Origin: Thermoplasmatota archaeon
GTDB taxonomy: Archaea > Thermoplasmatota > E2 > UBA202 > JdFR-43
Reading direction: 5' to 3'
NCBI GenBank assembly: GCA_038818725.1
Contig: JAWAYL010000003.1
Coordinates: 1,791-65,790 of the forward strand
Length of the DNA: 64,000 nucleotides
Numbering within the stretch: the stretch's first letter is position 1; every line of letters starts with the position of its first letter. Below are positions 1 through 64,000 of the stretch, piece by piece. The position numbers were made by a program, and so were the translations under genes. The notes under the pieces were generated by a model that worked only from the letters and a program-made list of their open reading frames with translations, did no database searches and was not told the DNA's origin.

Positions 1-2988
1 GGAGATGTATGCGATGCAGCAATTTTAGGTGTAGTAGTTGCTCCAGAATTTGAAACAGATTATACATGCGGACCAGCAAATCCAGTTGAAGTTCCAATAA
101 CAGTAACAGTTAAGAATAATGGAACGCTTGGTCCAGAAGATATTGGACCAATACCAGTTAAAGTTCAGGTATTCCACAAATTGAAGAAAGTGCTGGTTGA
201 GGAGGACTTTGAAGAAGGAGAAGATAGTCTAAATGACTGGATGTTAGCATTTTCAAGCTATGACTTTACTGGACCAACATTTATAGAACATGTAACAAAT
301 TATGATGCAAATACTGGACAATATGCCCTTGCATACTTCACAGAAGGACCAAATACAAATAGATATTATATAGATGGAATGAACCAAGGTATATTTACAC
401 CATCATTTAATGTTCCGCCTGCATATGCAAAGCATGTATGGTTTGACTATGCAGCAAAGTGGAACATGGCTCCTCATCCATTTGGAGGAGCATGGGCAAC
501 CCAGAGATGGAATTATAGATATTCAATTTATTACACTGGATATGTTTATGGATGGGATGCATGGGCGCCAGGCATATTGGATGACTTCGCAAACGCATTC
601 TTATTTGGATTCCCAACAAGCAGGTTAGGATATACAATATTCAACAATAATGGAATGCATACAACACCAGCAAGTGCCCCAACATTTATGGATAGATGGA
701 ACAATCCAAAAGTATTCATATCTTCGCCATATAGATGGTATTATGTAAATCAACTCCATGAATTCCATGGATGGTATCCAGCTTATCCGGATTGGGTGGA
801 TGTTGATTACAAGCCAATGGATATATTCCATATTGATATCAAAGATTGGATTAACGTATATAAGGGAATGGGCTACTTAAACATGGATATGCGCCTTGGA
901 TGGCTGATGAGCACTGCAGAATATGGTATATATGGATATTATTCACCAAACTATAATTCAGCATTCCCAGCATGGAGCGGTTTGATGGTTGATGACGTAT
1001 CAATTTACTATGATTATGCAGGAGCAAAAGTTTGGGAAATGACAAAGACAATTGAACTTAAGCCTGGAGAAACTGGACAACTAACATTCAGATGGAATGC
1101 AACAGATTTCTGCGACTATATAATAGTTGCAACAGTTGATTTGGATTGTGATATGGATCCAACAAATAATGAAAAGGATGCAGAGACAAGAATATATACA
1201 ACAATTTATGAAGAGCCATATGAATATAAATGGAAGCAAGAAGATAATACATTTGGCTTGCCAGATAACTGGCATGTTGTAGAGGAATGCTCAATTTGCC
1301 CAACAAATCACTTCTGGTGGAATGGAGTTGAATCATACAATGGATATGAACCAAATACACATGATGTATTGATAATAAATAGAGGATTTAACACAACAGA
1401 GCAAGAGCCCTATCTTGAAATTGACTTCGATACAAAATACTTGCTTGAAACAGAGTATGATTATGGATATGTTGAAATAAGCAATGACACATTCTACTGG
1501 TATGAAGAGCCAGCAGGCGACCCAGGATGGAGATTAAATACAAAAGGAATATGGTGGATAGTAGCAGAGGATGGAGAGGGTAATTCAGGCATATTCACTG
1601 GACAGAATCCATCATGGCCAGAATTTGACCATGTATCATTGCAGATTACTCCAGGAACAGTATTAGTGGAAGAAATGACAGGAACTGCTATGGTAATTGA
1701 CTCATCATTCTTCAGCACACCAATTTCAGTAAGATTTAAGATGTATTCAGATAGTGGCGTATGCTGGAAGGGATGGTTCATTGATAATGTAAATATTTCA
1801 TATGCAGGCACTGATGGAATGCACTGGCACGAATTCCTCGATACAATGGAAATTCCAGAATTTACAGCAGCAAACTGGCTGCACATGAAATGGTATTCTG
1901 GATGTCACTGGCATGAAACAAGCACATTTGGATTGCCACATCCATCACCAGATGGAAAGTGGTTCTGGAATGGAGTGCCTGTTTTAGGAAACACCTATTA
2001 CCTTGATGTAGATGAGAAACTTGTAATTGAATATGATTTAACTCATGCATATGAAGCAATATTAACATTTGAATATAACTATAGCTTCAGTCAAACATAT
2101 GATTTATTTACTTCAACATACACATATGACTATGGATATGTTGAAATAAGCACAGATGGAGGAAAGACATGGGACTTAATTAAGATATATGGAGGAACAT
2201 ATGGAGATGGATTGAATTCAGGAAATGCATGGAAGAAGAGAACAATTGATATAAGCAAATATGCTGGAGGAGATAAACCAATATTGATACGCTTCCGCTT
2301 CGTTGATGATAGTGGCTATGATCCATTTACTGGTGCTCCAACAGTTAGCTATGGATGGCTAATTGATAATATAAGCATAATTGGAAAAGTTGATTACATT
2401 GCACCAACTGCAAGCCATTCAATTGATCCAGCAACACCAAATGGATGCAATGGATGGTATAAGAGCGATGTAACAATTACATTAACAGCAAATGATAATA
2501 CTGGAATTAAAGCAATATATTATCGCATTGATGGCGGCTCATGGCAGGTATATACAAAACCATTCAAAGTAACAACAGATGGAAATCATAAGGTTGAATA
2601 CTATGCAGAAGATATTGTAGGCAATACATCACCAGTTGGAACAATAACATTCAAGATAGATAAGACCGCACCAACAGTAACAATAACTGCTCCACAAGCT
2701 GGCTATATCTATCTGTTTGGCAGACAGCTCTTCAAGAACCCACTCGGTGGAACACTTATAATTGGAGGAATCTACTTTGAAGCAACTGCAAGCGATGCAA
2801 CAAGCGGAGTTGACTATGTATCATTTAACATAAACGGCTATACATATGACGATGCAAGCGCACCATACAAGATATGGTGGCACAAGTTCGACTTAATGCC
2901 AACGAAATATACATTGACAGTTTCAGCGTACGACGAAGCATGCAACAAAGCAGCAGATCAAACATTAAGCTTTACACACTGGCTATAA
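1..2988 (+). CDS. 5'-truncated large secreted surface protein: CARDB-like module at window start, two jelly-roll/MAM-like modules, Ig-like C-terminal region
   Basis: Frame 1 is open from nt 1 with no stop before the annotated M at 181, so the start lies upstream of the window. Repeated DYGYVEIS...GW[FL]IDN[VI] motifs; aromatic-rich beta-sandwich composition. May be the C-terminal part of another C25-type protein. Confidence 0.6.
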   Translation, partial: GDVCDAAILGVVVAPEFETDYTCGPANPVEVPITVTVKNNGTLGPEDIGPIPVKVQVFHKLKKVLVEEDFEEGEDSLNDWMLAFSSYDFTGPTFIEHVTNYDANTGQYALAYFTEGPNTNRYYIDGMNQGIFTPSFNVPPAYAKHVWFDYAAKWNMAPHPFGGAWATQRWNYRYSIYYTGYVYGWDAWAPGILDDFANAFLFGFPTSRLGYTIFNNNGMHTTPASAPTFMDRWNNPKVFISSPYRWYYVNQLHEFHGWYPAYPDWVDVDYKPMDIFHIDIKDWINVYKGMGYLNMDMRLGWLMSTAEYGIYGYYSPNYNSAFPAWSGLMVDDVSIYYDYAGAKVWEMTKTIELKPGETGQLTFRWNATDFCDYIIVATVDLDCDMDPTNNEKDAETRIYTTIYEEPYEYKWKQEDNTFGLPDNWHVVEECSICPTNHFWWNGVESYNGYEPNTHDVLIINRGFNTTEQEPYLEIDFDTKYLLETEYDYGYVEISNDTFYWYEEPAGDPGWRLNTKGIWWIVAEDGEGNSGIFTGQNPSWPEFDHVSLQITPGTVLVEEMTGTAMVIDSSFFSTPISVRFKMYSDSGVCWKGWFIDNVNISYAGTDGMHWHEFLDTMEIPEFTAANWLHMKWYSGCHWHETSTFGLPHPSPDGKWFWNGVPVLGNTYYLDVDEKLVIEYDLTHAYEAILTFEYNYSFSQTYDLFTSTYTYDYGYVEISTDGGKTWDLIKIYGGTYGDGLNSGNAWKKRTIDISKYAGGDKPILIRFRFVDDSGYDPFTGAPTVSYGWLIDNISIIGKVDYIAPTASHSIDPATPNGCNGWYKSDVTITLTANDNTGIKAIYYRIDGGSWQVYTKPFKVTTDGNHKVEYYAEDIVGNTSPVGTITFKIDKTAPTVTITAPQAGYIYLFGRQLFKNPLGGTLIIGGIYFEATASDATSGVDYVSFNINGYTYDDASAPYKIWWHKFDLMPTKYTLTVSAYDEACNKAADQTLSFTHWL

Positions 2989-3214
2989 GCCAACCCTCTT
3001 CCTCTTTTTATATATTTTTATAAAAATTGAAATTATTTTAGTTTCTTTCCTGTTCATCTAAGCAAGAAAGCAATTTTGCCTCTTCTTTTCATGAGCTATC
3101 AAATTATTTTGAAGGAAAACCAAGATTTTTCGAATTTACTGCTTGAAAGCATATAAAGGCTTCATCAAAAAATTTATTTATATCTTACTAATTTATTTTA
3201 GGAGGCTGATAAAA

Positions 3215-4861
3215 ATGAAAGGAAAAAAAATGCTGGCAACAATTCTGGTAACAATAGTAATTGGAGCAATTTTTGTAAGTGGAACAAAAAGCAATGAGCC
3301 ATTAAAAATAAGCGAATCTGAAAAAATAAAAGTAGACAAGGCAACAAACGCGCATAAGGACTTATGCATTGAATTAAAAACATTGGAAAAGAAAAATATT
3401 CCTCTACCACTTGGGGATATACCAGTAACAGGAAGTGAGACAGATGAAATGCACCCCGCAATTGCAAGCGATGGCATAGGAAATATATGGCTTGCATTTG
3501 AAGGAGATTTACAGCAAACAGGTGAATACAATGTATGGTTTACCTACGGAACAGGAGGAGGCAGTACATGGGCTGAAGAGGCTGTTGCCTGGAATATAGA
3601 AAGCCCAGAAAGACCATCTCTTGATTATTGGGGAGGAACAAGATTCTTTGGAACAATGGTTCCAAGCCCTTATGATGCAGATGGTGGAGCCCTTTATCTA
3701 TTCTCATGTGAAGACCCGACAAATTTTGATACCTATAGTGGTGTATATTGGACAGTAAATGACCTTGGCGCAGGATATTACGGCTTTTCAGATGTTGATA
3801 TAGCATGCGATAATGCTCTTGAAAGCTGGGCATATGGCGGAATTTCAATTCTTGGAGAGCATGGCTCGGGATTGACAAAAACACCTCTATTTTCATATCA
3901 ATGCACTGAAGAAGGAGTTGCTTGGTTCTATTATTTTAGTGATGTTGAAAACGATCCATTTACAATTGAAAACGGGCAATCAACTGCTTTTGATATCGAT
4001 CCAGTAACACATCTTGCTTACCCAATATGGAATTATATGAATGCAGAAACAGGATTTCTTGATATATTCTTCTACATCTTTGACTTTGGAACATGGGATG
4101 AATACCAGGGATATCCAATTCATCCAGATGTTGGAGGAGGTTTCATAAATACAACAGGAACAAATGATAGGAATATAGATATATCCGCATATAACAACAA
4201 TATTATAATCGTTTCACAGACAGAAGAGGGTGGAAATCAAGATATTACATGCTACTATTCAAATGATGGTCTTCAGACAGTTAATAAGGTTATGATTGCA
4301 AATACAGGAGAGAATGAAATGTATCCAAGAGTTATGCATACTGGAGAAAATACCGCAATATGCATATTTGTAAAGAATGGGAATCTATACTTCACTCAAA
4401 CTGAAGATGGAGGAGCAACATGGTTGGAGCCAATAAAAATTAATGATGTCGATGGAAGTGTTGCAGAGGAATATGACACCGCAGATATTTGTAAAGCAGG
4501 AGCAATATGGATGGATAACAGAAATGGAAATTATGATTTGTTCTTTGATACTGTTGGAGCATTCCCCGTGATAGGAATCGAAAGCATTTCTGGCGGATTT
4601 GGAGCAAAAGCAACAATAGCAAACATTGGAAATGCACCAGCTAAAAATGTTAAATGGAGCATTGATTTAGAAGGGAAGCTTGTATTAATAGGAAAGCATA
4701 AGGAAGGAATAATTTCAGAAATTCAACCAGGAGCAAGTGTAACAGTAAGCACTGGCTTAGTTCTAGGAATTGGAAAAGTAAACATAAAGGCAAAGGCAGG
4801 AGATGCTTCAGCAACTGCAACCGCTTTTCTGCTCGGCCCATTTGTGCTGGGCGTGAGCTAA
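3215..4861 (+). CDS. Secreted BNR/Asp-box repeat protein (beta-propeller-like)
   Basis: GGAGG RBS 5 nt before ATG 3215. N-terminal signal/TM MLATILVTIVIGAIFVSG. Asp-box-like motifs GTGGGSTW, TEDGGATW, YSNDGLQT. Confidence 0.55.
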   Translation: MKGKKMLATILVTIVIGAIFVSGTKSNEPLKISESEKIKVDKATNAHKDLCIELKTLEKKNIPLPLGDIPVTGSETDEMHPAIASDGIGNIWLAFEGDLQQTGEYNVWFTYGTGGGSTWAEEAVAWNIESPERPSLDYWGGTRFFGTMVPSPYDADGGALYLFSCEDPTNFDTYSGVYWTVNDLGAGYYGFSDVDIACDNALESWAYGGISILGEHGSGLTKTPLFSYQCTEEGVAWFYYFSDVENDPFTIENGQSTAFDIDPVTHLAYPIWNYMNAETGFLDIFFYIFDFGTWDEYQGYPIHPDVGGGFINTTGTNDRNIDISAYNNNIIIVSQTEEGGNQDITCYYSNDGLQTVNKVMIANTGENEMYPRVMHTGENTAICIFVKNGNLYFTQTEDGGATWLEPIKINDVDGSVAEEYDTADICKAGAIWMDNRNGNYDLFFDTVGAFPVIGIESISGGFGAKATIANIGNAPAKNVKWSIDLEGKLVLIGKHKEGIISEIQPGASVTVSTGLVLGIGKVNIKAKAGDASATATAFLLGPFVLGVS

Positions 4862-4900
4862 CCTTTTCCCTTTTTTATTTTAAAAATATTTATATCTTTT

Positions 4901-6226
4901 TTGTTTAATATTATGGCTGTTGCATTAACAATTGCTGGAAGCGATAGTGGTGGAGGAGCTGGCTTGCAGGCTGATTTGAAAACCTTTGCAGTTTTTTATG
5001 TTCATGGAATTTGTGCTTTAACAGGAATAACAATTCAAAATTCTTCAAAAATAGAAGAAATTTATGATTTGCCTCCTTCGCTTGTAAAAAAGCAGATTGA
5101 AATCCTTGCAAATGATTTTGATATAAATTCAGCTAAAACTGGAATGCTAAGAAATAGTAAAATAATAAAAGCTGTTGCAAGCATCATTTCAAAATATGAT
5201 TTTCCTCTTATTGCTGACCCTGTTATTCTTTCAAAAAGTGGATATGAACTGCTTAAGGAAGATGCAATAGATGACTTCATAAATTTTATCTTCCCTATTT
5301 CCTATCTTATAACTCCAAACAGGTATGAAGCAGAAAAGTTAAGCGGAATAAAAATAAAAAGCAAAGCAGATGTAGAAAAAGCTTTAAAAATTTTGAAGAA
5401 AAAAGGAGCAAACTCCATTTTAATAAAAGGAGGACACTTTACAAACAAAACAGATTATCTTTTTCATGAAGGAAAAATTCTTGAATATAAAGGAAAAAAT
5501 ATAGAAGGATGCAAGCATGGCGCGGGCTGCAGTTTTTCAGCAGCAATCACCGCAAATCTTGCAAAAGGAGTTGAACTTAAAGAAAGCATCAGAATAGCAA
5601 AGAATTTTATAGAATTTGCAATAAAGCATGCAGAAAAAATTAAAAAAAATTGTCCAGTAAATCAGATTTCATGGGTAGCAAAAGATGCAGAAAAATGGCG
5701 AGTTTATGAAGAATTAAAATTTTACTTAGATGAGCTTTTAAAAGAAAATATTTATGATTTAATTCCTGAAGTGGGAACAAATTTCGCATATGCTCTTCCG
5801 AAAATTTTTTTAGAAAATGAAAATGATGTTTTAGCAATTGAAGGAAGAATAATAAAAGCTGGAAAAAATTTAAGAGCTGGAGAAATAAAATTTGGGGCAT
5901 CAAAGCATTTAGCAAAAGCAATAATAAAAGCAATGGAATATGATGAAAGCATAAGATGTGCAATAAATATAAAGTATGATGAAAATTTAATAAGAAATGC
6001 TAAAAAAATTTATACTGTTTCTTCATATGATAGAAGGAAGGAGCCAAAAGAAATAAAAAATAAAGAAGGGAAAAGCATCTCATGGGGAACTGAATTTGCA
6101 ATTAAAAAAGTAGCAAAAGTGCCAGACTTAATTTTTCATAAAGGAGATGTTGGTAAGGAAGCAATGATAACAATTTTTGGAAAAAATCCTTCTGATGTGG
6201 TTGAAAAATTAAGGAAAGTAATCTAA
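4901..6226 (+). CDS. thiDN: Bifunctional ThiDN (HMP/HMP-P kinase ThiD domain fused to archaeal thiamine-phosphate synthase ThiN domain)
   Basis: N-terminus ALTIAGSDSGGGAGLQADLKT is the ThiD signature. About 440 aa, typical of archaeal ThiD-ThiN fusions. Confidence 0.8.
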   Translation: MFNIMAVALTIAGSDSGGGAGLQADLKTFAVFYVHGICALTGITIQNSSKIEEIYDLPPSLVKKQIEILANDFDINSAKTGMLRNSKIIKAVASIISKYDFPLIADPVILSKSGYELLKEDAIDDFINFIFPISYLITPNRYEAEKLSGIKIKSKADVEKALKILKKKGANSILIKGGHFTNKTDYLFHEGKILEYKGKNIEGCKHGAGCSFSAAITANLAKGVELKESIRIAKNFIEFAIKHAEKIKKNCPVNQISWVAKDAEKWRVYEELKFYLDELLKENIYDLIPEVGTNFAYALPKIFLENENDVLAIEGRIIKAGKNLRAGEIKFGASKHLAKAIIKAMEYDESIRCAINIKYDENLIRNAKKIYTVSSYDRRKEPKEIKNKEGKSISWGTEFAIKKVAKVPDLIFHKGDVGKEAMITIFGKNPSDVVEKLRKVI

Positions 6227-7573
6227 TTATTTTCCTCCATGCCTTGTTTCTCTTGTTCTTACTTCAACAAAAATTGGGCAGGCTAAAGGCATGCCAGCAA
6301 CTATTGCAACTCCTATAGGAAGAGTTTGAATTTCATTTGAAGAAGATGAATCAAGTCCTTCAACGCTTGAAGTTATTGCTTTAAGATCATTTGGATTTGT
6401 TGTTTTAAGTATTATATGTGTATTGCACTGTGAGATAACATTTTTATCTATCCTTGCTGGGCGCTGTGTTAAAATTGCAAGCCCTACCCCAAATTTTCTT
6501 CCTTCCGAAGCTATATTTCTTATTATATTGCTTGCAATGCTTTTTCCCTGTCCTTTTTCAGGGCAATATCTATGGGCTTCTTCAATAACTATAAGCAATG
6601 GAGGGATTGAATTATTTTTTCTTTCTTCAAATATTCTTGTGAGCAATATTGAGACAAGCATTTCCTGAATATAAGGAGGAACGCCTCTCATATTTATTAT
6701 CGAGCAATTTCCCTTTTTTACAATTTCATCTAAAGGAGTGTAATATTTTGAGAAAATACCCATTGATATTATTTGCTCCATTTGATTTATCAGCCCCCAT
6801 TTTGCGCTGCTCTTTGCTTCCTTTATTTCTTCAAGGATATCCTCCATAGTATATATTCTTTTTTCGCTCGCATTTTTCCATGCCTCATATAGCAACCCTT
6901 TTTGCACTTGAGTTGCTTCAGGAAATAGATAAAGCAAATCCTGAAATGATAAATTTACCTCATCGAGCAAAAGAGGAATTGCATCTCTATTATTACTACA
7001 TATAGGAGAGTATTCAAAAACATTTTTTGCATAACTTTTTGGACTTACTTCAAATTTTTTCATTTCCTCCATTTCCTCAAAGTTTGGATGCCTTAAAGAA
7101 GTATATTCTCCATGTGGATCTATTATCAGTACAGCATTCCCTTTTTTTATAAATTCTTCTATTATTACTCCCATTGTATAGCTTTTTCCACTCCCACTTT
7201 TCGCAAGTATGCATATATGCTTCTGAATAAGTATTTCAGGAGAAAGAAAAACCTTAATATTCATGTCCTTCAGAATTCCTAAATAAATTCCTTCGTTTTC
7301 TATTCCAATTATCTTCCTTATTGTTTCTTCATCTGCTTTATAAACTTTTTCGCCAACGCTAAATGGAGTTCTTACCATATACTTTTCTTCAGTTGAACCA
7401 ATAATATTTGCTTTTGCAAATGTTCCATCACTTCTATTAAAAATTTCCCATACTTGTGATAAAATTTTATTTTCATGAAAAACACACACATAATCAAGCT
7501 TCTTTATTTCTTGGGATGCTTTGAATATAAAATAAGAAGTAGTTCCCTCTATTATTTCCCCTATTTCTTCCAT
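6227..7573 (-). CDS. HerA-like / DUF87 P-loop ATPase
   Basis: Walker A ILAKSGSGKSYT, Walker B LLIVIEEAH, C-terminal NTHIILKTTNPNDL. About 450 aa. Confidence 0.6.
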   Translation of the reverse strand: MEEIGEIIEGTTSYFIFKASQEIKKLDYVCVFHENKILSQVWEIFNRSDGTFAKANIIGSTEEKYMVRTPFSVGEKVYKADEETIRKIIGIENEGIYLGILKDMNIKVFLSPEILIQKHICILAKSGSGKSYTMGVIIEEFIKKGNAVLIIDPHGEYTSLRHPNFEEMEEMKKFEVSPKSYAKNVFEYSPICSNNRDAIPLLLDEVNLSFQDLLYLFPEATQVQKGLLYEAWKNASEKRIYTMEDILEEIKEAKSSAKWGLINQMEQIISMGIFSKYYTPLDEIVKKGNCSIINMRGVPPYIQEMLVSILLTRIFEERKNNSIPPLLIVIEEAHRYCPEKGQGKSIASNIIRNIASEGRKFGVGLAILTQRPARIDKNVISQCNTHIILKTTNPNDLKAITSSVEGLDSSSSNEIQTLPIGVAIVAGMPLACPIFVEVRTRETRHGGK

Positions 7574-8343
7574 TATCCTATATACCTCAAATCCTCTCTT
7601 TCGCCCTTTTCTTTTTCAATTATCGACCTTTCAATGCTCTTTATTCTTTCAGTAATTTTTCTAAGCTCTTCTGCTTTCCTATCCAAGCTTGAGAGGCTTA
7701 TTTTCAGTCCAAGAATTTTTGTAAGCACATTTGCAACCTCTCTTGCAGAATTCGGATCAACAATATATCCAGAGGTTTCGCCCATAAGGCAAGCTCCTCT
7801 CATTCCACGCAATTTCCCAAGCCCCAGAAGCAATCCGGAAGCACCAACTATGCCCCCTCCTTCCTCATCCTTAAATATCACTCCATGCTTTTTAAGTTCT
7901 TCAACAAGTTCCTTGTCTGTGGCTGCGCCCGTGACGCGAGGACGCTCTACTTCTATGCCCAGCCCGTAGCCGCCGAGAGTGAAAATCATTTTAACTCCAA
8001 AAGCTTCGGCCAAATCAAGTATTTTTTCCGCAAGCATATATTGGCCATGAGGGGAAAGAGCCTGGTAATCGCCAGTAAGGATGATTAAATCTTTTTCTCC
8101 TTTCCAGTAGAAGAATTCATTTTTTACAAGCCTTACTACTCCATCTGACCCAATTATAACCTGGGGTGGGAAATCTGTAGAGTATAGCTCAGCAAATTTC
8201 TTTGCCTTTATTTCCTCTATAATATGCTCAGCTGCTATTTTTCCAACATTTCCTATACCAGGTAGCCCTTCAATTAATATTGGCTCTTTAAGCTGGGGTT
8301 TTTCCAGATACACTATTTTTATTTCCTCAATTTTTTTTGCCAT
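7573..8343 (-). CDS. PAC2-family protein (archaeal proteasome assembly chaperone-like)
   Basis: LPGIGNVG motif near N-terminus; about 255 aa. Its stop overlaps the start of the upstream ATPase by 1 nt. Confidence 0.6.
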   Translation of the reverse strand: MAKKIEEIKIVYLEKPQLKEPILIEGLPGIGNVGKIAAEHIIEEIKAKKFAELYSTDFPPQVIIGSDGVVRLVKNEFFYWKGEKDLIILTGDYQALSPHGQYMLAEKILDLAEAFGVKMIFTLGGYGLGIEVERPRVTGAATDKELVEELKKHGVIFKDEEGGGIVGASGLLLGLGKLRGMRGACLMGETSGYIVDPNSAREVANVLTKILGLKISLSSLDRKAEELRKITERIKSIERSIIEKEKGEREDLRYIG

Positions 8344-8484
8344 ATTTTTCCTCCTTTAACATTCTCCTATATTTACCATATTTATCTTGAGGGGAGAAGC
8401 GAGGTGGTTCTTTTTTTTGCGTCTCCGAGTTGCATACTGGACAATATTTTTTAAGAGTATATCTGTTGCATTTCTGACAATATT

Positions 8485-9258
8485 TCATTTCATTTCCCTT
8501 ATGAATTTTCCATCCCCTTTATGTTTTTTTATGTATTCAATTGCTTTATTTACATTTTCCTTTAATTTTTTTTCCGCCACTTTGTAGTCAGGTGCAATCA
8601 CTTCAATTCTATATAATGGGGCGGATATATATTTTACTCTAATTTTCAATTCATTTTCCTCCTCTATTTTTTCAAGAGCTTTTTTGATATGTTTTATTCC
8701 ATCACTTGTTGGGCAGGTTAATTCAACATATCCATTTATTTCAACAAAAGGAATTATTATATTCTGTTTTGCAATTTCTATAAATGCATCAACCCACTCT
8801 TCATTAAATTCTTTTCTGAACTTCTTTTCATTTTTGATCGCATCTTCAAAAGCACTATAGAGGGTGTTATATTTTTTTAGCAATTTTTCCTCAACTTCAT
8901 CATAGAATTCATCGAAATTTTTGCCTATTTTATTCGCAACTATTTCAATCAATTTTTTTGCTTTCTGCTCATTTTTCCATTGCTCTATTTTCTCCCTTTT
9001 TTGATGCTCAGTAACTCTCTTCAACGATAAATCAACATATCCTTTAGAAGGATCAACATTCATTACCTTGCAAACTATTCTTTGCCCTTCCCTAACATAT
9101 TCTCTTATATTTTTAACCCATCCAGAAGCCACTTCCTTTATATGCAAAAAACCTTTTTTATCAGGATATTCTTCGAGCTTGACAAAAGCCCCAAATCCTT
9201 TTGCCTGCGTTACAGTGCATATAACTAAATCTCCCTTTTCAGGTAAATCCTTTCCCAT
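8485..9258 (-). CDS. eif2a: Translation initiation factor 2 alpha subunit (aIF2-alpha)
   Basis: S1 domain (GDLVICTVTQAKGFGAFVKLEEY) and length about 257 aa. Conserved L44e-S27e-aIF2alpha operon order. Confidence 0.85.
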   Translation of the reverse strand: MGKDLPEKGDLVICTVTQAKGFGAFVKLEEYPDKKGFLHIKEVASGWVKNIREYVREGQRIVCKVMNVDPSKGYVDLSLKRVTEHQKREKIEQWKNEQKAKKLIEIVANKIGKNFDEFYDEVEEKLLKKYNTLYSAFEDAIKNEKKFRKEFNEEWVDAFIEIAKQNIIIPFVEINGYVELTCPTSDGIKHIKKALEKIEEENELKIRVKYISAPLYRIEVIAPDYKVAEKKLKENVNKAIEYIKKHKGDGKFIREMK

Positions 9259-9430
9259 GTTTTAGCTCAGCTACTATTTCACCCTTTATTTTAGCCTTCC
9301 CGCCAGTCGGGCTTGCTAGTATGCTTCCGCAAACCTGGCATTGAACTTGAATGCTTGCCTTGCTGAATATTATCTGCAAATTTCCACAATCCTTACATCT
9401 AACCTTATAAAAGCTAGAGGGCATATTCAC
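9239..9430 (-). CDS. rps27e: 30S ribosomal protein S27e
   Basis: 63 aa, C4 zinc ribbon CKDCGN...CQVCG, FYKVRC motif. Confidence 0.85.
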
Positions 9431-9705
9431 CTCTTTATTTCAAATTTTTTAGCCCTTATGCCTTCTTTCTGATGAGCCTTTCCACACTCCTTGCATTTAT
9501 ATCGGAGATGAACTCTTTTTGTTGGCTTCTCTCTTCCCTCTGGCTTTGGGCGAGGATAACCACCATAGCCAGCCGTCACGCGTCTAAATCTTCTCTGTCC
9601 CCACTTCAATTCAGATGCCTTTTTTTTCTTAACTCTTTCTATTGAATGCTCTGTATGATGTTTGCAATATGGACAGTATGTCTTTATTATGGCGGGTCTA
9701 ATCAT
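9427..9705 (-). CDS. rpl44e: 50S ribosomal protein L44e
   Basis: 92 aa, [11 protein letters not shown]...CKECGK zinc ribbon, basic composition. Confidence 0.85.
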
Positions 9706-9725
9706 GATGTTGTAATAGGAAATAA

Positions 9726-9733
9726 TATATAAA
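9726..9733 (-). promoter_or_regulatory. Putative TATA box (TTTATATA on the minus strand) for the L44e-S27e-aIF2alpha operon; likely leaderless transcript
   Basis: TATA-like octamer about 20-28 nt upstream of the L44e start codon at 9705. Confidence 0.3.
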
Positions 9734-9760
9734 AATGTTTAGTTTTAGTTTATTAAAAAA

Positions 9761-10186
9761 TTACATTTCCAGATAAACAACATCATCTTCATGTGCTGAA
9801 ATAAATTTTTTTATGACTTCAATCTCTTTTGGTTTCATACTTCTTTGGTTGTTTTCCTTATAATATGTATTCCCGATTACCATTAGAATTTCCTCTGTCA
9901 CTCCTTTTTCTTTTAATATTTTAAGTGTTTCGTATGCCTTTTTCAATTCTTCTTCAACATCTTTCCTGTGAGCTTCTAAAGAATAATGAAAATATTTAAT
10001 TTCTACACACAATAGAAACAGGTTATCCTTACCATCATCAACATCTGTTATAGCTATATCTATGTCTCCTCCTCCTCTTTTTCTATTTTTAAATTTTAAT
10101 ATTTCCTCAACAGCTGCATTCCATTTTTCGTTTATAGTTTTATTTTCTTTAAATTGATTTTTTTTAATTTGAAATTCTGAATGCAC
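9761..10186 (-). CDS. Hypothetical protein with PD-(D/E)xK nuclease-like motif
   Basis: DIDIAITDVDDGKDNLFLLCVEIKY fits a D...(D/E)xK core. Only GTG/TTG starts are available in frame, so it may be fused by frameshift to the upstream 75-aa ORF. Confidence 0.4.
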   Translation of the reverse strand: MHSEFQIKKNQFKENKTINEKWNAAVEEILKFKNRKRGGGDIDIAITDVDDGKDNLFLLCVEIKYFHYSLEAHRKDVEEELKKAYETLKILKEKGVTEEILMVIGNTYYKENNQRSMKPKEIEVIKKFISAHEDDVVYLEM

Positions 10187-10391
10187 ATATCCAATTTGTT
10201 TTTCCTCGATTTTGTTGAGAAAATAAATGTATTATATATGTTCTTAAATCTGATTCATTCCAGCAGACGAAAGGATAATCACGCTTACGGGAAAAATTTT
10301 GGATTCTCTCCTCATAAAATTCATGATATCCCTTTGCACTTTCCCTAAAAAGATTTTTTATTTGAGAAGCGGTTATTTTTCGATTAATCAT
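10164..10391 (-). CDS. Small hypothetical protein (75 aa) overlapping the downstream nuclease-like ORF by 23 nt
   Basis: ORF with ATG start; no recognisable domain. Possible N-terminal half of a frameshifted gene. Confidence 0.3.
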   Translation of the reverse strand: MINRKITASQIKNLFRESAKGYHEFYEERIQNFSRKRDYPFVCWNESDLRTYIIHLFSQQNRGKTNWICAFRISN

Positions 10392-10392
10392 C

Positions 10393-11628
10393 TTAGCCTC
10401 TTATCTCTTCAATAATCTCCTTTGCTCTATCCATTCTTATTTTTCCTTCTTCAACCATCTTTTTTGCTACAATATCTATTTCCTCACCTTTTGCTCCAGC
10501 CATTATTGCTATATTTTGAGCATGAAGTTTCATATGTCCAGCTTGTATTCCTTTTGTTGAAAGGGCATAAATAGCTGCAAAATTTTGAGCAAGTCCAACA
10601 GATGCCATTATTTCAGCAAGCTCCTTAGCTGTTTTTACTCCCATTATTTTAAGACAAAGCTTTGCCATTGGATGAACCTTTGTTGCCCCTCCAACTGTTC
10701 CAACAGCGAGCGGGAGCTTTATTTTTCCATATAAGTCACCATTTTCATTTTTTTTCCAAGTGGTGAGTGGCTTATATCCATTCATACTTGCATATGCATG
10801 AGCCCCCGCCTCAATAGCCCGCCAATCGTTGCCTGTTGCAATTGCAACCGCATCTATTCCATTCATTATTCCTTTATTGTGAGTTGCAGCTCTGAAAGGA
10901 TCTAAGCATGCAAATTCATATGCTTTTATGACTTTATCAACAGCATTTCCTATTTCCTCCTTTTTATAAACTACTTCTGCTTCAGCCATTCTATAAATTG
11001 CAAGATTTGATATTATTCTGAGCAATGCTTTTCCATTTGTTATTTTTTCAATTAGAGGAGCAGTCGCCTCCGCCATTGTATTCACTGCATTTGCACCCAT
11101 TGCATCCCTTACATCTACAAGAAGATGCACTACTAACATATCATTACTTAGCCATCTTACTTCAATATCTCTTGCTCCCCCTCCAAATTCAACAAGCACC
11201 TTATCCTGAGCATTTGCAAGCTCTATTATATCTTCCTTTCTCTCCATTATTTTCTTTTCAGCATCTCTGCATGGATTTAAAACCTGTATCTGTCCTATCA
11301 TTATCGGCTCACTCGCCTTTGCCCTAAATCCCGCAGGGCGAGCCATCCTTGCCGCATTTGAGGCTGCAGCAACAACAGATGTTTCTTCAATTGCCATTGG
11401 AATAAGCAATTCTTTTCCATTTATTATAAAATTTGTTGCAATTCCAAGCGGAAGTTGCATGCATCCAACAACATTTTCAATCATTCTATTTGCTATATCT
11501 TTTGGAAGAGCATTAAAAGAAATTAGCTGATTTGCTTCTTCATCGCTAAGTTCCGCGAATTCCTTAACAATTTTAACTCTTTCTTCCATACTCATCTTAT
11601 AAAAGCCGGATATGCGAGACGATTTCAT
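10393..11628 (-). CDS. hmgA: Class II HMG-CoA reductase (bacterial/Thermoplasma/Archaeoglobus type)
   Basis: Near-identical blocks to Pseudomonas mevalonii HMGR: LPKDIANRMIENVVG, DVRDAMGANAVNTMAEA, YRAATHNKGIMNGID, GHMKLHAQNIAIMAGA. Start chosen at MKSS by alignment. Confidence 0.9.
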   Translation of the reverse strand: MKSSRISGFYKMSMEERVKIVKEFAELSDEEANQLISFNALPKDIANRMIENVVGCMQLPLGIATNFIINGKELLIPMAIEETSVVAAASNAARMARPAGFRAKASEPIMIGQIQVLNPCRDAEKKIMERKEDIIELANAQDKVLVEFGGGARDIEVRWLSNDMLVVHLLVDVRDAMGANAVNTMAEATAPLIEKITNGKALLRIISNLAIYRMAEAEVVYKKEEIGNAVDKVIKAYEFACLDPFRAATHNKGIMNGIDAVAIATGNDWRAIEAGAHAYASMNGYKPLTTWKKNENGDLYGKIKLPLAVGTVGGATKVHPMAKLCLKIMGVKTAKELAEIMASVGLAQNFAAIYALSTKGIQAGHMKLHAQNIAIMAGAKGEEIDIVAKKMVEEGKIRMDRAKEIIEEIRG

Positions 11629-11697
11629 AAAAAACAATTTTATTTCAATATAAATAATTAACCGACAATTTTATATCTACCTTTCATTTATCTAAAT

Positions 11698-11859
11698 ATG
11701 GCAAAGAAAAGCAGGAGTGGCTTCCAGTCCGCTGCTGGCTTAGTAAGGTATTTTGAAGAAGAGAAAACAGGTTTAAAAATTGACCCAAGGTTTATAGTTG
11801 TTTTTTCAATCCTCACTGTAGCTATTGTTGTTGCAATGAAATATCTTTTCCCTGTCTAA
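11698..11859 (+). CDS. secG: Preprotein translocase Sec61-beta subunit (not in the supplied ORF track)
   Basis: 53 aa, MAKKSRSGFQSAAGLVRYFEEE... followed by a single C-terminal TM helix. Classic archaeal Sec61-beta N-terminus. Confidence 0.6.
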   Translation: MAKKSRSGFQSAAGLVRYFEEEKTGLKIDPRFIVVFSILTVAIVVAMKYLFPV

Positions 11860-12555
11860 ATGTATGTCTTCATTCTCGGTCCAGCGGGCGCAGGCAAAAC
11901 GAGCATAGCAAAAAATTTATCGAAGCATGGAATTTTAATAAATCTTGATGCTGCAACCCCTTGCAATGCATGCATTGATATAAGAAAATGGGTAAAAATA
12001 GAGGAAATTCAAAAAAATTATGCTTTGGGAATAAATGGTGCTTTATTAAAAAGCATGGAAATAATAAGCAATATGGATGAATGGCTTGTTAAAGATAAAA
12101 ATAAAATTAAAATTGTAGATACTCCAGGACAGCTTGATATTTTTTTATATCACGATTATGGAAGAAAAATAGTTAAGAAAGCATCTGAAAATGATATTGT
12201 TTCATCTGTTTTTGTTATGGATGCAAATGAAATTCTTTCGGTTGAAAATTACCTTGCAATGCTTGCTCTAAATGCAATTATAAATTTGCGCCTCTCAATT
12301 CCTTCAATAACTGTTATAAATAAAATAGATACGATTAATGTTGAGCAAATAAAAAAATTTTTTGATAGAAAATATTTGAAAAATGAAATTAAGAAAGGGG
12401 ATGCTATTGTATCTCTTGCTTCTGGATTGATTGATTATATAGAATATACAAGCATTTATTCTCGTGCTATTCTTACTTCTGCAAAAACAGGCGAAGGAAT
12501 AGATGAATTATATGATGCAATTCATGAAGTTCATTGTTCATGTGGTGAGCTATAA
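11860..12555 (+). CDS. GPN-loop GTPase homolog with variant GIN motif
   Basis: G1 GPAGAGKTS, G3 DTPGQLDIF, G4 NKID, C-terminal HCSCGEL. Collinear with Pyrococcus PAB0955, but the GPNGA motif reads GINGA. Confidence 0.7.
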   Translation: MYVFILGPAGAGKTSIAKNLSKHGILINLDAATPCNACIDIRKWVKIEEIQKNYALGINGALLKSMEIISNMDEWLVKDKNKIKIVDTPGQLDIFLYHDYGRKIVKKASENDIVSSVFVMDANEILSVENYLAMLALNAIINLRLSIPSITVINKIDTINVEQIKKFFDRKYLKNEIKKGDAIVSLASGLIDYIEYTSIYSRAILTSAKTGEGIDELYDAIHEVHCSCGEL

Positions 12556-12605
12556 TTTTATGATTGAACCATACATTTTATAAATAAAAAAACATTTCTT
12601 TCAGC

Positions 12606-14897
12606 ATGAAAAAGATAGCAATACTTATTGCAGGAATTATGTTTGTGTCATTATCCAGTTTTCCAAGCAAAGCATTTTCCAACGGAGGCGAGATTTCTGG
12701 TGTTGCATTAGCAGTTGATGGAAATATAATTACTGTTGGCTACATGCTTGAGAACGATAAATATGTAATGACTGTTGAAAAATATGACAGCCAGAATGGA
12801 TATTTAATCTGGAGCAAAAAATTCGGTACATATTCACAGAATATTGGAAAAGCAGTTGTTGTTGATGCCAGCGGAAACATTTATGCGGGCACAGTTGCTG
12901 GCAGGAGTGCTGCGGGGATTGAAATCCCATCAACCGACTACTTAATTGTCAAATATGATAAAAATGGAAAGGAGATATGGAATAAAACATATGATAATGG
13001 TTTTGCAGATTTTTTAATGGATATGGCAATAGATGAAGATAATAATGTTTATGCAACTGGAATGACCCTTTATCTTTCTGGTGGGCAGAATTTATCGAAT
13101 ATAGATTTCTGGACAATAAAAATTGGTGGGGATGGAAATATAATCAAGCAGGATAAATATGATGAGGAGATGGATGCAGCTTTTGGAATAGATATTAAAG
13201 GAAGTAAGGTTATTGTTGCGGGAACAGTTCAGAAAGGAGAGGAGCAGAGCAAATACTGCATAGTTATTTATAACAAAGATTTAGTTCCTATTTCAACCAT
13301 ATATTATGAAACTGGAATATGCTCTGCATCTGATGTTGCAATTTTCGATGATGGAAGCTTTGCTGTTACAGGAAGCAAGGATGATGATATATTAACAATT
13401 CTTTATGATAGCAATGGAAATAAGAAAAAAGAATTTATTGAAGGAGGAAATAAAAAAGATGATGCCCTCGCAATTTCTTCTGATGGAAGCAATTTTGTTA
13501 TAGGTGGTTATGCAACTGAGAATTTTAAAAAGAAATGGTATATTGCAAAATATACTCAGAATTCAAAATTGTGGGAAATAAAAGATGTAGAAGGAGAAGT
13601 AAAAAGAGTTTTAATAGATAAGGAGGGAAATGTATATGCAGTTGGTTATAAACTTATAGGAGGAAATGAAATTCCATGTATAAGGAAATATTCTTCAAAT
13701 GGAAATTTTATATGGGAAGGAAAAGCAGGTGAGCCACCTCAGCCCTTAAAAGCTGATTTCAGATGGCTTCCTCCAAGCCCAACAAGAGCAGATGTTATTA
13801 GATTTTATGATAACTCAACTGGAGAAATAAACTCATGGGAATGGGATTTTGGAGATGGAAGCTTTAGTTACGAAAAAAATCCAAAGCATAAATACACTAC
13901 TGTTGGAAAATTTAATGTAACTTTAAAGATTAGGGGTCCAGAAGGAGAGGCAAATGTAACAAAGGAAATTTATATTTCAAATGCTCTTCCATTTGCTGAT
14001 TTTGACTGGAATCCAAAAAATCCTGTGGAAAAAGTAAATATAACTTTCAATGCAAGCATTAGCTATGATTTAGATGGAATCATAGTAAATTATACTTGGC
14101 AATTTGGAGATGGAAGCATTGCATATGGAAAAGAAGTTATTCATGCTTATAATAGCAAGGGAAATTATACAGTCAATTTGACAGTGTTGGATAATGACGG
14201 AGGAGAAAAAAGAATATCAAAATTAATTATAGTTGGCGAGAAAGAAGCAAATCCACCATTTGCAATTTTCAAAATTAAAGAAAGAGCTGGAAAGGGAGAA
14301 ACTGTTTTAATTGATGCAAGTGAGAGTTATGATAATGGCACTATTGTCAAATATATATGGGATTTTGGAGATGGAGCTAATGTAACAAAAACTCAGCCGT
14401 TTGTAGAGCATGTATGGTATAAGGATGGTGAATACAGGGTTACACTTATAGTTGAAGATGATGAGGGGTATCAATCATCGTATTCAAGGATTATAGTCGT
14501 AGGGGGTTTGCCAGAGTTAATGATTAATGCGCCATCTGAAATCTCTTGTGAGAAAAATAAAGAAAAATCTTTTAAAATTAATATTTCAGCTGTTAACCAA
14601 TCCTTATTCTATTTGAATTTCTCTTTTGAAATTGAGGGAAATATTGAGGTAAATCCACAAATAAATAACTTTAACATTTCTGCTGGTGACATAAAAGAGA
14701 TTGAAATAAAAGTTATTGCAAAGGAGAAAGGAAAGATAAAGATAAGATTAATTGGAGAAGATATAGAAAATAATGTTCCAGTAGAAAGCAATGAAGCAAT
14801 TGTTTTGGTTAATTTATCAGAAAAAACACCTTCTTTTGAGCTATTTGCATTTATATTTGCAATAATTGCTGTTTTGCTAATAAGAAGAAGGAAATGA
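12606..14897 (+). CDS. Secreted surface protein: SBBP-like beta-propeller repeats, three PKD domains, and a PGF-CTERM-like C-terminal sorting tail
   Basis: Signal peptide MKKIAILIAGIMFVSLSSFPSKA. PKD signatures WEWDFGDGS, YTWQFGDGS, YIWDFGDGA. C-terminus TPSFELFAFIFAIIAVLLIRRRK. Confidence 0.75.
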   Translation: MKKIAILIAGIMFVSLSSFPSKAFSNGGEISGVALAVDGNIITVGYMLENDKYVMTVEKYDSQNGYLIWSKKFGTYSQNIGKAVVVDASGNIYAGTVAGRSAAGIEIPSTDYLIVKYDKNGKEIWNKTYDNGFADFLMDMAIDEDNNVYATGMTLYLSGGQNLSNIDFWTIKIGGDGNIIKQDKYDEEMDAAFGIDIKGSKVIVAGTVQKGEEQSKYCIVIYNKDLVPISTIYYETGICSASDVAIFDDGSFAVTGSKDDDILTILYDSNGNKKKEFIEGGNKKDDALAISSDGSNFVIGGYATENFKKKWYIAKYTQNSKLWEIKDVEGEVKRVLIDKEGNVYAVGYKLIGGNEIPCIRKYSSNGNFIWEGKAGEPPQPLKADFRWLPPSPTRADVIRFYDNSTGEINSWEWDFGDGSFSYEKNPKHKYTTVGKFNVTLKIRGPEGEANVTKEIYISNALPFADFDWNPKNPVEKVNITFNASISYDLDGIIVNYTWQFGDGSIAYGKEVIHAYNSKGNYTVNLTVLDNDGGEKRISKLIIVGEKEANPPFAIFKIKERAGKGETVLIDASESYDNGTIVKYIWDFGDGANVTKTQPFVEHVWYKDGEYRVTLIVEDDEGYQSSYSRIIVVGGLPELMINAPSEISCEKNKEKSFKINISAVNQSLFYLNFSFEIEGNIEVNPQINNFNISAGDIKEIEIKVIAKEKGKIKIRLIGEDIENNVPVESNEAIVLVNLSEKTPSFELFAFIFAIIAVLLIRRRK

Positions 14898-15529
14898 GTG
14901 AAATAGAGATAGCAAGATTTTTTATAGGATTTGCAGTGCTTGCCTATGCTTCATATACAGATATAAAAACAAGAGAAGCAAGTAACTTTTTATGGATTTT
15001 TCTCTCTTTTATTGGAGTTATTTTTCTTTTTTCTTATAACCCAGATGATTTCTTCAAAATTATTATCTCAATATCTGTCTCATTTTTAATAGGCCTATTG
15101 CTGTATTTTTCTGGCATGGGCGGGGCGGATGTAAAAGCCATCTGGGCCATTTCACTTCTTCGCCCTCTTTCAAATGATATTTTTTTTATTTTTCCAGTTA
15201 GTGTGCTTATAAATTCTCTTTTCCTTATTTTGCCTCTTCCCCTAATCTTCTTTATCTATAATGCTTATAGAAAAAATCTTGAATTTCCTTACTGCTTTTT
15301 TGGATATAAAATGAAAGCAGACATTGCAAAAAATAGTTTTGTTTGGGCAATGGAAAAAGACGGTAAAAAAAGTATAACTCCTCAAAAAGATGTTGATTTA
15401 TCTTCTTATGGCAGCAAAGAAATATGGGTCACGCCTCAGCTACCCTTCCTTCTATTTATATTTTTTGGTTATATAACCGCATTTATTTTTGGAAATTTTC
15501 TATTTGCTATCTTTTCTTTCTTTAAGTAA
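14894..15529 (+). CDS. A24-family aspartic peptidase (type IV prepilin / preflagellin peptidase, FlaK/PibD-like)
   Basis: Polytopic membrane protein. Catalytic Asp candidates D23 (YTDIKTRE) and D79 (GMGGADVK), matching FlaK D18/D79 and PibD D23/D80 spacing. Confidence 0.7.
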   Translation: MSEIEIARFFIGFAVLAYASYTDIKTREASNFLWIFLSFIGVIFLFSYNPDDFFKIIISISVSFLIGLLLYFSGMGGADVKAIWAISLLRPLSNDIFFIFPVSVLINSLFLILPLPLIFFIYNAYRKNLEFPYCFFGYKMKADIAKNSFVWAMEKDGKKSITPQKDVDLSSYGSKEIWVTPQLPFLLFIFFGYITAFIFGNFLFAIFSFFK

Positions 15530-16117
15530 TCTTTCAATTTCTTCAGCCCTCTTTTTCATTGCTTCTATAAATCTTTTCTGGCTTGTAACAACATTTTTTA
15601 AAGATTGTTTAAATTCTTCAGTTGCACAATCAATAATAACTTCAATTAATCTTGTATGCCTATTTATTGATCTAACTATTTTTAAATATTCCTCTGCAAT
15701 TTCTTCTCCAAGCTTGTTTTTTAACTCTTTATAAATTTCTTCTGCTTCTTTTTCTTTTTTAAAAATATCCTCTATTTTTTTCTCTAAAGTTTTTTTTGTA
15801 AATGGCTTTACTATATAATTTTCTATTTTATCTATTGGCTTATCTTTTGCATCGAGAGGAGTAAGAGGGAGTGCTGTGAGCATTGAAACAGGTATATCTT
15901 TTAATTTTTCATCTTCCTTTAATTTTTTAAGTGTTTCCCATCCATCCATTTCTGGCATCATTATATCAAGAAGAATTAAATCGGGCTTTTCTTTTCTTGC
16001 TTTTTCAATACAATCCTTCCCGCTATATGCTTTTATTATCCTATATTTTTCTTCAAGCATATTTTCTACAAGCTCAACAATTTCTTTTTCATCATCAACA
16101 ACAAGTATTTTTTTCAT
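15500..16117 (-). CDS. Response regulator (CheY-like receiver) with helical C-terminal domain
   Basis: MKKILVVDDE...DLILLDIMMPEMDGWETLKKLK receiver signature. Confidence 0.8.
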   Translation of the reverse strand: MKKILVVDDEKEIVELVENMLEEKYRIIKAYSGKDCIEKARKEKPDLILLDIMMPEMDGWETLKKLKEDEKLKDIPVSMLTALPLTPLDAKDKPIDKIENYIVKPFTKKTLEKKIEDIFKKEKEAEEIYKELKNKLGEEIAEEYLKIVRSINRHTRLIEVIIDCATEEFKQSLKNVVTSQKRFIEAMKKRAEEIERLLKERKDSK

Positions 16118-16764
16118 TTGAGCGCCTCCTGAAGCTTTACAAGAACTTCCCTTATAGTAGTAGATGACTCTATTATATCTTTCACAAGTTGTTTCCCAAA
16201 TGGCTGAAAATCCTCGCCCCCGCCTGCCTCTATCCTTTTTCTTATCATTTCCATTAGCGCATCTATCGGTGGCATTTCTAGATAGATTTTTTCTATTTCT
16301 CTTTCCCTGAGATATTCCTTAATTCTATCAATAAATTCCACAGATGAAAATATTATTGAGATATTTAATCCCTCATCAAGCTTGCTTAGCAAATATTTAA
16401 AAATATTTTCATCTTTAACATGCTCAACTTCATCTATCATTATTATTACGGGCCTCTCAGAATATTTCTTTTTAGAAAACAACCTTGAAAAAAAGGATGC
16501 TTTTATTTCCTTTTCTATTTTTTCTTTAAAGCTATCAAAACTTATTTCTCCTCCATGGAAATATATTGCTTTAACTTTATATAAGGGAGCAAATTGGTTT
16601 ATCCATAGCAGGAAAGTTGTTTTTCCAATTCCTGTTTTACCAAGGAGCCAGAAACAACTGCTTTTGCTTCCCAATGCTTTTAATATAATTTTTCTCGCCT
16701 CTTCCTTATAAACCATAAAATTGGGGTTTGGCTCATTTGGGTTCAAAAACAATTCTTCTGGCAT
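16114..16764 (-). CDS. Small P-loop (AAA-like) ATPase, translationally coupled to the response regulator
   Basis: Walker A LGKTGIGKTTF, Walker B VIIMIDEVEH. 4-nt overlap with downstream receiver gene. Confidence 0.55.
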   Translation of the reverse strand: MPEELFLNPNEPNPNFMVYKEEARKIILKALGSKSSCFWLLGKTGIGKTTFLLWINQFAPLYKVKAIYFHGGEISFDSFKEKIEKEIKASFFSRLFSKKKYSERPVIIMIDEVEHVKDENIFKYLLSKLDEGLNISIIFSSVEFIDRIKEYLREREIEKIYLEMPPIDALMEMIRKRIEAGGGEDFQPFGKQLVKDIIESSTTIREVLVKLQEALK

Positions 16765-17044
16765 CTCAAATAAATATTTTTAAAATATATATTTCTTCTG
16801 CTTTTGTTCATCCTAAAAGAGCAACAGATTTGCAATTTTAAAATCTTTTTGTTGAAGCCTTTATTTTCTTCCGACAATCTCAAAAAATTCCTTCATTTCC
16901 ATTATATCTGAACATTTGCTTTAGTAAGCTATACCATTTTCCTATCTCTTTTTCGAAATTTTTAGAAGCAACGAATTAGATTTTTATATTAGAAAAGCTC
17001 TATATTTTCCCTAAAAGATTATAAATTCATAAATATAATTTTTC

Positions 17045-18127
17045 ATGGATTTATTTGACGAATTAAAAAAAGCAAAAGAGAAGGACGCAAAATTTAAAAA
17101 TATAATGGGCTCGATGTGCACTTTGCCTCATAAGTTTGCAAAGAAAGCATTTCAGATGTTTATTGAAACAAATCTTGGAGATTACGAGCTTTTTTCTGGA
17201 ACAAAAGAGATTGAGGAAAAAGCAATCAGTTGGGTTGCAAAACTAATGCATGCACCGCCAAGCTATGGAGGAATTTATACTTCAGGCGGAACTGAAAGCA
17301 ATATCACCGCTTTATGGATATTTAAAAAATTGAGCAATGGAAATGAAATAGTTTTGCCAAAGCAGGCTCATTTTTCCTTTATAAAAGCATCAAACTTGCT
17401 TGGATTAAAATTGAGTTTTGTAAATTGCAAATTCTATATGAAAGCAAAGGATGTAAAGAAAAAAATATCTTCAAAAACTACATGTGTTGTTGGAATAGCG
17501 GGAAATACAAATTTTGGATATATAGATGAAATAGAGGAAATAGCAGAAATATGTAGTGAAGAAAATGTTTTCATGCATGTTGATGCAGCATTTGGTGGAT
17601 TTATTGCCCCTTTTGTTAGCGAAAAAAAATTTGATTTCAGAAGCAAAATAAGCAGCATTTGCGTTGATGCCCACAAAATGGGGATGGCATGCATTCCTTG
17701 TGGTTTTCTTTTGTTGAGGGAAAAAAGCTGGCTCGAAGAAATAAAGATAAGGAGCAAATGCACTCATACTCGCTATCAAGCGAGCTTACTCGGCACCCGC
17801 CCTGGCGCAGGTGTAGTTTCTGCATATGCGGTGATGAAATATATTGGGAAAGAGGGTTATAGAAAGGTGGCAAAAGCTTGCATGGAAAATACTTTTTATA
17901 TGGTTGGTTTGCTTGATAAAGCGGGCATAGAATATTTTAAGCCGGAATTGAATATAGTAGCGATAAAAGTAAAGGAGCCATTTAAAGTTGCAAAGAAACT
18001 TGCTAAAAGAGGATGGTTTGTTGGAATAGATGAAGAAAATTCTACAATAAGATGCGTTATTATGCCTCATGTAAGCAAGAGAATGATTAATAAATTTGTT
18101 GAGGATTTAAAAAAGGTGGTAAAATGA
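17045..18127 (+). CDS. mfnA: PLP-dependent L-tyrosine/L-aspartate decarboxylase MfnA
   Basis: Group II decarboxylase; PLP lysine in VDAHKMG. Archaeal MfnA-like N-terminus and length (360 aa). Confidence 0.8.
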   Translation: MDLFDELKKAKEKDAKFKNIMGSMCTLPHKFAKKAFQMFIETNLGDYELFSGTKEIEEKAISWVAKLMHAPPSYGGIYTSGGTESNITALWIFKKLSNGNEIVLPKQAHFSFIKASNLLGLKLSFVNCKFYMKAKDVKKKISSKTTCVVGIAGNTNFGYIDEIEEIAEICSEENVFMHVDAAFGGFIAPFVSEKKFDFRSKISSICVDAHKMGMACIPCGFLLLREKSWLEEIKIRSKCTHTRYQASLLGTRPGAGVVSAYAVMKYIGKEGYRKVAKACMENTFYMVGLLDKAGIEYFKPELNIVAIKVKEPFKVAKKLAKRGWFVGIDEENSTIRCVIMPHVSKRMINKFVEDLKKVVK

Positions 18128-18663
18128 AATTAAAAGAATCAATAAAAGAAGCACCTATTATAAAGAAAGGAGAATATAATTATATTGTTCATCCAATAAC
18201 TGATGGAATACCATTTATTGAGCCAGAAATAATTGAAGAAATTGTAGATGAAATAATTAAGGAAATGCCATCTTGCAATAGAATTTTAACTATTGAGGCA
18301 ATGGGCATACCTATTGCCACTGCTCTTTCATTAAAAACTGGTTTGCCTTTTACAATAGTAAGAAAAAGAAAATATTCATTGCCGGAAGAAAAAGAAGTTA
18401 TACAAAAAACTGGCTATTCAGAGACAAAATTATATATAAACGGAATAAAAAAAGGAGATGAAATTGTAATTGTTGATGATGTAATAAGCACTGGTGGAAC
18501 GCTTATTGCTGTTGTTGATGCAGTGAAAGAAATAGGAGCAAAAATAAAAGGAATATTTATTGCAATAAATAAAGGAAATAAAGAAGAAATTGAGAAAAAA
18601 ATAGGAATGAAAATAAAGACAATTGTTGATATAGAAGTGAATGATGAAGTTAGAATACTATAA
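18124..18663 (+). CDS. Purine phosphoribosyltransferase (archaeal Hpt-like type I PRTase)
   Basis: PRPP-binding motif IVIVDDVISTGGTL; 179 aa. Confidence 0.65.
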   Translation: MKLKESIKEAPIIKKGEYNYIVHPITDGIPFIEPEIIEEIVDEIIKEMPSCNRILTIEAMGIPIATALSLKTGLPFTIVRKRKYSLPEEKEVIQKTGYSETKLYINGIKKGDEIVIVDDVISTGGTLIAVVDAVKEIGAKIKGIFIAINKGNKEEIEKKIGMKIKTIVDIEVNDEVRIL

Positions 18664-19618
18664 TATAGATGAAAATAAATTGCTTGAAGAAGCAAGAAAT
18701 GGAAAAATAGGAATTAAATTGCCAGATGGATTAGCAAGATATGCAGAAAAAATAATTGATTTTTTAAGTAAGCATGGCATAGAAGCAATTTTTATCGCAG
18801 ATTCATGTCATGGGGCTTGCGACTTTTCTGAATATGAAGGAATAGACAAAATAATATTTATTGGAGAAGCAGAAATGCCTTATTTAAAGAAAAAATATAA
18901 AATTGGAGCAATTGAAGCAATTTATGATTTCGATGAAAAATTTTTAGAAACTTTAATTCCTTTTATTGAAGAAAAAAATATCGGGCTTGTAAGCATCACT
19001 CCTTTTATTCATAAAATAGAAGATTGTAAAAAATTTTTTGAAAATAAAGGATATAATGTTTTCATTGGAAAAAAGAGCAGGAGAACAAAATATGATGGTC
19101 AGCTGCTTGGATGCGATTTTTCTTCAGCAAAAATGATAGCAAGAAATGTTGATTGCTTTGTTTTTATAGGAGATGGATTATTTCATCCTATTGGGCTTTA
19201 TATAGCAACAAGAAAAGATGTTATAGCTGCAAATCCTATTGAAAAAAGAGTTTATAAAGAAGAGATAAAAAAAGAGGCTGAAAAAATAATTAAAAAAAGA
19301 TATTCTTTAATTTATAAAGCAAAGGATTCAAAAAATTTTGGAATAATAGTTAGCAGAAAAATAGGGCAAAAAAGAATGGAGCTTGCGAAAAAATTAAAAA
19401 AGAAAATAGAAGGAAAAGGAAAAAAGGCAAGCATAATTTATATTGATGAGATTGATGAAAAGATAAATTATTTAGATTTTGATTGCTTTGTTTCAACTGC
19501 CTGTCCAAGAGTTGCTATCGATGACTCAGATAAATTTAAGAAACCATTGCTTACTCCTTTTGAATTAGAAATTTTATTTGAAGAAAGAGAAAGCTATGTA
19601 ATGGATGAAATTTATTAA
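18641..19618 (+). CDS. dph2: Diphthamide biosynthesis protein Dph2 (2-(3-amino-3-carboxypropyl)histidine synthase)
   Basis: About 325 aa with conserved Cys (SCHGACDF, LGCDF, STACPRVAIDD), typical of archaeal Dph2 radical-SAM-like enzymes. Confidence 0.8.
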   Translation: MMKLEYYNIDENKLLEEARNGKIGIKLPDGLARYAEKIIDFLSKHGIEAIFIADSCHGACDFSEYEGIDKIIFIGEAEMPYLKKKYKIGAIEAIYDFDEKFLETLIPFIEEKNIGLVSITPFIHKIEDCKKFFENKGYNVFIGKKSRRTKYDGQLLGCDFSSAKMIARNVDCFVFIGDGLFHPIGLYIATRKDVIAANPIEKRVYKEEIKKEAEKIIKKRYSLIYKAKDSKNFGIIVSRKIGQKRMELAKKLKKKIEGKGKKASIIYIDEIDEKINYLDFDCFVSTACPRVAIDDSDKFKKPLLTPFELEILFEERESYVMDEIY

Positions 19619-19648
19619 AAAATAAGGAAAAAGGGATGTTATTTATCT

Positions 19649-20644
19649 TTATAAATTTTTTGGAGCAATTTTTGAAAGAAATTTTAAAATGAGATGGGTG
19701 GCGTAATCATTTATCATAAATTTTGATATTGCAAGAGCAATTTCATTTTCTCTCTTAATTTTCTTTCCTATTCTTTCCATCCATATTTTTTTATAATCTT
19801 TTTTCCTTTTAATTGAATCTGCCAAAATTCTCGCTGAAATCATGGAAAGAAGATTTCCAGCCCCAACTATACCCCGCACTTGGCAGGCGGCATCGCCAAC
19901 CAAAAAAATATTTTTTCTTCCAAGCTCAAAAGATTTTGAAATAGGAACATGTCCTCCTTTCCATTTAGCTTTATATTTTTCTTTGAATTTTTTAAAAGAT
20001 TCCTTAAATTTTTTTAAAGAAAGAGAGCCAATTCCTATATTCCATTCCTCCTTTTTAGGGAAAAACCATGAATAGCCATATCTAACATTTAAATCTAAAT
20101 AGAATTTATCTTTATCTCTTTCTATTTCTTTGCTTATTCCAGAAGCTCCTATGGCAAATTTAGGTTTTTTTATTCCTAAATAGTTTTTTACTAAGGAAAA
20201 GCTCCCATCTGCTCCAATAATAATTTTTGTCTCAATTCTTTGCGGCTCTAAAATAAAATTTCCATCTTTTTTAATTGAAATAACTTTTTCATTCATTCTT
20301 ATATTCGCTCCTTTTTTTATTGCTTGATTTGCCAGTTCTTTTTCTACTTCTTTTTTATTTATAGTGAGCAAATTTGTTTCTAAAGAAATTTTTCCATATT
20401 TTGTAGATATTATACATTCATTGATTTCTCTTTCAATTCCTTTCTTACTTTCATATAGATCAAAAAAATAGTAATCATCTATTTTTGTGCCCATGCCTTC
20501 GCCGCATGCCTTCATAAAAAAATCTTTATGTTCTTCAAGCAATACAAAATCCATGCCTTCTTCTGCTAAAAATTTTCCTAAGCTTAAGCCAGCTATGCCT
20601 CCTCCAATTATTACAATATCATGTTTTTCCACGATAAAAAACAT
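19649..20644 (-). CDS. FAD-dependent oxidoreductase, geranylgeranyl reductase family
   Basis: Dinucleotide fold IVIIGGGIAGLSLGKFLAEEG followed by MKACGEG, as in GGR family. Internal M chosen as start. Confidence 0.55.
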   Translation of the reverse strand: MFFIVEKHDIVIIGGGIAGLSLGKFLAEEGMDFVLLEEHKDFFMKACGEGMGTKIDDYYFFDLYESKKGIEREINECIISTKYGKISLETNLLTINKKEVEKELANQAIKKGANIRMNEKVISIKKDGNFILEPQRIETKIIIGADGSFSLVKNYLGIKKPKFAIGASGISKEIERDKDKFYLDLNVRYGYSWFFPKKEEWNIGIGSLSLKKFKESFKKFKEKYKAKWKGGHVPISKSFELGRKNIFLVGDAACQVRGIVGAGNLLSMISARILADSIKRKKDYKKIWMERIGKKIKRENEIALAISKFMINDYATHLILKFLSKIAPKNL

Positions 20645-20679
20645 TTTTATATATAAAATATATTTCTTGCGGTGATTAG

Positions 20680-20889
20680 TTGGGAAACATAAAGCCTTCA
20701 TTCATAAAAAATGTAGCAATAGAACTAATAAACAGGTTTCCAGACATATTTAGCGATGATTTTGAAAAAAATAAATTGATGGTTGAGAAATTCACAACAA
20801 TAAAATCAAAAAATACAAGGAATAGGGTAGCTGGCTATATTGCAAGGATAATGGAGGATAGAAAGAAGAAAAATGAAAAAGGAAGTTGA
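20680..20889 (+). CDS. rps17e: 30S ribosomal protein S17e
   Basis: 69 aa, MGNIKPSFIKNVAIELINRFPD... S17e N-terminal signature. Confidence 0.8.
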   Translation: MGNIKPSFIKNVAIELINRFPDIFSDDFEKNKLMVEKFTTIKSKNTRNRVAGYIARIMEDRKKKNEKGS

Positions 20890-21549
20890 AAAAGCAATAG
20901 ATGAGCTAAAAAGAGGTAATTTTATTCTTGTATATGATGCTGATGGTAGGGAAGAAGAAACTGATTTTTTTATTTCCGCGGAATTTGTTAGGCCAGAATC
21001 AATATATAGAATGAGGAAGGAAGGTGGTGGGCTTATATTTATAATGCTAAAATATGATATAGCAAAAAAAATTGGATTACCTTATCTTTCAGAAATAATT
21101 TATAATTGCTCAGATAAATGGCCTGTTTTTAAGGAAATCATTCCAAATGATATTCCATATGACACAAAATCTTCTTTTTCTCTTACTATAAACCATAGAA
21201 AAACTTTTACTGGAATAAGAGATATAGATAGAGCTATGACAATATCTAAGTTTGCTGAATTTGTTAAATTAGCAGATAAGCTTGAAAGCGAAGAAGCAAT
21301 GCATATTTTTGGAAAAAATTTCAGGAGCCCGGGGCATGTTCCAATATGTATTTCCGCAAAAAATTTGCTAAGGGAAAGGCAAGGACATACTGAGCTTGGA
21401 GTAGCTCTTGCGGAAATGGCGGGATTAGCGCCAGTAATGGCGGGATGCGAGATGCTTGATTTTGGCACAAGTTTGAGTAAAGAAAAGGCAAAGGAATACG
21501 CATTGCGTAATGGACTTGTTTTTGTTGAAGGTCGCGAGATTGTGGAGGC

Positions 21550-21571
<22 letters not shown>
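20873..21571 (+). CDS. ribB: 3,4-dihydroxy-2-butanone 4-phosphate synthase (archaeal RibB)
   Basis: About 230 aa, YDADGREEETDFF acidic active-site loop. Followed by ribL and archaeal ribC in an operon. Confidence 0.8.
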
Positions 21572-22439
<868 letters not shown>

Positions 22440-22567
22440 TATATCTTCTCGCGAAGAATTTCTTAGAGGCATCGAAGAATATGAAACATTTTTACTTTAT
22501 CAGATTCTGATGAAAATAATATAAAGGATTTATTCAACAAATTTCTTGAAGCTCTAAGAGATGAGAA

Positions 22568-22786
22568 ATGAAGAAGAAGTCCGTAGCAGTGACTAAAGCC
22601 CTGCATCTTTTAGCTCCAAATTTCTTTCCTTTATGGGATGAAAAAATAGCGAAAGCTTATGAATGTTGTTATAATAATCCCGGTGAAAAATATTTTTTAT
22701 TTTGTGAAAAAATCAAAGAGATAGCAGAGGAAGTTAAAAATTATGTAAATAGCAAAAACAAATCTCTTTTCAAGTTGATAGATTGA
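22568..22786 (+). CDS. Doubtful small ORF (72 aa) in an otherwise non-coding 400-bp gap
   Basis: ORF only; no domain, no RBS. Confidence 0.2.
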   Translation: MKKKSVAVTKALHLLAPNFFPLWDEKIAKAYECCYNNPGEKYFLFCEKIKEIAEEVKNYVNSKNKSLFKLID

Positions 22787-22847
22787 ATATAACCTGCTAT
22801 TCTTTCTCTTTGTAAAACAACAAAATATAATAATTTAAAAAGTATCT

Positions 22848-23618
22848 ATGAAAATGGATATGAAAGATAAAAAAAGAAATCTTTTGCTATTCTTTTTAGT
22901 AGCTTTTGCCTGGTCATGGTTGCTCTGGCTTCCTGAATTTTTTGGCTTTCGCCTTTATCTCGCTCCCTTTGGTCCAACTATATCTGCTTTTATTCTTACA
23001 TACGCAAATGATGGATTAAATGGAGTAAAAGAATTGTTTAAAAGAGGAATTGATTTTAAATTTAAAAAAATATGGTGGCTTCCGATATTTTTCTTAATGC
23101 CAGCAATTGTTGGCTTATCCTTTTTCCTTGCTATTCTTTGCGGCGAAAATCCTGAAATTGCGGTTTTATCTCAACCATGGATTATAATACCCGCATTTTT
23201 CTATATTCTATTTCTTGGCGGTCCGCTGGCGGAAGAATTTGGCTGGAGAGGATATGCTCTCGATACACTTCAAGCTCGTTATAGCGCTTTTATTTCGAGT
23301 GTTTTTCTCGGAATTATATGGGGGGCTTGGCATCTTCCATTATTTTTTATGAAAGAGCAGGATATATACCATAATATTCCTATTCCTTTTTTTATTTTTG
23401 GCACAGTTTTGCTTTCTATTCTTTTCACATGGATATATAATAATACAGGGAGAAGCATTTTAGCTGTTTTAATTTTCCATACAATGAGCAATTTATCCCA
23501 TTTCATCTTTCCAGCAATGGCAACTTCCTTTGGTGGCTTATATTCTGTGATAATCAACATAATTGTTGTAATAATTATATTAGCTATATTTGGTTCAAAA
23601 AGAATGGTTCGCGGATAA
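22848..23618 (+). CDS. CPBP-family intramembrane metalloprotease (CAAX protease / Abi-like)
   Basis: Motif 1 EEFGWRG, motif 2 FLGIIWGAWH, motif 3 FHTMSN, in a polytopic membrane protein. Confidence 0.75.
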   Translation: MKMDMKDKKRNLLLFFLVAFAWSWLLWLPEFFGFRLYLAPFGPTISAFILTYANDGLNGVKELFKRGIDFKFKKIWWLPIFFLMPAIVGLSFFLAILCGENPEIAVLSQPWIIIPAFFYILFLGGPLAEEFGWRGYALDTLQARYSAFISSVFLGIIWGAWHLPLFFMKEQDIYHNIPIPFFIFGTVLLSILFTWIYNNTGRSILAVLIFHTMSNLSHFIFPAMATSFGGLYSVIINIIVVIIILAIFGSKRMVRG

Positions 23619-23716
23619 AATTCAAGAATTAGAAAACTATAACGATTTGTTATCCAACATTCGGAGTGCTTAAGCTTTAAAAACAAAATTTAAATAATAA
23701 AAATTATTTAAAAATC

Positions 23717-24416
23717 ATGAAAAAAATATTTGGCATATTAATCAGTGGAATATTTGTAGTAACTCCTTTAGTTACTGCGACCTCTACCACTTACAATGAA
23801 TCACCGGTATTAACACAAGAAGCAACGAGTTCCCAAAATACTTTCTATAGTGTATGTCTTGGAAAAACGTGGATTCATGGCGGATTTGATAGGAGTTGTG
23901 ATGCAGAAGCCTTATAACATAAATTTAAATAATCTTAAAGCAGGCGATGTTATAGAATTTTATTTCTTGAAAAAAATTGAGGAATCGGATCTAAAAGAAC
24001 ATTTCTATTTTGAAGGAAAAGTGTATATTGATGGATACGGAGTTAGAGAAGAGTGGGATTATGAAGAAACAGATTTAGAAAATGATATGTCAGAAGATAG
24101 GATAAATAATTCAGACGAAGATTGGGTAAAAATAACAGTATATACCTTTACATATTCAGGTGGAGCAATCTATCTCCATTCTCAGTTATATGTAGAATAT
24201 CATTCCAGCGATTGGGGAGAGACAAATGATCCAGATGATTTTCCAGGAATTAATGACGTTGCATATGGAAACATTTACCTTTCTTTAAATAGTCCTTCTT
24301 GTGATAGTGCACAAAGCCAAAATACACAAACAATTCTTTCTACAAACTCTTCTTCTACATCTATGGAAGCAATTGCAGTTGCGGAAGCAATAAATACATC
24401 TAATACTTTAAATTAG
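23717..24416 (+). pseudogene. Probable frameshifted secreted protein: signal-peptide ORF 23717-23917 plus body ORF 23850-24416 in another frame
   Basis: ORF A encodes only a signal peptide and about 40 residues. ORF B frame is open from 23814 with only a GTG start. The overlap contains an A5 homopolymer. Confidence 0.35.
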
Positions 24417-24848
24417 GTGAATGAGATGAAAGCAATGAAAAATGTAAGTAAGATTACACTCGTTTTCTTATCTATAAGTATATTGCTCCTTCCTTCTACA
24501 TTTCAAAAAATTTCTCCTGATATTGAGCTTCACATTCGTGCAGGGGTTAACCGACCCGCATATAGAGAAGATGATTATGGTTTTGGATATGGTGTAGATG
24601 TATACAACCGTAGAAATGAACCAGTTACTGCATTTTATTATGCTACCTATTATACTATTTCTGGAAAAAGAAATGATAGCGAAACATTTGTTGTTCCTCC
24701 AGGTTTAGGAAGTGGAAGAGATAGATTTTGCTTTTCAGCAATTCTTTCTCCAATAAAAGTTCATCTTGAAGCAGGAGGAAAAGAAAAAACAAGAGAAGGA
24801 TTTGTTGTATTTGGCTTCGTTGTATTTTTAACAAATGAAGAAAAATAA
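24417..24848 (+). CDS. Small secreted hypothetical protein
   Basis: N-terminal hydrophobic signal ITLVFLSISILLLPSTF; 143 aa. Confidence 0.5.
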   Translation: MNEMKAMKNVSKITLVFLSISILLLPSTFQKISPDIELHIRAGVNRPAYREDDYGFGYGVDVYNRRNEPVTAFYYATYYTISGKRNDSETFVVPPGLGSGRDRFCFSAILSPIKVHLEAGGKEKTREGFVVFGFVVFLTNEEK

Positions 24849-24898
24849 TATATTTAATTATTGCAGATAAGTTTAAAAATAAAAATTGAATTAATATC

Positions 24899-25375
24899 AT
24901 GAAAAAATTTGTTGTTATTGCAATTGTTTGCTTGCTTATTTTTCCAATAATTGAAGGTAGAAAAGAGAAAAGCGTTGAAAATAGAAACGAAATAACTTTT
25001 TCTGAAGTTAAAAATTATCTCATCAATTATCCAGGAGGAAAAATTATTATAGAAAAATTGCAAGAATATGGGCTTAATGAAAATAGCAGTGGAGCAATTA
25101 AGCTTTTTTGCCTGATGATAACAAAAGGATATGGATATGCATTTCCTCCTGGCATGCAGTTTGCAATTCTATCATCAATACTCAGTATATGGTATTATAC
25201 AGATGGCTATACTCAGTTTTATACTATTTCTGGGGAAGAAATTTATAATTTCAGTCAGATAGGCGTAGCTTTAATCTGGCCAATTGGCTTTTTCATCTCG
25301 CCAAGCATAACAAAACAGCCAGGCAATATAATCGGCGCAGGCTCCGCAATAGCAGTCGTTATATTCCAAGTTTAA
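24899..25375 (+). CDS. Small secreted/membrane hypothetical protein
   Basis: Signal peptide MKKFVVIAIVCLLIFPIIEG; hydrophobic C-terminus. Confidence 0.5.
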   Translation: MKKFVVIAIVCLLIFPIIEGRKEKSVENRNEITFSEVKNYLINYPGGKIIIEKLQEYGLNENSSGAIKLFCLMITKGYGYAFPPGMQFAILSSILSIWYYTDGYTQFYTISGEEIYNFSQIGVALIWPIGFFISPSITKQPGNIIGAGSAIAVVIFQV

Positions 25376-25835
25376 AGCCAAAGCCCTTTACTGTTGGCAG
25401 ACCTTGATTTTTCCATTCAACAATTCCTCCTTGCATGTTATATATTTTTCCTTCGAAACCAGCTTCTTCAAGCATTTTTCCTGCTATATAGCTTCTATTT
25501 CCTGTTCTGCAGTACAAAATTATTTCTTTTCCTTTAAAAATTGTTTTAAAAATATTTAGCAGATAAGGACTTTCCATCCACTGCAATGTAAATAATATTG
25601 GCTTGTCATAAATATGAGGAGTTGCTATTCTCTCATTGAAATATTCATTGAAATATCTTACATCTACAGGATGCTGTATTCCATCTTCTTCGCTATTTAG
25701 CATATTCCATGCTTGGAGGACAGTAATGTTAGTCAATTCTATAATTCTGCTATTTTCTATTTTTTCGCTTTTAGTTTCACTTATATTGAAGTTTGCCAGT
25801 ATAAGAAATACAACCAATATAGCTAATTTTTTCAT
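25359..25835 (-). CDS. Secreted rhodanese-domain protein (sulfurtransferase-like)
   Basis: Signal peptide MKKLAILVVFLILANF. Active-site loop YCRTGNRS (Cys-x-Gly-x-Arg rhodanese signature). Confidence 0.7.
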   Translation of the reverse strand: MKKLAILVVFLILANFNISETKSEKIENSRIIELTNITVLQAWNMLNSEEDGIQHPVDVRYFNEYFNERIATPHIYDKPILFTLQWMESPYLLNIFKTIFKGKEIILYCRTGNRSYIAGKMLEEAGFEGKIYNMQGGIVEWKNQGLPTVKGFGFKLGI

Positions 25836-25904
25836 GATATTAAGCAAAAAAGAATATAAAATTTTTCTGCAAGGATTTATAAATGGATAAAAAATTTATA
25901 AGCA

Positions 25905-26285
25905 ATGTATAAATTGCCAAAAGAAGAAGAAATAAGAAGAGCAATTTTCAATGCAATTAAAAAAGAGAGGAGCTTTAACTCTTTAAAAGATTTCAGGGAT
26001 AAAATCTTGAATGAATTGAAAAAAATTGATGAAAATTATACAATAAGCTTGGGGAGAGCAAGAAGCTTAATAGCTCGCTCAGGCTTTGTAAAGATATCTA
26101 TAAAAAATAAAAAAACGGATAAAAAAATTTTGAAATGCCCTGTTTGTAGCGGAAATCTTGAAAAATTAAAAAATTTATCTTTGCTGGGAGAAAAAATTGT
26201 AGTTGGTTATAGATGCAAAATTTGTGGTTATAAAGCAAAAAAAGGAGAAATGCCCTATAGATATGAATTCCACTTTACCAAATAA
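25905..26285 (+). CDS. Hypothetical protein with C4 zinc ribbon
   Basis: CPVCSG...CKICGY; basic, 126 aa. Confidence 0.45.
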   Translation: MYKLPKEEEIRRAIFNAIKKERSFNSLKDFRDKILNELKKIDENYTISLGRARSLIARSGFVKISIKNKKTDKKILKCPVCSGNLEKLKNLSLLGEKIVVGYRCKICGYKAKKGEMPYRYEFHFTK

Positions 26286-26313
26286 TTATTTATACTAAAT
26301 TTATTTTTCTTGT

Positions 26314-26398
26314 GCAGGGGTAGCCAAGCCAGGCCAACGGCGCAGGACTTAAGATCCTGTGGTGAAGTCCTTCGAGGGTTCAAATCCCTCCCCCTGCA
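26314..26398 (+). tRNA. tRNA-Leu (anticodon TAA), intron-less, long variable arm
   Basis: Acceptor GCAGGGG/CCCCTGC plus A73. Anticodon arm CAGGA-CTTAAGA-TCCTG. T-arm GAGGG-TTCAAAT-CCCTC. Confidence 0.85.
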
Positions 26399-26437
26399 TT
26401 TTCGCTAAGTTTTTATATCATTAAAATTTTCTATCCA

Positions 26438-27079
26438 ATGGAAATTTTTGAAAGAATAAAACAGGGGATTATAGTTGAAGTAGATAATGTAAAGCAGGCT
26501 ATTGAGATAGATAAGCATGCTCATGGGGTTTTTTTAAGAAATTTTGATATTGAAATGATAGAAGAAATAAAAGAAGAAGTTTCTTTGCCATTAATTGCAA
26601 GTTGCAGAGTTGGACATTTTATTGAAGCAAGAATTCTAGAAAAAATAGGCGTAGATATAATTGATGAAAGTGAGGCGGGAGATATGGAATATATAAAAAA
26701 GAAAGATTTTTCCACTCCATTTATGTGTAAAATTAATAGCATAGAGGAAGCAAAGGAGAGAATAGATGAAGGAGCAAAAATACTCAGAACAGATTTTGGA
26801 GCCCTTGAAGATGTTTTATGGCTTATAAAAGAAGGAAAGGAAAAAAAATTAAAGGCTTTGCTTTTTATTGCTCTTGAAATTGCATCTCCTGCAGATGTTG
26901 CTCTTCTTTTTCAAATTGGAGCAGATGGAATAATTATTTCCTCTAATATCTTTCGCTCTCCAAATCCGCCAAAACTCCTTGATAGTATAGTAAATGCATC
27001 TCTGAATTATAACAACATAGAAAAAATAGTTGAATTGAGCAGACAGATTAAAAAAATTCTGCCTTCTGAAGCGAAATAA
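26438..27079 (+). CDS. Degenerate PdxS (PLP synthase subunit)-like protein lacking catalytic lysines
   Basis: Collinear with PdxS (IEEIKEEVSLPLIASCRVGHFIEARILEKIGVDIIDESE; PADVALLFQIGADGIIISSNIFRS), but only 213 aa, with two internal deletions. K81->S (MAKxRIGH->ASCRVGH), K149->D (RTKGE->RTDFG), D24->E. Confidence 0.65.
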   Translation: MEIFERIKQGIIVEVDNVKQAIEIDKHAHGVFLRNFDIEMIEEIKEEVSLPLIASCRVGHFIEARILEKIGVDIIDESEAGDMEYIKKKDFSTPFMCKINSIEEAKERIDEGAKILRTDFGALEDVLWLIKEGKEKKLKALLFIALEIASPADVALLFQIGADGIIISSNIFRSPNPPKLLDSIVNASLNYNNIEKIVELSRQIKKILPSEAK

Positions 27080-27119
27080 ATATAAAGATGTTTTTAATTA
27101 TGTATTTGGAGGCTGAAAA

Positions 27120-30100
27120 ATGAAAGGAAAAGCGAAAATAGCGGTAGGAATTGTGGTGTTATTAGCGATATCTGCGATAAGCTTTGGCATAACAATGCAG
27201 CCACAGCAGAGCAAACCTATAACAAAATTGCAGAAAAAGATAAAAACAACAGATATATCTGGAAATGAAAAAATAGAAAGCTACCTTCTCGACAGCTACA
27301 TAAGGGATGATGGCGAAGAAGCTCTTTTATTTGCTGAAGGAGACGATGCTGGCTATAATGTTGATACAGGAAATGAATTTAAGAGAGCTTTGCCAATCTA
27401 TCCTGGCGAAATTAGGGATTTAGCGCCTGGAAGAAAATTCACTGGACAACTTGATCCAGGAAGGGACAATGAAGACTGGTATTCATTTTCTGTATGTGAA
27501 AAACAAAAGATAAAAGCTACGCTTACCCCCTCTTCAAACTTTGATTTACAGCTTGCAAATCCTAGCGGCTATGTTGTTGCAACTTCAGCAAATGCAGGAA
27601 ATGCTGCGGAAAGCGTTGAATTTACTGCTAACGTGACAGGTTTATGGGCAATTCGCATATATGCAGGGAGCGGAGCAAGCGCTGGCGGCTATACTTTTGA
27701 TGTTAAAATAGAGGGGCAGAACGATGCGGGCACAGGCAAGGATGCTGGAAATAGCATTTCGCAGGCAACAGCAATAACTCCTGGAACATATAATGGATAT
27801 ATGGATATGAATGACTGGGAAGATTGGTATAGCTTTAGTGTTAGTGCTGGGCAGGGAATAAAAGTAGAAATAAAACCAATGCAGAAATCAGATTTTGACA
27901 TACACCTTTATGACCCAACTGGCAAATGGGTTTATAGTGCTCAATATTATGGGAATGATACTCTTGAATATCCAGCAGATAAAAGCGGAACATGGTATAT
28001 AAAAATAGATATGTTCCCAGGATGGGATAAAAGCAAATGGCCAGAAAATTACTTCCTCTATGGCTCTGGAGTATATGAGTTAACATTAACTCTCGGTGTA
28101 TCAGCTGCGCAGCCACCAGGCCCAATTCCACAGCGTGAAATAATTCCTGTTGCACAGACATTTATTGTAAATGATAATCCAAATAGCAATAGCGATGAAT
28201 ATGCATATATAGCTGCTATACCAGCTGCAAACTATATTAAAGATGGAAAGAGATATGTTTCCCCAATTGTTTATAGAGGAGTAAATAAGCAAACTCATTG
28301 GTTTGGAACAGTTGATGATACAACTCAATATTTGCTTGATGATTGGAATACATATCTTGCAAGGCATGGAATGACAGCAAAAGAATATGTATTGAATGCG
28401 GATCCAGTTAAAGCAGCTGCTGAAATAGCAACTACAAAATGGACAAGTTCAAGCACTGCTGTTGTTACTGTAGATGGTAGCGACTTTAGCGATGAAATTA
28501 ATACAATAGTAGACAAAGATGCAACACTTATAGTTAAAACAAAGCAAATGGTTGCTCCAAAAGGAAGTTCAAAACTTAAAGATTTGGGAGGAAAGCAGGC
28601 ATTGCCAATGTTTTTGGATAAGAGCTGGGGAGCAATGACAGTCTATACACATGGCTCTGATTCGCCAGCAGTAGGAATAATAACTCCAAGATATGAGCCA
28701 GGCACTGAAGAAGATTGGCCTCATCCATATGACGCAAGAGGAGACAATACAAATATATACTTCCCTGTTTCAGTCCCAGGGTTATGGATTCCATATGTTG
28801 GTTCAAACTCCGGCGACTGGACGCTTGAAGTAACTGTTTATAGTGGAGATAGATATACAATTCCAATTTCAACAACAGATTGCAGTATAAAAGTTACTGT
28901 AACAACAGATGAGCCAAGCTATTTAGAAGTATTCCTTATTGATCCTTATGCAAATATAAGAGATCCTTCTGTGCCACACTGGAACGGTGGACCAATAAAT
29001 CCAATTCATGTATGGAATGGCGGTCATTGGGAAGGCATAGGATTTGAGAAATGGCGCAGGTGGGAGCCCACATACAGTAAAGAGCATACTGTTGAAGCTC
29101 ATTATCCAATGACAGGAAAATGGACCGCAATTGTTGCTCCTCACTATCCATATGGACAGGAAAAGACAAGCGACTCAATACCATATCATATAAAAATAGA
29201 GGTGAGGCAGCATAATCCAAAGAGAGTTAATGCTGGCTTGTCTGCTGCAAATGCTGCTGTAATTGCTTCATTGAAACATGCTCCATTGCTTTATGTAAAA
29301 GAGGATAGCATACCTCCTGAAACAACAAACGCATTGACAAAGCTTGGAGTATCAAACATAATATTTGTAAATATTGGAAAAGTCAGCTCTGTAAGCTTGC
29401 CAGGAAGTGTTACAGAATATAAGACAATGGCAGAAGTAGTTGATGCAATAAAGAAAGATCCAAAATCAGAAAATTTCATAACAATTACTTCATTTGGCAC
29501 ATTAAATGGCTATTTTGCTCCTGCAGCAATGATTGCAGCATATCATGGTTCACCTGTTTTGAGCATTGGCGAAGCAGCTGAGGCATATGATATACTTGAT
29601 AAAGCAACAACATGGCGCACATATGGTGGAGGATGGTATCACGGATGCAGAGCTCAGGGGCATTTGCCATCAATGAGTGAGCCATTTGACTGGATAGATT
29701 TCTTAAAGGATTTACTTGGAGGAAATATACCAAGCCCAGGCTTTGATTTAGAAAAAAGATGGTTTACCGCAATACATGATGGAATACATAACCTTACACT
29801 TAAATACAATCTTGATTTGCCAGGAAAGGAAGCTTATTTATTTGTTGCAGATAGAGAGGATGATATTCGCCATCTTGCAATACTTGCAATGACAGGAAAT
29901 AATTCCTATGCAGGACAAATAATATTTGACACGCCTGCAATGCAAACCGCGCTGGTATGCAGAGATATATTATATCCAGCAATAATTTATGCAAACCCAG
30001 GAAGGAATGTAACAACTTCTCAGCTGATGAACTTCCCAGATGGAAATACATGGCGCACAAATGATGGAAAATCATATTCAGTATTTTCAAGCCGTGAATT

Positions 30101-30806
30101 AAAGGCGTCATTCAGCTCACATGGAAGATTTTATGAAGGACATTGCATATGGGAAAATCTACTTAAGAGATATAATACAGGAGTAAGCATTAGCTATTAT
30201 TCCGGTCATGGAACAGGAGGAAGCGGAATTTCCGCACAGCCACGCAACTGGGCTGAAGATTTCCCACAAGCAGAGCCGAGATATGAACATTTGCATGATT
30301 TCACATGGTGGGATGGATGGCGAGGATATATGTATGATGACACTCAAACAAAAGATCCAAGATGGGGTGGATTTACATGGTATAATCCAAAAGAACCAAA
30401 TCTATATGACATAATTCACTTCAAGTGGGTTGATCAGCTATTCCAGAATTTGCACAGCGAAATAGAATTATGGATGTCATGCACAACTGGACAGCATTTT
30501 GGTCCAGACATATATCTTGAGCATGGAGCAGCACTTTGGTATGGAAATGCGGGCACAGGACTATGCCCACAGGAAGATTTGCTCGATGATTGGTGGATAC
30601 ATGATTTCCTAGTTGAAGGAAAATCAATAGGAGAAGCATTATCAACATACATATATTTGCATCAGCGCGACTATACAACAGGCGATGATTTTGCAATGTA
30701 TGGTCCATCATCAATGCAGGTTACAAATGTTCAAGTGATCTTTGGAGATCCAACACTTATATGCTATAGCCCAGAATGGGTTGAGCCAACACCAGTAGCA
30801 CCATAA
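27120..30806 (+). CDS. Large secreted protein: two PPC (pre-peptidase C-terminal) domains plus a divergent C25/gingipain-like His-Cys peptidase region
   Basis: GGAGG RBS and signal anchor MKGKAKIAVGIVVLLAISAISFG. PPC signatures EDWYSFSV...FDLQLANPSG and EDWYSFSV...FDIHLYDPTG. Candidate dyad SYYSGHGTGGSG / LWMSCTTGQ. Confidence 0.7.
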   Translation: MKGKAKIAVGIVVLLAISAISFGITMQPQQSKPITKLQKKIKTTDISGNEKIESYLLDSYIRDDGEEALLFAEGDDAGYNVDTGNEFKRALPIYPGEIRDLAPGRKFTGQLDPGRDNEDWYSFSVCEKQKIKATLTPSSNFDLQLANPSGYVVATSANAGNAAESVEFTANVTGLWAIRIYAGSGASAGGYTFDVKIEGQNDAGTGKDAGNSISQATAITPGTYNGYMDMNDWEDWYSFSVSAGQGIKVEIKPMQKSDFDIHLYDPTGKWVYSAQYYGNDTLEYPADKSGTWYIKIDMFPGWDKSKWPENYFLYGSGVYELTLTLGVSAAQPPGPIPQREIIPVAQTFIVNDNPNSNSDEYAYIAAIPAANYIKDGKRYVSPIVYRGVNKQTHWFGTVDDTTQYLLDDWNTYLARHGMTAKEYVLNADPVKAAAEIATTKWTSSSTAVVTVDGSDFSDEINTIVDKDATLIVKTKQMVAPKGSSKLKDLGGKQALPMFLDKSWGAMTVYTHGSDSPAVGIITPRYEPGTEEDWPHPYDARGDNTNIYFPVSVPGLWIPYVGSNSGDWTLEVTVYSGDRYTIPISTTDCSIKVTVTTDEPSYLEVFLIDPYANIRDPSVPHWNGGPINPIHVWNGGHWEGIGFEKWRRWEPTYSKEHTVEAHYPMTGKWTAIVAPHYPYGQEKTSDSIPYHIKIEVRQHNPKRVNAGLSAANAAVIASLKHAPLLYVKEDSIPPETTNALTKLGVSNIIFVNIGKVSSVSLPGSVTEYKTMAEVVDAIKKDPKSENFITITSFGTLNGYFAPAAMIAAYHGSPVLSIGEAAEAYDILDKATTWRTYGGGWYHGCRAQGHLPSMSEPFDWIDFLKDLLGGNIPSPGFDLEKRWFTAIHDGIHNLTLKYNLDLPGKEAYLFVADREDDIRHLAILAMTGNNSYAGQIIFDTPAMQTALVCRDILYPAIIYANPGRNVTTSQLMNFPDGNTWRTNDGKSYSVFSSRELKASFSSHGRFYEGHCIWENLLKRYNTGVSISYYSGHGTGGSGISAQPRNWAEDFPQAEPRYEHLHDFTWWDGWRGYMYDDTQTKDPRWGGFTWYNPKEPNLYDIIHFKWVDQLFQNLHSEIELWMSCTTGQHFGPDIYLEHGAALWYGNAGTGLCPQEDLLDDWWIHDFLVEGKSIGEALSTYIYLHQRDYTTGDDFAMYGPSSMQVTNVQVIFGDPTLICYSPEWVEPTPVAP

Positions 30807-31576
30807 TCTCTTCCCTCTTTTATTATTTTTTCTGGGGCATTTGCTATTTTTACTAATGCTTTTTCTTCCATAAAATGCAATTTTCCAGGAAAAATTAATG
30901 AATGCGGTAGCTCGCCAAAATCTTCTTTTATTAAATCTCTTATTTTTCCAGCTTTTGCAATTGCATTGCTTGAGGAAACTCTCGCAATAACTACAATTAA
31001 GGAATTTTCATCAACAATCCTTTCTTTCTTTATTTTTTCCATTTCAAGAAGTATTTCCATTGCTTCATTTGCACTCATGCCAATGTCAAGCAGCAATAAT
31101 GAATGCAATCCCGCCTTAAGATTTTCTTTTAGATTTTCATATGGTGATAGAGGAAAATATCCTTCAGAAGGCTTAGCTATGCTTATTACTCGCCCAAACT
31201 TATAAGCTTGCAACCCAACAAAACTTGCAGATGCAGATACAATGCTAACTCCATGAATAATTTTTGTTTCAACTCCTTCTTCCATTGCCCTTATTCTGAG
31301 TTCAACATGCGTTGTTGCCTCCATCGGGTCGCCAGGCACAAGAAGCGCGACTTTATGCTTTTTTGCCTCCTCTATTACAATTTTTCCATCTTCAAGCTCT
31401 TCTCTATTTAAAACACGAATTTTTTTTCCTATAAGCTTTTCTATTTTTTCTGTTTCAACACCCATTTTGCTTGTATAAAATTCTGCAAAAATTTTATCGC
31501 ATTTTCTTGCTTCCTCAAGCCCTTTTAATGTTATGTCTTTTTCATCCCACAAACCCAAGCCAATGAAAGAGAGCAT
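30764..31576 (-). CDS. dph5: Diphthine synthase (Dph5)
   Basis: MLSFIGLGLWDEKDITLKGLE tetrapyrrole-methylase-like N-terminus. About 270 aa from the internal M. Confidence 0.8.
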   Translation of the reverse strand: MLSFIGLGLWDEKDITLKGLEEARKCDKIFAEFYTSKMGVETEKIEKLIGKKIRVLNREELEDGKIVIEEAKKHKVALLVPGDPMEATTHVELRIRAMEEGVETKIIHGVSIVSASASFVGLQAYKFGRVISIAKPSEGYFPLSPYENLKENLKAGLHSLLLLDIGMSANEAMEILLEMEKIKKERIVDENSLIVVIARVSSSNAIAKAGKIRDLIKEDFGELPHSLIFPGKLHFMEEKALVKIANAPEKIIKEGRDYGATGVGSTHSGL

Positions 31577-31603
31577 AAATGTATATATGGGGGATTTATA
31601 TAT

Positions 31604-32587
31604 GTGAAGCATCTCTGCATTGCAACCCCAAAAAATAAAGCGGAAGAAATAAGGAAAAAACTTATTGAAAAAAATTTAATTTCTAAAGAATTAAAGGTTA
31701 TAAGAGATGAAAATTATGTATATTTTCCTTTGGAAAAGAAAATAAACTTTGACGGTTGCTTTATATGTGAAAAAGATTTTGAATATATAAAAAAAGAAAG
31801 CTATAAAGATATTTTGGCATCAAAAGGAATAAAATTGTCTTCTCTTTCAATTGATATAGTTGGAGATATAGCAATTTTAAGAGGAAATGAAGAAAATATA
31901 AAAGAAGTTGCGGATGCCATACTTTCATCTAATAAGCATGTTAAGGCAGTTTTTTATGATAGAGGAGTTTATGATGAATGCAGGCTTAGAGGAGTTGAAT
32001 TTATTGCTGGAGAAAAAAGAACTGAAACAATTCATAATGAATATGGAATAAAAATCAAGCTTGATATTTCAAAAGTTTATTTTTCTCCCCGCCTTGCTAG
32101 CGAGAGAATGAGGATTGCAAAAATGGTTGGCGAAAATGAAATAGTAATTGATATGTTTGCTGGCGTCGCCCCTTTCAGCCTTTTAATAGCAAAATTTTCT
32201 AAAGCAAAAAAAATTTTTGCAGTAGATAAAAATGTGGATGCTGTAAGATATGCAAGGGAAAATATTTTGCTGAATAAAATAAAAAATATTGAAGTAATTG
32301 AAGGAGATGCAAGAGATGTTTTACCCTCTTTACCTTTTGCTCATCATATAATAATGAATTTGCCTCACAGGAGTTTTGAATTTTTGCCATATGCTCTTAG
32401 AAAGGGGAAAATAATTCATTACTATGAAATAATTGAAAGGAAAAAGATTGAAGAGAGGCAGGAAGAAATAAAAGAAAAAATAAGAAAAGAGGGATATGAT
32501 GCTGAAATAAAAAATATTCGTATTTTAGGAAATTATTCTCCTTCAAAATATAAAGTAGGGATGGAGCTATTCATAGAAAAATCTTAA
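31604..32587 (+). CDS. trm5: tRNA (guanine37-N1)-methyltransferase Trm5 / Taw22-like class I MTase
   Basis: SAM-binding VIDMFAGVAPFSL, NLPH motif; 327 aa. Confidence 0.7.
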   Translation: MKHLCIATPKNKAEEIRKKLIEKNLISKELKVIRDENYVYFPLEKKINFDGCFICEKDFEYIKKESYKDILASKGIKLSSLSIDIVGDIAILRGNEENIKEVADAILSSNKHVKAVFYDRGVYDECRLRGVEFIAGEKRTETIHNEYGIKIKLDISKVYFSPRLASERMRIAKMVGENEIVIDMFAGVAPFSLLIAKFSKAKKIFAVDKNVDAVRYARENILLNKIKNIEVIEGDARDVLPSLPFAHHIIMNLPHRSFEFLPYALRKGKIIHYYEIIERKKIEERQEEIKEKIRKEGYDAEIKNIRILGNYSPSKYKVGMELFIEKS

Positions 32588-33604
32588 ATTTTCAACTGCT
32601 TTGGAAACAAGTTTAACACATTCTTCAAAATCGTTTAAACTAATCATCTCTACGCCTGAATGCATATATCTTGTTGGAACACTTATTACTCCACAAGGAA
32701 TTCCCTCTTTTGTTAGATTTATTGCTGTTGCATCTGTTGTTCCGCCTTCGCCTACTTCAAGCTGATATTTTATTCCCTCTTTTTTTGCTGTTTCCTCAAG
32801 CCACCTAAGCACATTCCTATGAACAATCAATCCACGCCCGCCAGCATCTACAACAGTTATAACCGCGCCGCCATCAACTTTTATGCTTTTCTCTTTTTCA
32901 TCTAAGCCAGGATAATCTTTTGCATTTGCTACCTCGCAAACTATTGCAACGCTTGGGGAAATTTTATAAGCGCTTGTTTTAGCTCCTTTTAGCCCCACTT
33001 CTTCCTGAACTGTCCCAACTGCATATATTTTTGAATTGCTTTTTATTCTTTTAATTGCCTCAATCATCATTGCAATTCCTATTCTATCATCAATCGCTTT
33101 TCCAGTTATTCTATTATTTATTAACTCCTTCATTTCGACATCAAGCGTTATAGGGCTTCCAATCTTTATTCCCTCTTTTTCCACCTCTTCTCTGCTTTTT
33201 GCTCCTATATCTATAAACATTTCCTCCGCTAGAATTGGTTTTTTCTTTTCCTCCTCTTTCATTAAATGAGGTGGCTTTGAGCCAATTATTCCATATCTTT
33301 TTCCCTTCTCACCATGAATAATAACTCTCCTATTTATCAAGCTCTGATCAAACCATCCTCCAATCTTTAAAAATTTTATAAAGCCATCTTCACTTATACT
33401 TTTTACCATAAGTCCAATTTCATCCATGTGGGCGGCGAGCATGATGCTTGGCTCTTCTCCGTCTTTAAAAGCAATTATATTTCCTAAATTATCCACTTCT
33501 ATTTTATCAACAAAATTTTCGAGCTCTTCTTTTATAATCTCTCTTATTTCATCTTCATATCCAGAAATGCCATGAGCATTGCATAGTTTTTTTATTAGTT
33601 CCAT
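32567..33604 (-). CDS. M42-family aminopeptidase (TET/FrvX-like)
   Basis: HMDEIGLMV, DDRIG, VQEEVGLKGA metal-binding motifs; 345 aa. Confidence 0.8.
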   Translation of the reverse strand: MELIKKLCNAHGISGYEDEIREIIKEELENFVDKIEVDNLGNIIAFKDGEEPSIMLAAHMDEIGLMVKSISEDGFIKFLKIGGWFDQSLINRRVIIHGEKGKRYGIIGSKPPHLMKEEEKKKPILAEEMFIDIGAKSREEVEKEGIKIGSPITLDVEMKELINNRITGKAIDDRIGIAMMIEAIKRIKSNSKIYAVGTVQEEVGLKGAKTSAYKISPSVAIVCEVANAKDYPGLDEKEKSIKVDGGAVITVVDAGGRGLIVHRNVLRWLEETAKKEGIKYQLEVGEGGTTDATAINLTKEGIPCGVISVPTRYMHSGVEMISLNDFEECVKLVSKAVENLRFFYE

Positions 33605-35001
33605 GAAGCATATTCCTTGAGAATATTTAAAATTTGCATTGATTTAAAAACATAAATTCTTTTTTCATCCGACCAATTGCTTAAAAAGCCATTCTCATCT
33701 TCGGCAATAACTTTTATTTTATAAATTCCCATTTTGTTCCATGAATGCGTTATTTTAATTTTAATTCCTGATTCATAAAATTCAGTCCATTCATCTACTA
33801 TATTATCATTATTCCAGTCCCATCCGTATCTTATTTTATCTCCATCAAAATCACTTGAAAATGTTTCATAAAAATATTTTTTGCCGGTTATTGCAAAAAT
33901 TCTTCCTTCTGGCTTTTGTGGTTTCTCTGGCTTATAATTTATCTTTTTGGCATATTTTAAATCAAGATTACTCCTGTCAACATAGCTTATATGAGGATAA
34001 CCATTTAAATCAATAGCAATTGATGCATATGCTCCAACATCTCCTTCTTCATCTACTTTTTCTATATGCCATATTCCATCAAAATATGCATAATTTAAAT
34101 TCCATCCTTTCCATCCAAAATATGCAATATGAATTCTTCCATAGCTATCGATTGCAATTGATGCACCTTTTGAATTATAAAATCCTATTAAGTCAGGATC
34201 GATAATTTCTATTTTCCATTTTTTCCCGTCAAAATATGCATGTTTTAAAAACCAAGCATCGTCTCTTGAGATATCATAGTAGCATATATGTGGATTTGAA
34301 TTTTTATCTATTGCAATTGAAGTCGATTCCCATATTATACTATTTTTATCAATTTCTTCTACAACCCATTTGTCTTCTTTTAAAAAAGCATAAAATAATT
34401 TGCCTCTTACATTTCCATAGCTTATATGAGGATTTCCATCTAAATCAACAGCAATTGAAGAATAAATTCCACAACCAGCAGATGAATCAACAACTTCTAT
34501 GCTCTTTTCGTTTCCATAAATTCTTGCATATTTTAAATGCCCATTTTTCTCATCGTAATAGCTTATATGCACAGCATCTTTTGATATAGCAATTGAACAA
34601 TATTTGCCAACATTTTCGGAATCAATTATATCAATTTTCCAAGAGCCGTTCTTTTTTGCATATTTAAGATTTTCATTTGTTGCATCATAATAAACTAAAT
34701 GTAAGCATCCATTTGCATCAACTGCAATTGAGGAATATACCCCAACATCAGCAGATGCATCAACAACTTCAATGCCCCATTTTCCATTAACAAAAGATGC
34801 AACCTTTAAAACCTTGCTATCAATATCATAATAAGAAATATAAATTCTATCTTTATAGATACATATGCTTGTATCCATTCCTATATCTCCTTGCATATCA
34901 ATTGTTTCTATCTCCCACCTTCCATCTTCACTAAAACCTAGAGGTGCAAGAATAAGAAAAGTTGTTAAAATTAAAATCGATTTCATGAAAATAAATAACA
35001 A
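33595..35001 (-). CDS. Secreted protein with about 9 tandem ~45-aa beta-propeller-type repeats and a C-terminal PKD-like domain
   Basis: Signal peptide; repeats of form W.IE.VD..G.VG.YSSIA(I/V)D.NG.PHISYYD...LKYA. C-terminal FSSDFDGD...WDWNNDN. Confidence 0.6.
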   Translation of the reverse strand: MLFIFMKSILILTTFLILAPLGFSEDGRWEIETIDMQGDIGMDTSICIYKDRIYISYYDIDSKVLKVASFVNGKWGIEVVDASADVGVYSSIAVDANGCLHLVYYDATNENLKYAKKNGSWKIDIIDSENVGKYCSIAISKDAVHISYYDEKNGHLKYARIYGNEKSIEVVDSSAGCGIYSSIAVDLDGNPHISYGNVRGKLFYAFLKEDKWVVEEIDKNSIIWESTSIAIDKNSNPHICYYDISRDDAWFLKHAYFDGKKWKIEIIDPDLIGFYNSKGASIAIDSYGRIHIAYFGWKGWNLNYAYFDGIWHIEKVDEEGDVGAYASIAIDLNGYPHISYVDRSNLDLKYAKKINYKPEKPQKPEGRIFAITGKKYFYETFSSDFDGDKIRYGWDWNNDNIVDEWTEFYESGIKIKITHSWNKMGIYKIKVIAEDENGFLSNWSDEKRIYVFKSMQILNILKEYASWN

Positions 35002-35056
35002 TGGATAGATAAATTCATCGCAAAAATTTTAAAATATCCTTTTGTTTTTACATACA

Positions 35057-35174
35057 GCGGGCGTGATCTAGCTGGTTAGGATATGAGCCTTCCAAGCTCA
35101 ATGCCCGGGTTCGAACTGCAACTTGTCACAAGTTGCTTATTAAAGCAAGTTGCTTGAAAATCCCGGCGCCCGCA
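35057..35174 (+). tRNA. tRNA-Gly (anticodon TCC) with a 45-nt intron in the T-loop (35116-35160, about position 59/60)
   Basis: Acceptor GCGGGCG/CGCCCGC plus A73. Anticodon arm TGAGC-CTTCCAA-GCTCA. T-stem CCGGG...CCCGG interrupted after TTCGAA by CTGCAACTTGTCACAAGTTGCTTATTAAAGCAAGTTGCTTGAAAA. Confidence 0.75.
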
Positions 35175-35828
35175 TTAATAGCCCTCTGAATAAAGAACAT
35201 CTGGGTAGCTATATTTATTTAGCCATGTATCGCCTGGCAGTATTTTTACTTTCCTTCCTTCCACTATTAGCCTCTTCTTTTCAAATAAATCTATGCTTCT
35301 TGGCAATATTTGATGCTCAACTTTTAAAATTCTCTCTGCAAGAGCGTCGCGAGTGTCATCTTCTCTTACTTTTACTGCTGCCTGCAAAATTATTGGACCA
35401 TGATCTGGCAATTCATCCATAAAATGGGTTGTGCAACCGGCTATTTTAACTCCATAATCTAAAGCCTGCTTTTGGGCATCTATTCCTTTAAAAGAAGGAA
35501 GCAAGGAAGGATGAATATTTATTATCTTATATCTCCATTTATTAATAAACCAAGGTGAAAGTATGCGCATATATCCTGCGCCAACAATAAGTTCAATATT
35601 TTTCTCTTCAAATATTCTATTTATTTCTTCCTCATGCTTTCTTTTATCCTTTGCCTCTACATATATTGCATCTATTCCATTTTTTCTTGCTCTTTCAAGA
35701 GCAAAAGCATTTTCATTATCACTTATCACTACTTCTACTCTTGCATTTATCATTTTTTTGTTACAAGCATCTATTATTGCTTGTAGATTTGTTCCTCTTC
35801 CAGAAGCAAGGACTCCAACAGCGAGCAT
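35175..35828 (-). CDS. purN: Phosphoribosylglycinamide formyltransferase PurN
   Basis: VLASGRGTNLQAIID, IINIHPSLLPSFKG and HFMDELPDHGPIILQ formyltransferase motifs. Confidence 0.8.
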   Translation of the reverse strand: MLAVGVLASGRGTNLQAIIDACNKKMINARVEVVISDNENAFALERARKNGIDAIYVEAKDKRKHEEEINRIFEEKNIELIVGAGYMRILSPWFINKWRYKIINIHPSLLPSFKGIDAQKQALDYGVKIAGCTTHFMDELPDHGPIILQAAVKVREDDTRDALAERILKVEHQILPRSIDLFEKKRLIVEGRKVKILPGDTWLNKYSYPDVLYSEGY

Positions 35829-35858
35829 AAAAATAAACAGAACAAATTTTAAATATCT

Positions 35859-37328
35859 TTGTATTTCATTTCAATGAAATTTGATTTGAAATGCAGCATT
35901 ACTACAAGCAAGGAAATAAAAAAAGAAGAGCTTGCTCATTTTTTCAATAACCTTACAATTGATGCAAAAATGGAATGGGATGCAAAAGAAAATAAAATTT
36001 TTTTAAGAATAATTTCTGAAAAAAGGAGAAGTCATGAGTGGGCTTTAAGAATAGTAAAAAAGCTTGAAGAATTTCTTGGAAAAATGAAAATTGGAATAAG
36101 GGATTTGCATCTTGACAGATATGAAATTGATTTTGAATTAGATAAGGAGCCATTAAAAAGTGTATCAATTCCATTTGCTGAAGTTGAAATAAAAGATAAG
36201 AAAGTAAAATTAATTATTTCTGATAAAGGAGAGGAATTTTTAAGGGAAAACTATGCTGATAGAATAATAAAAAGAATAAAAGAAAAAATAGATGCTCAAT
36301 ATTATGAAGGCAAAAAAGAATACTGGCATTTAGTCTGGCAAAGTGAGGAAAAAAAGGAAGCATGGAATAAAGATCCTTCTGAGGAAATGCTCAATTTGGG
36401 ATGGATAAAGTTGATGGGCAAAGGCAAATGGTTTTATTTCCCGCCAGCCGCAGCCATCATGCGGGCGATGGAAAGAATTGCAATAAATGAAGTAATTGCT
36501 CCCATTGGCTTTTCAGAGATAATTCAGCCAATGCATGTCTCATTTGATACTTGGCTTAAAACCGGGCATCTTGAAGGAATGCCAGGAGAAATTTATTATA
36601 TATGCGAGCCGAAGAGCAGGGAAGCGAGGGAATGGGAAAATTTTGTTGATTTAATTAAAATAAAAAGAGAAGTAAGCGATGAAGAGCTAATTAAAAATTT
36701 AAAGCCGCCAAAAGAAGGAGTTTGCTATGCCCAATGTCCAAATATCTATGCTTCTTTTGCTGGAAAGACAATTGCTGAAGAAAGTTTACCATTGCTTATA
36801 TTTGATCATTCCACTCCTTCAGATAGATATGAAGCAGGGGGCAAGCATGGTATTGAAAGAGTTGATGAATTTCATAGAATAGAAATTGTATATATTGGAA
36901 CAAAAGAACAACTTATAGAAGTAAGAGAAAAACTTATGGAGAGGTATAGATATGTGTTTGACAAAATACTTGATTTGGAATGGAGAATGGCAAAAGTAAC
37001 CCCTTTTTATTTACAGCAGGCTGGCATAACCGCTAGCGAGGAAGATGAAATAAAAGGAACAATAGATTTCGAGGCATATTTGCCTTATAGAGGGGATAGA
37101 AGCAAAGAATGGCTTGAAATACAGAATATTTCAATAGTTGGAGATAAATATGTAAAAGCATTTAATATAAAGGCCCAGAAAAGTGAGTTATGGAGTGGTT
37201 GCTCAGGAATTGGCTTAGAAAGATGGACAGTTGCATTTCTTGCTCAAAAAGGGATAGAGCCAGAAAAATGGCCGCAAGGTTTTAGAAGATATTTGCCAAA
37301 TTTACCAAAAATGCCAAAATTTTTGTAG
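35859..37328 (+). CDS. Class II aminoacyl-tRNA synthetase-like protein, resembling the atypical methanogen-type seryl-tRNA synthetase (or an amino acid:carrier-protein ligase homolog)
   Basis: Motif-3-like SGCSGIGLERWTVAFL near the C-terminus, with Cys adjacent as in the Zn-dependent mSerRS. Motif-2-like EPKSREAREWENF. About 489 aa with a charged N-terminal domain. Confidence 0.5.
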   Translation: MYFISMKFDLKCSITTSKEIKKEELAHFFNNLTIDAKMEWDAKENKIFLRIISEKRRSHEWALRIVKKLEEFLGKMKIGIRDLHLDRYEIDFELDKEPLKSVSIPFAEVEIKDKKVKLIISDKGEEFLRENYADRIIKRIKEKIDAQYYEGKKEYWHLVWQSEEKKEAWNKDPSEEMLNLGWIKLMGKGKWFYFPPAAAIMRAMERIAINEVIAPIGFSEIIQPMHVSFDTWLKTGHLEGMPGEIYYICEPKSREAREWENFVDLIKIKREVSDEELIKNLKPPKEGVCYAQCPNIYASFAGKTIAEESLPLLIFDHSTPSDRYEAGGKHGIERVDEFHRIEIVYIGTKEQLIEVREKLMERYRYVFDKILDLEWRMAKVTPFYLQQAGITASEEDEIKGTIDFEAYLPYRGDRSKEWLEIQNISIVGDKYVKAFNIKAQKSELWSGCSGIGLERWTVAFLAQKGIEPEKWPQGFRRYLPNLPKMPKFL

Positions 37329-37396
37329 TTTAATTAAAATTTAATTCAATTAAATTTTTATTTAAAAAATTATTTTATTTTTTAAATCTTATATTT

Positions 37397-38767
37397 TTGA
37401 TGCTTGAAATTGAAAAAGATTTAAAAAGTAAAATTGATAGAATACTAAAAAATTATTTACCAGATAAAATATCAAATCCTTCAGAAAAAGCAATTTATGA
37501 ACCATCAAGCATGTATAACATGCCAAAAGAAAAGGCAGATGAATACAGATTTAATGCGATAAAATATGTTTTTAAACATCATTACGAAAATAATAAGTTT
37601 TATCGAAGCTTATGCAAGGAAAAAAATGTTAAGCCAGATGATATAAAAAGTATTGAAGATTTTAATAAGATACCTTTAATAACCCATAAATTCTTTAAAG
37701 ATTATCCTAATGGAAAAGATTTTGCAATATGGCTTGCAAATTTAATGTCTGTAGAAATTCCAAAAGTAGTTATAAAGGGTAAAAATCCATCATATGATGA
37801 TGTTATTGAAGCATTTCAGCAAGCTGGCATAACAGTTTGCTATAGCAGTGGAACAACTGGAAAATTCACATTTATTCCAAGAGATGAAAAAACTTATAGG
37901 ATGGGACAATATGCAATTGCAAGATGCGCAATAGAGATGCTCAGCAGCTGGTATGATTATGATGCAAGCGCCTATTTACTATTTCCTAACCCAAAGAAAA
38001 CAAACATTTATGTAGGAAAGGTAACAAATGTTTTATTTGATTTAATTAAAGATGTAAAAGTGGCAATAGACAGAAAAATAACAACCCAATTGCTTCGTAT
38101 TTCAATGGGTGTAGCATTTACTTTCAAAGAAAAAATGATGAGCAAGATGGCAAGGCATGCAACCAAAAAAATGAACGAAGAAATGGTAGAAAATATAATT
38201 TCTTGGGCAGAAGAAAAAAATGAAAAGAAGGAAAGATGCGGACTTGTTGGCGCCCCATTTATTTTGCATATGGTAATGGAAAAGATGATTGAAGAAGGAA
38301 AAAGATTCGATTTTGGAGAAAATGGGGCGGTGCTTACTGGTGGGGGATGGAAAATATATGAAGGCAAAAGATTGCCAGTTAAGGAATTTAGAGAAAAAGT
38401 TGAGCATCTTTTTGGCATACCCAAAGAAAATTGCCTTGATTTATATGGAATGGTTGAAGCAAATGGTTTTATGATTCATTGTCCAGAAGGGCACTATTTG
38501 CATATCCCTAATACTTATCTTCATCCAATAGTTTTAGATGAAAATGGTGAAGAAGTAGCTTATGGAGAGGAAGGAAGATTTGCCTTTCTTGATGCCATTG
38601 CTTTAAGTTATCCTGGTTTCATAGTAACTGGTGATAAAGTTAGGATACACGAAACATGTCCAGCATGCAACAGGACAACACCTGTGCTTGAGCCAGAGAT
38701 AGAGAGAATAAGGGGAGAAGAAATTAGAGGGTGTGCTGAAGAAATGAGGAAGTTAATGCTTGAGTAA
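37397..38767 (+). CDS. Adenylate-forming enzyme of the LuxE / PaaK (coenzyme F390 synthetase-like) family with C-terminal zinc ribbon
   Basis: AMP-binding motif YSSGTTGKFTFIP. LuxE/PaaK-like size (456 aa). CPACNRT...GCAEE C-terminus. Confidence 0.55.
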   Translation: MMLEIEKDLKSKIDRILKNYLPDKISNPSEKAIYEPSSMYNMPKEKADEYRFNAIKYVFKHHYENNKFYRSLCKEKNVKPDDIKSIEDFNKIPLITHKFFKDYPNGKDFAIWLANLMSVEIPKVVIKGKNPSYDDVIEAFQQAGITVCYSSGTTGKFTFIPRDEKTYRMGQYAIARCAIEMLSSWYDYDASAYLLFPNPKKTNIYVGKVTNVLFDLIKDVKVAIDRKITTQLLRISMGVAFTFKEKMMSKMARHATKKMNEEMVENIISWAEEKNEKKERCGLVGAPFILHMVMEKMIEEGKRFDFGENGAVLTGGGWKIYEGKRLPVKEFREKVEHLFGIPKENCLDLYGMVEANGFMIHCPEGHYLHIPNTYLHPIVLDENGEEVAYGEEGRFAFLDAIALSYPGFIVTGDKVRIHETCPACNRTTPVLEPEIERIRGEEIRGCAEEMRKLMLE

Positions 38768-39728
38768 TATGATATCCTGGATAGAAAAAGGATATATAAT
38801 GCCGTGGAGAATGTTTAAAAATGTAATAAGAACTATGCCAGCTCTTGCCATAACGATGGCAAAGCATCCTCGCCTTGTGATTCAGCAGCATAGAGGGGAA
38901 AAAGTAAAATGGTTTAAAAGCAAGCCAAGTTATGAAATACCAGAATATAAGGAAGGAATGAAGTTCTGCAAATCAAATGAAAGATATCTTCGCCCAACCC
39001 ATCTCTGCAATAGCCATGCAAAAGAGATAATTGCAATGGCAAATGAGCTTGGAGCTTTTAAAAAAGATGATTGGGAATATGCGGAAAGTGTTTTTAATTT
39101 TGTAAAGAGGAATATAAAGCTCGCATTTGTCCCAATGACGGGCGTTGTCGAAACACTTAAAAACGGTTGCGGGACATGTGTTCATCAACTTTCTCTTTTT
39201 GCTGCCCTCTGCAGGGCGGGCGGGCTGAAGGCGAGATATCATTTATATACGCTTGCCCTTATAGAGCCAATGTATAAGGCAATGGTTGAAGTTTCTCCAA
39301 TTGTTAAAGGATGGTATGATGCTTTTGGAACTTTTATGCTCCATGGAACAGCACAAGTAATGATAGATGGTAAATGGGTAGTTGCTGACCCAACATTTAC
39401 TCCAGCAGATGAGGCTGCTATGGGCATCCCTATTGCAAAACTTGGAGATGAGCCAACTGGAATATGGAATTATCCAGTTAAAGATACAGAAGTCTTTCTT
39501 GAAGGTCTTCCATATGGTGTAGGCATAGGATGGGATTTCTTTGTAAAAATTCTTGGTCCAAAGGAAGCGCAGAAAGTAAATGAAAGCTTGGAAAGAGAAA
39601 GGAAAAAAGGAGAAAAAATATTGCAGGAGATGGGAGAAGAAAATTATGATAGAATGGTAAGGGAAAAATACAAGGCAAAAATACCAAAAATAACTCTCGA
39701 AAAGTGCCCTAATATAGTGTTTAAATGA
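38760..39728 (+). CDS. Transglutaminase-like superfamily protein (Cys-His-Asp core)
   Basis: GCGTCVHQLSLFAALCRAGGLKARY (catalytic Cys in the TGase-like core). HGTAQVMIDGKWVVADPT supplies the His/Asp. 8-nt overlap with the upstream gene. Confidence 0.65.
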   Translation: MSNMISWIEKGYIMPWRMFKNVIRTMPALAITMAKHPRLVIQQHRGEKVKWFKSKPSYEIPEYKEGMKFCKSNERYLRPTHLCNSHAKEIIAMANELGAFKKDDWEYAESVFNFVKRNIKLAFVPMTGVVETLKNGCGTCVHQLSLFAALCRAGGLKARYHLYTLALIEPMYKAMVEVSPIVKGWYDAFGTFMLHGTAQVMIDGKWVVADPTFTPADEAAMGIPIAKLGDEPTGIWNYPVKDTEVFLEGLPYGVGIGWDFFVKILGPKEAQKVNESLERERKKGEKILQEMGEENYDRMVREKYKAKIPKITLEKCPNIVFK

Positions 39729-40189
39729 AATTTTTATGTGATGAAATGCTTGGCAGGCTTGCAAAATGGCTTCGTATTATGGGTTATGATGTTTTATATT
39801 TAAAAAATATGGAAGATGAAAAAATAGTTGAAAAAGCAATAAAGGAGGATAGAATTTTGATTACAAGAGATAAAAAACTTGCCAAAAAATTCAAAAATTC
39901 TCTTTATATTGAAGAAAAAGATATAAATGAGCAGATAAAAAAAGTGGTTGAAAAACTTAAAATAAGAATTGATGAAGAAAATTTTCTTTCAAGATGCACT
40001 ATTTGCAATATTGAAATAGAAAAAATAGAAAAAGAAAAAGTTAAAGGAAAAGTTCCAGATAATGTTTTTGAAAATATGAGTGAATTTTGGATATGCAAAA
40101 AGTGCGGGCGCATCTACTGGGCTGGCACCCACTGGAAAAACATGAAGGAGAAAATAGAAGAAATAGGAAAAATAGAGTCAGCAATTTGA
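39725..40189 (+). CDS. Mut7-C (DUF82) PIN-like RNase domain protein with C-terminal zinc ribbon
   Basis: MKFLCDEMLGRLAKWLRIMGYDV is the canonical Mut7-C N-terminus. CTICN...CKKCG ribbon. Confidence 0.7.
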   Translation: MKFLCDEMLGRLAKWLRIMGYDVLYLKNMEDEKIVEKAIKEDRILITRDKKLAKKFKNSLYIEEKDINEQIKKVVEKLKIRIDEENFLSRCTICNIEIEKIEKEKVKGKVPDNVFENMSEFWICKKCGRIYWAGTHWKNMKEKIEEIGKIESAI

Positions 40190-40221
40190 AAAACTTAAAT
40201 TATTTTTTTGATTTTTCTATC

Positions 40222-41013
40222 ATGGATTTCTTACAAAACTTTAATCCAGTAATGCAGGCATTTATTGCATCTTCCTTTACATGGCTTTTAACTGCATTTG
40301 GATCATCAATTGTTTTTCTTACTAAAAAAATGAGCAGGAAATTGCTGGACAGCATGCTTGGTTTTGCTGCTGGTATAATGATTTCCGCAAGCTTCTGGTC
40401 ATTGCTTTTGCCTTCTGTTGAAATGATGGAGGGAAAAAATTTTTCATGGCTTCCAGCTTTAATGGGGTTTCTGCTTGGAGGAGTGTTTATTTTGATTATG
40501 GATAAAATTCTTCCACATCTTCACTTTGGGTATGAGAAGGCAGAGGGTTTAAAAACAAGCTGGCATAAAACAACATTGCTTATTCTTGCAATAACATTAC
40601 ATAATATACCAGAAGGAGTTGCAATTGGTGTTGCTTTTGGAGCAGTTGCATATGGTGCTTCTTATTCATCAGCCATTACTCTAGCAATAGGTATTGGCTT
40701 ACAAAATTTTCCTGAAGGAATAGCTGTTTCTATGCCTTTAAAAGGGGAAGGAATCTCGTCACTAAAAAGTTTCTTTTATGGGCAACTTTCAGCAATCGTT
40801 GAGCCAATTTTTGCAGTTTTAGGAGCATTTGCAGTTTTTATTTTTAAATCAATTCTTCCATATGCTCTCGCTTTTGCGGCTGGAGCAATGATTTTTGTTG
40901 TTGTTGAAGAAATTATTCCAGAATCGCAAAGGGGAGGAAATATTGATTTGGCTACAGTTTCAGCTATGCTTGGATTTGCTACAATGATGTTTCTGGATGT
41001 TGCCTTTGGATAA
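40222..41013 (+). CDS. zupT: ZIP-family zinc transporter (ZupT-like)
   Basis: HNIPEGVAIGVAF and GLQNFPEGIAVS metal-binding motifs. Internal M chosen so as not to overlap Mut7-C. Confidence 0.8.
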   Translation: MDFLQNFNPVMQAFIASSFTWLLTAFGSSIVFLTKKMSRKLLDSMLGFAAGIMISASFWSLLLPSVEMMEGKNFSWLPALMGFLLGGVFILIMDKILPHLHFGYEKAEGLKTSWHKTTLLILAITLHNIPEGVAIGVAFGAVAYGASYSSAITLAIGIGLQNFPEGIAVSMPLKGEGISSLKSFFYGQLSAIVEPIFAVLGAFAVFIFKSILPYALAFAAGAMIFVVVEEIIPESQRGGNIDLATVSAMLGFATMMFLDVAFG

Positions 41014-41014
41014 C

Positions 41015-41467
41015 TCAACTAATCCAGCCAATATTTCCTTCCCATTCGTATGTTTCATTTAATGAGGGCCAGTAAAATTTTATACGTCCAAAATAACTTT
41101 TTCCGAATTCAGGAGCAACATAGTTAGGATAAAAACTTCTTGCAATAAATTCCTTAAGAATAGCCTCCTTTACTTCACTTCCTTCTTGATACAATGGTTC
41201 AACTATTGCTGGCCCGTTTTCAATTGGTCCTATACCCATTTCAAGCCCTTCCTGCGGTGGAAAATATATGTCGCAGCGAGGTGCCCCTTTTTCCTTACCA
41301 ACCCATTTTACTTTCATATTAAGCAATACTTCATTGGGATTTTCTGTTTCTCTAAAAAATACGCTCAGCACCTCAAATTTATCTGTTTCTTTTGCTTCTT
41401 TTTCGCTTTTTAAACATCCAAGCATTGCAAATGAGAAAAATATTAACATGGAGAGGATTTTTTTCAT
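41015..41467 (-). CDS. Secreted/lipoprotein-like hypothetical protein
   Basis: Signal peptide MKKILSMLIFFSFAMLGC; 150 aa. Confidence 0.45.
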   Translation of the reverse strand: MKKILSMLIFFSFAMLGCLKSEKEAKETDKFEVLSVFFRETENPNEVLLNMKVKWVGKEKGAPRCDIYFPPQEGLEMGIGPIENGPAIVEPLYQEGSEVKEAILKEFIARSFYPNYVAPEFGKSYFGRIKFYWPSLNETYEWEGNIGWIS

Positions 41468-41481
41468 AAAATTATAATTAT

Positions 41482-42957
41482 TCAGATTATTAAACTTTTA
41501 CTCATTTCTTTTGGCTTTTCTAATCCCATTATTTCAAGAATTGTTGGTGCTATATTTCCAAGAACTCCTTTATTTAATTTCAAATCTAAACCAGCAACAA
41601 TAAATGGAACCGGATTTTTTGTATGAGATGTTTTAATTTCATTATCCTCAAACATTTCTTCAGCATTTCCATGGTCTGCGGTTATTATCGCAATTCCTTT
41701 TTTTCTTAGCACCACATCAACTATTTTTCCAACGCATTCATCCACTACTTCAATTGCTTTTAATGTAGCATGCCAGCAGCCCGTATGCCCAACCATATCA
41801 GGATTTGCATAATTTATAACAATAAAATCATATTTTTCTATATTTTTTAACGCAATTTCTGTTATTTCATAAGCACTCATCTCTGGTTTTGTATCATAGG
41901 TTGCAACTTTTGGGGAAGGAATAAGAATTCTTTCTTCTCCTTCAAAAGGATTTTCTCTTCCCCCGTTAAAAAAATATGTTACATGAGCATATTTTTCAGT
42001 TTCAGCAATTCTAAGCTGCTTTAGCCCATTTAAAGAAATTATTTCGCCAATTGTATTTTTAATATTTTCAGTTTCAAAAGCAAAAGGAACCGGCAGTGAT
42101 GCATCATATCTTGTTAGAGTTATAAAATGAATTTTTAGGGGCAAGCGAGGAAATGCATTAAAGTCATCTCTTGTAAAAGCTTCAGTTAGCTGTCTTGCCC
42201 TATCGGCACGAAAATTGAAGAATACTACAACATCTCCATTTTTTATTCTCCCCTTTTCATTTATTACTGTTGGGCTAATAAATTCATCTGTTTCGCCTTG
42301 CATATATGCTATTTTTATTCCTTCTTCCGCATTTTTTACTTTTCTTCTTCTCCCTTTAACAAGCATATCATAAGCTTTTTTTGTTCTATCCCATCTTCTA
42401 TCTCTATCCATTGCAAAATATCTTCCGATTAAGCTCGCTATTTCTCCAATGCCTATTTCACATATTTTATCTTCAAGTTGCTTTATATATTCCATTGCAC
42501 TTTTTGGAGGAGTATCTCTTCCATCAAGGAAACAATGTATATATACTTCCTTCACCCCATTAATTTTTGCCATTTCAAGAAGAGCATATAGATGTTCCAT
42601 CATTGAATGCACCCCCCCATCGCCTATTAAACCAATTAAATGAAGCCTACTTTTTTTTGCTTTTTCCATTGCTTCATTCAAAACTTTATTTTCAAAAAAA
42701 CTCCCATCTTTTATTGCTCTTAAAATTTTAAGAGATTCCTGCTCAACAATTCTGCCCGCCCCTATATTTATATGCCCAACTTCAGAATTGCCCGCAAGCC
42801 AAAAAGGCAGGCCAACGTTTTCACCACTTGCTTCCAGTATTGTTTTAGAAAAAATTTTCCAATACCTATTGAAATTTGGCTTCTTTGCATAATAAATCGC
42901 ATTACCTCTCTTTCTGTTGCTATGACCCCAGCCATCAAGTATGGCAAGTAAAATCAT
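41482..42957 (-). CDS. gpmI: 2,3-bisphosphoglycerate-independent phosphoglycerate mutase, bacterial GpmI type
   Basis: MILLAILDGWGHS N-terminus, about 490 aa, alkaline-phosphatase-superfamily iPGM. Not the archaeal ApgM type. Confidence 0.85.
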   Translation of the reverse strand: MILLAILDGWGHSNRKRGNAIYYAKKPNFNRYWKIFSKTILEASGENVGLPFWLAGNSEVGHINIGAGRIVEQESLKILRAIKDGSFFENKVLNEAMEKAKKSRLHLIGLIGDGGVHSMMEHLYALLEMAKINGVKEVYIHCFLDGRDTPPKSAMEYIKQLEDKICEIGIGEIASLIGRYFAMDRDRRWDRTKKAYDMLVKGRRRKVKNAEEGIKIAYMQGETDEFISPTVINEKGRIKNGDVVVFFNFRADRARQLTEAFTRDDFNAFPRLPLKIHFITLTRYDASLPVPFAFETENIKNTIGEIISLNGLKQLRIAETEKYAHVTYFFNGGRENPFEGEERILIPSPKVATYDTKPEMSAYEITEIALKNIEKYDFIVINYANPDMVGHTGCWHATLKAIEVVDECVGKIVDVVLRKKGIAIITADHGNAEEMFEDNEIKTSHTKNPVPFIVAGLDLKLNKGVLGNIAPTILEIMGLEKPKEMSKSLII

Positions 42958-42997
42958 TCTTTTCTTTATGCTTTACATAAATAAAAATTTTGGGAAG

Positions 42998-43113
42998 GGC
43001 CCGGGCCGGGATTTTCAAGCAACTTGCTTTAATGCGCAACTTGCACAAGTTGCAGTTTGAACCCGGGTCAAGGGATCCACAGTCCCTTATGTTACCGCTA
43101 CACCACCCAGGCC
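42998..43113 (-). tRNA. tRNA-His (anticodon GTG, encoded G-1) with a 44-nt T-loop intron (plus-strand 43012-43055)
   Basis: Reverse complement reads G-GCCTGGG...AGGGA-CTGTGGA-TCCCT...CCGGG-TTCAAA-[CTGCAACTTGTGCAAGTTGCGCATTAAAGCAAGTTGCTTGAAAA]-T-CCCGG-CCCGGGC-C. Confidence 0.75.
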
Positions 43114-43164
43114 ACAAACATGAAAAAATTATTGATTAATAATTTTTTGCCTTGTAAAAGCCTT

Positions 43165-44412
43165 TTAAAGCCATATAATCTGCAGAAAGAGATGAGAAAC
43201 TGCAACTGCAATTAATGTAAATGGTAAGCTTATTTTCAAATATTCTTTCAATTTTATTTTATATCCATTTTTTTCAAGAATCCCGCAAGCAAAAACATTT
43301 GCAGTTGCCCCTATGGGTGTGATGTTTCCTCCTATGCCTGTTCCTATAAGCATTCCAAAAAGAAGAGGATAAGGAGAAATGCTTAAAATGCTTGCTATTT
43401 GCCTGCATACAGGGATCATAATTATTGTATATGGCACATTATCAACAAAAGAAGAAATTGCTACTGAGAGCCAGACAATCATTGCAACCATTATACTCGA
43501 GCTTTTTATTCCAATTTTTCCAAACCATTTTGAAAAATCACTAAGCAAGCCAGTTAATTCAAGAGATGAAACAACAACAAATATGCCCGTTATAAAAAAG
43601 AAAGAATTCCAATCAAATTCAAAAATCATTTTCTTTAAATTTTTTCTTCCAAAGGCAAGAGAAATTAAGCCTACAGTTAAGCCAACAATTCCAACTTTTA
43701 TTCCAAAATATGGACATATTGCAAGTGCTAAAACACCTCCAATAAAAATAATTGATGGAATATAATCAACCCTTATCTTTTCATCTTCCATTTCAAAAGA
43801 TTTATTCATTTTTCTAAAAATTAATAGGAGGGAAAGTAAAGCGGAGATAACTCCAAAAATAGATAATGTACCAATACTTATCTTATTGGAAAACCAGTAA
43901 AAATCAAAAAATTTCATTCCAGTTTCTATAGCAAGAATAATTGATGGCGGGTCTGCAATCATTGTGACTGTTGTTGCAACATTTGAACTTATTGCAATTG
44001 GAACAAGATAATAGAAAAGATTTGATTTGAGCCTTTTTGCAACTTCTATTGCAACTGGAGCCATAATAAGAACAACTCCAACATTTTCCATAAAAGAAGA
44101 AATAAAAGCAGTTATTGCACATAGAACAAATATAACATATTTTTCTTTTTTAAATTTTTTTATTATCTTATGAGCGATAAATGATGGCACTCCGCTTTCC
44201 AAAAAAATATATGAAACCATCATGAAACCCCAGTAAATTGCTAAAACATCCCATTTTATTGCTTCAAAAAGAGCATATCTTGCGGGCACAATATCAAGCA
44301 AAATAAGTAAAATTGCAGAGATAATTGCTGGATAAACTATTTTTATTTTTCTTGAAATTGCCATCGAATAACATATTACAAATACTAACAATGCTATTAT
44401 CTTTCCATCCAT
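43165..44412 (-). CDS. ArsB/NhaD-superfamily anion permease
   Basis: About 12-TM protein with duplicated halves; composition typical of the ArsB/NhaD/CitMHS superfamily. Confidence 0.55.
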   Translation of the reverse strand: MDGKIIALLVFVICYSMAISRKIKIVYPAIISAILLILLDIVPARYALFEAIKWDVLAIYWGFMMVSYIFLESGVPSFIAHKIIKKFKKEKYVIFVLCAITAFISSFMENVGVVLIMAPVAIEVAKRLKSNLFYYLVPIAISSNVATTVTMIADPPSIILAIETGMKFFDFYWFSNKISIGTLSIFGVISALLSLLLIFRKMNKSFEMEDEKIRVDYIPSIIFIGGVLALAICPYFGIKVGIVGLTVGLISLAFGRKNLKKMIFEFDWNSFFFITGIFVVVSSLELTGLLSDFSKWFGKIGIKSSSIMVAMIVWLSVAISSFVDNVPYTIIMIPVCRQIASILSISPYPLLFGMLIGTGIGGNITPIGATANVFACGILEKNGYKIKLKEYLKISLPFTLIAVAVSHLFLQIIWL

Positions 44413-44588
44413 TCAAGAGGAATTTGTTATTCATATATAATTTTGTTGAAAACTCTTGCAGTATTTCCGCATGTTGAATAGGGAGGGCAAGGGAATAAGA
44501 TCATGTTTTTGGTAATAATCTGGAGTGAAAATTTGTTGAAAAAGCTTCATATGATAAAATTTAAGTATTCTTTACATATTCACCCGAT

Positions 44589-46508
44589 ATGAAAGAGATA
44601 TCAAAAGAAATAATATCGCCACCAGATGAGTTTGTTAATAAAGCATTGATAAAGGATAAAAAAGTATATGAAGAAGGAGAGAACTATATTGAATTCTGGG
44701 AAAAAAGAGCAAAGGAAATGATTTATTGGTATAAAAAATGGGATAAAGTTCTGGATGCAAATCCTCCTTATTATAAATGGTTTATAAATGGAAAATTAAA
44801 TGCTTCATATAATTGTCTTGATAGATGGCTTAAAGATAAGGGAGATAAAATTGCATATATATGGGAAGGAGAAATGGGGGAGGTTAAAAAAATAACATAT
44901 AAGCAACTACATCATGAAGTATGCAGATTTGCAAATGCGTTAAAAAGCATAGGAGTTAAAAAAGGAGATATTGTCACAATCTATCTTCCCATGGTGCTTG
45001 AATTACCGATAGCGATGCTCGCTTGCGCCAGGATAGGGGCGCCTCATTCAGTTGTTTTTGCTGGGTTTAGCAGTGAAGCGCTGAAAGACAGGATGGAGGA
45101 TGCGGGCTCGAGATATTTGATAACATGCGATGGCTACTATAGGAGAGGGAAATTGATAAATCATAAGGAAAAGGCAGATGAGGGAATTAAAAATCTAGAT
45201 GTTGAGAAAGTAGTTGTTGCAAAAAGATTAGAGGAAGAAGTGAATATGAAAGAAGGGCGTGATATATGGTGGGATGAAATTGTTAAAAATATGCCGAGCA
45301 AATGCGAGCCAGAAATAATGGATGCGTGCGATTTACTATTTTTAATGTATACATCTGGAACAACTGGCAAACCAAAAGGAGTTATGCACAGCACAGGTGG
45401 CTATCTTGTTGGAGTTACAACAACAATGAAATGGGTTTTTGATATAAAAGATGAAGATATTTTCTGGTGCACCGCAGATATTGGATGGATTACAGGGCAC
45501 AGCTATATTGTTTATGGGCCTCTTGCAACAGCAACAACAAGCATAATATATGAAGGAGCTCCTGATTATCCAACACCTGGCAGATGGTGGGAGATAATAG
45601 AGAAATATAAAGTTACAATATTTTATACCGCTCCGACTGCAATAAGAATGGCAATGAAATGGGGTGAAAAATGGCCAAATGAACATGATTTAAGCAGTTT
45701 GCGCCTCCTTGGCTCAGTTGGAGAACCAATAAATCCTGAAGCATGGCTGTGGTATTATAATGTAATTGGCAAAAGAAGATGCCCCATTGTGGATACTTGG
45801 TGGATGACCGAAACTGGCATGCATTTAATAACTCCATTGCCAGGCATAACAAAACTAAAGCCAGGCTCCGCAACATTTCCTTTCCCTGGAGTGAAAGCAG
45901 AAGTAAGAGATGAAAATGGTATTTGTCCAGTTGGTCAGAAAGGAGAACTTGTTATAACTAGGCCTTGGCCATCAATGCTTCTTGGTTTATATAGAGCAGA
46001 TGATAAATACATTGAAGAATATTGGAGTAAATACGGATATGATAAATTTTATACAGGAGATGGGGCATTAGTGGATGAAGATGGCTACTTCTGGCTTCTT
46101 GGAAGAATTGGAGATGTATTGAATGTCGCAGGCCATCGCCTTGGAACCGCGGAAGTTGAAAGTGCTTTAATAACCCATCCAGCGGTTGCAGAAACTGCGG
46201 TTGTTGCAATAAATCATGAAATAAAGGGGCAGGCGCCGCTAGCTTATGTTGTGCTTAAAGAAGGATTTAAGCCAAGTGAGGAACTGAAAAAAGAATTGAT
46301 AAAACAAGTTGATAAAATAATAGGTCCAACTGCAAGACCAGAGGACATAATATTTGTTGACGATTTGCCAAAAACAAGAAGCGGAAAAATAATGAGAAGA
46401 TTGCTAAAACAAATTGCAAACAATGAAATGCTTGGGGATATAACAACTCTAAGAAATCCAGAAATTGTTGAGCATATAAAAGAAGCATTTGAAAAGCGAA
46501 AAGTTTAG
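44589..46508 (+). CDS. acs: Acetyl-CoA synthetase (AMP-forming)
   Basis: YTSGTTGKPKGV, WWMTETG and the C-terminal GKIMRR lysine motif; 639 aa. Confidence 0.9.
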   Translation: MKEISKEIISPPDEFVNKALIKDKKVYEEGENYIEFWEKRAKEMIYWYKKWDKVLDANPPYYKWFINGKLNASYNCLDRWLKDKGDKIAYIWEGEMGEVKKITYKQLHHEVCRFANALKSIGVKKGDIVTIYLPMVLELPIAMLACARIGAPHSVVFAGFSSEALKDRMEDAGSRYLITCDGYYRRGKLINHKEKADEGIKNLDVEKVVVAKRLEEEVNMKEGRDIWWDEIVKNMPSKCEPEIMDACDLLFLMYTSGTTGKPKGVMHSTGGYLVGVTTTMKWVFDIKDEDIFWCTADIGWITGHSYIVYGPLATATTSIIYEGAPDYPTPGRWWEIIEKYKVTIFYTAPTAIRMAMKWGEKWPNEHDLSSLRLLGSVGEPINPEAWLWYYNVIGKRRCPIVDTWWMTETGMHLITPLPGITKLKPGSATFPFPGVKAEVRDENGICPVGQKGELVITRPWPSMLLGLYRADDKYIEEYWSKYGYDKFYTGDGALVDEDGYFWLLGRIGDVLNVAGHRLGTAEVESALITHPAVAETAVVAINHEIKGQAPLAYVVLKEGFKPSEELKKELIKQVDKIIGPTARPEDIIFVDDLPKTRSGKIMRRLLKQIANNEMLGDITTLRNPEIVEHIKEAFEKRKV

Positions 46509-46537
46509 AAACATGAAATGTATATATAAGTGATAAA

Positions 46538-47209
46538 ATGGATAACATCTCGATTACAATAGTAGCTATCTTATTATTCCTTTTTGCATGGTTAGGAGCA
46601 ATGATTATTACAACAAAACCGAAAGAAGAAGAGGAAAAAGAAGAAATTGAGGAAAAAAGCGAGATAGATATTTACAAGAAGAGAATTGAAGAGCTTGAGG
46701 AAAAAATAAGAAAGATTGAAGAAGAAAAGCCAACAAATGAAAAATTGCTTACATGGCTTAGTGAATTGTATAGAGAAAATGAAATTTTGAAGATGAGGCT
46801 TTCACATATTGAAAATTTACCAAAGGGCGATTTAATGAAATACGAAGATGAAAAACTTTTGCAAGAATTAGAAGCCCATAAAAAGAAAATTGTGGAACTT
46901 GAAAATGAGATAAGGGAGCTAAAAAACAGTATAAATTATTACAGAGATTTGGTAAGCAAGTTACAGGGAAGCTACACTGTTTTAAATAAATATAACTATA
47001 GAGTATGTATAAGAGATATAGAAACAGGGGAATATAAATATGAACTTGTAAAACTTCCACACGATTTTGATCCCTTTAATCCAACATATATAACAAAAGA
47101 TGGAACCGAGGTTTATGAAGAATATGGAATAAGAATACCAACAAAATTGGGAGATATAATAAGAGAAGAATTCAAGAAAGATATTTTTAAAGAAATTGAA
47201 TTTAAATGA
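46538..47209 (+). CDS. Membrane-anchored coiled-coil hypothetical protein
   Basis: N-terminal TM ITIVAILLFLFAWLGAMIIT followed by an E/K-rich heptad region. Confidence 0.45.
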   Translation: MDNISITIVAILLFLFAWLGAMIITTKPKEEEEKEEIEEKSEIDIYKKRIEELEEKIRKIEEEKPTNEKLLTWLSELYRENEILKMRLSHIENLPKGDLMKYEDEKLLQELEAHKKKIVELENEIRELKNSINYYRDLVSKLQGSYTVLNKYNYRVCIRDIETGEYKYELVKLPHDFDPFNPTYITKDGTEVYEEYGIRIPTKLGDIIREEFKKDIFKEIEFK

Positions 47210-48516
47210 ACTGGACAGAAAAATATAGACCAAAGAGTTTAAAAGATATTGTTGGTAATCATGAAGCAATTTCTGAATTAAAAAAATGGGCTGAGGAATG
47301 GAAAAACAATAAGCCAGAAAAAAAAGCAGTCATATTATATGGTAAGCCAGGTGTTGGAAAAACATCTTCCGCATATGCTCTTGCCAATGATTTTGGATGG
47401 TATGTAATAGAGCTTAATGCAAGCGATGAAAGGAGCAGGAGCGCTATCGAGGAAATTGCGCTGGCGGGCGCAATGAATGAGGCAATTGGCTACGAGAGCA
47501 AACACTGGAAGGAAGGAATTAAAAAATTGATTATCTTGGATGAGGCGGATAACTTATATGAAAAAGAGGGTGATTTTGGAGGGAAAGCAGCCATAATAGA
47601 AACAATAAAGAAGAGCAAACAGCCGATAGTAATTATAGCAAATGACCTTTATGAACTATTTAAAAATGCTGACGAACTAAAAAAAATTTGTAAGTTAATT
47701 GAATTTAAGAAAATAAAAAATGAAGAAATTGTGGGATTGCTAAAAAAAATTTGCTTTCAAGAAGGAATAATCTGTGATGAAATATTACTTTATACAATAG
47801 CAAACCGTAGTGGAGGAGACCTAAGAAGCGCAATCAACGATTTGCAAGCAATATCTTATACCAAAAGAGTAGGAGTTGAAATGCTTTCCTGCATTGGATA
47901 CAGAGATAGAGAGACTGGTATTTTTGAAGGAATCAGAAAAGTTCTGGAAGCAAGAGATATGAGAACAGCTATAAAAATTTTAAGAGAAATTGATGAAACA
48001 CCAGAGGATTTAATAATATGGATAGATGAAAATTTGCCCCATCTATTTCATCTTTCAGATTTAAAAGACGCATATTATTATCTTTCTAGAGCAGACATAT
48101 TCCTTGGAAGAAAATGGAAAAGACAGTATTATGGAATGTGGAGTTATGCAAGCGAGTTAATGAGTGGAGGGGTTGCAATTATAAGAAAAAAAGAATTAAA
48201 AGGTAAAGCTTGCTATTTTCCAATCTGGCTTAAGGAAATGTCAAAAAGTAAAGCCATCAGAAAAGCAAAGTTAAGCGCAGCAAAAAAAATAGGAGAAAAA
48301 ATTCATGCATCATCTAAAAAAACATTTGAAATTGTTGAAATTTTAAGAAATTTACTGCTCAGTGAAGAAGGAATAAAAATACTTTCAAAATTTGAGCTGA
48401 GCGAAGAAGAAATTTCTGCAATTCTAAGCGTAAATAAAGAAAGAGCAAAAGAGATATATGAAAATATTAAAAAATATGAAATGAAGAGTAAGCAATCTCT
48501 TCTTTTCCAGTTTTAG
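47206..48516 (+). CDS. rfcL: Replication factor C large subunit
   Basis: WTEKYRPKSLKDIVGN..., Walker A GKPGVGKTS, ILDEADN; 436 aa. Confidence 0.8.
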   Translation: MNWTEKYRPKSLKDIVGNHEAISELKKWAEEWKNNKPEKKAVILYGKPGVGKTSSAYALANDFGWYVIELNASDERSRSAIEEIALAGAMNEAIGYESKHWKEGIKKLIILDEADNLYEKEGDFGGKAAIIETIKKSKQPIVIIANDLYELFKNADELKKICKLIEFKKIKNEEIVGLLKKICFQEGIICDEILLYTIANRSGGDLRSAINDLQAISYTKRVGVEMLSCIGYRDRETGIFEGIRKVLEARDMRTAIKILREIDETPEDLIIWIDENLPHLFHLSDLKDAYYYLSRADIFLGRKWKRQYYGMWSYASELMSGGVAIIRKKELKGKACYFPIWLKEMSKSKAIRKAKLSAAKKIGEKIHASSKKTFEIVEILRNLLLSEEGIKILSKFELSEEEISAILSVNKERAKEIYENIKKYEMKSKQSLLFQF

Positions 48517-48612
48517 AAACCTATGGAAAGAAATATTTATTAAATCCACTATTCCTATTAATAAATTGAAGGATGGTTAATTATTTATATTGAGAATAAA
48601 ATTCGTAAAAAT

Positions 48613-49536
48613 ATGGATTATGAAATTGCTATAATCGGGGCTGGTCCGGCGGGTTGCACAGCTGGCATATATGCGGGGAGAGGAGGGGCGAGCGTAGTTA
48701 TTTTTGATAAGGGAATGGGTGGAGGGCTTGCAGTAAATTCGCCAAGAATAGAAAATTATCCGGGCTTTTTAAGTATAAGTGGGGCTGAACTGATGGAAAA
48801 AATGAAAGAGCATGCATCGCAATATGCTGAAATAAGATTTTTTGAAGGAGTAAAAGATATAAAAATTGGTGAAGAAATTGAAGTTATAACAGATAAGGGA
48901 AGATATTATGTAAAGGCGGTTATAATATGCACTGGCACAGAGCCGAGGAAATTAAATGTTAAGGGAGAGGAAAAATTTATTGGAAGAGGAGTTAGCTATT
49001 GTGCTACCTGTGATGGAATCTTTTTTAAAGGGAAAAAAGTGGCGGTGGTTGGTGGAGGCAACACTGCAATAATAGAGGCAATATATTTAACCAATATAGG
49101 GGCTAATGTAAGTGTAATTCACAGAAGAGATGAACTTAGGGCGGAAAAGATAATTGAAGAGGAGGCAAAAGCTAAAGGAGTAAATTTCATATGGAATAGT
49201 GTTGTTGAAGAAATATTTGGGAAAGAAAAAGTTGAGGGAATTAAAATAAGAAATGTTAAGACAAATGAAATAAAAGAAATGGGCGTAGATGGAATTTTTG
49301 TTTCTATTGGTGAAGAGCCAAATAATGAAATTGCAAAAAAAATTGGCTTGGCTTTAGATGAACATGGATTTATAAAAGCAGATGATATGGGAAGAACAAG
49401 CATTGATAGAATTTTTGCGGCAGGCGACATTACTGGCGGCATAAGGCAAATCATAACTGCTTGCTCGCAAGGAGCAAAAGCAGCAATATCAGCAATGAAG
49501 GCGATAGGAAAAAGAAGTATTTGGATTGTAGAATGA
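48613..49536 (+). CDS. trxB: Thioredoxin-disulfide reductase
   Basis: IIGAGPAGCTAG FAD fold, redox CATCDG, second dinucleotide fold VVGGGNTA, AAGDITGG. Confidence 0.85.
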   Translation: MDYEIAIIGAGPAGCTAGIYAGRGGASVVIFDKGMGGGLAVNSPRIENYPGFLSISGAELMEKMKEHASQYAEIRFFEGVKDIKIGEEIEVITDKGRYYVKAVIICTGTEPRKLNVKGEEKFIGRGVSYCATCDGIFFKGKKVAVVGGGNTAIIEAIYLTNIGANVSVIHRRDELRAEKIIEEEAKAKGVNFIWNSVVEEIFGKEKVEGIKIRNVKTNEIKEMGVDGIFVSIGEEPNNEIAKKIGLALDEHGFIKADDMGRTSIDRIFAAGDITGGIRQIITACSQGAKAAISAMKAIGKRSIWIVE

Positions 49537-49585
49537 ATAAAATTTCAGGAGTTTTCCGGATCTATTTGAAAAAGTGAAAGAAGGG

Positions 49586-51448
49586 TTAAGGATATCCTCC
49601 TATTTTTAAGCTTGGGTCGCCTAGCAATACCCATTCCTCAACTGTTTTACAATCAATCACATCTTTCATTGGGTCGCGAACCGCTATATAGTCAATTATT
49701 GCAGTTCCCCATGCTTCACCGAGCATATCTTTTCCTTTAGCTCCGTATGCACGGAAAAATCTCTCTTCTATGAATCCGCCAAAGTATTCAACTTCGTCCG
49801 GCACACCATTTTTGTTGTCATCATATCCACCTCCATGCCCATAGCCCAAGCCAGTGTTTCCAAAAGTGGCTATTGCTCCTTTATTTGCCATCTTCACTAA
49901 ATGCCAGCTAAAGCATTCATATGTTGGCTGATATGTCCATGGATTTTGCAGATCATCAAGCAAGCTTATATTAAATTCGCTGTTATGGCATCCTCCTATA
50001 ACTACAATTGGCTGCTTTTCTCCATTGCTAAGTAAATCCATATTGTAGGTCATCAATCCATTTACCCATGGTCCTTCTCCATTTTTGAAATGAGTTGCCC
50101 ATGCAGTTGGACTTCCATGTCCATCCATCGCAACAAAACCAAAGCCATTGCTCCAAGTTTTTATTACATTTATCCATGCAAATCTGCCAGCAAGAGGAGC
50201 AGGTTCAACATGTCCATATGTAAGGGTTCCATCAGATACATATAAACTTGTTTTAACAAACTTGCTCGCCATATAGTTATTATAGAACCAAGAAGTAGAA
50301 ACTTCTCCTTCAAAAACATCATTTCCTCCAAAAGTATCTCCTCCAATTAAAAGCATCTTTTTAAACCATTCTTTGCCATATGCATTGTTTTCATAATTAA
50401 CTATTTTATCAATCACATTCTGCAATTCCTTCAAGCTTTGACAAGCAAGTCTACCAACATATACATCTGGAGCTAAATCCAGCTTATCTTTTCCATATTT
50501 AAATGACCAAGCTCCAAAAACACCATCTCCATTTGTATCCCATGAAGAGAATGAGCCATCCGCATTATATATATCTGCAAAATATAAATCGCTTAAATAT
50601 CCAAATTCTTCCCGATCATCAAGAGCAGCATATCTTACAGGACAGTACCATAGAGCATCGTTGCTTGTTGTGGCTCCGTCCATCCCCCAGTTGCCGGTGA
50701 GATATGATCTTTTACCACCTACAAGCATAACATATTTTATTCCATATTTTTCGAGCACATCTTTTATGAAATACTTCACTTTTTCTGCACCATCCCTTCC
50801 TTCATAATTTGAATAAATGTTTTCAACCTTCTCAGAAATTACTCTTAAACCTTTTTCCTCTTTGTGTTGAATCAACCTTGCTATTTCATTTTCCCATTCT
50901 GAAGGATATATTATTAGCAAATCTTTTTCACTTTCACTCACCCCTTTATTTGGCAAATCGTGTGTAATTTTAATTTCAAAATCATTTGCTATTTCAACCA
51001 TATTCTCTTTTGCAATGTACCTCACTGGATATAAATGAATTGCAACAATCGTAGATAGCTTGCCTTCATAAAGCCCACCATATTCATTAATGGTATACCA
51101 TTCCTGTGGATATATTTCATATGCTTCACCATCCCCTTCATATTTTATATTTGTTCCATATGCGACCGCAGGCGGAGCGACAATTATGCTTGCTTTCTTC
51201 TTTTCTATTCCTTTTGGATTGCACTCTATGCTAACCTTTGTTCCAAGAGGAAACACATATGTTTTTACATAATAGGGCAACATTGGTTTTCCTGGAGATG
51301 AAGTATAGTAAGCATCGCTGTATTTTCCCCCATATATTTCCGCATATTCAATTTCTTCAAAATTTTTTGTGCTTTTTCTGTTATCCAAGCTTACAGCACT
51401 TAAAACAAGCATCATTAAAACTATTCCTGCTATACCTACTTTCCTCAT
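49586..51448 (-). CDS. Secreted peptidase C25 (gingipain-like) family protein
   Basis: Signal peptide. YVMLVGG, DVYVGRL, MDGHGSPTAW (His) and VVIGGCHNSEF (Cys), closely resembling the gingipain catalytic motifs. Confidence 0.8.
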   Translation of the reverse strand: MRKVGIAGIVLMMLVLSAVSLDNRKSTKNFEEIEYAEIYGGKYSDAYYTSSPGKPMLPYYVKTYVFPLGTKVSIECNPKGIEKKKASIIVAPPAVAYGTNIKYEGDGEAYEIYPQEWYTINEYGGLYEGKLSTIVAIHLYPVRYIAKENMVEIANDFEIKITHDLPNKGVSESEKDLLIIYPSEWENEIARLIQHKEEKGLRVISEKVENIYSNYEGRDGAEKVKYFIKDVLEKYGIKYVMLVGGKRSYLTGNWGMDGATTSNDALWYCPVRYAALDDREEFGYLSDLYFADIYNADGSFSSWDTNGDGVFGAWSFKYGKDKLDLAPDVYVGRLACQSLKELQNVIDKIVNYENNAYGKEWFKKMLLIGGDTFGGNDVFEGEVSTSWFYNNYMASKFVKTSLYVSDGTLTYGHVEPAPLAGRFAWINVIKTWSNGFGFVAMDGHGSPTAWATHFKNGEGPWVNGLMTYNMDLLSNGEKQPIVVIGGCHNSEFNISLLDDLQNPWTYQPTYECFSWHLVKMANKGAIATFGNTGLGYGHGGGYDDNKNGVPDEVEYFGGFIEERFFRAYGAKGKDMLGEAWGTAIIDYIAVRDPMKDVIDCKTVEEWVLLGDPSLKIGGYP

Positions 51449-51511
51449 TTTATCACCTTTTTTAAATACAATTTAGAATATAATTTTTGCGATGAACTGC
51501 TAACCACTATG

Positions 51512-51519
51512 TTTATATA
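51512..51519 (+). promoter_or_regulatory. Putative TATA box (TTTATATA) upstream of the L7Ae-S28e-L24e-ndk operon; GGAGG RBS at 51549-51553
   Basis: AT-rich box about 43 nt upstream of the L7Ae ATG. Confidence 0.3.
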
Positions 51520-51561
51520 TAACTAAAATATTTCTCATGCCTATGATAGGAGGCGATATAA

Positions 51562-51927
51562 ATGCCAATCTATGTAAAATTCGAAGTACCGGATGAGTTA
51601 GTCAAAAAATTGTATGAGCTGGTTGAAAAAGCAAGAAATAGTGGAAAAATAAAGAAGGGTGCAAATGAAGTAACAAAATCGGTTGAAAGAGGAGAGGCAA
51701 AGCTTGTTATAATGGCAAAAGATGTTTCTCCAGAAGAAATTCTTGCCCATATGCCATATCTATGTGATGAAAAAAACATTCTATACTCTTATGTTCCTTC
51801 AAAAGAAGAGTTGGGGCGCTCTGCGGGCTTGCAGGTTGCGACTTCTGTTGTTGCAATAGTAAATGAAGGAGATGCAAAAGAGATTTTTGAAGAAATTGTT
51901 AAAAAAGTAAAGGAGATAAAGGGATGA
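51562..51927 (+). CDS. rpl7ae: 50S ribosomal protein L7Ae (K-turn binding)
   Basis: [25 protein letters not shown]...VPSKEELG signature; 121 aa. Confidence 0.9.
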
Positions 51928-51928
51928 A

Positions 51929-52138
51929 ATGCCTGAGGAAAGTATTCCAGCAGAGGTAGTGGAAATTATTGGCAGGACAGGAATGTGCGGGGAAGTATTG
52001 CAGGTGAGAGTAAAAATTCTTGAAGGGAGAGATAAAAATAGAGTTATAACAAGAAATGTGATGGGCCCTGTAAGGAAGGGGGATATATTAATGCTCAGGG
52101 AAGCAGAAAGGGAAGCAAGAAAGCTGAGTGTGAAATAA
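51929..52138 (+). CDS. rps28e: 30S ribosomal protein S28e
   Basis: [40 protein letters not shown]; 69 aa. Confidence 0.85.
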
Positions 52139-52305
52139 TGGCAAAAAAATGCTCATTCTGTGGAAATGAAATCGAGCCAGGAACAGGAACAATGTATGTA
52201 AAGAAGGATGGCACCGCTTATTATTTTTGCTCTGGAAAATGCAAGAAAAATATGCTAAAATTAGGAAGAGATCCTAAAAAAGTTAGATGGATAACAAAAG
52301 CGTGA
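52138..52305 (+). CDS. rpl24e: 50S ribosomal protein L24e (not in the supplied ORF track; start overlaps the S28e stop as TAATG)
   Basis: [39 protein letters not shown]... zinc-ribbon L24e signature; 55 aa. Confidence 0.8.
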
Positions 52306-52309
52306 TGCT

Positions 52310-52762
52310 ATGGAGAGAACTTTTTTAATGATAAAGCCAGATGGGGTGCAAAGAAGATTAGTAGGTAAAATTTTGCAGAGAATAGAAGAGTGTGGTTTCA
52401 AAATAGTTGCAATGAAATTATTGAAAATATCTCGGGAGATGGCTGAAAAGCATTATTCAATACATAAAGGAAAGGATTTCTTTGAAGGATTGATAAATTA
52501 TATAACCAGCGGACCAGTTGTTGCAATGGTTGTTGAGGGAAAAGATGCGATAGAAAGATTAAGAAAAATTGTTGGTTCAACAAATCCAAAAGATGCGATG
52601 CCTGGAACAATAAGAGGAGATTTTGCCCAAGATATAGGAAGAAATATAATACATGCAAGTGATAGCAAAGAAACAGCGGATAAGGAAATAAAACTTTGGT
52701 TCAGCAAAGATGAAATAGTTGATTATATAATGGATGATGAAAAATGGCTTTTTGAGGATTAA
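52310..52762 (+). CDS. ndk: Nucleoside diphosphate kinase
   Basis: ERTFLMIKPDGVQRRLVGKI..., active-site NIIHASD; 150 aa. Confidence 0.9.
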   Translation: MERTFLMIKPDGVQRRLVGKILQRIEECGFKIVAMKLLKISREMAEKHYSIHKGKDFFEGLINYITSGPVVAMVVEGKDAIERLRKIVGSTNPKDAMPGTIRGDFAQDIGRNIIHASDSKETADKEIKLWFSKDEIVDYIMDDEKWLFED

Positions 52763-52848
52763 ATTTATATATTTTGCTAATAATATATTTTAGCTCCATC
52801 TCGAAGGCCTCTATGATAAATGAATAGAGGAGCAAACGTGGAGCAACA

Positions 52849-52906
52849 GCGGCATCACGGGCCCCTGCGCGATTAGTGAGCGTAAGGTCAACCCAGGTGC
52901 CGCACA
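52849..52906 (+). ncRNA. Candidate single-hairpin H/ACA-like guide sRNA (speculative)
   Basis: 69% GC island in a ~33% GC genome. Closing stem GCGGCA...UGCCGC is followed immediately by ACA. Internal GCGC-GA-UUAGU-GA-GCG resembles a K-turn/K-loop cap. Overlaps the last codons of panE. Confidence 0.3.
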
Positions 52907-53787
52907 CTCTCATTTGCTTTTATTAAGGCATATATAGTTTCATTTATACACGCATTTATTCCATGTTTTTTTGCTCTCCTTATTATTTCTCCAATTATCT
53001 CATCTACTTCTGTTTTCTTTCCAGAAATTATATCTTGGAGCATTGAAGAAATGTTTTCTGATGTATTTATTGCAACTTCCTGCGCTTTTTTTATTATTTC
53101 CTCGTCTATTTCAATTCCCTCTGCTTTTGCAACTTCAATTCCTTCCATGCAAATTTTTTCCATTAAATATTTTGTATATTCATTTCTAACCAATTCCCCA
53201 TTTTTACATCTTAAAATAGATGTTAAGCCATTAATTGCTGAATTTACTATTGCCTTCTTCCATTTTTCTTTTTTAATTTGGTTGCTTATTTTTGTTTCAA
53301 TTCCACATTCATTAAATGCTTCGCAAATCTTTTTTATCCTTTCACTAATTTCTCCGTTCATCTCTCCTATTATCGTTTCTCCCCTGCCGGCATGATATAT
53401 TTTTCCATTTTCGAGAAATATTACTCCATGAGTAGTTGTTGCTCCAATAACATTTTCAACGCCAATTTTTTCCGCTATAATTTCCTCATTTCTTAATCCA
53501 TTCTGAATTGAAATAACAGGAATTTTTCCAAATTTTCCTAAAATTTCATCTATTGCAAGCTTTGTATCATATGCTTTTGTTGCAAGAATAACAAAATCAT
53601 ATTTGCTTCCATCCCATCTTGTTTTAGGATAAAAAATCCCTTCAGTAACCCCTTCTATTTTCAATCCCTTTTTTTCTATTTCCTCGATATGCTTTTTTCT
53701 CCCAACAAGCAAAACATCATTCTTTCTTGAAAGAAGCCCGCCAAACAATGAGCCGATTGCTCCCGCTCCAAATATTATGAATTTCAT
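52888..53787 (-). CDS. panE: 2-dehydropantoate 2-reductase (ketopantoate reductase, PanE/ApbA)
   Basis: MKFIIFGAGAIGSLFGGLL Rossmann N-terminus, KPR-like length and C-terminal helical domain. Confidence 0.75.
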   Translation of the reverse strand: MKFIIFGAGAIGSLFGGLLSRKNDVLLVGRKKHIEEIEKKGLKIEGVTEGIFYPKTRWDGSKYDFVILATKAYDTKLAIDEILGKFGKIPVISIQNGLRNEEIIAEKIGVENVIGATTTHGVIFLENGKIYHAGRGETIIGEMNGEISERIKKICEAFNECGIETKISNQIKKEKWKKAIVNSAINGLTSILRCKNGELVRNEYTKYLMEKICMEGIEVAKAEGIEIDEEIIKKAQEVAINTSENISSMLQDIISGKKTEVDEIIGEIIRRAKKHGINACINETIYALIKANESVRHLG

Positions 53788-53891
53788 TGAATAAAATTAT
53801 TCAGCAAAATAAATTTTTTATTCTCAAAAGAGCTTCTCTAACTAATTTCAAAATATAAAATGTTATATATCAAATCAATAATTTACTTTTA

Positions 53892-54008
53892 AGCGGGCGT
53901 AGTGTAGTCTGGTATCACATAGCCCTGCCACGGCTATAACCCGGGTTCGAACTGCAACTTGTGCAAGTTGCGCATTAAAGCAAGTTGCTTGAAAATCCCG
54001 GCGCCCGC
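53892..54008 (+). tRNA. tRNA-Gly (anticodon GCC) with a 44-nt T-loop intron (53951-53994) identical to the tRNA-His intron
   Basis: Acceptor GCGGGCG/CGCCCGC plus A73. Anticodon arm TAGCC-CTGCCAC-GGCTA. T-stem CCGGG-TTCGAA-[intron]-T-CCCGG. Confidence 0.75.
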
Positions 54009-54011
54009 ATC

Positions 54012-54878
54012 CTATTTTTCTTTTTTTGATAAAAAATATATTCCAGCTAAAAGAAGAAAAATTCCGCAAGTTTGAAGAGTTGTTATGTTTTCTCCTAAAA
54101 TAAAAAAGCTCAAAATGGAAGCAAAAAATGGGGTTGATAATTCTATTGCTGAAACTTGAGCTGCTTTTATTCTTTTTAATCCTTCATAATATAGAATTGT
54201 TCCTGTTCCTCCTATAAATCCAAGAAATATCTGGTAAATGTTTGCTATATATAATTTTGAATTTATTGCAAGATAAATAAGTAGAGGAAATGAAGCTATT
54301 AAAAATCTGTAAAGAGTAAGCAAGCCAGCGTTTATTTTAGTAAGATATTTTCTCCCAACAATTGCTGTTGTTGCCCATGCAAATGTTGCAAGCAGGACAA
54401 AAAGGTCGCCAGTTGTGCCAAATTTAAGTGATAAAAAATTTTGAAATGTTCTTGTTGTTACTAAAAATGCAGAAATAATCATAAGAAAAATGCCAGTAAA
54501 ATCATATTTATTTAATTTATCTCCTCTCAGTAAAAAGAAACCAAGAATTATTATGAAAACAGGTTGAATATGCCCTATTAAAACAGCATTTATTACAGGA
54601 ATTTTTGTCAATGAAAGGAAATATAAAAAATCTCCAACAAGAGTTCCAACAATTCCAATATAAAGAATTTTTATCATATGTTCTTTTTTTATTTTTAACT
54701 CAGATTTATTTATTGCTGTTATGTAAAAAATTGCTATAATGCATGAGAAAAATGCTCTTATTGCGGATGTTTGAAGAAAATCAGAATTTTTGTAAGCAAG
54801 TTTTGCAAAGATTGGCTCAATAGCCCAAAAAAAGCTCGCGGTTAAAACTGATATTATTCCTTTTGTTTTATTTTCCAT
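54012..54878 (-). CDS. EamA/DMT-family transporter
   Basis: Ten predicted TM segments with duplicated EamA halves; 288 aa. Confidence 0.7.
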   Translation of the reverse strand: MENKTKGIISVLTASFFWAIEPIFAKLAYKNSDFLQTSAIRAFFSCIIAIFYITAINKSELKIKKEHMIKILYIGIVGTLVGDFLYFLSLTKIPVINAVLIGHIQPVFIIILGFFLLRGDKLNKYDFTGIFLMIISAFLVTTRTFQNFLSLKFGTTGDLFVLLATFAWATTAIVGRKYLTKINAGLLTLYRFLIASFPLLIYLAINSKLYIANIYQIFLGFIGGTGTILYYEGLKRIKAAQVSAIELSTPFFASILSFFILGENITTLQTCGIFLLLAGIYFLSKKEK

Positions 54879-54969
54879 TTATTTTGATATTATTTTTCAA
54901 ATTTAAACTTATAATTTGTTTTTGAGGGCAAAAATATTAAAATACCTTTTTATTTGCTGGATGATTGCC

Positions 54970-55365
54970 ATGGTTGAATTTAAGGTTGTAATAAGTGATG
55001 GAGCAAAAAGCTGGCAGATAAGCGTGGACGGCCATCATGCAAACTCACTGGTGGGCAAGAAAATTGGCGATGAAGTAGATGGAATATTTGTTTCCTTGCC
55101 AGGCTATAAATTGCAAATTACAGGAGGCTCAGATAAAGATGGATTTCCAATGAGGAGTGATTTACCAGGTATGCAGAGAAGGAAAATATTAACAGCAAAA
55201 GGCAAGGGATTTAAAAAGTGTGATAAAGGAGTTAGGAAAAGATTAACTGTTTGCGGAAATACAATAAGCTTAAATACCTCTCAAATAAATATGAAAATAA
55301 CAAAAAAAGGAGCTAAGCCAATTGAAGAATTGCTTAAATCTGCTGGAAAGCTTAAGGAAAAATGA
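54970..55365 (+). CDS. rps6e: 30S ribosomal protein S6e
   Basis: [11 protein letters not shown]...[11 protein letters not shown]...[13 protein letters not shown]6e signature. Internal ATG chosen; the track ORF begins at a TTG. Confidence 0.85.
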
Positions 55366-56567
55366 GCCAGCCAGAAGTAAATATAGGAATGGTAGGGCAT
55401 GTTGACCATGGAAAAACTACTTTAACTCAGGCATTGACTGGCAAATGGACAGATGAGCACTCAGAAGAAATAAAGAGAGGAATTTCAATAAAACTCGGCT
55501 ACGCTGACACATCCTTTTATAAATGTCCAAATTGTGATGAACCGGAATGCTATTCAACAAAACCAGTTTGCAAGCATTGTGGAAGCGAAACTGAATTTTT
55601 AAGAAAAGTTTCATTTGTTGATGCTCCAGGGCATGAGACGCTTATGGCAGTTGTTATATCTGGCGCCGCCATAATGGACGGCGCATTGCTCCTTATTGCT
55701 GCAAATGAAAAGTGTCCTCAGCCCCAAACTGAAGAGCATCTGATGGCACTTGATATTGTTGGGGCGAAAAATGTTATAATTGTTCAGAATAAGATTGATC
55801 TTGTTGGAAAAGAAGGAGCGATGAAAAATTATGGTGAGATAGTTGATTTTTTGAAAGATACAATAGCAAGCAATTCACCAATAATTCCAGTATCTGCACA
55901 TCATGAAATAAATCTAGATGTCCTTATCATGGCAATACAAGAATTTATCCCTACTCCAGCTAGAGATAAAAATAAGCCACCATTGATGTACTCTGCAAGA
56001 AGTTTTGATGTAAATAAGCCTGGAACAAAACCATCTGATTTAAAAGGTGGGGTAATAGGCGGCTCATTAAAGCAAGGCGTGCTAAGGGTAGGGGATGAAA
56101 TAGAAATAAGGCCCGGAGTAAAAGTGCAGGCTCATGGAAAAACAACATATGAGCCAATTTTTACAGAAATTGCATCCATAATGACAGGTGGGGAATTTGT
56201 CGAGGAAGCTTACCCTGGTGGATTGCTTGCAATAGGAACATATCTCGACCCCTCTTTTACTAAAGCTGATGGGCTTGCAGGGAAAGTTGTTGGAAAAAAT
56301 CTTCCGCCTGTTTTTTATGATTTGTGCATGGATTTGCATGTTATTGAAAGAGTGGAAGGAAAAGATTTAGGAAAAATAAGGAGCAACGAATCGCTTATGC
56401 TTACTGTAGGAACCGCAACAACTGTTGGTGTGCCAAAAAATATAAAAAAGGATTATATTGAAGTAGATTTAAAAATCCCAGTTTGCGCAGAAAGCGGGCA
56501 GAGAGTTGCTATTTCTCGTAGCATAGGTGGGAGGTGGCATTTATATGGATATGGTGAGATAAAATGA
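55362..56567 (+). CDS. eif2g: Translation initiation factor 2 gamma subunit (aIF2-gamma)
   Basis: G1 GHVDHGKTT, zinc ribbon CPNCDEPEC...CKHCG, G3 DAPGHE, G4 NKID; 401 aa. Confidence 0.9.
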
Positions 56568-56947
56568 GAGCTGTAGTGTTAGATACAAATGCCCTTATGA
56601 TGCCATATCAATTTGATATAAATATTGAAAAAGAATTAACTCGCTTATTAGGAGTTTGCAGAATAATTGTTCCAAGAAGTGTTGTTGAAGAAATTGAAAA
56701 AATTGCTGAGAAAGGTGGAGAAACAGGAAGGGCGGCGCAGCTTGCTTTAAGTATAATAAAGAAAAGATGCTTTAGGGTTGTTGAAACCGAAAGAAAAGGA
56801 GATGATGGAGTTATTGAAACAGCAATTAAGACAGAGGCAGCGATTTTAACAAATGATAAGGAATTAAAGAAAAAAGCAAAAGAACTTAAACTTACAGTAA
56901 TATATTTAAGAGAAGGAAAAAAGCTTGAAATGGAGGAAATACCATAA
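56564..56947 (+). CDS. PIN-domain ribonuclease (conserved archaeal gene downstream of aIF2-gamma)
   Basis: VVLDTNALM..., ILTNDKEL acidic PIN residues; 127 aa. Confidence 0.7.
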
Positions 56948-57315
56948 TGAAATATGGAGAAAGAGAAATAAAGAAAGCAAAAATTGAATTATGGGAAAAT
57001 CCTTTTCCTGATAAAAATTATTTTATTGAAATAACTTTTTCAGAATTCACTTCTCTCTGCCCTCGCTCTGGCTATCCTGATTTTGCAACAATAAAGATAA
57101 GATATATACCTGATAAATATATAGTTGAACTTAAATCTCTTAAACTTTATCTTAACTCATATCGCTACAAATATGTAACTCATGAAGAAGCAACAAACAA
57201 AATTTATAAAGATTTAAGCGAGGCATTAAAGCCAAGATTTATTGAAGTTATTGGCGATTTTAATTTAAGAGGAGGAATAAAGACAGTTGTAAGAGTAGCA
57301 TCTGATACATGCTAA
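56947..57315 (+). CDS. queF: QueF-family protein (preQ0 reductase / archaeal QueF-like)
   Basis: [23 protein letters not shown] nearly matches the B. subtilis QueF catalytic Cys motif. QueF motif ELKSLKLYL. Confidence 0.7.
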
Positions 57316-57357
57316 CATTTTTCAATAAAATTTATATTTAGGTAAGGTATTAAACAC

Positions 57358-60300
57358 GTGATTGAAATGGCAGCATATAAAAAAATGGGTATAATTTTTT
57401 TAAGTATATTGATGCTAACATCGACTTTTCCAGTTTATAGCGGCTCTAGCCGAGGTGAAAACCTGGAAAATAGTGAAACACTTCTGTATAAAATAAATTT
57501 TCCAGAGCCATCCCTTAAAGAAATTGAGGTGAATGGAAAAGAGTTTACTATAGTAGAGATACCTGATTGTATTAATACCGGCAAAAGTGGAGCCCCCTCC
57601 TTGCCTGTGTATGGTGTGCAGATTCTTCTTCCTTATGGAAGTGAATTAGAAGAAGTAAAAGTAAAAGGTGAAAAAACCGCGATATCAACAAATCTTAGGG
57701 GGAAACCAGTATTTCCATACCAAGAGCCTGTGCCCATTGGATATAAGGGAAAGGAATTTTTCATTGATGAAAATGCTTATAAAATTGAAAAATATCCTGA
57801 AAAAATTTACGATGTTATAGGAGTTGGATATTGTAGAGGATATGCAATACTTGCAATGAATTTATTCCCTGTAGAGTATTATCCCGTAGAAGGGGAGTTA
57901 TTTTACTATCCATTAATTGAAATAGAATTAAAATTAAATAAGAACGGTTATGTAAATGAGTTTTACAGAAATAATCCGAATGATAGAAGTTATGTTGCTT
58001 CTCTTGTAATTAACCCAGAGATATTAGATTCTTATAAAGTAAAAAGCGTATTTGAATATCCTGGAGGAATTTGCGATCCTTCACAAAATTATGACTATGT
58101 AATAATCACCAGACAGGCACTTGCAAACTTCTCCGGAAATTATACCTGGGCACATTTCATCGCAAGGAAGCAGGCGGAAGGAATTCAGGCAATAGTAGTT
58201 ACAGTAGAAGATATTGTAGCATGCCAAGCTTATTGGAACACAACTCCTATTTTTAATGATACCCCAGCAAAAATAAGGGAATTTTTGAGAGATGCTTATA
58301 TTGACTGGGGGATTGAATATGTTCTTATTGCTGGAGATAATGATGGAAGTGCTATGGTTCAAAGAAGATTGCTTCACTATGGAACAGGAGCATATGCAGA
58401 AAATGTTGACTCAGATTTATATTGGAGCAACCTTGATAATACATTCAATAGTGATATGGATAGTCAGTGGGGAGAATCAGATGATTCAGGATTCGATTTG
58501 TATTCAGAACTATTTATAGGAAGTATACCATGCGATACTGGAACAGATATTTCAAACTGGCTCACAAAAAGCTTTTATTATGCAGACTCAATGGAAAAGG
58601 ATTATCTTGAAAATGTTGGATTTTATGGAGGAGATACAGGATGGGCATGCCAAGGAGATGACTTTATGGATTTCACGTTGTATGGCACAAATAATTGGCT
58701 GGGTCCGGATCCAAATTATGATGGTCCGTGGCCAAGCTGGCTTGGCTTCCTCTATGGTTTCGACACATGGAATTTATCAAATCCAGGAATGGAATTCAAT
58801 ACAAGCGTTAGATGGACTGCTGAGCCGCCGAATCAAGGATGGCAAGGTGGCTCTGAATCTGCTGCAATTGCTGGTTTGAGAAATGCAATAAATAATAATC
58901 TCTGTGCAATTATAAATGGTATAGCCCATGCTAACGAGCATATGTCTCTGGATGTATATGATACAGAATGGGAGTCACAATATTTCAATACAAAACCATT
59001 TTTCATACATGATTACGGATGTCATTGTGGAGATATGGATGCAACAGATGATGGTGTGCTTCATTCAATGCTTTTCCATTCAAATATAGAGCTTGCTTTT
59101 GCATGCGTTTATAATACAGGATATGGATGGGGAAATTATTATTCAACAAATTCAAGTAGTGCATTGCAACAAAAATTATTCTGGGATTACATGCTCAATA
59201 CAAGCAAGTGTGGCGGAGTAATAAACTGGCGCCTTGGAAAAGCGCAAGCCTATTCAAAAGATGCAATGGCTCCTACTATAAATTGGGATCCTGGATATGA
59301 GACCTGGCGAGGAATTATCGAAAGCTGTCTGCTGTTTGGTGATCCTCATCAATTAATCAAGCCGCCAGAACTTCCAGAGCATAATGTAGGGGTTGTCTCC
59401 CTTAAAGTAGATGACCATGTTTTACCTGGTGAGCAGGTTTATATAAATGCAACTATAATAAATAGTGGCTTGAACAATGAAACAAATGTTATTGTAAGAT
59501 GTCGTATAAATGAAACAGAGATAGGAAATATAACAATTCCATTTTTCCAAAGCCAAACAATGCAAGAAGTAAGCTTTTTATGGATTCCAGCAATGGGATG
59601 GTATAATGTTGTTATAAACGTAACTATTCCAGGGGTAGAAGAAAATATCACTGTAGATAATGAAAAGAGCAAAGTTGTTGTTGCTGGGCCTGATGTCGCA
59701 GTTTCTTCAATAGATACACCTGTTTTTGCATCGGTTGGTACTATTACTGAAATAAAAGCTACTTTAAGCAATTTGGGAAAAGAGGATGAAATAGTCACCG
59801 TAAAAATAGTTGTAAACAATGTAACAGTAGATAATATTTCATTGATTTTGCAAGGGAGAAGGACAGAGAATATTTCATTGTTATGGAATCCTACCTATGA
59901 AGGATTTTATCCTGTAAAAATAGAAGTATTATGCGCAAATGATGTATATCCTGAAAATAACTTCAGAAGCAATAATGTAAATGTTGTAACTGCTTTAGGA
60001 TATGTTCTTCTTGTGGATGATGATAAAGGAGACAATTATGAAATTTATTACGAAAATGCATTGATGGCAGCTGGTTATGTTTATACTCTATGGAATAGGG
60101 ATGCGCAAGGAGTACCATCTCCTTCTTATATGGCAACATTTACAGCGGTTGTATGGTTTACTGGAGACGATTATACAACAACATTAACAGCCGAAGATAT
60201 AAATGCCCTTACAACTTATCTAAACAATGGAGGTAAATTGTTTATAACAGGCCAAGATATAGGTTTTGATATAAATACGGATCCTTTCTATAGCAATTAT

Positions 60301-62523
60301 CTACATGCTCAATATCTTGTAGATGATACAAATATTTATATCCTGAATGGGATAGCTGGTGACCCGATCGGAAATAATTTAACCATAGGCATCTCAAGTG
60401 GTGACGGGGCAAACAATCAGAATTGGCCATCTGGAATAAATCCGATAGGAGGAGCTACGCCGGTATTTCAATATTCTGGCTCATCTTATTATGGAGGAAT
60501 AAAATACGCTGGAACATATAAAGTAGTTTATTTCTCATTTGGTTTTGAAGCAATTAATAGTATGGCTCATAGAACAGAAGTTATGAGCAGAATAATGAAC
60601 TGGTTTGGGGGAGGAGGAAATGTATCAGATATTTATATAAATCCGTTGAATCTTGCATATGTAGTTGGAAGAGGAGAAATAATACATGAAAATATCGTGA
60701 TCGGAAATTCAATAAATGCAACAAGGAATCTGACATTTTCAATATCCTTACCACATGGCTTTATATTGCAATGGACTCATCAGCACGGCGGCGACGGCCA
60801 CTCAGAACTCGCCCAACCAGTAGGAGATATAGACGAAGATGGAATAAATGAATTTATTATTGGAGGATATGGAAGTGGAGGAACTTATATCTTTTCATAT
60901 GATTCATATAGTAAAACATATGTGCAAGAACATTTCTGGACACATGCTGGTGGCTCCTATAATGTGCCTTCTGGAGCTTGTGTTGTTGATTTAGATGATA
61001 ATGGTGACCTTGAGTTTGTGGTTTCGTGGGAATATAGTGGAGCAAATGGAATTCATGCTTATGATTGGAATGGAACAACGCTTACGGAGCTTGCGTGGTA
61101 TACAGGCACAGGATACGAGTTTGCATATGATGTTTATGCGTGTGATTATGACGACGATGGAGATGTTGAAGTGCTAATTGCAAATAGACCATCTTCTTCC
61201 ACTGGCTATCATGTTACTGCTTTAAGATGGAATAATACAACAAATCAATTTGAGAGAGAAATTTCATGGGGCAGTGGTCAAGCAACAGAATGTCCAATGG
61301 TATGGAGTGGAGATACTGATGGAGACGGAAAAACTGAAGTTATTGCAAGTGCTGGTACAAATACTGTATATGCTTTAAATTATCAGAACGGGAGTTGGCT
61401 GGCTACTATAGTTGCAAGTGGTCTGCCAGCTCATCCGTACGGTGTGGCATGCGGTGATTTAGATAGTGATGGGATAGATGAAATTGCTTTCGGATTAGAT
61501 GGAACACAGGCTTATATATACAAATGGAATGCAACATCTTCATCTTATCAACAGGTCTGGTACTATAATTATGCAGGAGAAAGTGATATTATAGAAGGAG
61601 TTGCAATTGGAGATGTAGATAATGATGGGCTAAAAGAAGTGGTTATTGGTCCAACTTATTTACACATTGTTAAATGGAATGGAACAGCATACAAAGAAGT
61701 TGCTACAATAACTGAAACCCAAGGAATGCTCGCTGGAGTAAATGTTGGAGATTTTGACAGCGATGGGAAAAATGAAATTAAAGCTTGTGACATTTTATCA
61801 GATGTGGGTAAGGAATGGATATTTGAGTATATAGAAGAGCCAAATTGGATTTTAATAAATCCAACGAATGGAACACTTCAGCCTGGACAAGAAATAAATA
61901 TATCTCTAACTATCAATACAGCAAATCTTGAGAATTTAACAAAAATTTATTTGCAGATAAATACAAATGATCCAGATGAAGCTATAATCCGCCTACCACT
62001 CTATATTTCTGTATTAAATGAAATAACCCATAACTTCTCCTTAGTTAATCCTTGGAACTTAATTACAATTCCAGTTTTAGCAAATTTAACTGCAAAAAGC
62101 TTAATTGAAAATATCTCAGCTTGTAATGTTGTTGTAAGATGGGATCCAATAAATCAAAGCTATAAAATATATACAGCAGGAATGCCAGAGCAATATAATT
62201 TTGCTTTAATTCCAGGAAATGGCTATTTTGTTGGATTAAATAATCAAGCAAATTACTCAATTACAGGAATGCCAATAAGTAGTGTAGAAGTAAATTTAAG
62301 TGTTGGATGGAATATGATAGGATGGTTTAAAGATTCAACAAATGCAAAGAGCTTAATGCAAAATATAACATCATGCAATATTGTATGCAAATGGGATGCA
62401 ATAAATCAGAAATATAAAGTATATGTGCAGGGAATGCCAGATTCATATAACTTTGCTATAAACAGAGGAGATGGAGTATTTGTAAGCGTTACTCAGCCAA
62501 GCATATGGCATGGAGAGGGATAA
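57358..62523 (+). CDS. Giant (1721 aa) secreted multidomain protein with many domains (listed in evidence)
   Basis: Domains: C25-like peptidase region, two CARDB-like domains, an alpha/beta module, seven FG-GAP/VCBS repeats, and two novel C-terminal tandem repeats. Signal peptide MAAYKKMGIIFLSILMLTSTFPVYSG. Candidate His AHANEHM and Cys DYGCHCGD. FG-GAP motifs GDIDEDGINE, VDLDDNGDLE, CDYDDDGDVE, GDTDGDGKTE, GDLDSDGIDE, GDVDNDGLKE, GDFDSDGKNE. Confidence 0.8.
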   Translation: MIEMAAYKKMGIIFLSILMLTSTFPVYSGSSRGENLENSETLLYKINFPEPSLKEIEVNGKEFTIVEIPDCINTGKSGAPSLPVYGVQILLPYGSELEEVKVKGEKTAISTNLRGKPVFPYQEPVPIGYKGKEFFIDENAYKIEKYPEKIYDVIGVGYCRGYAILAMNLFPVEYYPVEGELFYYPLIEIELKLNKNGYVNEFYRNNPNDRSYVASLVINPEILDSYKVKSVFEYPGGICDPSQNYDYVIITRQALANFSGNYTWAHFIARKQAEGIQAIVVTVEDIVACQAYWNTTPIFNDTPAKIREFLRDAYIDWGIEYVLIAGDNDGSAMVQRRLLHYGTGAYAENVDSDLYWSNLDNTFNSDMDSQWGESDDSGFDLYSELFIGSIPCDTGTDISNWLTKSFYYADSMEKDYLENVGFYGGDTGWACQGDDFMDFTLYGTNNWLGPDPNYDGPWPSWLGFLYGFDTWNLSNPGMEFNTSVRWTAEPPNQGWQGGSESAAIAGLRNAINNNLCAIINGIAHANEHMSLDVYDTEWESQYFNTKPFFIHDYGCHCGDMDATDDGVLHSMLFHSNIELAFACVYNTGYGWGNYYSTNSSSALQQKLFWDYMLNTSKCGGVINWRLGKAQAYSKDAMAPTINWDPGYETWRGIIESCLLFGDPHQLIKPPELPEHNVGVVSLKVDDHVLPGEQVYINATIINSGLNNETNVIVRCRINETEIGNITIPFFQSQTMQEVSFLWIPAMGWYNVVINVTIPGVEENITVDNEKSKVVVAGPDVAVSSIDTPVFASVGTITEIKATLSNLGKEDEIVTVKIVVNNVTVDNISLILQGRRTENISLLWNPTYEGFYPVKIEVLCANDVYPENNFRSNNVNVVTALGYVLLVDDDKGDNYEIYYENALMAAGYVYTLWNRDAQGVPSPSYMATFTAVVWFTGDDYTTTLTAEDINALTTYLNNGGKLFITGQDIGFDINTDPFYSNYLHAQYLVDDTNIYILNGIAGDPIGNNLTIGISSGDGANNQNWPSGINPIGGATPVFQYSGSSYYGGIKYAGTYKVVYFSFGFEAINSMAHRTEVMSRIMNWFGGGGNVSDIYINPLNLAYVVGRGEIIHENIVIGNSINATRNLTFSISLPHGFILQWTHQHGGDGHSELAQPVGDIDEDGINEFIIGGYGSGGTYIFSYDSYSKTYVQEHFWTHAGGSYNVPSGACVVDLDDNGDLEFVVSWEYSGANGIHAYDWNGTTLTELAWYTGTGYEFAYDVYACDYDDDGDVEVLIANRPSSSTGYHVTALRWNNTTNQFEREISWGSGQATECPMVWSGDTDGDGKTEVIASAGTNTVYALNYQNGSWLATIVASGLPAHPYGVACGDLDSDGIDEIAFGLDGTQAYIYKWNATSSSYQQVWYYNYAGESDIIEGVAIGDVDNDGLKEVVIGPTYLHIVKWNGTAYKEVATITETQGMLAGVNVGDFDSDGKNEIKACDILSDVGKEWIFEYIEEPNWILINPTNGTLQPGQEINISLTINTANLENLTKIYLQINTNDPDEAIIRLPLYISVLNEITHNFSLVNPWNLITIPVLANLTAKSLIENISACNVVVRWDPINQSYKIYTAGMPEQYNFALIPGNGYFVGLNNQANYSITGMPISSVEVNLSVGWNMIGWFKDSTNAKSLMQNITSCNIVCKWDAINQKYKVYVQGMPDSYNFAINRGDGVFVSVTQPSIWHGEG

Positions 62524-62524
62524 A

Positions 62525-64000
62525 ATGAGAAAAATTATAGCAATTTTTGTTTTCTTCTCCATCTTTCTCTTATCTTTTTTAAATTTTTCTACAGGAGGAA
62601 GCCAAATTAAGAGGAGCAACTTAACTATTAATGCCTTTAACAATGGTGAAAAAATATTGATTGACTTAAAAATAGAAAAATTTGATTCTCAACAAATAGA
62701 AATAGATGGAAAAAGATATTACAAGGTTGGTATTGAAAAGGAAGGAAAAATAATGGAAAAGGGTTATCCAGAGCTTCCCAAGATATGTAGGAGTGTTATA
62801 ATTCCTGATAATATGGAGATGGAGGCAAGGATAATAGATGCAAAATTTATAGAATATGAAAATATAGATGTTGCACCTTCTAAGGGAAGCATTCTCCGAA
62901 CTATAGATCCAGATGAAGTTGAATATGAATTTGGAGAGATATATAAGGAAGATAAATGGTATCCTGGAAATATAGTAAATTTAAGGGAGCCATATATCTT
63001 AAGAGATTTTAGAGGGCAAACAGTGGAGATTTATCCTCTTCAGTATAATCCAGTTCAGAAGAAACTAAGATTTTATACTGATATAACCTTAGAAATATAT
63101 CCAAAAGAGGAAGGAGGAGCAAATGTGTATGAGAGAACAAAACCGCTTGAAAAAATTGATAGAGAGTTCAATGAAATTTACAAGAAACATTTTATAAATT
63201 ATAACAGTGCCAAATATATTCCTGTTGAAGAGGATGGAGGAATGCTTATAATATGTTATGATAGTTTTTACTCCTCAATGCTTCCCTTGGTTAGATGGAA
63301 AAACATGAAAGGGATACCAACTGAAATAGTAAATTTATCTGCTATAGGAAATACTCCAACTGCTATAAAAAATTATATCGTAAATTACTACAATACCCAT
63401 GATTTAACTTTTGTTTTGCTTGTTGGAGATGCCCAGCAAGTGCCAAGCATGTCTGCTGGAGGATATGCTTCTGATCCAAGCTATTCATATATAGTTGGAA
63501 ATGATCATTACCCAGATTTATTTGTTGGAAGATTTTCCGCTCAAAATATAGCCCAAGTTGAAACACAGGTAAATAGGAGCATAAATTACGAGAAATACCC
63601 ACAAATAGCAAATTGGTATAGCAAAGGAGTTGGAATAGCATCATCGCAAGGACCAGGAGATGACAATGAATACGACTATCAGCATATAAGAAATATAAGA
63701 AATAAATTACTCAATTACACCTATATCCAAGTTGATGAGTTATATGATGGTTCTCAGGGCGGAGAAGATGCGCCTGGCAATCCAACGCCGAGCATGGTTG
63801 CATCATCTATAAATGCTGGAAGGGGGATAATAAATTATTGCGGGCATGGAAGTGCAACTTCATGGACTACATCTGGATTTAGCAATAGCGATGTAAATTC
63901 TCTCCTAAATGATAATATGCTTCCTTTTATATGGTCTGTTGCTTGTGATAACGGAAAGTTTGATACATATGATACATGTTTTGCGGAAGCATGGCTGAGA
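62525..64000 (+). CDS. Peptidase C25 (gingipain-like) family protein, 3'-truncated by the window end
   Basis: Starts 1 nt after the giant ORF. Signal peptide. YLLLVGDAQQVP, DLFVGRFSAQN, NYCGHGSATSW (His) and IWSVACDNGKF (Cys) with gingipain-like 33-aa His-Cys spacing. Confidence 0.8.
   Translation, partial: MRKIIAIFVFFSIFLLSFLNFSTGGSQIKRSNLTINAFNNGEKILIDLKIEKFDSQQIEIDGKRYYKVGIEKEGKIMEKGYPELPKICRSVIIPDNMEMEARIIDAKFIEYENIDVAPSKGSILRTIDPDEVEYEFGEIYKEDKWYPGNIVNLREPYILRDFRGQTVEIYPLQYNPVQKKLRFYTDITLEIYPKEEGGANVYERTKPLEKIDREFNEIYKKHFINYNSAKYIPVEEDGGMLIICYDSFYSSMLPLVRWKNMKGIPTEIVNLSAIGNTPTAIKNYIVNYYNTHDLTFVLLVGDAQQVPSMSAGGYASDPSYSYIVGNDHYPDLFVGRFSAQNIAQVETQVNRSINYEKYPQIANWYSKGVGIASSQGPGDDNEYDYQHIRNIRNKLLNYTYIQVDELYDGSQGGEDAPGNPTPSMVASSINAGRGIINYCGHGSATSWTTSGFSNSDVNSLLNDNMLPFIWSVACDNGKFDTYDTCFAEAWLR

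What the first reader, a model, noticed from the sequence alone, without database searches (positions are those of the whole stretch)
26438..27079. Truncated PdxS homolog missing both catalytic lysines (candidate pseudoenzyme)
Alignment to B. subtilis or M. jannaschii PdxS is collinear. It shows the Schiff-base Lys (MAKxRIGH) replaced by Ser (ASCRVGH), the second catalytic Lys (RTKGE) replaced by Asp (RTDFG), loss of the GTG phosphate loop, and two deletions (about 20 and 60 aa). The (beta/alpha)8 phosphate-binding C-terminal segment (GADGIIISSNIFRS) is retained. The ORF is intact, with its own start directly after tRNA-Leu and no pdxT neighbour. It looks like a maintained inactive paralog, comparable to plant PDX1.2, rather than a decaying pseudogene.
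Basis: partly seen in the sequence, partly recalled or inferred. Interest (0 to 1): 0.55.

Follow-up and report, generated by a model that had tools for sequence, protein, structure and literature searches.

The report
Dead, stripped-down PdxS barrel in archaea
This gene encodes a shrunken copy of the vitamin-B6 synthase subunit PdxS that can no longer make vitamin B6, yet hot-vent Thermoplasmatota archaea keep it intact, so it must do some other, still unknown job.

Summary
The ORF at 26438..27079 (+, 213 aa) is real and is a PdxS homologue (Pfam SOR_SNZ 1.3e-28; profile-profile E 8.6e-38; predicted fold matches PdxS structures at E 1e-20). It falls far below the NCBIfam PdxS cut-offs (150 bits against 395 and 438).

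Both catalytic lysines are gone. K81 is Ser in 26 of 26 family members. K149 is not Lys in 25 of 26. The glycines that hold the ribose-5-phosphate phosphate are replaced by Phe/Trp, Leu and Ser in all 26. The accessory elements are missing or cut back: aN absent, the a2' region shortened, a6'/a6'' and the C-terminal tail deleted. An 8-stranded barrel remains (pLDDT 93.6).

It is not a pseudogene. ORFs are intact in about 20 lineages (47-100% identity), dN/dS is about 0.10-0.12, and a TATA box sits at a fixed distance upstream. All members come from Thermoplasmatota MAGs, many named after hydrothermal sites.

The comparison with plant PDX1.2 holds only in part. The ring-to-ring interface is deleted, and I could not test whether the same genomes carry a canonical pdxS/pdxT.

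My best reading is a selectively maintained, non-catalytic PdxS-derived barrel, possibly still ring-forming. Its partner or ligand is unknown.

The parts
26313..26399 (+). tRNA-Leu (anticodon UAA) immediately upstream. A tRNA, called tRNA-Leu where the anticodon could be read, is found at or near this syntenic position in many family loci.
   Evidence: ARAGORN in window, L001 and L011 and in L021, L024 and L026. Rfam finds intron-containing tRNAs in L016 and L023. tRNA 3' ends are visible directly upstream in L008 and L018.
26410..26417 (+). TATA-box-like element TTTTTATA, 21-28 nt before the ATG. This implies an own promoter and a leaderless or near-leaderless mRNA (inference).
   Evidence: TTTTTATA or a one-base variant sits at about the same distance from the ATG in 17 of 18 loci compared. 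The exception is L021, where the tRNA abuts the ATG.
26438..27079 (+). CDS of the 213-aa minimal PdxS-like (b/a)8 barrel
   Evidence: dN/dS about 0.1.
26600..26602 (+). Codon AGT = Ser55, which replaces the Schiff-base Lys81 of PdxS
   Evidence: Sequence, alignments. Ser in 26/26 family members.
26792..26797 (+). Codons GAT TTT = Asp119-Phe120, which replace Lys149-Gly150 of PdxS (RTKG becomes RTDF)
   Evidence: At the K149 position the family has E13 D5 P4 S2 A1 K1. At the G150 position it has F19 W7.
26873..26875 (+). Codon for Leu146, which replaces Gly213 of the phosphate cradle (b7 C-terminal end)
   Evidence: Leu in 26/26 family members.
26939..26944 (+). Codons for Ser168-Ser169 (b8 end), which replace Gly235-Ser236 of PdxS
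   Evidence: G235 is Ser in 26/26.
27072..27086 (+). Conserved promoter-like motif cgAAATAAATATAAA of the downstream gene. It overlaps the last codons and the stop codon of the PdxS-like gene.
   Evidence: In three loci the motif lies away from the stop codon, yet still 20-21 nt before the GGAGG (L001, L004, L012). A shortened form overlapping the stop is seen in most other loci.
27108..27112 (+). GGAGG Shine-Dalgarno motif, 7 nt before the ATG of the downstream gene
   Evidence: Present in 15 of 18 loci.
27120..30806 (+). Conserved downstream neighbour: a 1228-aa exported protein with two PPC domains and a C-terminal clan-CD (gingipain-like) peptidase fold. It is context only and is not shown to be functionally linked.
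   Evidence: Pfam PPC. Orthologue directly downstream, where the contig extends far enough, in L001, L004, L008-L011, L014, L016, L018 and L025. AF2 plus Foldseek: gingipain R E 5e-5, then separases. The H-G motif is invariant and the S-C motif nearly so (Cys at least 90%) in 30 orthologues.

Best explanation
This is a lineage-specific paralogue of the PLP-synthase subunit PdxS, reduced to the bare (b/a)8 barrel. It has lost the ability to make PLP, yet selection keeps it as a working protein in Thermoplasmatota MAGs, many of them from hydrothermal sites.

Shown:
- It is homologous to PdxS, and its predicted fold is a complete 8-stranded PdxS barrel.
- Ser replaces the R5P-imine lysine in every member.
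- The second relay lysine is replaced in 25 of 26 members, and that position varies freely.
- The glycine cradle for the R5P phosphate is replaced by Phe/Trp, Leu and Ser in every member.
- The accessory elements are missing or cut back: aN (PdxT docking) absent, the a2' lid region shortened by about 16 residues, a6'/a6'' (ring-ring contacts) and the C-terminal tail deleted.
- Purifying selection is strong, and the gene has its own conserved TATA box.

Inferred:
- The P1 pocket is filled in, so the protein neither binds R5P in the canonical way nor docks the glutaminase.
- The inter-subunit Arg/His...Asp network that PdxS uses to build its hexameric ring is invariant (window R57, H60, D153). 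Helices a3 and a7 are the most conserved parts. The protein therefore probably still assembles laterally into a single ring or a smaller oligomer and acts through protein-protein contacts rather than catalysis.
- The partner is unknown. My sub-probabilities are: not a PLP synthase 0.95; functional, selected gene 0.95; acts non-catalytically 0.55; still oligomerises like a PdxS ring 0.5.
For: Homology and fold.

Catalytic and phosphate-site replacements counted over 26 family sequences: (alignments).

Role of the two lysines (lysine relay, K98/K166 in Arabidopsis) as described in 10.1101/717082.

Deleted elements and their roles are taken from PMC11708016. aN is instrumental for PdxT binding, aN and a2' shield the active site, and the AA/BB ring-ring contacts lie on a6/a6'. 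The AB ring contacts R90/H93-D227 map to the invariant window residues R57/H60-D153.

Selection: dN/dS 0.10-0.12 for the unsaturated pairs, and intact ORFs in all complete loci.

Own promoter element.

Narrow but real family: 18 clusters at 90% identity. Only about 5 representatives at 50% identity, followed by a sharp score drop to canonical PdxS in an exhaustive HMM search of 1.84 billion proteins. 13 GTDB species representatives, all Thermoplasmatota.
Against: - There is no experimental or structural evidence for the oligomeric state. AF2 was run on the monomer only.
- R57, H60 and D153 are also conserved in canonical PdxS, so they could be retained for fold reasons.
- Several polar pocket residues remain invariant (D76=D102, S78=S104, R117=R147, T118, with E14 in 22/26, plus the new S55). 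A purely structural protein need not keep them, which leaves room for a new ligand or a new activity.
- The E98-R233 ring salt bridge is changed to K/R65 and Q159, and the b4-a4 interface loop is 4 residues shorter, so even ring formation is uncertain.
- I could not establish whether a canonical PdxS/PdxT exists in these genomes.
Confidence: 0.5

Rival explanations
1. PDX1.2-like pseudoenzyme. The short protein co-assembles with the organism's catalytic PdxS into mixed rings and tunes or stabilises PLP synthase, for example at high temperature.
For: It descends from PdxS and has lost both lysines, as PDX1.2 has (K98R, K166Q). The ring-interface residues R57/H60/D153 and helices a3 and a7 are invariant. 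Many family MAGs carry hydrothermal-site isolate names, and PDX1.2 is heat-induced.
Against: - PDX1.2 keeps its full length and unchanged interfaces. Here a6'/a6'', which carry all ring-ring contacts, are deleted, the interface loop T115-Y121 is shortened, and the E98-R233 pair is changed to K/R and Q. A K/R facing the canonical R233 would be unfavourable.
- Identity to canonical PdxS is only about 30-33%.
- No canonical pdxS or pdxT was found in the window or in about 200 kb of related loci. Co-occurrence in the genomes was not tested.
Confidence: 0.18
2. Neofunctionalised barrel. The remodelled pocket (S55, D76, S78, R117, T118, C97, E14) binds a new, probably non-phosphorylated, ligand or catalyses a lysine-independent reaction.
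For: Polar residues at the catalytic face stay invariant across 47-100% identity, and the Lys-to-Ser change is fixed in 26/26 rather than drifting. Selection is strong. TIM barrels readily evolve new activities (general knowledge).
Against: - Most of the retained pocket residues are simply inherited from PdxS.
- The only fixed novelties are Ser, Ile, Phe/Trp, Leu and Ser, which look like pocket filling rather than a new catalytic set.
- The K149 position varies freely.
- There is no metabolic gene context. The neighbours are a tRNA, a Zn-ribbon protein and an exported peptidase.
- The protein matches no other enzyme family.
Confidence: 0.22
3. Accessory factor of the adjacent exported clan-CD (gingipain-like) peptidase, for example a cytoplasmic chaperone, maturation factor or regulator.
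For: The peptidase gene follows 30-60 bp downstream on the same strand across nearly the whole family: window, L001, L004, L008-L011, L014, L016, L018 and L025. In L023 the downstream gene is a different clan-CD peptidase, a true Pfam C25.
Against: - The peptidase gene has its own conserved promoter-like motif.
- The peptidase family is much larger (at least 268 clusters) and occurs without a short PdxS upstream in CP070836.1 and in MBG-D SAG AB-539-N05.
- In L024 the downstream gene is a small PGF-CTERM protein instead, and in L026 no such downstream gene signals are seen.
- The window carries at least two more C25 genes, so adjacency to one is not improbable.
- The promoter overlaps the stop codon, which can explain the persistent linkage without any shared function.
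Confidence: 0.08
4. Decaying pseudogene or gene-calling artefact.
For: The protein is truncated relative to PdxS, lacks the catalytic residues and fails the NCBIfam equivalog cut-offs. One sister contig (L028 / P0054) carries only the first 72 residues, fused to unrelated sequence.
Against: - dN/dS is about 0.1, and ORFs are intact with the same deletions in all other loci.
- The AF2 model is confident and complete.
- A promoter element is conserved.
- L028 looks chimeric, because GC rises from 0.35 to 0.51 at the contig end.
Confidence: 0.02

Closest known systems
PdxS / Pdx1 / SNZ, the lyase (synthase) subunit of glutamine-dependent PLP synthase (Pfam PF01680 SOR_SNZ; NCBIfam NF003215, TIGR00343)
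   Same: - Clear homology and a collinear alignment.
- The same (b/a)8 barrel with a8' and a8''.
- Retained motifs: CR[IV]GHFxEA, IDES, PFxC, EGAxxxRT, A[TS]PAD, FxSxNP.
- Retained D102, S104, R147, R138 and K118 (B. subtilis numbering).
   Different: - 213 aa instead of about 294 aa.
- K81 is Ser and K149 is Asp/Glu or another non-Lys residue.
- The GEPGTG loop, the segment carrying K187, aN, a6'/a6'' and the C-terminal tail are absent. The a2' region is shortened.
- The phosphate-cradle glycines are replaced by bulky residues.
- It scores 150 bits against cut-offs of 395 and 438.
- No pdxT lies nearby.
Plant PDX1.2, a non-catalytic PDX1 paralogue (pseudoenzyme) that co-assembles with PDX1.1/1.3
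   Same: A PdxS-family paralogue that has lost both relay lysines and is nevertheless kept by selection.
   Different: - PDX1.2 is full length, forms the same stacked dodecamer with unchanged interfaces, and has a documented catalytic partner (10.1101/717082).
- Here the ring-ring interface and all accessory helices are deleted.
- The substitutions differ (K to S and D/E, rather than R and Q).
- Identity to catalytic PdxS is about 30%.
- No partner is known.
- The origin is independent and archaeal.
Other lysine-less or shortened PdxS-like proteins seen in the exhaustive search (for example P0072 K81C, P0060 K81N, P0050/P0085 K81Q, P0146 of 231 aa with K149V)
   Same: They show that loss of the catalytic lysines in PdxS paralogues has happened repeatedly.
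   Different: They are separate lineages with different lengths and different substitutions. None has the combined set of deletions or the IASCRxGH motif of this family.

Membership tests
PdxS (PLP synthase lyase subunit, NCBIfam NF003215 / TIGR00343 equivalogs) | Whole-protein score at or above the curated equivalog cut-off | tested here: not met
   149.9 bits against a cut-off of 395, and 148.9 against 438.45.
PdxS (PLP synthase lyase subunit) | Schiff-base lysine on b3 (Lys81 in B. subtilis) that forms the imine with ribose 5-phosphate | tested here: not met
   Ser55 in the window, and Ser in 26/26 family members.
PdxS (PLP synthase lyase subunit) | Second relay lysine on b6 (Lys149) | tested here: not met
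   Asp119 in the window. The family has E13 D5 P4 S2 A1 K1.
PdxS (PLP synthase lyase subunit) | Glycine-rich phosphate cradle (b6-a6 GEPGTG loop, G213/G214, G235-S236-G237) | tested here: not met
   The loop is deleted or replaced (G150 is F or W). G213 is Leu and G235 is Ser in 26/26, and G214 and G237 are variable.
PdxS (PLP synthase lyase subunit) | N-terminal aN helix that docks the glutaminase PdxT, and a pdxT gene adjacent or in the genome | tested here: not met
   About 17-25 N-terminal residues are missing. No PdxT homologue is found in the window or in about 200 kb of related loci. The rest of the genome could not be tested.
PdxS (PLP synthase lyase subunit) | (b/a)8 barrel of the PdxS type | tested here: met
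   AF2 pLDDT 93.6 with eight strands. Foldseek top 50 hits are all PdxS/Pdx1, E about 1e-20.
Pfam PF01680 SOR_SNZ (homologous superfamily level) | Score above the Pfam gathering threshold | tested here: met
   100.6 bits against 27, E 1.3e-28. Only residues 27-119 match the model.
PDX1.2-type PdxS pseudoenzyme | PdxS paralogue without the catalytic lysines, under purifying selection | tested here: met
PDX1.2-type PdxS pseudoenzyme | Full-length architecture with conserved subunit interfaces that allow co-assembly into the dodecamer | tested here: not met
   a6'/a6'' (all AA/BB contacts) are deleted, the b4-a4 loop is shortened, and E98-R233 is changed. Only the R/H-D ring network is kept.
PDX1.2-type PdxS pseudoenzyme | A catalytic PdxS paralogue in the same genome, and a physical hetero-complex with it | not testable with these tools
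The canonical query P0019 proved to be from Zixibacteria. No whole-genome access.

The most novel reading that the evidence does not exclude
This would be the first prokaryotic PdxS-derived pseudoenzyme family: a natural 'minimal barrel' that still forms PdxS-type rings. It would either cap or modulate the catalytic PLP synthase of Thermoplasmatota living at hydrothermal sites, or have been recruited as a ring scaffold or ligand sensor for an unrelated process. Either way it would be an origin independent of plant PDX1.2.
Probability: 0.3. Interest if true: 0.6.

Novelty: new variant of a known kind. Interest (0 to 1): 0.42.

Why it matters
The only PdxS-family pseudoenzyme that my literature searches turned up is plant PDX1.2, which is described as restricted to eudicots. 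A 2023 survey of PLP pathways in 5840 bacterial and 288 archaeal species does not discuss inactive PdxS paralogues in the passages I searched.

There is a practical consequence. At least one source already names a member 'pyridoxal 5'-phosphate synthase pdxS subunit' (P0008), and the protein passes the Pfam threshold. Pathway reconstructions for these MAGs can therefore wrongly score de novo vitamin-B6 synthesis as present.

Conceptually, the family is a natural deletion experiment. It shows which parts of PdxS are dispensable for a stable barrel and which residues selection keeps once catalysis is gone.

Tried and rejected
1. Co-occurrence with canonical PdxS. I used P0019, the only canonical PdxS that shared words with the query, as a seed to find the lineage's own PdxS. 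It turned out to be a Zixibacteria-type protein and none of its 120 best hits were Thermoplasmatota.
It found only the short genes.
3. The afdb50 fold library was not available.
4. A sequence profile of the neighbour's C-terminal domain against the PDB found nothing. NCBIfam found nothing either. Only the predicted structure linked it to gingipain and separase.
5. BLASTP between the window's 1228-aa protein and the true C25 peptidase downstream in L023 showed no similarity, so they are not orthologues.
6. PADLOC gave no defence-system hit for the short protein or the peptidase. The Zn-ribbon neighbour had only weak hits (E about 5e-3), which I judge to be noise.
7. Co-transcription with the downstream gene was considered. 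I rated it unlikely after finding a conserved promoter-like motif for that gene.
8. The pseudogene reading was rejected on dN/dS and intact ORFs.
9. Literature searches for prokaryotic PdxS pseudoenzymes, or for PLP synthesis in Thermoprofundales, returned nothing specific.

Full report
**1. The observation**

The window holds an intact ATG-started ORF at 26438..27079 on the + strand, 213 aa long. It begins 38 nt after tRNA-Leu(UAA) at 26313..26399.

It is a PdxS homologue well beyond chance:
- Pfam SOR_SNZ E 1.3e-28, with only residues 27-119 matching the model.
- phmmer against solved PdxS/Pdx1 chains, E about 1e-35, in two collinear stretches.
- Profile-profile comparison of the family (A2) against canonical PdxS (A4): probability 99.95%, E 8.6e-38.

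It fails the NCBIfam PdxS equivalog cut-offs by a wide margin, scoring 150 bits against 395 and 438.

In the motif P-x-I-A-S-C-R-x-G-H-F the Ser (Ser55, codon 26600..26602) occupies the place of the Schiff-base Lys81 (B. subtilis numbering). In E-G-A-x-x-L-R-T-D the Asp (Asp119, 26792..26794) occupies the place of Lys149.

Two details need correcting:
- The internal deletions are about 16 aa, 4 aa and about 35 aa. A further 17-25 residues are missing at the N-terminus and about 15 at the C-terminus.
- The 'retained phosphate-binding segment' has in fact lost its phosphate-binding glycines.

**2. It is a family, not a one-off**

The word-indexed search found 18 clusters of 207-221 aa proteins, down to 47% identity. 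Where a source names the organism, it is Thermoplasmatota, Thermoplasmata or Thermoplasmatales.

An exhaustive HMM search of 1.84 billion cluster representatives found only about five representatives of this type. Scores then drop sharply, from 208 to 146 bits, to canonical PdxS.

A scan of one genome per GTDB species found 13 loci. All are Thermoplasmatota MAGs, and many isolate names point to hydrothermal sites, for example AUK*, HyVt-387, Dive96 and M10.

The downstream neighbour has a 54%-identical homologue in the MBG-D single-cell genome AB-539-N05. Thermoprofundales (MBG-D) subgroups B and D are vent thermophiles (PMC9585477). I therefore infer, without having shown it, that the lineage lies in or near Thermoprofundales.

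**3. Not a pseudogene**

Every locus not cut by a contig end has an intact ORF with the same set of deletions. Nei-Gojobori dN/dS is 0.10-0.12 for the four pairs whose dS is not saturated: win/L001, win/L011, L001/L011 and L004/L012.

A TATA-like element (TTTTTATA or a one-base variant; window 26410..26417) lies 21-28 nt before the ATG in the window, and at about the same distance in 17 of 18 loci. For an archaeon this suggests an own promoter and a leaderless mRNA, which is an inference.

The one aberrant copy, L028/P0054, has 72 N-terminal residues fused to an unrelated C-terminus that looked to me like a sugar-isomerase (SIS-type) domain. That resemblance is by eye and was not tested. The copy sits on a contig whose GC rises from 0.35 to 0.51 at the end, so it is probably chimeric.

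**4. Anatomy**

AlphaFold2 with the 16-sequence family alignment gives a confident model (pLDDT 93.6, pTM 0.90). It has eight b-strands, the barrel helices, a8', a8'' and a short N-terminal helix. The best 50 Foldseek hits in the PDB are all PdxS/Pdx1 (E about 1e-20, TMq about 0.8). The model places strand b2 at residues 30-33, so the 16-aa deletion most likely removes the a2' lid region rather than b2.

Residues counted over 26 family sequences, in B. subtilis numbering:

| Canonical residue | In the short family |
|---|---|
| K81 | S in 26/26 |
| M79 | I in 26/26 |
| K149 | E13, D5, P4, S2, A1, K1 |
| G150 | F or W in 26/26 |
| G213 | L in 26/26 |
| G235 | S in 26/26 |
| G214, G237 | variable |
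| D24 | E22, S4 |
| H115, R137, E105 | variable |

The segment that carries K187 in canonical PdxS lies in the deleted stretch (K187's role in the P2 site is from my own knowledge of PdxS). Retained from PdxS are D102, S104, R147, T148, R138, K118, R83, H86, P218 and D220.

The chemistry of PLP synthesis rests on the two-lysine relay (described in 10.1101/717082). That relay is gone, and bulky side chains now occupy the glycine cradle that holds the R5P phosphate. I conclude with high confidence that this protein is not a PLP synthase.

**5. What the deletions remove**

The native M. acetivorans PdxS structure paper (PMC11708016) assigns these roles:
- aN is instrumental for PdxT docking.
- aN and a2' shield the active site.
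- The ring-to-ring (AA/BB) contacts lie on a6 and a6'.
- The in-ring (AB) contacts include R90 and H93 to D227, E98 to R233, D118 to K172, the protruding loop T115-Y121, and hydrophobic a3 to a7/a8'' packing.

I mapped these onto the window protein with the alignment (chain index plus 10):
- R90, H93 and D227 correspond to R57, H60 and D153. H60 and D153 are invariant, and R57 is Arg in 25 of 26.
- E98 and R233 correspond to K/R65 and Q159, so this pair is changed.
- The T115-Y121 loop is four residues shorter.
- Every ring-ring contact falls in the deleted segment.

The conserved core of the family is b3-a3-b4 and a7-b8-a8'. This pattern fits a protein that may still associate side by side but cannot form the double ring or bind PdxT. 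This step is inference. I could not run multimer predictions.

**6. Genomic context**

Upstream genes vary between loci. They include a 126-aa Zn-ribbon protein, a 330-aa gene of unknown function, ApbA and PAP2. A tRNA, called tRNA-Leu where the anticodon could be read, lies directly upstream in most clades.

Downstream, on the same strand and 30-60 bp away, almost every locus has the orthologue of the window's 1228-aa protein at 27120..30806. Identity to the window protein runs from 93% down to about 52%. This protein has:
- an N-terminal signal sequence or membrane anchor;
- two PPC domains;
- a C-terminal domain whose AF2 model (pLDDT 68) best matches gingipain R (E 5e-5), then separases;
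- an H-G motif that is invariant and an S-C motif that is nearly so (Cys at least 90%) in 30 orthologues, a pairing I recognise from clan-CD peptidases.

In L023 the downstream gene is instead a bona fide Pfam C25 peptidase. In L024 it is a small PGF-CTERM protein.

Three points weaken a functional link between the two genes:
- The peptidase gene has its own conserved promoter-like motif, cgAAATAAATATAAA. It lies 20-21 nt before a GGAGG and overlaps the stop codon of the short gene in most loci. This overlap can also explain the conserved C-terminal ...AK.
- The peptidase family is far larger, with at least 268 clusters, and occurs without a short PdxS upstream in CP070836.1 and in the MBG-D SAG.
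- The window alone has at least two more C25 genes.

I therefore treat the adjacency as conserved synteny, not as evidence of shared function.

**7. Comparison with what is known**

The protein belongs to the SOR/SNZ homologous family but fails every catalytic criterion for PdxS.

The nearest functional analogy is plant PDX1.2, which has K98R and K166Q. PDX1.2, however, is full length, builds the same dodecamer, has unchanged interfaces and has known catalytic partners. This protein differs on all those points, and its partner, if any, is unknown.

Other lysine-less PdxS-like proteins turned up in the exhaustive search: K81 to C, N, Q, M or R, and a 231-aa form with K149V. Loss of the lysines is therefore recurrent in this family. 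None of those proteins shares this family's architecture.

My literature searches turned up no description of a prokaryotic PdxS pseudoenzyme.

**8. Verdict**

The interpretation 'maintained inactive paralogue' is supported. 'Comparable to PDX1.2' is only loosely true.

My best explanation, at confidence 0.5, is a selectively maintained, non-catalytic, possibly ring-forming PdxS-derived barrel with an unknown partner. The rivals are:
- a new ligand or enzymatic function (0.22);
- a PDX1.2-like modulator of a canonical PdxS (0.18);
- an accessory factor of the neighbouring exported peptidase (0.08);
- a pseudogene or artefact (0.02).

The key untested point is whether the same genomes encode canonical pdxS/pdxT.

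I rate this a new variant of a known kind, of moderate interest. It also has a practical annotation consequence, because these genes can be mistaken for pdxS in metabolic reconstructions (P0008 already carries that name).

Noticed in passing
window 27120..30806 (+): 1228-aa exported protein with two PPC domains. The predicted fold of its C-terminal 428 aa best matches gingipain R and separases (clan CD), with an invariant H-G motif and a nearly invariant S-C motif (Cys at least 90%). Sequence methods (Pfam C25, NCBIfam, a PDB profile) miss it. The family is large, with at least 268 clusters in Thermoplasmatota, and includes MBG-D SAG AB-539-N05.
   Followed up: partly
window 27072..27086, and the same position in L001, L004, L012 and others: Conserved motif cgAAATAAATATAAA, 20-21 nt before the GGAGG and ATG of the peptidase gene. 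It overlaps the stop codon of the PdxS-like gene in most loci. It is probably the peptidase gene's BRE/TATA promoter, and it likely explains why the short protein's C-terminus ends in ...AK.
   Followed up: partly
L017, L019, L020, L021, L022, L027 (contig ends): In six of the 13 GTDB-representative loci the contig ends about 90-190 bp after the short gene (or, in L027, inside it). That is at or just inside the start of the peptidase gene. This looks like an assembly break point, perhaps caused by paralogous or strain-variable peptidase genes.
   Followed up: no
L028 6001..6771 (= P0054): A 256-aa ORF. Its first 72 residues belong to the short PdxS family and are fused in frame to an unrelated C-terminus that looks by eye like a sugar-isomerase (SIS-type) domain. 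GC rises to 0.51 at the contig end, so this is probably a chimeric contig rather than a real gene disruption.
   Followed up: partly
L016 3644..3756; L023 2292..2406; L021 5907..5988; L024 970..1053; L026 62..147: The tRNA upstream of the short gene is conserved in position. In L016 and L023 it is 113-115 nt long (intron-containing), found by Rfam but missed by ARAGORN. ARAGORN reports different Leu anticodons (taa, gag, cag) at this syntenic position in different clades.
   Followed up: partly
L021 5980..6000: Here the tRNA 3' end lies 3 nt from the ATG of the short gene. The TATA box is missing and the protein is about 8 residues shorter at the N-terminus. Expression would have to come from the tRNA promoter.
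   Followed up: no
proteins P0072, P0060, P0050, P0085, P0133, P0146, P0023, P0041, P0051 (one search hits): Other PdxS-like proteins lack one or both catalytic lysines or carry other deletions: K81 to C, N, Q, M or R; a 231-aa form with K149V; a 568-aa tandem double PdxS-like protein with K to R in both halves; and 286-287-aa forms lacking a2'. Lysine loss in PdxS paralogues is recurrent.
   Followed up: no
window 49586..51448 (-), 57358..62523 (+), 4901..6226 (+): Two further C25-type peptidase genes, one of 1721 aa with a C25 propeptide, CARDB and FG-GAP repeats. There is also a ThiD-ThiN fusion (HMP-P kinase plus thiamine-phosphate synthase). The peptidases fit a protein-degrading Thermoprofundales-like lifestyle.
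   Followed up: no
P0008: One member of the short family is named 'pyridoxal 5'-phosphate synthase pdxS subunit' by JGI. This is an annotation that over-calls function.
   Followed up: no

Follow-up and report, generated by a model that had tools for sequence, protein, structure and literature searches.

tRNA genes in the window

The window, that is, the whole 64-kb stretch of DNA that was analyzed, contains four tRNA genes, three of which are interrupted; the sole intact one is tRNA-Leu(UAA). The genes and their parts are as follows.

35057-35174, + strand: tRNA-Gly(UCC), whole interrupted gene, read from the sequence
35057..35115, + strand: 5' exon of tRNA-Gly(UCC), nucleotides 1-59, with the acceptor, D arm, anticodon arm with TCC and a 4-nt variable loop (sequence; ARAGORN on the spliced form)
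35105-35109, + strand: 5' strand of the Gly(UCC) T stem, CCGGG
35110-35115, + strand: Gly(UCC) T-loop, UUCGAA
35116..35160, + strand: predicted Gly(UCC) intron, 45 nt, position 59/60, first base (i1) C at 35116 (folds, motif searches)
35118-35126 and 35145-35153, + strand: GCAACUUGU and GCAAGUUGC, which pair as the intron helix
35129-35136, + strand: additional internal copy of CAAGUUGC in the Gly(UCC) intron
35155-35158, + strand: intron UGAA, pairing with T-loop UUCG (35110-35113)
35159-35160, + strand: final two A of the intron, which with U60 form the 3' bulge
35161..35174, + strand: 3' exon of tRNA-Gly(UCC), with U60, CCCGG, acceptor CGCCCGC and discriminator A
42997-43113, - strand: tRNA-His(GUG), G-1 encoded (sequence; the spliced form is a 72-nt tRNA-His; fold)
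43012-43055, - strand: predicted His(GUG) intron, 44 nt, position 59/60, TTCAAA-CTGCAACTTGTGCAAGTTGCGCATTAAAGCAAGTTGCTTGAAAA-TCCCGG
53893-54009, + strand: tRNA-Gly(GCC) (sequence; the spliced form is a 73-nt tRNA-Gly(gcc))
53952-53995, + strand: predicted Gly(GCC) intron, 44 nt, position 59/60, same as the His intron
26313..26399, + strand: tRNA-Leu(UAA), uninterrupted comparator, T arm GAGGG-TTCAAAT-CCCTC (ARAGORN, Rfam)

Up to the T-loop the tRNA-Gly(UCC) gene reads GCGGGCG-TG-ATCT-AGCTGGTTA-GGAT-A-TGAGC-CTTCCAA-GCTCA-ATGC-CCGGG-TTCGAA, and from the insert on it continues as CTGCAACTTGTCACAAGTTGCTTATTAAAGCAAGTTGCTTGAAAA (45 nt, 35116-35160)-T-CCCGG-CGCCCGC-A, with a 7-bp acceptor stem and the anticodon loop CTTCCAA (anticodon TCC). 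An earlier reading of this DNA (the sequence-only reading) had described a tRNA-Gly(TCC) with a 45-nt insert in the T-loop, and the T arm that it quoted matches the sequence exactly. The unspliced gene was not called by ARAGORN, nor by Rfam at the gathering threshold; in E-value mode Rfam scored it at 24.1 bits against a gathering score of 29, with the T arm skipped in the alignment. When the 45 nt were removed in silico, ARAGORN returned a full 73-nt tRNA-Gly(tcc) with stems of 7, 4, 5 and 5 bp. Neither program gave a better intact model that keeps the insert, and a Gly tRNA intact without splicing was rejected, since ARAGORN left the unspliced Gly genes uncalled and the Rfam score was sub-threshold.

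The run of A residues at the junction permits the cut to be written as 57/58, 58/59 or 59/60. Only 59/60, where the sequence-only reading had approximately placed the insertion, is compatible with bulge-helix-bulge (BHB) geometry. A motif search recovered the hairpin GCAACTTG-TCA-CAAGTTGC at 35118-35136 and a second copy of GCAAGTTGC at 35145-35153, both of which had been noticed earlier, and dinucleotide shuffles gave a chance expectation of 0 matches for these repeats. Read from the sequence, the Gly(UCC) intron lacks any stretch of four or more T at which archaeal RNA polymerase would stop and contains no C/D-box or other guide-RNA motif; Rfam gave no match besides a partial tRNA match. Group I and group II self-splicing introns were rejected, the inserts being 44-45 nt long against a ribozyme core of a few hundred nt.

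The Gly(UCC) intron of the sequence-only reading stands, and that reading overlooked the same intron in the tRNA-His and tRNA-Gly(GCC) genes of the window. The presence of this intron in two additional tRNA genes is a more interesting fact than the Gly(UCC) intron by itself. The introns of His and Gly(GCC) match at 44 of 44 positions, and the 45-nt Gly(UCC) copy departs from the 44-nt form only in the loop (TCA vs TG) and in a 2-nt linker (TT vs GC). The Gly(GCC) copy, uncalled by ARAGORN and Rfam, was found by searching with the 3' part of the intron. For the His gene, ARAGORN proposed a 71-nt tRNA-His (43042-43112) which we rejected, as its 3' half is built from intron bases, and the Rfam match (43060-43112) is likewise wrong at its 3' end. 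Run on the spliced forms, ARAGORN gave perfect cloverleaves for all three: Gly(tcc) of 73 nt, His(gtg) of 72 nt and Gly(gcc) of 73 nt. All three interrupted genes have the T-arm sequence CCCGGGTTCRAATCCCGG in common. For annotation, this means that the two programs overlooked two of the three interrupted genes and misplaced the 3' end of the third; since such genes are overlooked or wrongly delimited, genomes with introns of this kind will seem short of essential tRNAs.

Host genome and assemblies

The aIF2-gamma protein of the host is identical to one labeled Candidatus Thermoplasmatota archaeon, and those of its near relatives are labeled Thermoplasmata, Thermoplasmatales or Thermoplasmatota. 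The G+C content is about 34%, and that of the tRNA exons about 62%. A literature search found no mention of the assembly accessions.

The sequences derive from metagenome assembly, and two short contigs (L122 and L148) have odd junctions in or beside tRNA-Gly that may be assembly artefacts, so that a chimeric join, a collapsed repeat or a binning error has to be weighed as the source of the inserts. The Gly(UCC) and His locus is, however, identical in two NCBI metagenome-assembled genomes (MAGs), GCA_038843325.1 and GCA_038863095.1; the Gly(UCC) intron and its 3' flank also occur in a third, GCA_038858035.1 (contig L122, JAWCFY010000094.1), and the 3' part of the intron lies at the end of a Logan contig (L123). 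With the locus identical in two MAGs and shared with a third and partly with a Logan contig, we conclude that it is not an assembly artefact. The inserts moreover occupy three separate single-copy contexts with differing flanks and have a structure that is exactly BHB-compatible, and an artefact is exceedingly improbable as their explanation.

On its reverse strand at about 300-440, L122 is the same as the window from nucleotide 31 of Gly(UCC) on, intron included. Upstream of nucleotide 31 it carries unrelated AT-rich sequence, and the 5' part of the tRNA is absent from its 3.7 kb. This junction may be an assembly chimera, a real rearrangement or a tRNA fragment.

Two further features of the window were recorded. 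The gene at 35874-37328 (+) encodes a methanogen-type seryl-tRNA synthetase (SerRS), with Pfam domains tRNA_bind_4 and tRNA-synt_2b, a PRK00960 score of 485 bits that is below the NCBIfam cutoff of 611, and the NCBI label 'aminoacyl-tRNA ligase-related protein'; SerRS of this type is common to many Thermoplasmata MAGs. Between the NDK and ketopantoate reductase genes, at 52737-52937 (+) with a G+C-rich island at about 52800-52915, lies an Rfam match to HgcG/Pab40, an H/ACA-box sRNA (55.5 bits, E = 2.6e-12), sub-threshold against a gathering score of 77. This element is probably an H/ACA guide sRNA belonging to the host, an AT-rich thermophile.

Predicted folding of the precursors

The 118-nt Gly(UCC) precursor has a minimum free energy (MFE) of -43.8 kcal/mol (z = -3.47 against shuffles) and folds into the cloverleaf arms with an extended T arm; the acceptor and anticodon stems are kept, and the D stem is one base off the canonical 10-13/22-25 pairing. 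Read inward, the extended T arm begins with the T stem, CCGGG:CCCGG, after which the 3' strand bulges by three bases (A-A-U60); UUCG(A) then pairs with (U)UGAA, the 5' strand bulges in turn, and the 9-bp GCAACUUGU:GCAAGUUGC helix follows. It is the second copy of CAAGTTGC, not the first, that the 9-bp helix uses, in keeping with the earlier proposal that the repeats form the helix of a relaxed BHB; a local hairpin using the first copy is weaker (-15.1 kcal/mol). The order of T stem, AAU bulge, UUCR:UGAA helix, 5' bulge and 9-bp helix was obtained by folding for all three window genes.

The register that yields the correct mature tRNA is 3-4-3, namely A58-A59-C(i1), UUCG:UGAA and A-A-U60; here a 4-bp helix separates two 3-nt bulges on opposite strands, and in each bulge the splice site follows the second base. 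A strict hBHBh' motif, in which an outer helix abuts each bulge, is absent from all three copies: just past the 5' bulge there is a U-U mismatch (35117/35154 in Gly(UCC)), which detaches the lower helix from the bulge. For Gly(UCC) a competing register with a fifth pair, A58-U, reaches -20.2 kcal/mol against -18.1 for the 3-4-3 register. Because of this mismatch, and because the 5-bp register is 2.1 kcal/mol more stable, the window motif is slightly relaxed, with BHB-like structure present at both Gly(UCC) junctions. By analogy with the established BHB geometry (PMC4090602), on which our reading of the T arm is based, the 59/60 motif would be the T-arm counterpart of the canonical 37/38 anticodon-loop motif.

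Splicing endonuclease

No endonuclease was found among the window ORFs checked (5 against NCBIfam and 20 more against Pfam; Pfam table, about 20 kb of L120). Using the endonuclease gene on a relative's contig as query, we found a 314-aa EndA (P0279) encoded by GCA_038843325.1 and GCA_038863095.1, in the same assemblies as the locus and on a contig other than the one that carries it. P0279 has two tRNA_int_endo (catalytic) and two tRNA_int_endo_N stretches. Among PDB entries it best matches the A. fulgidus alpha'2 homodimeric EndA (residues 23-306, E = 2e-28), relative to which its C-terminal (catalytic) repeat has no large insertion. These features identify P0279 as a predicted two-unit (alpha'2-type) splicing endonuclease.

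Enzymes of the alpha'2 and alpha4 types have been described as cutting only strict or canonical BHB motifs (PMC4033280, PMC3239211, PMC5829648). The near-strict motif modeled for the window genes appears consistent with this limitation of alpha'2 enzymes; given the same published restriction, processing of a slightly relaxed motif by an alpha'2-type enzyme would not be guaranteed.

The splicing endonuclease gene is followed, about 7 kb downstream, by a Tpt1/KptA-type RNA 2'-phosphotransferase gene (PF01885; L151 17558-18187, GCA_038843325.1 JAWBSB010000002.1), in an archaeon that is expected to use RtcB-type ligation.

Distribution and covariation of 59/60 inserts

Species-representative genomes were scanned for tRNA-Gly(UCC) genes with 16-46 nt after TTCRAA, which gave at least 119 loci; seven intact tRNAs and three other spurious or mis-delimited matches were left out of the genome tally. 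Inserts at 59/60 of Gly(UCC) occur in at least 52 genomes labeled Thermoplasmata or Thermoplasmatota and, among the matches listed, also in Woesearchaeota/Nanoarchaeia, Micrarchaeota and Aenigmarchaeota (DPANN) and in several Asgard groups. T-loop introns in Gly(UCC) are thus common in Thermoplasmata, DPANN and Asgard genomes. The earlier opinion that a 59/60 intron is unexpected in a euryarchaeon-like context does not agree with this distribution, nor with the introns published for ARMAN-2 (PMC3239211).

T-loop nucleotides 54-57 are fully paired with intron positions -6 to -3 in 84 of the 114 matches listed that are not intact tRNAs, a set that includes the window's Gly(UCC) gene and three spurious matches. 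Over 72 distinct T-arm/intron-end sequences from other archaea, among the matches listed, the central helix is 92.4% paired; at these junctions the pair of base 57 with its partner is G-C in 50, A-U in 12 and G-U in 3. The observed covariation was reached by 0 of 500 shuffles, slid control registers pair at 26-73%, and the raw table of G57/A57 against C/U gives a Fisher p of 5e-14 (among the matches listed). An origin of the central helix by target-site duplication of TTCGAA was rejected, as T-loops with A57 pair with U, unlike the product of a duplication.

Some of the scanned genomes also have 59/60 inserts in Gly(GCC), Val(GAC) and Glu(CUC), as found with a custom scanner and ARAGORN on the spliced candidates. 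The 59/60 introns of such genomes are mutually unlike, as with Gly(UCC) and Gly(GCC) in Borrarchaeota or Gly(UCC) and Val(GAC) in Jordarchaeia. By tRNA sequence, the nearest to the window's Gly(UCC) gene among the matches listed are L114 (identical exons, 45-nt intron) and L037 (30-nt intron), and the introns of both align only loosely with the window intron family.

At several loci (L008, L019, L021, L028, L029, L033, L052, L085, L090, L097, L101 and others) the sequence that precedes the anticodon stem does not resemble a tRNA, and many DPANN/Borrarchaeota Gly(UCC) genes probably carry further introns besides the 59/60 one. Two contigs labeled as bacterial, L067 (Paceibacterota bacterium) and L103 (Campylobacterales bacterium), have archaeal-type Gly(UCC) genes with 59/60 inserts, L103 having in addition a Glu(CUC) gene with a 59/60 insert; both contigs are probably archaeal and were mis-binned into bacterial MAGs.

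Filled, short and empty sites in close relatives

The window shows no synteny with the 119 pattern-derived loci, and homologues of aIF2-gamma, SerRS and EndA were therefore used to reach its relatives. GCA_014361195.1 is 92% identical to the window genome in aIF2-gamma and 87% in SerRS, and shares the order NDK-ApbA-tRNA-EamA-S6e-aIF2g with the window. Its tRNA-Gly(GCC), between ApbA and EamA (contig L141, 8236-8308), is uninterrupted and is base for base the predicted spliced product of the window gene, which supports the intron reading. Its tRNA-His (contig L146) has exons identical to those of the window and a 29-nt insert at 59/60, ATGCAGCTTGCCTGCAAGTTGCGTGGAAA, a one-hairpin relative of the window intron that lacks the extra CAAGUUGC copy; its sequence permits a 3-4-3 register, with a weak 4-bp helix that is open in the MFE fold. 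In a second relative (L147, ERZ27247220 k141_152604; SerRS 90%) tRNA-His is uninterrupted, with identical exons. The same tRNA-His exons thus occur in three states, with a 44-nt insert (window), a 29-nt insert (L146) and none (L147), and over the three close relatives the intron load is 0/3, 1/4 and 3/4 of the sampled tRNA genes.

A metagenome scan with the triple-repeat pattern of the intron gave 17 matches, of which one, a 1.5-kb contig (L130), was relevant; the other 16, of which ten came from Ga0307507 and several lay in GC-rich contigs, were rejected as repeats that have nothing to do with the intron. L130 carries a tRNA-Ser(CGA) whose 50-nt intron is of the same family, has the same three repeat copies as the window intron, and in its MFE fold forms a strict 3-4-3 BHB whose lower helix is 14 bp long. 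Since the T stem of this gene, GCAGG/CCUGC, differs from that of the window genes, the intron family is not bound to one T-stem sequence.

The tRNA slot adjacent to PurN holds Gly(UCC) in the window (35057-35174) and uninterrupted Pro(GGG) and Gly(CCC) genes in the relatives (L146 9119-9301, L147 9115-9299), and the gene upstream of it encodes a 468-aa repeat protein in the window and is PAPS-reductase-like in the relatives. This slot is a case of local turnover of tRNA gene content. On another contig beside PurN, L148 (Logan SRR8554444_6834, 1-95), at least 74 nt of AT-rich non-tRNA sequence end in AAATAGAAAA and are followed by TCCCGGCGCCCGCA, which is only nucleotides 60-73 of tRNA-Gly; L147, which has the same SerRS protein as L148, has an intact tRNA-Gly(CCC) at that place. 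The L148 junction could be a longer 59/60 insert, a tRNA fragment or an artefact.

Nature and origin of the inserts

Three near-identical copies with internal inverted repeats, present in some genes and absent from those of close relatives, might be the traces of a MITE-like non-autonomous element or insertion scars, the three genes then being pseudogenes whose function is supplied by copies elsewhere, and such backup copies were looked for in part of the genome only. The inverted repeats are, however, internal and not terminal, the flanking bases show no target-site duplication, and neither the 64 kb nor about 20 kb of further sequence from this genome yielded a copy outside a tRNA gene; a scan of viral contigs with the intron's 3' part gave 0 matches. 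The exons are intact, being identical to the intronless orthologues in sequence, and each time the insert lies exactly at 59/60 and supplies the complement of nucleotides 54-57 and two extra bases, as BHB geometry demands. The Gly(UCC) insert at this site is, moreover, kept across the 52 or more Thermoplasmata and Thermoplasmatota genomes counted above, and tRNA-His(GUG), one of the genes that would be lost, is normally single-copy in archaea. A set of insertions into pseudogenes is very unlikely.

From the direct observations (the sequence, its fold, the restored cloverleaves, the covariation, the empty orthologous sites and the endonuclease gene), the inserts are very probably EndA/BHB-type introns at 59/60, predicted to be spliced by the endonuclease of the genome and copied recently between tRNA genes. 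They appear to be introns of a known kind that were gained, copied or lost recently in a Thermoplasmatota lineage.

The introns might instead be old and vertically inherited, with gene conversion keeping the copies alike and precise losses accounting for the intronless relatives, so that there would have been no recent spread. The Gly(UCC) 59/60 intron is indeed clearly ancient and widespread, the L114 and L037 introns show a loose alignment with the window family, and the T arm shared by the host genes could support conversion. Such a history would nevertheless require independent precise losses from Gly(GCC) in L141 and from His in L147, and the intron load climbs from 0/3 through 1/4 to 3/4 over three close relatives. 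In addition, homogenization is not the rule, as the 59/60 introns that share a genome in other lineages differ from one another. We consider this history unlikely, and suggest that the three window copies reflect recent copying between tRNA genes; at the His site the change could be either a gain or a precise loss.

Proposed splicing and spread

The Gly(UCC), His and Gly(GCC) precursors are predicted to be spliced as follows, with Gly(UCC) as the example. The 5-bp T stem would take the role of the anticodon stem, and T-loop nucleotides 54-57 (UUCG) would form the 4-bp central helix with the UGAA near the 3' end of the intron. A58-A59-C(i1) would be the 5' bulge and A-A-U60 the 3' bulge, with GCAACUUGU:GCAAGUUGC closing the motif. 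An alpha'2-type endonuclease would cut after the second base of each bulge, and an RtcB-type ligase would join the exons to give a normal 73-nt tRNA-Gly(UCC).

Because its pairing partner in the exon is the nearly invariant UUCR of the T-loop, the intron would bring with it all else that is needed and would fit any tRNA, which may be why the 59/60 position is favored. This fits the near-identical copies in Gly(UCC), His and Gly(GCC) and the family copy in Ser(CGA). The most likely route of copying is at the DNA level, with the shared T arm allowing ectopic recombination or gene conversion; an RNA-mediated route is also possible.

The extra CAAGUUGC copy is dispensable for the BHB and is conserved in the 44/45-nt form. 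We raise, tentatively and as a rather doubtful extension, the idea that the 44/45-nt element is currently or was very recently mobile, a self-contained portable BHB cassette able to colonize position 59/60 of any tRNA. If so, an ordinary alpha'2-type endonuclease would still be able to splice the cassette, and the extra CAAGUUGC copy might have a role in the spreading step or in the excised RNA. The relatives with 0/3, 1/4 and 3/4 interrupted genes would then form a natural time series showing how archaeal tRNA introns are gained outside the Crenarchaeota.

Comparison with known systems

Introns at 59/60 have been published for ARMAN-2 (PMC3239211) and for Thermoproteales (Sugahara et al. 2008, as cited in PMC4090602). 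Like the predicted introns of the window, they occupy the T-loop site, are spliced by protein, and have a (relaxed) BHB built with the T-loop. Those organisms have broad-specificity epsilon2 or (alpha-beta)2 enzymes, whereas the window genome has an alpha'2-type enzyme most like that of A. fulgidus, a type that is generally said to accept canonical motifs only; the window differs also in having a near-strict motif rather than hBH, and one intron in three genes. Compared with the canonical 37/38 intron (hBHBh', EndA, RtcB), the geometry is identical, with the T arm in place of the anticodon arm; what the exon contributes to the central helix is the invariant T-loop UUCR at 59/60 and the tRNA-specific anticodon loop at 37/38.

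In Thermoproteales, transposition has been proposed as the source of similar introns that occur in different tRNAs (Fujishima 2010, Mol Biol Evol 27:2233, as presented in PMC4033280 and PMC4090602). As those accounts present it, the likeness to the window lies in very similar introns across tRNA identities within a single genome, interpreted as a recent acquisition at the DNA level. Set against the same accounts, the window differs in its Thermoplasmatota host, in using the T-loop site only and in having three copies within 64 kb, and its lineage offers empty orthologous sites and a 29-nt variant in relatives.

Heterogeneity of the tRNA-Thr(GGU) locus has been reported in Caldiarchaeum subterraneum (Sugahara et al. 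2012, PMC3293823). There, as in the window lineage, the presence or number of introns varies among population members or close relatives, and tRNA fragments lie nearby. A 1.8-kb recombinase-encoding element is implicated in Caldiarchaeum (PMC3293823), whereas none was seen beside the three window genes.

The main evidence so far on how archaeal tRNA introns are acquired has been intron similarity in Thermoproteales. What is new here is a Thermoplasmatota host with an alpha'2-type enzyme, recent copying at 44/44 identity, exactly empty sites and a short variant. With identical introns across tRNA identities, exactly empty sites in sister genomes and a shorter variant, the window lineage provides a cleaner case.

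Follow-up and report, generated by a model that had tools for sequence, protein, structure and literature searches.

A conserved LuxE-like/transglutaminase-like gene pair in Thermoplasmatota with a possible role in acyl transfer

In the LuxC-LuxE fatty acid reductase, LuxE makes an acyl-AMP, from which the acyl group becomes thioester-linked to Cys364, located in a flexible C-terminal motif; LuxE requires Lys238 and Arg355, and the acyl group is then passed to a cysteine of the partner LuxC (PMC9157457). CtaG, BtrH and AdmF, which have a papain-/transglutaminase-like fold, are described as enzymes whose own cysteine takes over the acyl group of a protein thioester before it goes to an amine (PMC7183216). 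Here we describe a locus in a 64,000-nucleotide stretch of DNA from a Thermoplasmatota archaeon (hereafter, the window), where a LuxE-like gene lies next to a gene for a transglutaminase-like protein. These two genes form an uncharacterised pair that is conserved, and essentially inseparable, throughout Thermoplasmatota.

The original prediction described four co-directional genes, and all four open reading frames were confirmed on the + strand, in a cluster spanning 35874-40189; the two motifs it had named, WSGCSGIGLERW and SSGTTGK, were also located in the sequence. The first gene (35874..37328) encodes a methanogen-type (Zn-dependent) seryl-tRNA synthetase (SerRS) of 484 amino acids, as assigned by domain, structure and alignment matches. 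Its likely start is the ATG at 35874, which gives a product identical to the database protein P0001, and the frame can be extended upstream to a TTG at 35859 (489-aa ORF). A 71-nt spacer (37329..37399, + strand) follows. On reading its sequence, this spacer is very AT-rich, with T-runs and TATA-like stretches, and may contain a terminator as well as a promoter, splitting the SerRS and LuxE-like genes into two transcription units. The LuxE/PaaK-like adenylate-forming enzyme (37400..38767), identified by domain and structure matches, probably starts at ATG 37400, giving 455 residues versus 456 for the ORF. The transglutaminase-like gene (38769..39728; domain and fold matches) has its likely start at ATG 38769, its 319-aa product being identical to P0241, and the frame from an upstream TTG at 38760 encodes 322 residues. 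With the annotated ATG start, a single nucleotide separates it from the LuxE-like gene, and the 8-nt overlap originally proposed here needs the upstream TTG. The 4-nt ATGA overlap proposed between the transglutaminase-like stop and the Mut7-C start does stand, and at least 10 species-level genomes of relatives share it. This last gene (39725..40189; PF01927 at 179.7 bits) encodes a 154-aa Mut7-C protein (PIN-like nuclease plus Zn-ribbon), and in the window's clade we predict translational coupling between it and the pair. A co-directional fifth gene, for a ZIP-family divalent-metal transporter (40222..41013, + strand; 263 aa), begins 32 nt after Mut7-C; it is adjacent only in the window and its closest relative (L001), and we regard it as context, not as a cluster member.

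Judged by its sequence, the first gene is most likely the archaeon's ordinary methanogen-type SerRS, working in translation. Like M. barkeri SerRS (PDB 2CIM/2CJ9), the 489-aa ORF combines an N-terminal tRNA-binding domain (PF18490, tRNA_bind_4) with a class II core. The suggested comparison with the methanogen enzyme bore out the resemblance, with a full-length match to the M. barkeri structure 2CIM (E=5e-125) and 44% identity across 449 residues. The positions aligned with the M. barkeri Zn ligands, C288 (36735-36737), E337 (36882-36884) and C443 (37200-37202), are identical in the two enzymes, as are the motif 2 and motif 3 arginines, and these putative Zn ligands and arginines are invariant in 117/117 SerRS family members. 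In contrast to the M. barkeri enzyme, the window SerRS belongs to Thermoplasmatota, not to a methanogen, and falls below both NCBI equivalog cut-offs, with 485 versus 611 bits for the NCBIfam methanogen-type model NF002120 (a full-length match) and 251 versus 490 bits for the other. For this reason, some records say only 'aminoacyl--tRNA ligase-related protein'. A truncated aa:carrier-protein ligase was also considered and rejected, since NF005479 scored only 59.8 bits against a cut-off of 357 bits and the protein is a complete tRNA-type enzyme. A homologue search returned 1,510 matches, with source-given names that are mostly serine--tRNA ligase; among the matches listed, 120/120 came from uncultured archaea, every source name being a Thermoplasmat* lineage. 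Within Thermoplasmatota the family has upwards of 1,500 members. Given these homologues, and a methanogen-type SerRS that Fournier et al. 2015 (PMC4427996) had already noted in a Thermoplasmatales-related lineage, the earlier view that this enzyme type is confined to methanogens is outdated.

We then surveyed 84 LuxE-like loci with enough flanking sequence, from species-level genomes. The LuxE-like and transglutaminase-like genes lay no more than about 1.3 kb apart in 84/84 of these informative loci and were directly adjacent in 81, with the order reversed in 2 of them; the remaining 3 carried one gene inserted between the two. The other genes around the pair differ from locus to locus. From locus to locus, the two partners' bit scores rise and fall together (Spearman 0.87), many genomes encode 2-3 paralogous pairs, and tandem duplicates occur on one 2.58-Mb contig. 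The pair is also present in Methanomassiliicoccales-like genomes, and a literature search found no publication on it. Thus, of the original idea that a ligase cooperates with a transglutaminase-fold enzyme, the LuxE-like/transglutaminase-like part is sustained by the 84/84 linkage, and the SerRS part is not. Nothing supports the participation of aminoacyl-tRNA or of a carrier protein, and the surveyed loci have no conserved gene for a small carrier protein or peptide beside the pair. The suggested analogy with ATP-grasp/transglutaminase systems does not extend to their presence, as ATP-grasp, alpha-E and other signature components were absent from every locus examined.

The LuxE-like 456-aa ORF matches PF04443 (LuxE) at 85 bits, and its PaaK-like N-terminal region matches both PaaK and F390 synthetase models. 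Its P-loop comprises S149-K155 (37844-37864). The residues Lys238, Arg355 and Cys364 of LuxE align to K318 of TGGGWK (38351-38353), R436 (38705-38707) and C445 in the RGCAEE of the C-terminal tail (38732-38734). K318 and C445 are invariant in an 86-gene survey, and all three residues are invariant in alignment A2 of LuxE-like proteins. An additional invariant Cys/His cluster (C361, H365, H368, C420 and C423) is a possible metal site. In the predicted structure, model confidence is lower for the tail than for the core, consistent with the tail being mobile. Because the whole fold resembles PaaK-type CoA ligases (TM about 0.6), CoA, and not the enzyme's own cysteine, could be the thiol acceptor.

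The transglutaminase-like partner, numbered here in the 322-aa frame, matches PF01841 (Transglut_core) at 46.7 bits, and a fold search identified the papain-like core shared by transglutaminases and arylamine N-acetyltransferases. As originally read, the window protein carries a Cys-His-Asp triad: Cys140 (39177-39179), His195 (39342-39344) and Asp210 (39387-39389). Further conserved residues include R78, C83, R152, R159, W206 and E248. Cys140 is kept in all genuine partners, while positions 195 and 210 co-vary, being His/Asp in 50 proteins and Glu/His in 23, the pattern one would expect if a catalytic centre is being maintained. The triad therefore exists in two forms, Cys-His-Asp or Cys-Glu-His, and, given the variation at His195 and Asp210, not every family member has a simple papain-type triad. 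A hydrolase function is just as plausible for this protein.

To the observed gene pairing, and the observed conservation of the LuxE catalytic Lys/Arg/Cys and of the partner's Cys-centred triad, we add a model to which we give an even chance of being right. In this model, the SerRS is a housekeeping gene followed by a separate LuxE-like/transglutaminase-like module, in which acyl groups are relayed from Cys to Cys and end in an amide. The LuxE-like enzyme would adenylate a carboxylic acid and load the acyl group onto its own tail Cys445, as in LuxE. From this tail, the transglutaminase-like partner would receive the acyl group on its invariant Cys140 and deliver it to an amine acceptor with formation of an amide. 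What we infer here is that the LuxE-like enzyme forms a thioester with itself, that transfer runs from Cys to Cys and that an amide results, as well as which acid and acceptor take part.

Alternatively, the two enzymes might share a pathway with no direct hand-over. The LuxE-like protein would then be a PaaK-/F390-synthetase-type ligase making acyl-CoA or another adenylate-derived product, and its partner, acting before or after, a hydrolase, a peptidase or a NAT-like acyl-CoA-dependent N-acyltransferase. The PaaK-family whole-fold match and the fit of the N-terminal region to PaaK and F390 synthetase models are consistent with this, as are the acyl-CoA-using NAT enzymes among the partner's fold matches and the protease annotation of many Transglut_core proteins. 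However, the LuxE-specific C-terminal Cys and the Lys/Arg, invariant in the family, are hard to reconcile with a CoA ligase, and the strict adjacency and co-divergence point to close coupling; we find this explanation rather unlikely. The proposed sequence of adenylate, Cys thioester, second Cys thioester and amide also follows the logic of ubiquitin-like conjugation, so that an E1/E2-like cascade could be imagined, where a peptide or protein is activated by the LuxE-like enzyme, at its C-terminal carboxylate or at one in a side chain, and is ligated to a target lysine, or removed, by the partner. Isopeptide bonds are a transglutaminase product, and several paralogous pairs per genome would suit several tags or targets. 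Such tagging is nevertheless improbable: the pair has no conserved neighbour encoding a small tag or a peptide, PaaK/LuxE-type ANL-superfamily enzymes are known for small-molecule acids, and the pair loci contained no E1, E2 or JAMM homologue.

A system of all four genes, in tRNA- or aminoacyl-dependent ligation and processing, appears very improbable. In its favor, both flanking genes are RNA-related. In 10 species-level genomes the SerRS lies directly 5' of the pair; Mut7-C is directly 3' in 14, at least 10 of which keep the 4-nt overlap mentioned above. The SerRS is, however, missing upstream in 58/68 informative loci, among them those of two close relatives, L008 and L009, which carry unrelated genes there; the 10 positive loci all belong to one shallow subclade (10/23 in subfamily A, 0/45 in subfamily B). 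SerRS homologues at 60-69% identity are found in housekeeping contexts, beside ribosomal-protein, CysRS and PheRS genes and with neither gene of the pair. The AT-rich spacer, and the presence of every feature of a translational enzyme, also speak against membership, and we read the SerRS as a neighbour outside the conserved module. Since SerRS adjacency is frequent in the window's own subclade (about 8/11 loci), there may be a clade-specific functional link with the pair. Mut7-C, directly downstream in 14/27 subfamily-A loci and never in subfamily B, joins the cluster as a third gene only in the window's clade. Of the proposed four-gene neighbourhood, the survey thus retains the pair; the alternative first offered, the organism's SerRS beside unrelated genes, describes the SerRS well but not the two genes of the pair.

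Among described systems, LuxE (PDB 7XC6) shares with the window protein the ANL-type adenylating core, the catalytic Lys, Arg and tail Cys, and a next-door gene encoding a partner with its own essential cysteine. The window protein differs in that it exceeds LuxE by about 80 residues, carries an inserted helix (242-275) and the PaaK-like N-terminal region, and has the extra Cys/His cluster; it scores 89.6 bits against the 550-bit cut-off of the NCBIfam LuxE equivalog. Its partner is transglutaminase-fold, whereas LuxC is an aldehyde-dehydrogenase-like reductase, and luciferase genes are absent. AdmF (andrimid), BtrH (butirosin) and CtaG (closthioamide) resemble our proposed partner as thiotemplated, Cys-centred transacylases, proposed to act from protein thioester to amine after an ATP-dependent enzyme has activated the acid. 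In contrast, they use phosphopantetheinyl carrier proteins, none of which is encoded at the window locus, where the donor thiol would be a Cys of the adenylating enzyme itself; they also occur sporadically in bacterial secondary-metabolite clusters, whereas the window pair is conserved, and often multi-copy, in an archaeal phylum. ATP-grasp/transglutaminase-like peptide-modification systems, reportedly described by Iyer et al. in 2009, likewise join an ATP-dependent carboxylate-activating enzyme to a transglutaminase-fold protein. The activating enzyme here is of another superfamily and would proceed through an acyl-adenylate and a thioester, versus the acyl-phosphate of those systems.

The four genes under study lie on the + strand of an archaeal region (G+C about 33%) that encodes aIF2 alpha and gamma, diphthine synthase, HMG-CoA reductase, PAC2 and an archaeal prepilin peptidase, and whose nearest database matches are proteins of 'Candidatus Thermoplasmatota archaeon' MAGs. 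Likely gene starts were set from identical database proteins (P0001, 484 aa, for the seryl-tRNA synthetase, SerRS; P0241, 319 aa, for the transglutaminase-like protein) together with codon reading. This placed SerRS at 35874-37328 (484 aa), the gene for a LuxE/PaaK-like adenylating enzyme (LuxE-like) at 37400-38767 (455 aa), the transglutaminase-like gene at 38769-39728 (319 aa) and Mut7-C at 39725-40189 (154 aa), followed by a fifth co-directional gene, for a ZIP transporter, at 40222-41013 (+ strand, 263 aa). The original prediction of four co-directional ORFs was confirmed in its positions, in all four domain assignments and in both motifs that it quoted. It had also described an 8-nt and a 4-nt overlap. 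The 4-nt overlap is real, while the 8-nt one needs an upstream TTG start (38760), as the annotated ATG gives a 1-nt spacer.

Several other features of the region were recorded. A PurN-type folate-dependent GAR formyltransferase gene (35175-35828, - strand; TIGR00639, 216 bits) is divergent from SerRS and lies 45 nt from its start; among the surveyed database loci (L001, L002 and so on), L001 keeps it in synteny, and in L013 it is 3 kb distant from SerRS. Predicted surface or secreted proteins of very large size are abundant in the window (181-2988, 12606-14897, 27120-30806, 33595-35001, 49586-51448 and 57358-62523), with PKD, Big, BNR and MAM-like domains, a C25 gingipain-like peptidase and an ORF of 1,721 codons among them; C25 peptidases recur beside the LuxE-like and transglutaminase-like genes in L004. 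ARAGORN placed a 71-nt tRNA-His(GTG) at 43042-43112 on the - strand, for which the Rfam match spans 43060-43112 only and is just above threshold (31.7 vs 29 bits).

The survey showed a strongly conserved pairing of the LuxE-like and transglutaminase-like genes. We examined 91 loci and counted adjacency for the 84 LuxE-like genes with enough downstream sequence. The transglutaminase-like gene was directly adjacent in 81/84, with reversed order in 2 of those 81, and in the other three loci a single oppositely oriented epimerase gene lay between the two. Of six apparent exceptions to adjacency, one was an artefact of ORF calling, two were the reversed orders and three the insertions of a single gene. 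Unbiased clustering of the flanking ORFs identified the LuxE-like and transglutaminase-like families as the only near-universal ones (89 and 85 of the 91 loci), followed by an Nramp-like membrane protein (26 loci), Mut7-C (21) and SerRS (12). A third universal gene, or a conserved small carrier or peptide gene, was rejected, as this clustering gave none across the 91 loci. Moreover, the similarity scores of the two partners co-vary over loci (Spearman 0.87). The pair also occurs in the Methanomassiliicoccales-like genomes L088 and L089, and in many Thermoplasmatota MAGs there are two or three such pairs, paralogous to each other. L008 and L039, L009 and L040, L010 and L041, L015 and L042, and L017 and L043 are each two loci of one MAG. 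On a 2.58-Mb contig, two pairs stand in tandem (L090:4603-10187), with three genes for UbiA prenyltransferases and one for a polyprenyl synthase on their flanks, which may hint at a connection with isoprenoid lipids.

SerRS, the first of the four proteins, matched the type-specific N-terminal tRNA-binding domain PF18490 over residues 6-146 (E=5e-21) and, over its full length, the methanogen-type SerRS model NF002120 at 485.5 bits, below the NCBI cut-off of 611. Its TIGR00415 score (250.9 bits) was likewise below the equivalog cut-off (489.55). The alignment with M. barkeri SerRS (2CIM) covered 449 residues at 44% identity (E=5e-125). We take the Zn ligands of the M. barkeri enzyme to be Cys306, Glu355 and Cys461 (Bilokapic et al. 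2006). The window residues aligned to these positions, with the 20-residue tag offset of 2CIM, are identical, and the protein has a class II catalytic core with residues aligned to the active-site Zn ligands. C288, E337, C443 and the arginines of motifs 2 and 3 are shared by all 117 relatives compared.

Amino acid:[carrier protein] ligases, which are truncated SerRS homologues such as Bll0957, measure about 320-350 aa, have no tRNA-binding domain and are encoded with a carrier protein. We rejected this identity for the window protein because the tRNA-binding domain is present. In addition, it scored 59.8 bits with the ligase model NF005479, far below the 357-bit cut-off, matched PDB 3MEY/4H2W at E of about 1e-4 only, and no carrier-protein gene was found nearby in the window or in the surveyed loci. 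The SerRS family is large (1,510 matches); the 120 listed all come from uncultured archaea, every source name is a Thermoplasmat* lineage, and serine--tRNA ligase is the majority name. As this SerRS type was already noted in a lineage related to the Thermoplasmatales by Fournier et al. (PMC4427996), the kind of enzyme and its host range are both known. Judged by these sequence comparisons, the window SerRS is a divergent Thermoplasmatota branch of the known methanogen-type family. No second SerRS is encoded within the 64-kb window. NCBI names the identical protein P0001 'aminoacyl--tRNA ligase-related protein', whereas its 87%-identical orthologues carry the name serine--tRNA ligase; the former name likely arose because the Thermoplasmatota branch scores under the equivalog HMM cut-offs.

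Does this SerRS work together with its neighbours? A four-gene aminoacylation or ligation system had been proposed, with an ordinary SerRS beside unrelated genes as the alternative. In L001 (87% identity), synteny extends over the whole block from PurN to iPGM and so tells little about linkage. In L002 and L003 (69% and 60% identity), SerRS sits amid unrelated, mostly housekeeping genes, with no LuxE-like or transglutaminase-like gene nearby. For 68 LuxE-like genes, at least 1.6 kb of the sequence before them could be surveyed; SerRS was directly upstream in 10 of them, all in LuxE-like subfamily A, to which the window belongs (10/23), and in none of the other subfamily, B (0/45). The close relatives L008 and L009 have FEN-1/Hjc-like or other genes in the upstream place of SerRS, and there the LuxE-like, transglutaminase-like and Mut7-C genes still stand together. 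In the window, 71 nt of very AT-rich sequence with T-runs lie between SerRS and the LuxE-like gene, which would fit separate transcription of the two. Because of the contexts in L002 and L003, the 10/68 survey result and the replacements in L008 and L009, we rejected core membership of SerRS in the module and conclude that it is a neighbour kept through synteny in a shallow clade. The four-gene aminoacylation system is unsupported as such, and for SerRS itself the alternative, an ordinary enzyme beside unrelated genes, is probably the right one. The idea of a ligase partnered with a transglutaminase holds for the middle two genes, with SerRS dropping out. The SerRS part is an ordinary result, confirming that the 'methanogen-type' enzyme is a widespread SerRS form in uncultured Thermoplasmatota.

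The remaining neighbours show more restricted associations. Mut7-C matched PF01927 over its full length (179.7 bits, residues 1-143 of 154). Its gene comes straight after the transglutaminase-like gene in 14/27 subfamily-A loci and is never directly adjacent in subfamily B. At least 10 species-level genomes preserve the 4-nt overlap between the two genes, and Mut7-C is probably co-translated with the pair in the clade of the window. In subfamily B, 23 of 49 loci have an Nramp-like multi-pass membrane protein directly after the pair; examples of this protein are L006:9370-10665 and L007:9403-10866, with about 24 other loci. These Nramp-like neighbours scored 29-33 bits around the 29.8-bit Pfam cut-off, or gave no match, and only the window and L001 have the ZIP transporter close behind Mut7-C. 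A link to metal transport was set aside on both grounds, and with the Nramp match marginal or absent, a metal-related function of the pair, as opposed to plain synteny, is speculative. Membership in a defence system was rejected too: the PADLOC models gave no match to the four proteins beyond one of 15.5 bits, at chance level, to Mut7-C. A B12-binding radical SAM gene (DUF4070) was seen downstream of Mut7-C in close relatives (L008:8590-10791, and homologous positions in L010, L011, L014-L016, L018, L019 and L023). In L008 a small radical SAM gene stands before it; neither of the two is in the window. A B12-type radical SAM gene also lies 6 kb from SerRS in L003 (L003:600-1880).

The LuxE-like protein belongs to the LuxE family (PF04443, 85.2 bits against a gathering score of 24.9) and matched LuxE in the structure 7XC6 (E=6e-20). 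In the HMMER alignment to LuxE, the residues K238, R355 and C364 of that enzyme align to K318 (in TGGGWK), R436 and C445 (in RGCAEE). Among the 86 surveyed LuxE-like genes, 84-86 keep K318, C445 and the P-loop unchanged, and K318, R436 and C445 are all three invariant in alignment A2. The AF2 model (pLDDT 89.6 overall, lower across the last 25 residues) superposes on PaaK-type adenylating enzymes with a TM of about 0.6. Equivalog-level similarity to PaaK failed, the matches being limited to residues 45-113 (47 bits vs 700, 39 vs 646), and so did the test for LuxE orthology with NF052244 (89.6 bits against an equivalog cut-off of 550). Given this score and the absence of LuxC-like and luciferase genes from the 91 surveyed loci, we regard the protein, from its sequence, as a PF04443 member with the LuxE catalytic residues that is not a LuxE orthologue. 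An additional Cys/His cluster, C361, H365, H368, C420 and C423 (window 38480-38503 and 38657-38668), is invariant family-wide and matches none of the LuxE catalytic residues compared, which suggests a candidate metal site, structural or catalytic. The family counts 596 matches in the database search and 216 species-level genomes in the genome-collection scan, nearly all Thermoplasmatota MAGs with source names that are mostly 'hypothetical protein', and its mean alignment-column identity is 65%. Among the 80 best loci, two on short contigs bear non-Thermoplasmatota labels (L062, 2.4 kb, Bacteroidales bacterium; L081, Methanomicrobia); mis-binning is likely, their LuxE-like gene being typical of the Thermoplasmatota family.

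The transglutaminase-like protein scored 46.7 bits with PF01841 (cut-off 23), and a PDB sequence search with it returned nothing significant. Its AF2 model (pLDDT 89.5) matched 3ISR with a Foldseek probability of 1.0, and TglA, transglutaminases and NATs as well. This fold search matched no more than the generic core, which resembles that of transglutaminase-like proteins, of arylamine N-acetyltransferases and of related enzymes with a papain-like fold, at a TM of only about 0.3; the rest of the model consists of family-specific N- and C-terminal elements. The protein is a PF01841 member with no close structural or characterised relative. A predicted triad of C140, H195 (39342-39344) and D210 (39387-39389), numbered in the 322-aa frame from TTG 38760, is present in the window protein. 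Cys140 is kept in all genuine partners, and positions 195 and 210 co-vary, with His/Asp in 50 proteins and Glu/His in 23. This swap is most simply explained by selection for a Cys/His/acid centre, as if the histidine had changed position. The family is small, with 87 representatives at E<=1e-30 among 1.84 billion. In L075, a single 1,147-codon ORF (2642-6085) has a transglutaminase-like N-terminus followed by papain C1 peptidase and lectin-like domains, and could be a true fusion or the product of a missed stop or frameshift.

What reaction might the two enzymes share? Cryo-EM of LuxC-LuxE indicated that LuxE forms an acyl-AMP and then a thioester on Cys364, in the flexible C-terminal motif TRxxKGCxLS; it needs Lys238 and Arg355, and its tail carries the acyl group to Cys296 of LuxC (PMC9157457). 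The papain/transglutaminase-fold enzymes CtaG, BtrH and AdmF take an acyl group from a protein thioester onto a cysteine and then pass it to an amine (PMC7183216). By analogy, the LuxE-like enzyme would adenylate an acid and thioesterify itself on Cys445; the acyl group would next move by trans-thioesterification to Cys140 of the transglutaminase-like partner, which would transfer it to an amine, forming an amide. This relay is the best-supported reading when the LuxE-aligned K318, R436 and C445, the Cys-centred triad of the partner and the CtaG/BtrH/AdmF precedent are taken together. Conservation and pairing are what we observed, whereas its chemistry, acid and acceptor are inferred. A bolder version, to which we give only a small chance, is that the pair forms a carrier-protein-free acyl relay of a new kind, like an E1-E2 pair but made of an ANL adenylase and a transglutaminase fold, and that it attaches to a protein, lipid or metabolite an amide-linked modification typical of Thermoplasmatota. 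In that version, ties to metal handling, given the ZIP or Nramp-like neighbours in many genomes, or to isoprenoid lipids, given UbiA and polyprenyl synthase beside the tandem pairs in L090, are possible.

The useful result is the pair itself, a strongly conserved, often multi-copy and uncharacterised two-enzyme module of an abundant archaeal phylum, for which the sequence features yield a concrete and testable mechanism. If the mechanism is true, LuxE-type 'acyl-protein synthetase' chemistry reaches past bioluminescence and has a new partner fold, which would point to an acylated product in these archaea. This importance is potential, not shown, and the aminoacyl-tRNA synthetase angle falls away.

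Set beside known systems, the ATP-grasp/transglutaminase peptide-modification systems differ from the pair in having an ATP-grasp ligase and associated components, none of which occur in the window or the surveyed loci. Luminescence LuxE works with the LuxC reductase in the lux operon, whereas the partner of the LuxE-like gene has a transglutaminase fold. The likeness to CtaG, BtrH and AdmF lies in the principle of a thioester-fed transglutaminase-fold transacylase. Our literature searches, which included PF04443 with PF01841 and archaeal adenylate-forming enzymes, found no description of a LuxE-like/transglutaminase-like pairing, which appears to be new. Since both principles are known and the arrangement was not found in these searches, we judge the pair to be newly arranged yet of known principles: it would join a LuxE-type self-acylating adenylase to a thioester-fed transglutaminase-fold transacylase.

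Follow-up and report, generated by a model that had tools for sequence, protein, structure and literature searches.

The tRNA-His(GTG) gene of this chromosome is split within its T-loop by a 44-nt insert, and the same insert is present in a gene for another tRNA. This raises the question whether such a gene can still give a functional tRNA, and how one insert came to reside in tRNA genes of different identity. We addressed it in the window, the whole 64-kb stretch of DNA that was analysed, and in related loci, genomes and metagenomes. Three genes of the window carry the insert. They are very probably functional archaeal tRNA genes with a bulge-helix-bulge (BHB) intron between tRNA positions 59 and 60, and the intron appears to be a portable cassette that has recently been copied between genes and has also been precisely lost.

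Results and discussion

Intron-bearing tRNA genes

The extent of these genes was not obvious from automatic annotation. ARAGORN placed a tRNA-His at 43042-43112 on the minus strand, which ends inside the intron, and missed both tRNA-Gly genes. The Rfam tRNA model matched only the 5′ part of tRNA-His (43060-43112) and gave the tRNA-Gly genes 24.1 and 21.8 bits, where 29 is the threshold. In genomes of this clade, automatic annotation will under-count the tRNA genes, and quality scoring will rate these genomes as tRNA-deficient.

The tRNA-His(GTG) gene occupies positions 42998-43113 on the minus strand, with G(-1) at 43113, G1 at 43112 and the discriminator C73 at 42998. Read on that strand, the anticodon GTG is followed by the T-stem strand CCGGG, TTCAAA, the 44-nt insert, T60, CCCGG, CCCGGGC and the final C, base for base as the preliminary description had it. 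The 5′ exon (43056-43113) and the 3′ exon (42998-43011) enclose the intron, which runs from 43055 down to 43012, between tRNA positions 59 and 60. It belongs to what we call the long form and has the layout CT-GCAACTTG-TG-CAAGTTGC-GCATTAAAG-CAAGTTGC-T-TGAA-AA. Helix h′ of the predicted splicing motif is provided by a 5′ arm at 43046-43053 and by two copies of the 3′ arm, a proximal one at 43036-43043 and a distal one at 43019-43026. The TGAA at 43014-43017 is the predicted partner of T-loop positions 54-57, and the AA at 43012-43013 forms the 3′ bulge together with T60.

The tRNA-Gly(GCC) gene lies on the plus strand at 53893-54009, with the 5′ exon at 53893-53951, the intron at 53952-53995 and the 3′ exon at 53996-54009. 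The tRNA-Gly(TCC) gene, also on the plus strand, extends from 35057 to 35174 and contains a 45-nt intron (35116-35160) between a 5′ exon at 35057-35115 and a 3′ exon at 35161-35174. The sole other tRNA gene in the window, tRNA-Leu(TAA) (26313-26399, plus strand), has no intron and a different T-stem and was used as an internal comparator. A near-identical T-loop intron of 44-45 nt is therefore found in three of the four tRNA genes by which the host genome is sampled in the 64-kb window.

The introns of tRNA-His and tRNA-Gly(GCC) are identical at 44 of 44 positions, in agreement with the identity claimed beforehand. The exact 44-mer occurs twice in the window, at 43012-43055 on the minus strand and at 53952-53995 on the plus strand, with none expected according to 100 shuffles. 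The third copy, at 35116-35160, was located by a gapped pattern search of the window. It matches the other two at 41 of 45 positions (91.1% over 45 columns), the differences being three substitutions and a 1-nt indel; the indel had been noted correctly, and the earlier figure of about four substituted positions was slightly high. All three host genes have the T-arm CCGGG-TTCRAAT-CCCGG in common, as had been stated for the T-stem halves, and are identical over 9 nt on the 5′ side and 7 nt on the 3′ side of the intron.

Removal of the insert from the sequence yields a perfect tRNA-His(gtg), tRNA-Gly(gcc) and tRNA-Gly(tcc) in ARAGORN, each with the correct anticodon, and tRNA-His keeps G(-1). The boundary of the insert is ambiguous at the DNA level because an A-run is present at both junctions. 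It can be drawn anywhere from 56/57 to 59/60 in the His gene and from 57/58 to 59/60 in both Gly genes. The assignment to 59/60 is based on the geometry of the splicing motif.

Predicted splicing motif

The T-arm and intron of 16 family members were folded. In most of them the minimum free energy (MFE) structure consists of the T-stem, a 3-nt bulge, a short helix, a second 3-nt bulge and the intron hairpin. The short helix is built from T-loop positions 54-57 (or 54-58) and the YGAA at the 3′ end of the intron, and the 3′ bulge from the last two intron bases and U60. One register is valid in 16 of 16 sequences. It has a 4-bp central helix between positions 54-57 and i-6 to i-3 and the bulges A58-A59|i1 and i-2,i-1|U60, and cuts in these bulges would leave the normal mature loop UUCRAAU. 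Since both 3-nt bulges and the 4-bp helix can form in all 16, the motif does not belong to the relaxed types hBH, HBh′ or BHL, in which a loop takes the place of one bulge or the bulge is lacking. Fold and covariation agree on the hBHBh′ arrangement, with two 3-nt bulges, a 4-bp helix between them and flanking helices. The insert and the T-arm are thus predicted to form a near-canonical BHB motif.

Covariation was assessed in an alignment of eight short-form introns. Three of these, from the related contigs L017, L020 and L141, had been found by gene order and not by sequence pattern, and are therefore unbiased. The structure named above is 95.9% paired, with the T-stem, the central helix and the hairpin each at 100%. 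Six pairs have changed on both sides, and the observed values were reached by none of 500 shuffles; controls in which the pairing was slid were less than 50% paired. The exon-intron pair 57:-6 is A-U in seven sequences and G-C in one, and compensatory changes in the hairpin lead from U-A to C-G and from C-G to U-A. The covariation of the intron with its paired exon base argues for selection at the RNA level.

The motif is not textbook-strict on its 5′ side, because at the first pair of helix h′, i2:i-7, most copies have a U-U, U-C or C-C mismatch, and 25% of the alignment cells are paired. In L141 and L009 it is A-U, and the motif there is fully strict. The unconstrained MFE often favours a 5-bp central helix in which A58 pairs with U-7, and this would misplace the 5′ cut. 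The 5-bp register was rejected. It needs the A58:U(-7) pair and therefore fails where position -7 is C or G, as in L003, L007, L010 and L017, and the T-loop that it leaves would be 8 nt long.

According to this model, the intron would bring its own 8-bp hairpin, GCAACTTG against CAAGTTGC, as the outer helix h′, and the T-stem of the tRNA would serve as the other outer helix. The YGAA at the 3′ end of the intron would pair with the near-universal T-loop bases U54-U55-C56-R57 to give the 4-bp central helix. By analogy with the established archaeal pathway, the splicing endonuclease EndA would then be expected to cut each bulge behind its second base, that is between A59 and i1 and between i(-1) and U60. 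The ligase RtcB would presumably rejoin the exons to a normal 7-nt T-loop with the junction ...GGTTCAAA|TCCCGG.... As almost every tRNA has GTTCRAAT next to a T-stem of whatever sequence, such a cassette could be spliced from any tRNA when placed at 59/60. This portability would explain the occurrence of one intron family in at least nine different tRNA species.

Other functions of the insert were considered. A self-splicing group I intron, which would be a ribozyme longer than 200 nt and located in the anticodon loop, was rejected for an insert of 44-45 nt in the T-loop with no match to a group I model. At the intron coordinates no Rfam match was obtained even at E values up to 10, except for that of the tRNA model to the exons. 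A guide RNA or another known RNA function of the intron was dismissed on the same search, and C/D-box motifs are not visible.

Presence and absence of the intron at orthologous loci

The tRNA-Gly(GCC) gene of the window is located between the genes for PanE and EamA and has the 44-nt intron. In the closest relative (L013, JACIWA010000001.1), whose aIF2-gamma is 92% identical, the orthologous gene at 8236-8308 lies between the same two genes and has no intron. The exons of the two genes are 100% identical, and 42 of 43 positions match in the upstream flank.

The tRNA-His gene adjoins the iPGM gene, and the exons and flanks of its orthologues align throughout. The intron, 44 nt long in the window, is absent from L019 (iPGM identity of 88%) and from L144 (70%). 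It is present with 29 nt and one G-U pair in the hairpin in L017/L018 (86%), with 24 nt, a shortened hairpin and a strict BHB in L141 (85%), and with 29 nt and a compensatory C-G pair in L020 (76%). Judged from these alignments, the His intron is old in this clade and evolves fast by substitutions and indels under structural constraint. It has been lost precisely at least once, in L019, because the more distant L017, L141 and L020 keep it.

The tRNA-Gly(GCC) intron of the window is 44/44 identical to that of tRNA-His in the same genome, and the closest relative has none. The simplest reading is therefore that the Gly(GCC) intron of the window arose as a recent copy between His and Gly(GCC), after the long form had come into being. 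The proposal of a recent intron spread among tRNA genes, made in the preliminary description, gains support from this intron-less orthologue and from the BHB with its covariation.

The tRNA content of the PurN locus has been rearranged between close relatives. Beside PurN, L017 has intron-less genes for tRNA-Gly(CCC) and tRNA-Pro(GGG) at 17290-17472, and the window has the intron-bearing tRNA-Gly(TCC) gene (35057-35174) there.

Distribution and forms of the intron family

A collection of GTDB genomes with one genome per species was scanned with a pattern of three 8-mers, which required neither tRNA context nor position. Three matches were obtained, in tRNA-Gln(CTG), tRNA-Ser(CGA) and tRNA-Val(GAC). 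All three come from Thermoplasmata metagenome-assembled genomes (MAGs) of hydrothermal sediments and all are at 59/60. A metagenome scan, whose pattern required T-loop flanks, returned seven contigs with introns in tRNAs for Val, His, Cys (twice), Ser, Thr and Lys. In total, 19 of 19 recovered copies are located at 59/60; this position was required by the metagenome pattern and by our own scan, but not by the GTDB pattern. Near-identical introns are thus shared by tRNAs of different identity, namely His, Gly(GCC) and Gly(TCC), with homologues in Cys, Thr, Lys, Gln, Ser and Val. Related introns at several tRNA positions, as in the Thermoproteales, are not seen among the 19 copies. Conservation of the hairpin sequence is partly an effect of ascertainment, because, apart from those at the orthologous His loci, most homologues came from searches with patterns that required the hairpin sequence.

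A blastn-short search of the window and of approximately 250 kb of related loci revealed no convincing copy outside tRNA T-loops. The remaining matches are 9-12 nt long and at chance level, with E values of 0.49 or more. Two apparent extra copies, in L004 and L012, were inspected and proved to be chance matches inside coding sequence. A viral origin was also rejected. The bare palindrome gave at least 120 matches in IMG/VR, none of them with T-loop context, and these are regarded as chance palindromes.

The basic short form of the intron has 29-30 nt and the layout NN-GCAACTTG-loop-CAAGTTGC-NY-GAAAA. The 44-45-nt form of the window differs from it by a second CAAGTTGC arm after a 9-nt spacer. 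Long forms are also found in other Thermoplasmata contigs, at 2315-2360 in L003, 5307-5356 in L004, 539-580 in L006 and, on the minus strand, at 61-110 in L009 and 5055-5096 in L005. In these the loop and the 3′ arm are duplicated as well, and the spacers are unrelated. A 12-nt CAGGCAAGTTGC unit is visibly repeated in L003. From their sequences, the long forms look like products of repeated tandem duplication of the loop and the 3′ arm, and such duplication within the intron seems to recur. The MFE structure of the long forms pairs the distal 3′ arm and keeps the BHB. The proximal arm has decayed in L006, which indicates that it is not required.

Origin of the shared intron

We propose that a very recent copying event between tRNA-His and tRNA-Gly(GCC) transferred the long form, with its tandem-duplicated loop and 3′ arm, and that tRNA-Gly(TCC) was the donor or the recipient in a somewhat earlier one. 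The preliminary description had offered gene conversion of tRNA 3′ halves as one route, and in that wording it is not supported. The acceptor 3′ strand is gene-specific, being CCCGGGC in His and CGCCCGC in Gly, and so is exon position 57, 2 nt from the intron, which is A in His and G in Gly. As each gene keeps its own acceptor strand and its own base 57, transfer of a whole 3′ half is excluded. A DNA conversion tract would have to begin within 2 nt of the intron on its 5′ side. Short-tract recombination of DNA through the shared T-arm may still account for the copying, and a very short conversion tract confined to that arm is conceivable. Alternatively, the excised intron might be inserted into another pre-tRNA by reverse splicing, followed by formation of a cDNA and its recombination into the gene. 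This RNA-mediated route is speculative; by its nature it would not alter the exons. A reverse transcriptase was not found in the window. Precise loss might proceed independently of RNA by slipped-strand deletion, as the intron is a near-palindrome between A-run direct repeats.

The same data can be read in another way, in which the introns are old in all three genes and have been homogenised by gene conversion, the intron-less Gly(GCC) gene of the relative being the result of a precise loss. This is the most serious competitor, though we consider it improbable. Precise losses do happen, as the His gene of L019 illustrates, the placement of the palindromic intron between direct repeats would favour them, and the T-arm shared by the three host genes could seed conversion. 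On the other hand, homogenisation needs more events, namely that Gly(GCC) gained the intron long ago, that the relative lost it and that only then conversion took place. Furthermore, exon base 57 was not co-converted in spite of its distance of 2 nt, and the neighbouring tRNA-Gly(CCC) gene of the relative has the same T-arm and no intron. Far less probable is a miniature mobile element of DNA, MITE- or PATE-like and moved for example by an IS200/IS605-type transposase, that lands 3′ of TTCRAA and is tolerated in T-loops. It would be in keeping with a hairpin-forming near-palindrome, with near-identical copies and with precise insertion lacking a duplication beyond the ambiguous A-run. It does not fit the covariation of the intron with the paired exon base, the placement at 59/60 of all three matches from the context-free GTDB scan, or the viral palindromes devoid of T-loop context. 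No transposase was detected among the 55 open reading frames of the window that were scanned. The generic MITE-like repeat that had been named as a possible refutation is likewise not what was found, as the window, the related loci and the GTDB-wide scan gave no convincing copy outside tRNA T-loops.

Disrupted tRNA pseudogenes, with functional intron-less copies elsewhere in the genome, had been named beforehand as the other possible refutation and are just as improbable an explanation of the three loci as a mobile element. The view of the genome is limited to 64 kb, and the failure of ARAGORN and Rfam to find intact genes would agree with disruption. However, the exons are 100% identical to those of intron-less orthologues in relatives, and the interruption of the His gene has been kept across lineages with compensatory changes that preserve the BHB. 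By eye, A/T-rich TATA-like boxes are seen approximately 25-35 nt upstream of the tRNA genes and T-runs downstream of tRNA-His and tRNA-Gly(GCC). Moreover, one gene for each tRNA species is the usual complement of an archaeal genome. The least credible possibility of all is that the identical copies are an artefact of assembly or binning, a collapsed or chimeric repeat. The window does come from a metagenome-assembled genome, but homologous introns are present in independently assembled relatives, and Logan assemblies of three independent SRA runs (SRR21619491, SRR21619498 and SRR21619492) reproduce the junctions of intron and exon in tRNA-His and tRNA-Gly(GCC). Base 1 of the Logan contigs L001/L002 corresponds to window position 43034 and base 1 of L145 to 53981. 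Each of these starts lies exactly 30 nt before the first base at which His can be told from Gly, or Gly(GCC) from Gly(TCC). Breaks 30 nt into shared sequence are expected of a k=31 graph at a true multi-copy repeat. The shared intron fragments short-read assemblies, and the breaks provide read-level evidence for several copies.

Comparison with known tRNA introns

Introns at 59/60 have been described in pre-tRNA-Cys(GCA) and pre-tRNA-Pro(GGG) of ARMAN-2 (Candidatus Micrarchaeum acidiphilum) (PMC3239211). The introns reported here share with them the T-loop site, the small size, a BHB-type motif built on the T-stem and presumably the removal by EndA. The ARMAN-2 Cys intron forms a relaxed hBH and is associated with a broad-specificity epsilon2 EndA, whereas both bulges and a 4-bp helix are predicted here, which makes the motif near-strict. 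Moreover, the present introns form one sequence family across many tRNAs, and the host belongs to the Thermoplasmatota, a group reported to have narrow alpha′2 EndA only (PMC5829648, PMC6379350).

Similar introns in different tRNAs of the Thermoproteales were read as large-scale transposition (Fujishima et al. 2010, as cited in PMC4033280 and PMC4090602), and the mechanism of tRNA intron transposition was called unknown (PMC4090602). As far as those citing articles relate it, the likeness lies in very similar introns in tRNAs of different identity, which implies copying after speciation. In the Thermoproteales, which are Crenarchaeota with (alpha-beta)2 EndA, the related introns are spread over many canonical and non-canonical positions, and one gene often has several of them. 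In contrast, the family described here uses the single site 59/60 in a euryarchaeal-type lineage, and its gain and loss are documented by orthologous loci with and without the intron and with identical exons. With the canonical introns at 37/38 (hBHBh′) it has in common the outer tRNA helix, the 3-nt bulge, the 4-bp exon-intron helix, the second 3-nt bulge and the hairpin, and in all likelihood the EndA/RtcB chemistry. It differs from them in the use of the T-arm instead of the anticodon arm and in the first pair of the intron helix, which is usually a pyrimidine-pyrimidine mismatch. The BHB tRNA intron as an object and its spread among tRNA genes as a behaviour are known; what is new is that they occur in this lineage and at one target site only, and that presence and absence are documented with unusual clarity. 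Our literature search found no paper joining Thermoplasmatota with tRNA introns or splicing endonuclease, and when Aciduliprofundum was added to the search none was among the matches listed.

No EndA or RtcB domain was found among the 55 open reading frames scanned in the window, and no tRNA-intron-endonuclease domain among the called genes of the relatives' loci. The EndA of Thermoplasma acidophilum is of the narrow-specificity alpha′2 type (PMC6379350), and the 'Cluster II' Euryarchaeota are said to encode alpha′2 EndA exclusively (PMC5829648). The present introns extend the range of spreading non-canonical introns to the Thermoplasmatota, a group described as alpha′2-only in the latter article. 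Either alpha′2 handles a BHB presented by the T-arm or the lineage has a different enzyme.

For the study of archaeal tRNA intron gain this clade offers unusually clean material, with plus and minus alleles of one gene that have identical exons, with two different tRNA genes of one genome whose copies are 100% identical and with graded older copies. A bolder hypothesis, which we put forward tentatively and consider rather doubtful, is that the clade hosts an actively mobile and self-contained T-loop tRNA intron cassette, whose gains and losses occur over the time in which species diverge, in a background where narrow alpha′2 is the only EndA expected. If this were true, archaeal tRNA intron transposition could be caught in the act here, and the clade would serve as a natural system for its study. 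An intron with its own near-strict BHB would then bypass the co-evolution rule, according to which non-canonical introns need a broad-specificity EndA. In a stronger version, a dedicated factor may recognise the conserved GCARC...GTTGC hairpin and mediate insertion.

Host and other features of the window

The host is clearly an archaeon. The window is chromosomal DNA of an uncultured Thermoplasmatota archaeon, with approximately 34% G+C. Its housekeeping genes include those for aIF2 alpha and gamma, L7Ae, S6e, RFC, Trm5, a diphthamide synthesis protein, HMG-CoA reductase and an archaeal prepilin peptidase. Its aIF2-gamma is 100% identical to the protein encoded on a 108-kb contig of an NCBI 'Candidatus Thermoplasmatota archaeon' MAG, and the next matches, with 92% and 80% identity, belong to Thermoplasmatales or Thermoplasmata MAGs.

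Downstream of the L7Ae gene, in the spacer between the NDK and PanE genes, the region 52737-52937 (plus strand) matches the archaeal H/ACA guide RNA family HgcG/Pab40 (RF00064). The score of 55.5 bits is below the gathering score of 77, and the E value on the sub-region is 1.4e-14. ACA boxes and K-turn-like loops are present, and we regard the region as a probable true H/ACA sRNA with several hairpins, belonging to a divergent lineage. The gene at 35859-37328 (plus strand) encodes a seryl-tRNA-synthetase-like protein with an N-terminal tRNA_bind_4 domain (PF18490) and a class II core, which is also encoded in L017. This domain marks the rare 'methanogen-type' SerRS. The window further encodes very large predicted surface or secreted proteins at 27120-30806, 49586-51448 and 57358-62523, and also at 181-2988 and 12606-14897. 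They contain PPC, peptidase C25, CARDB, FG-GAP, PKD and OmpL47-type domains, and the homologue of the last-listed protein in a relative has 3540 aa.
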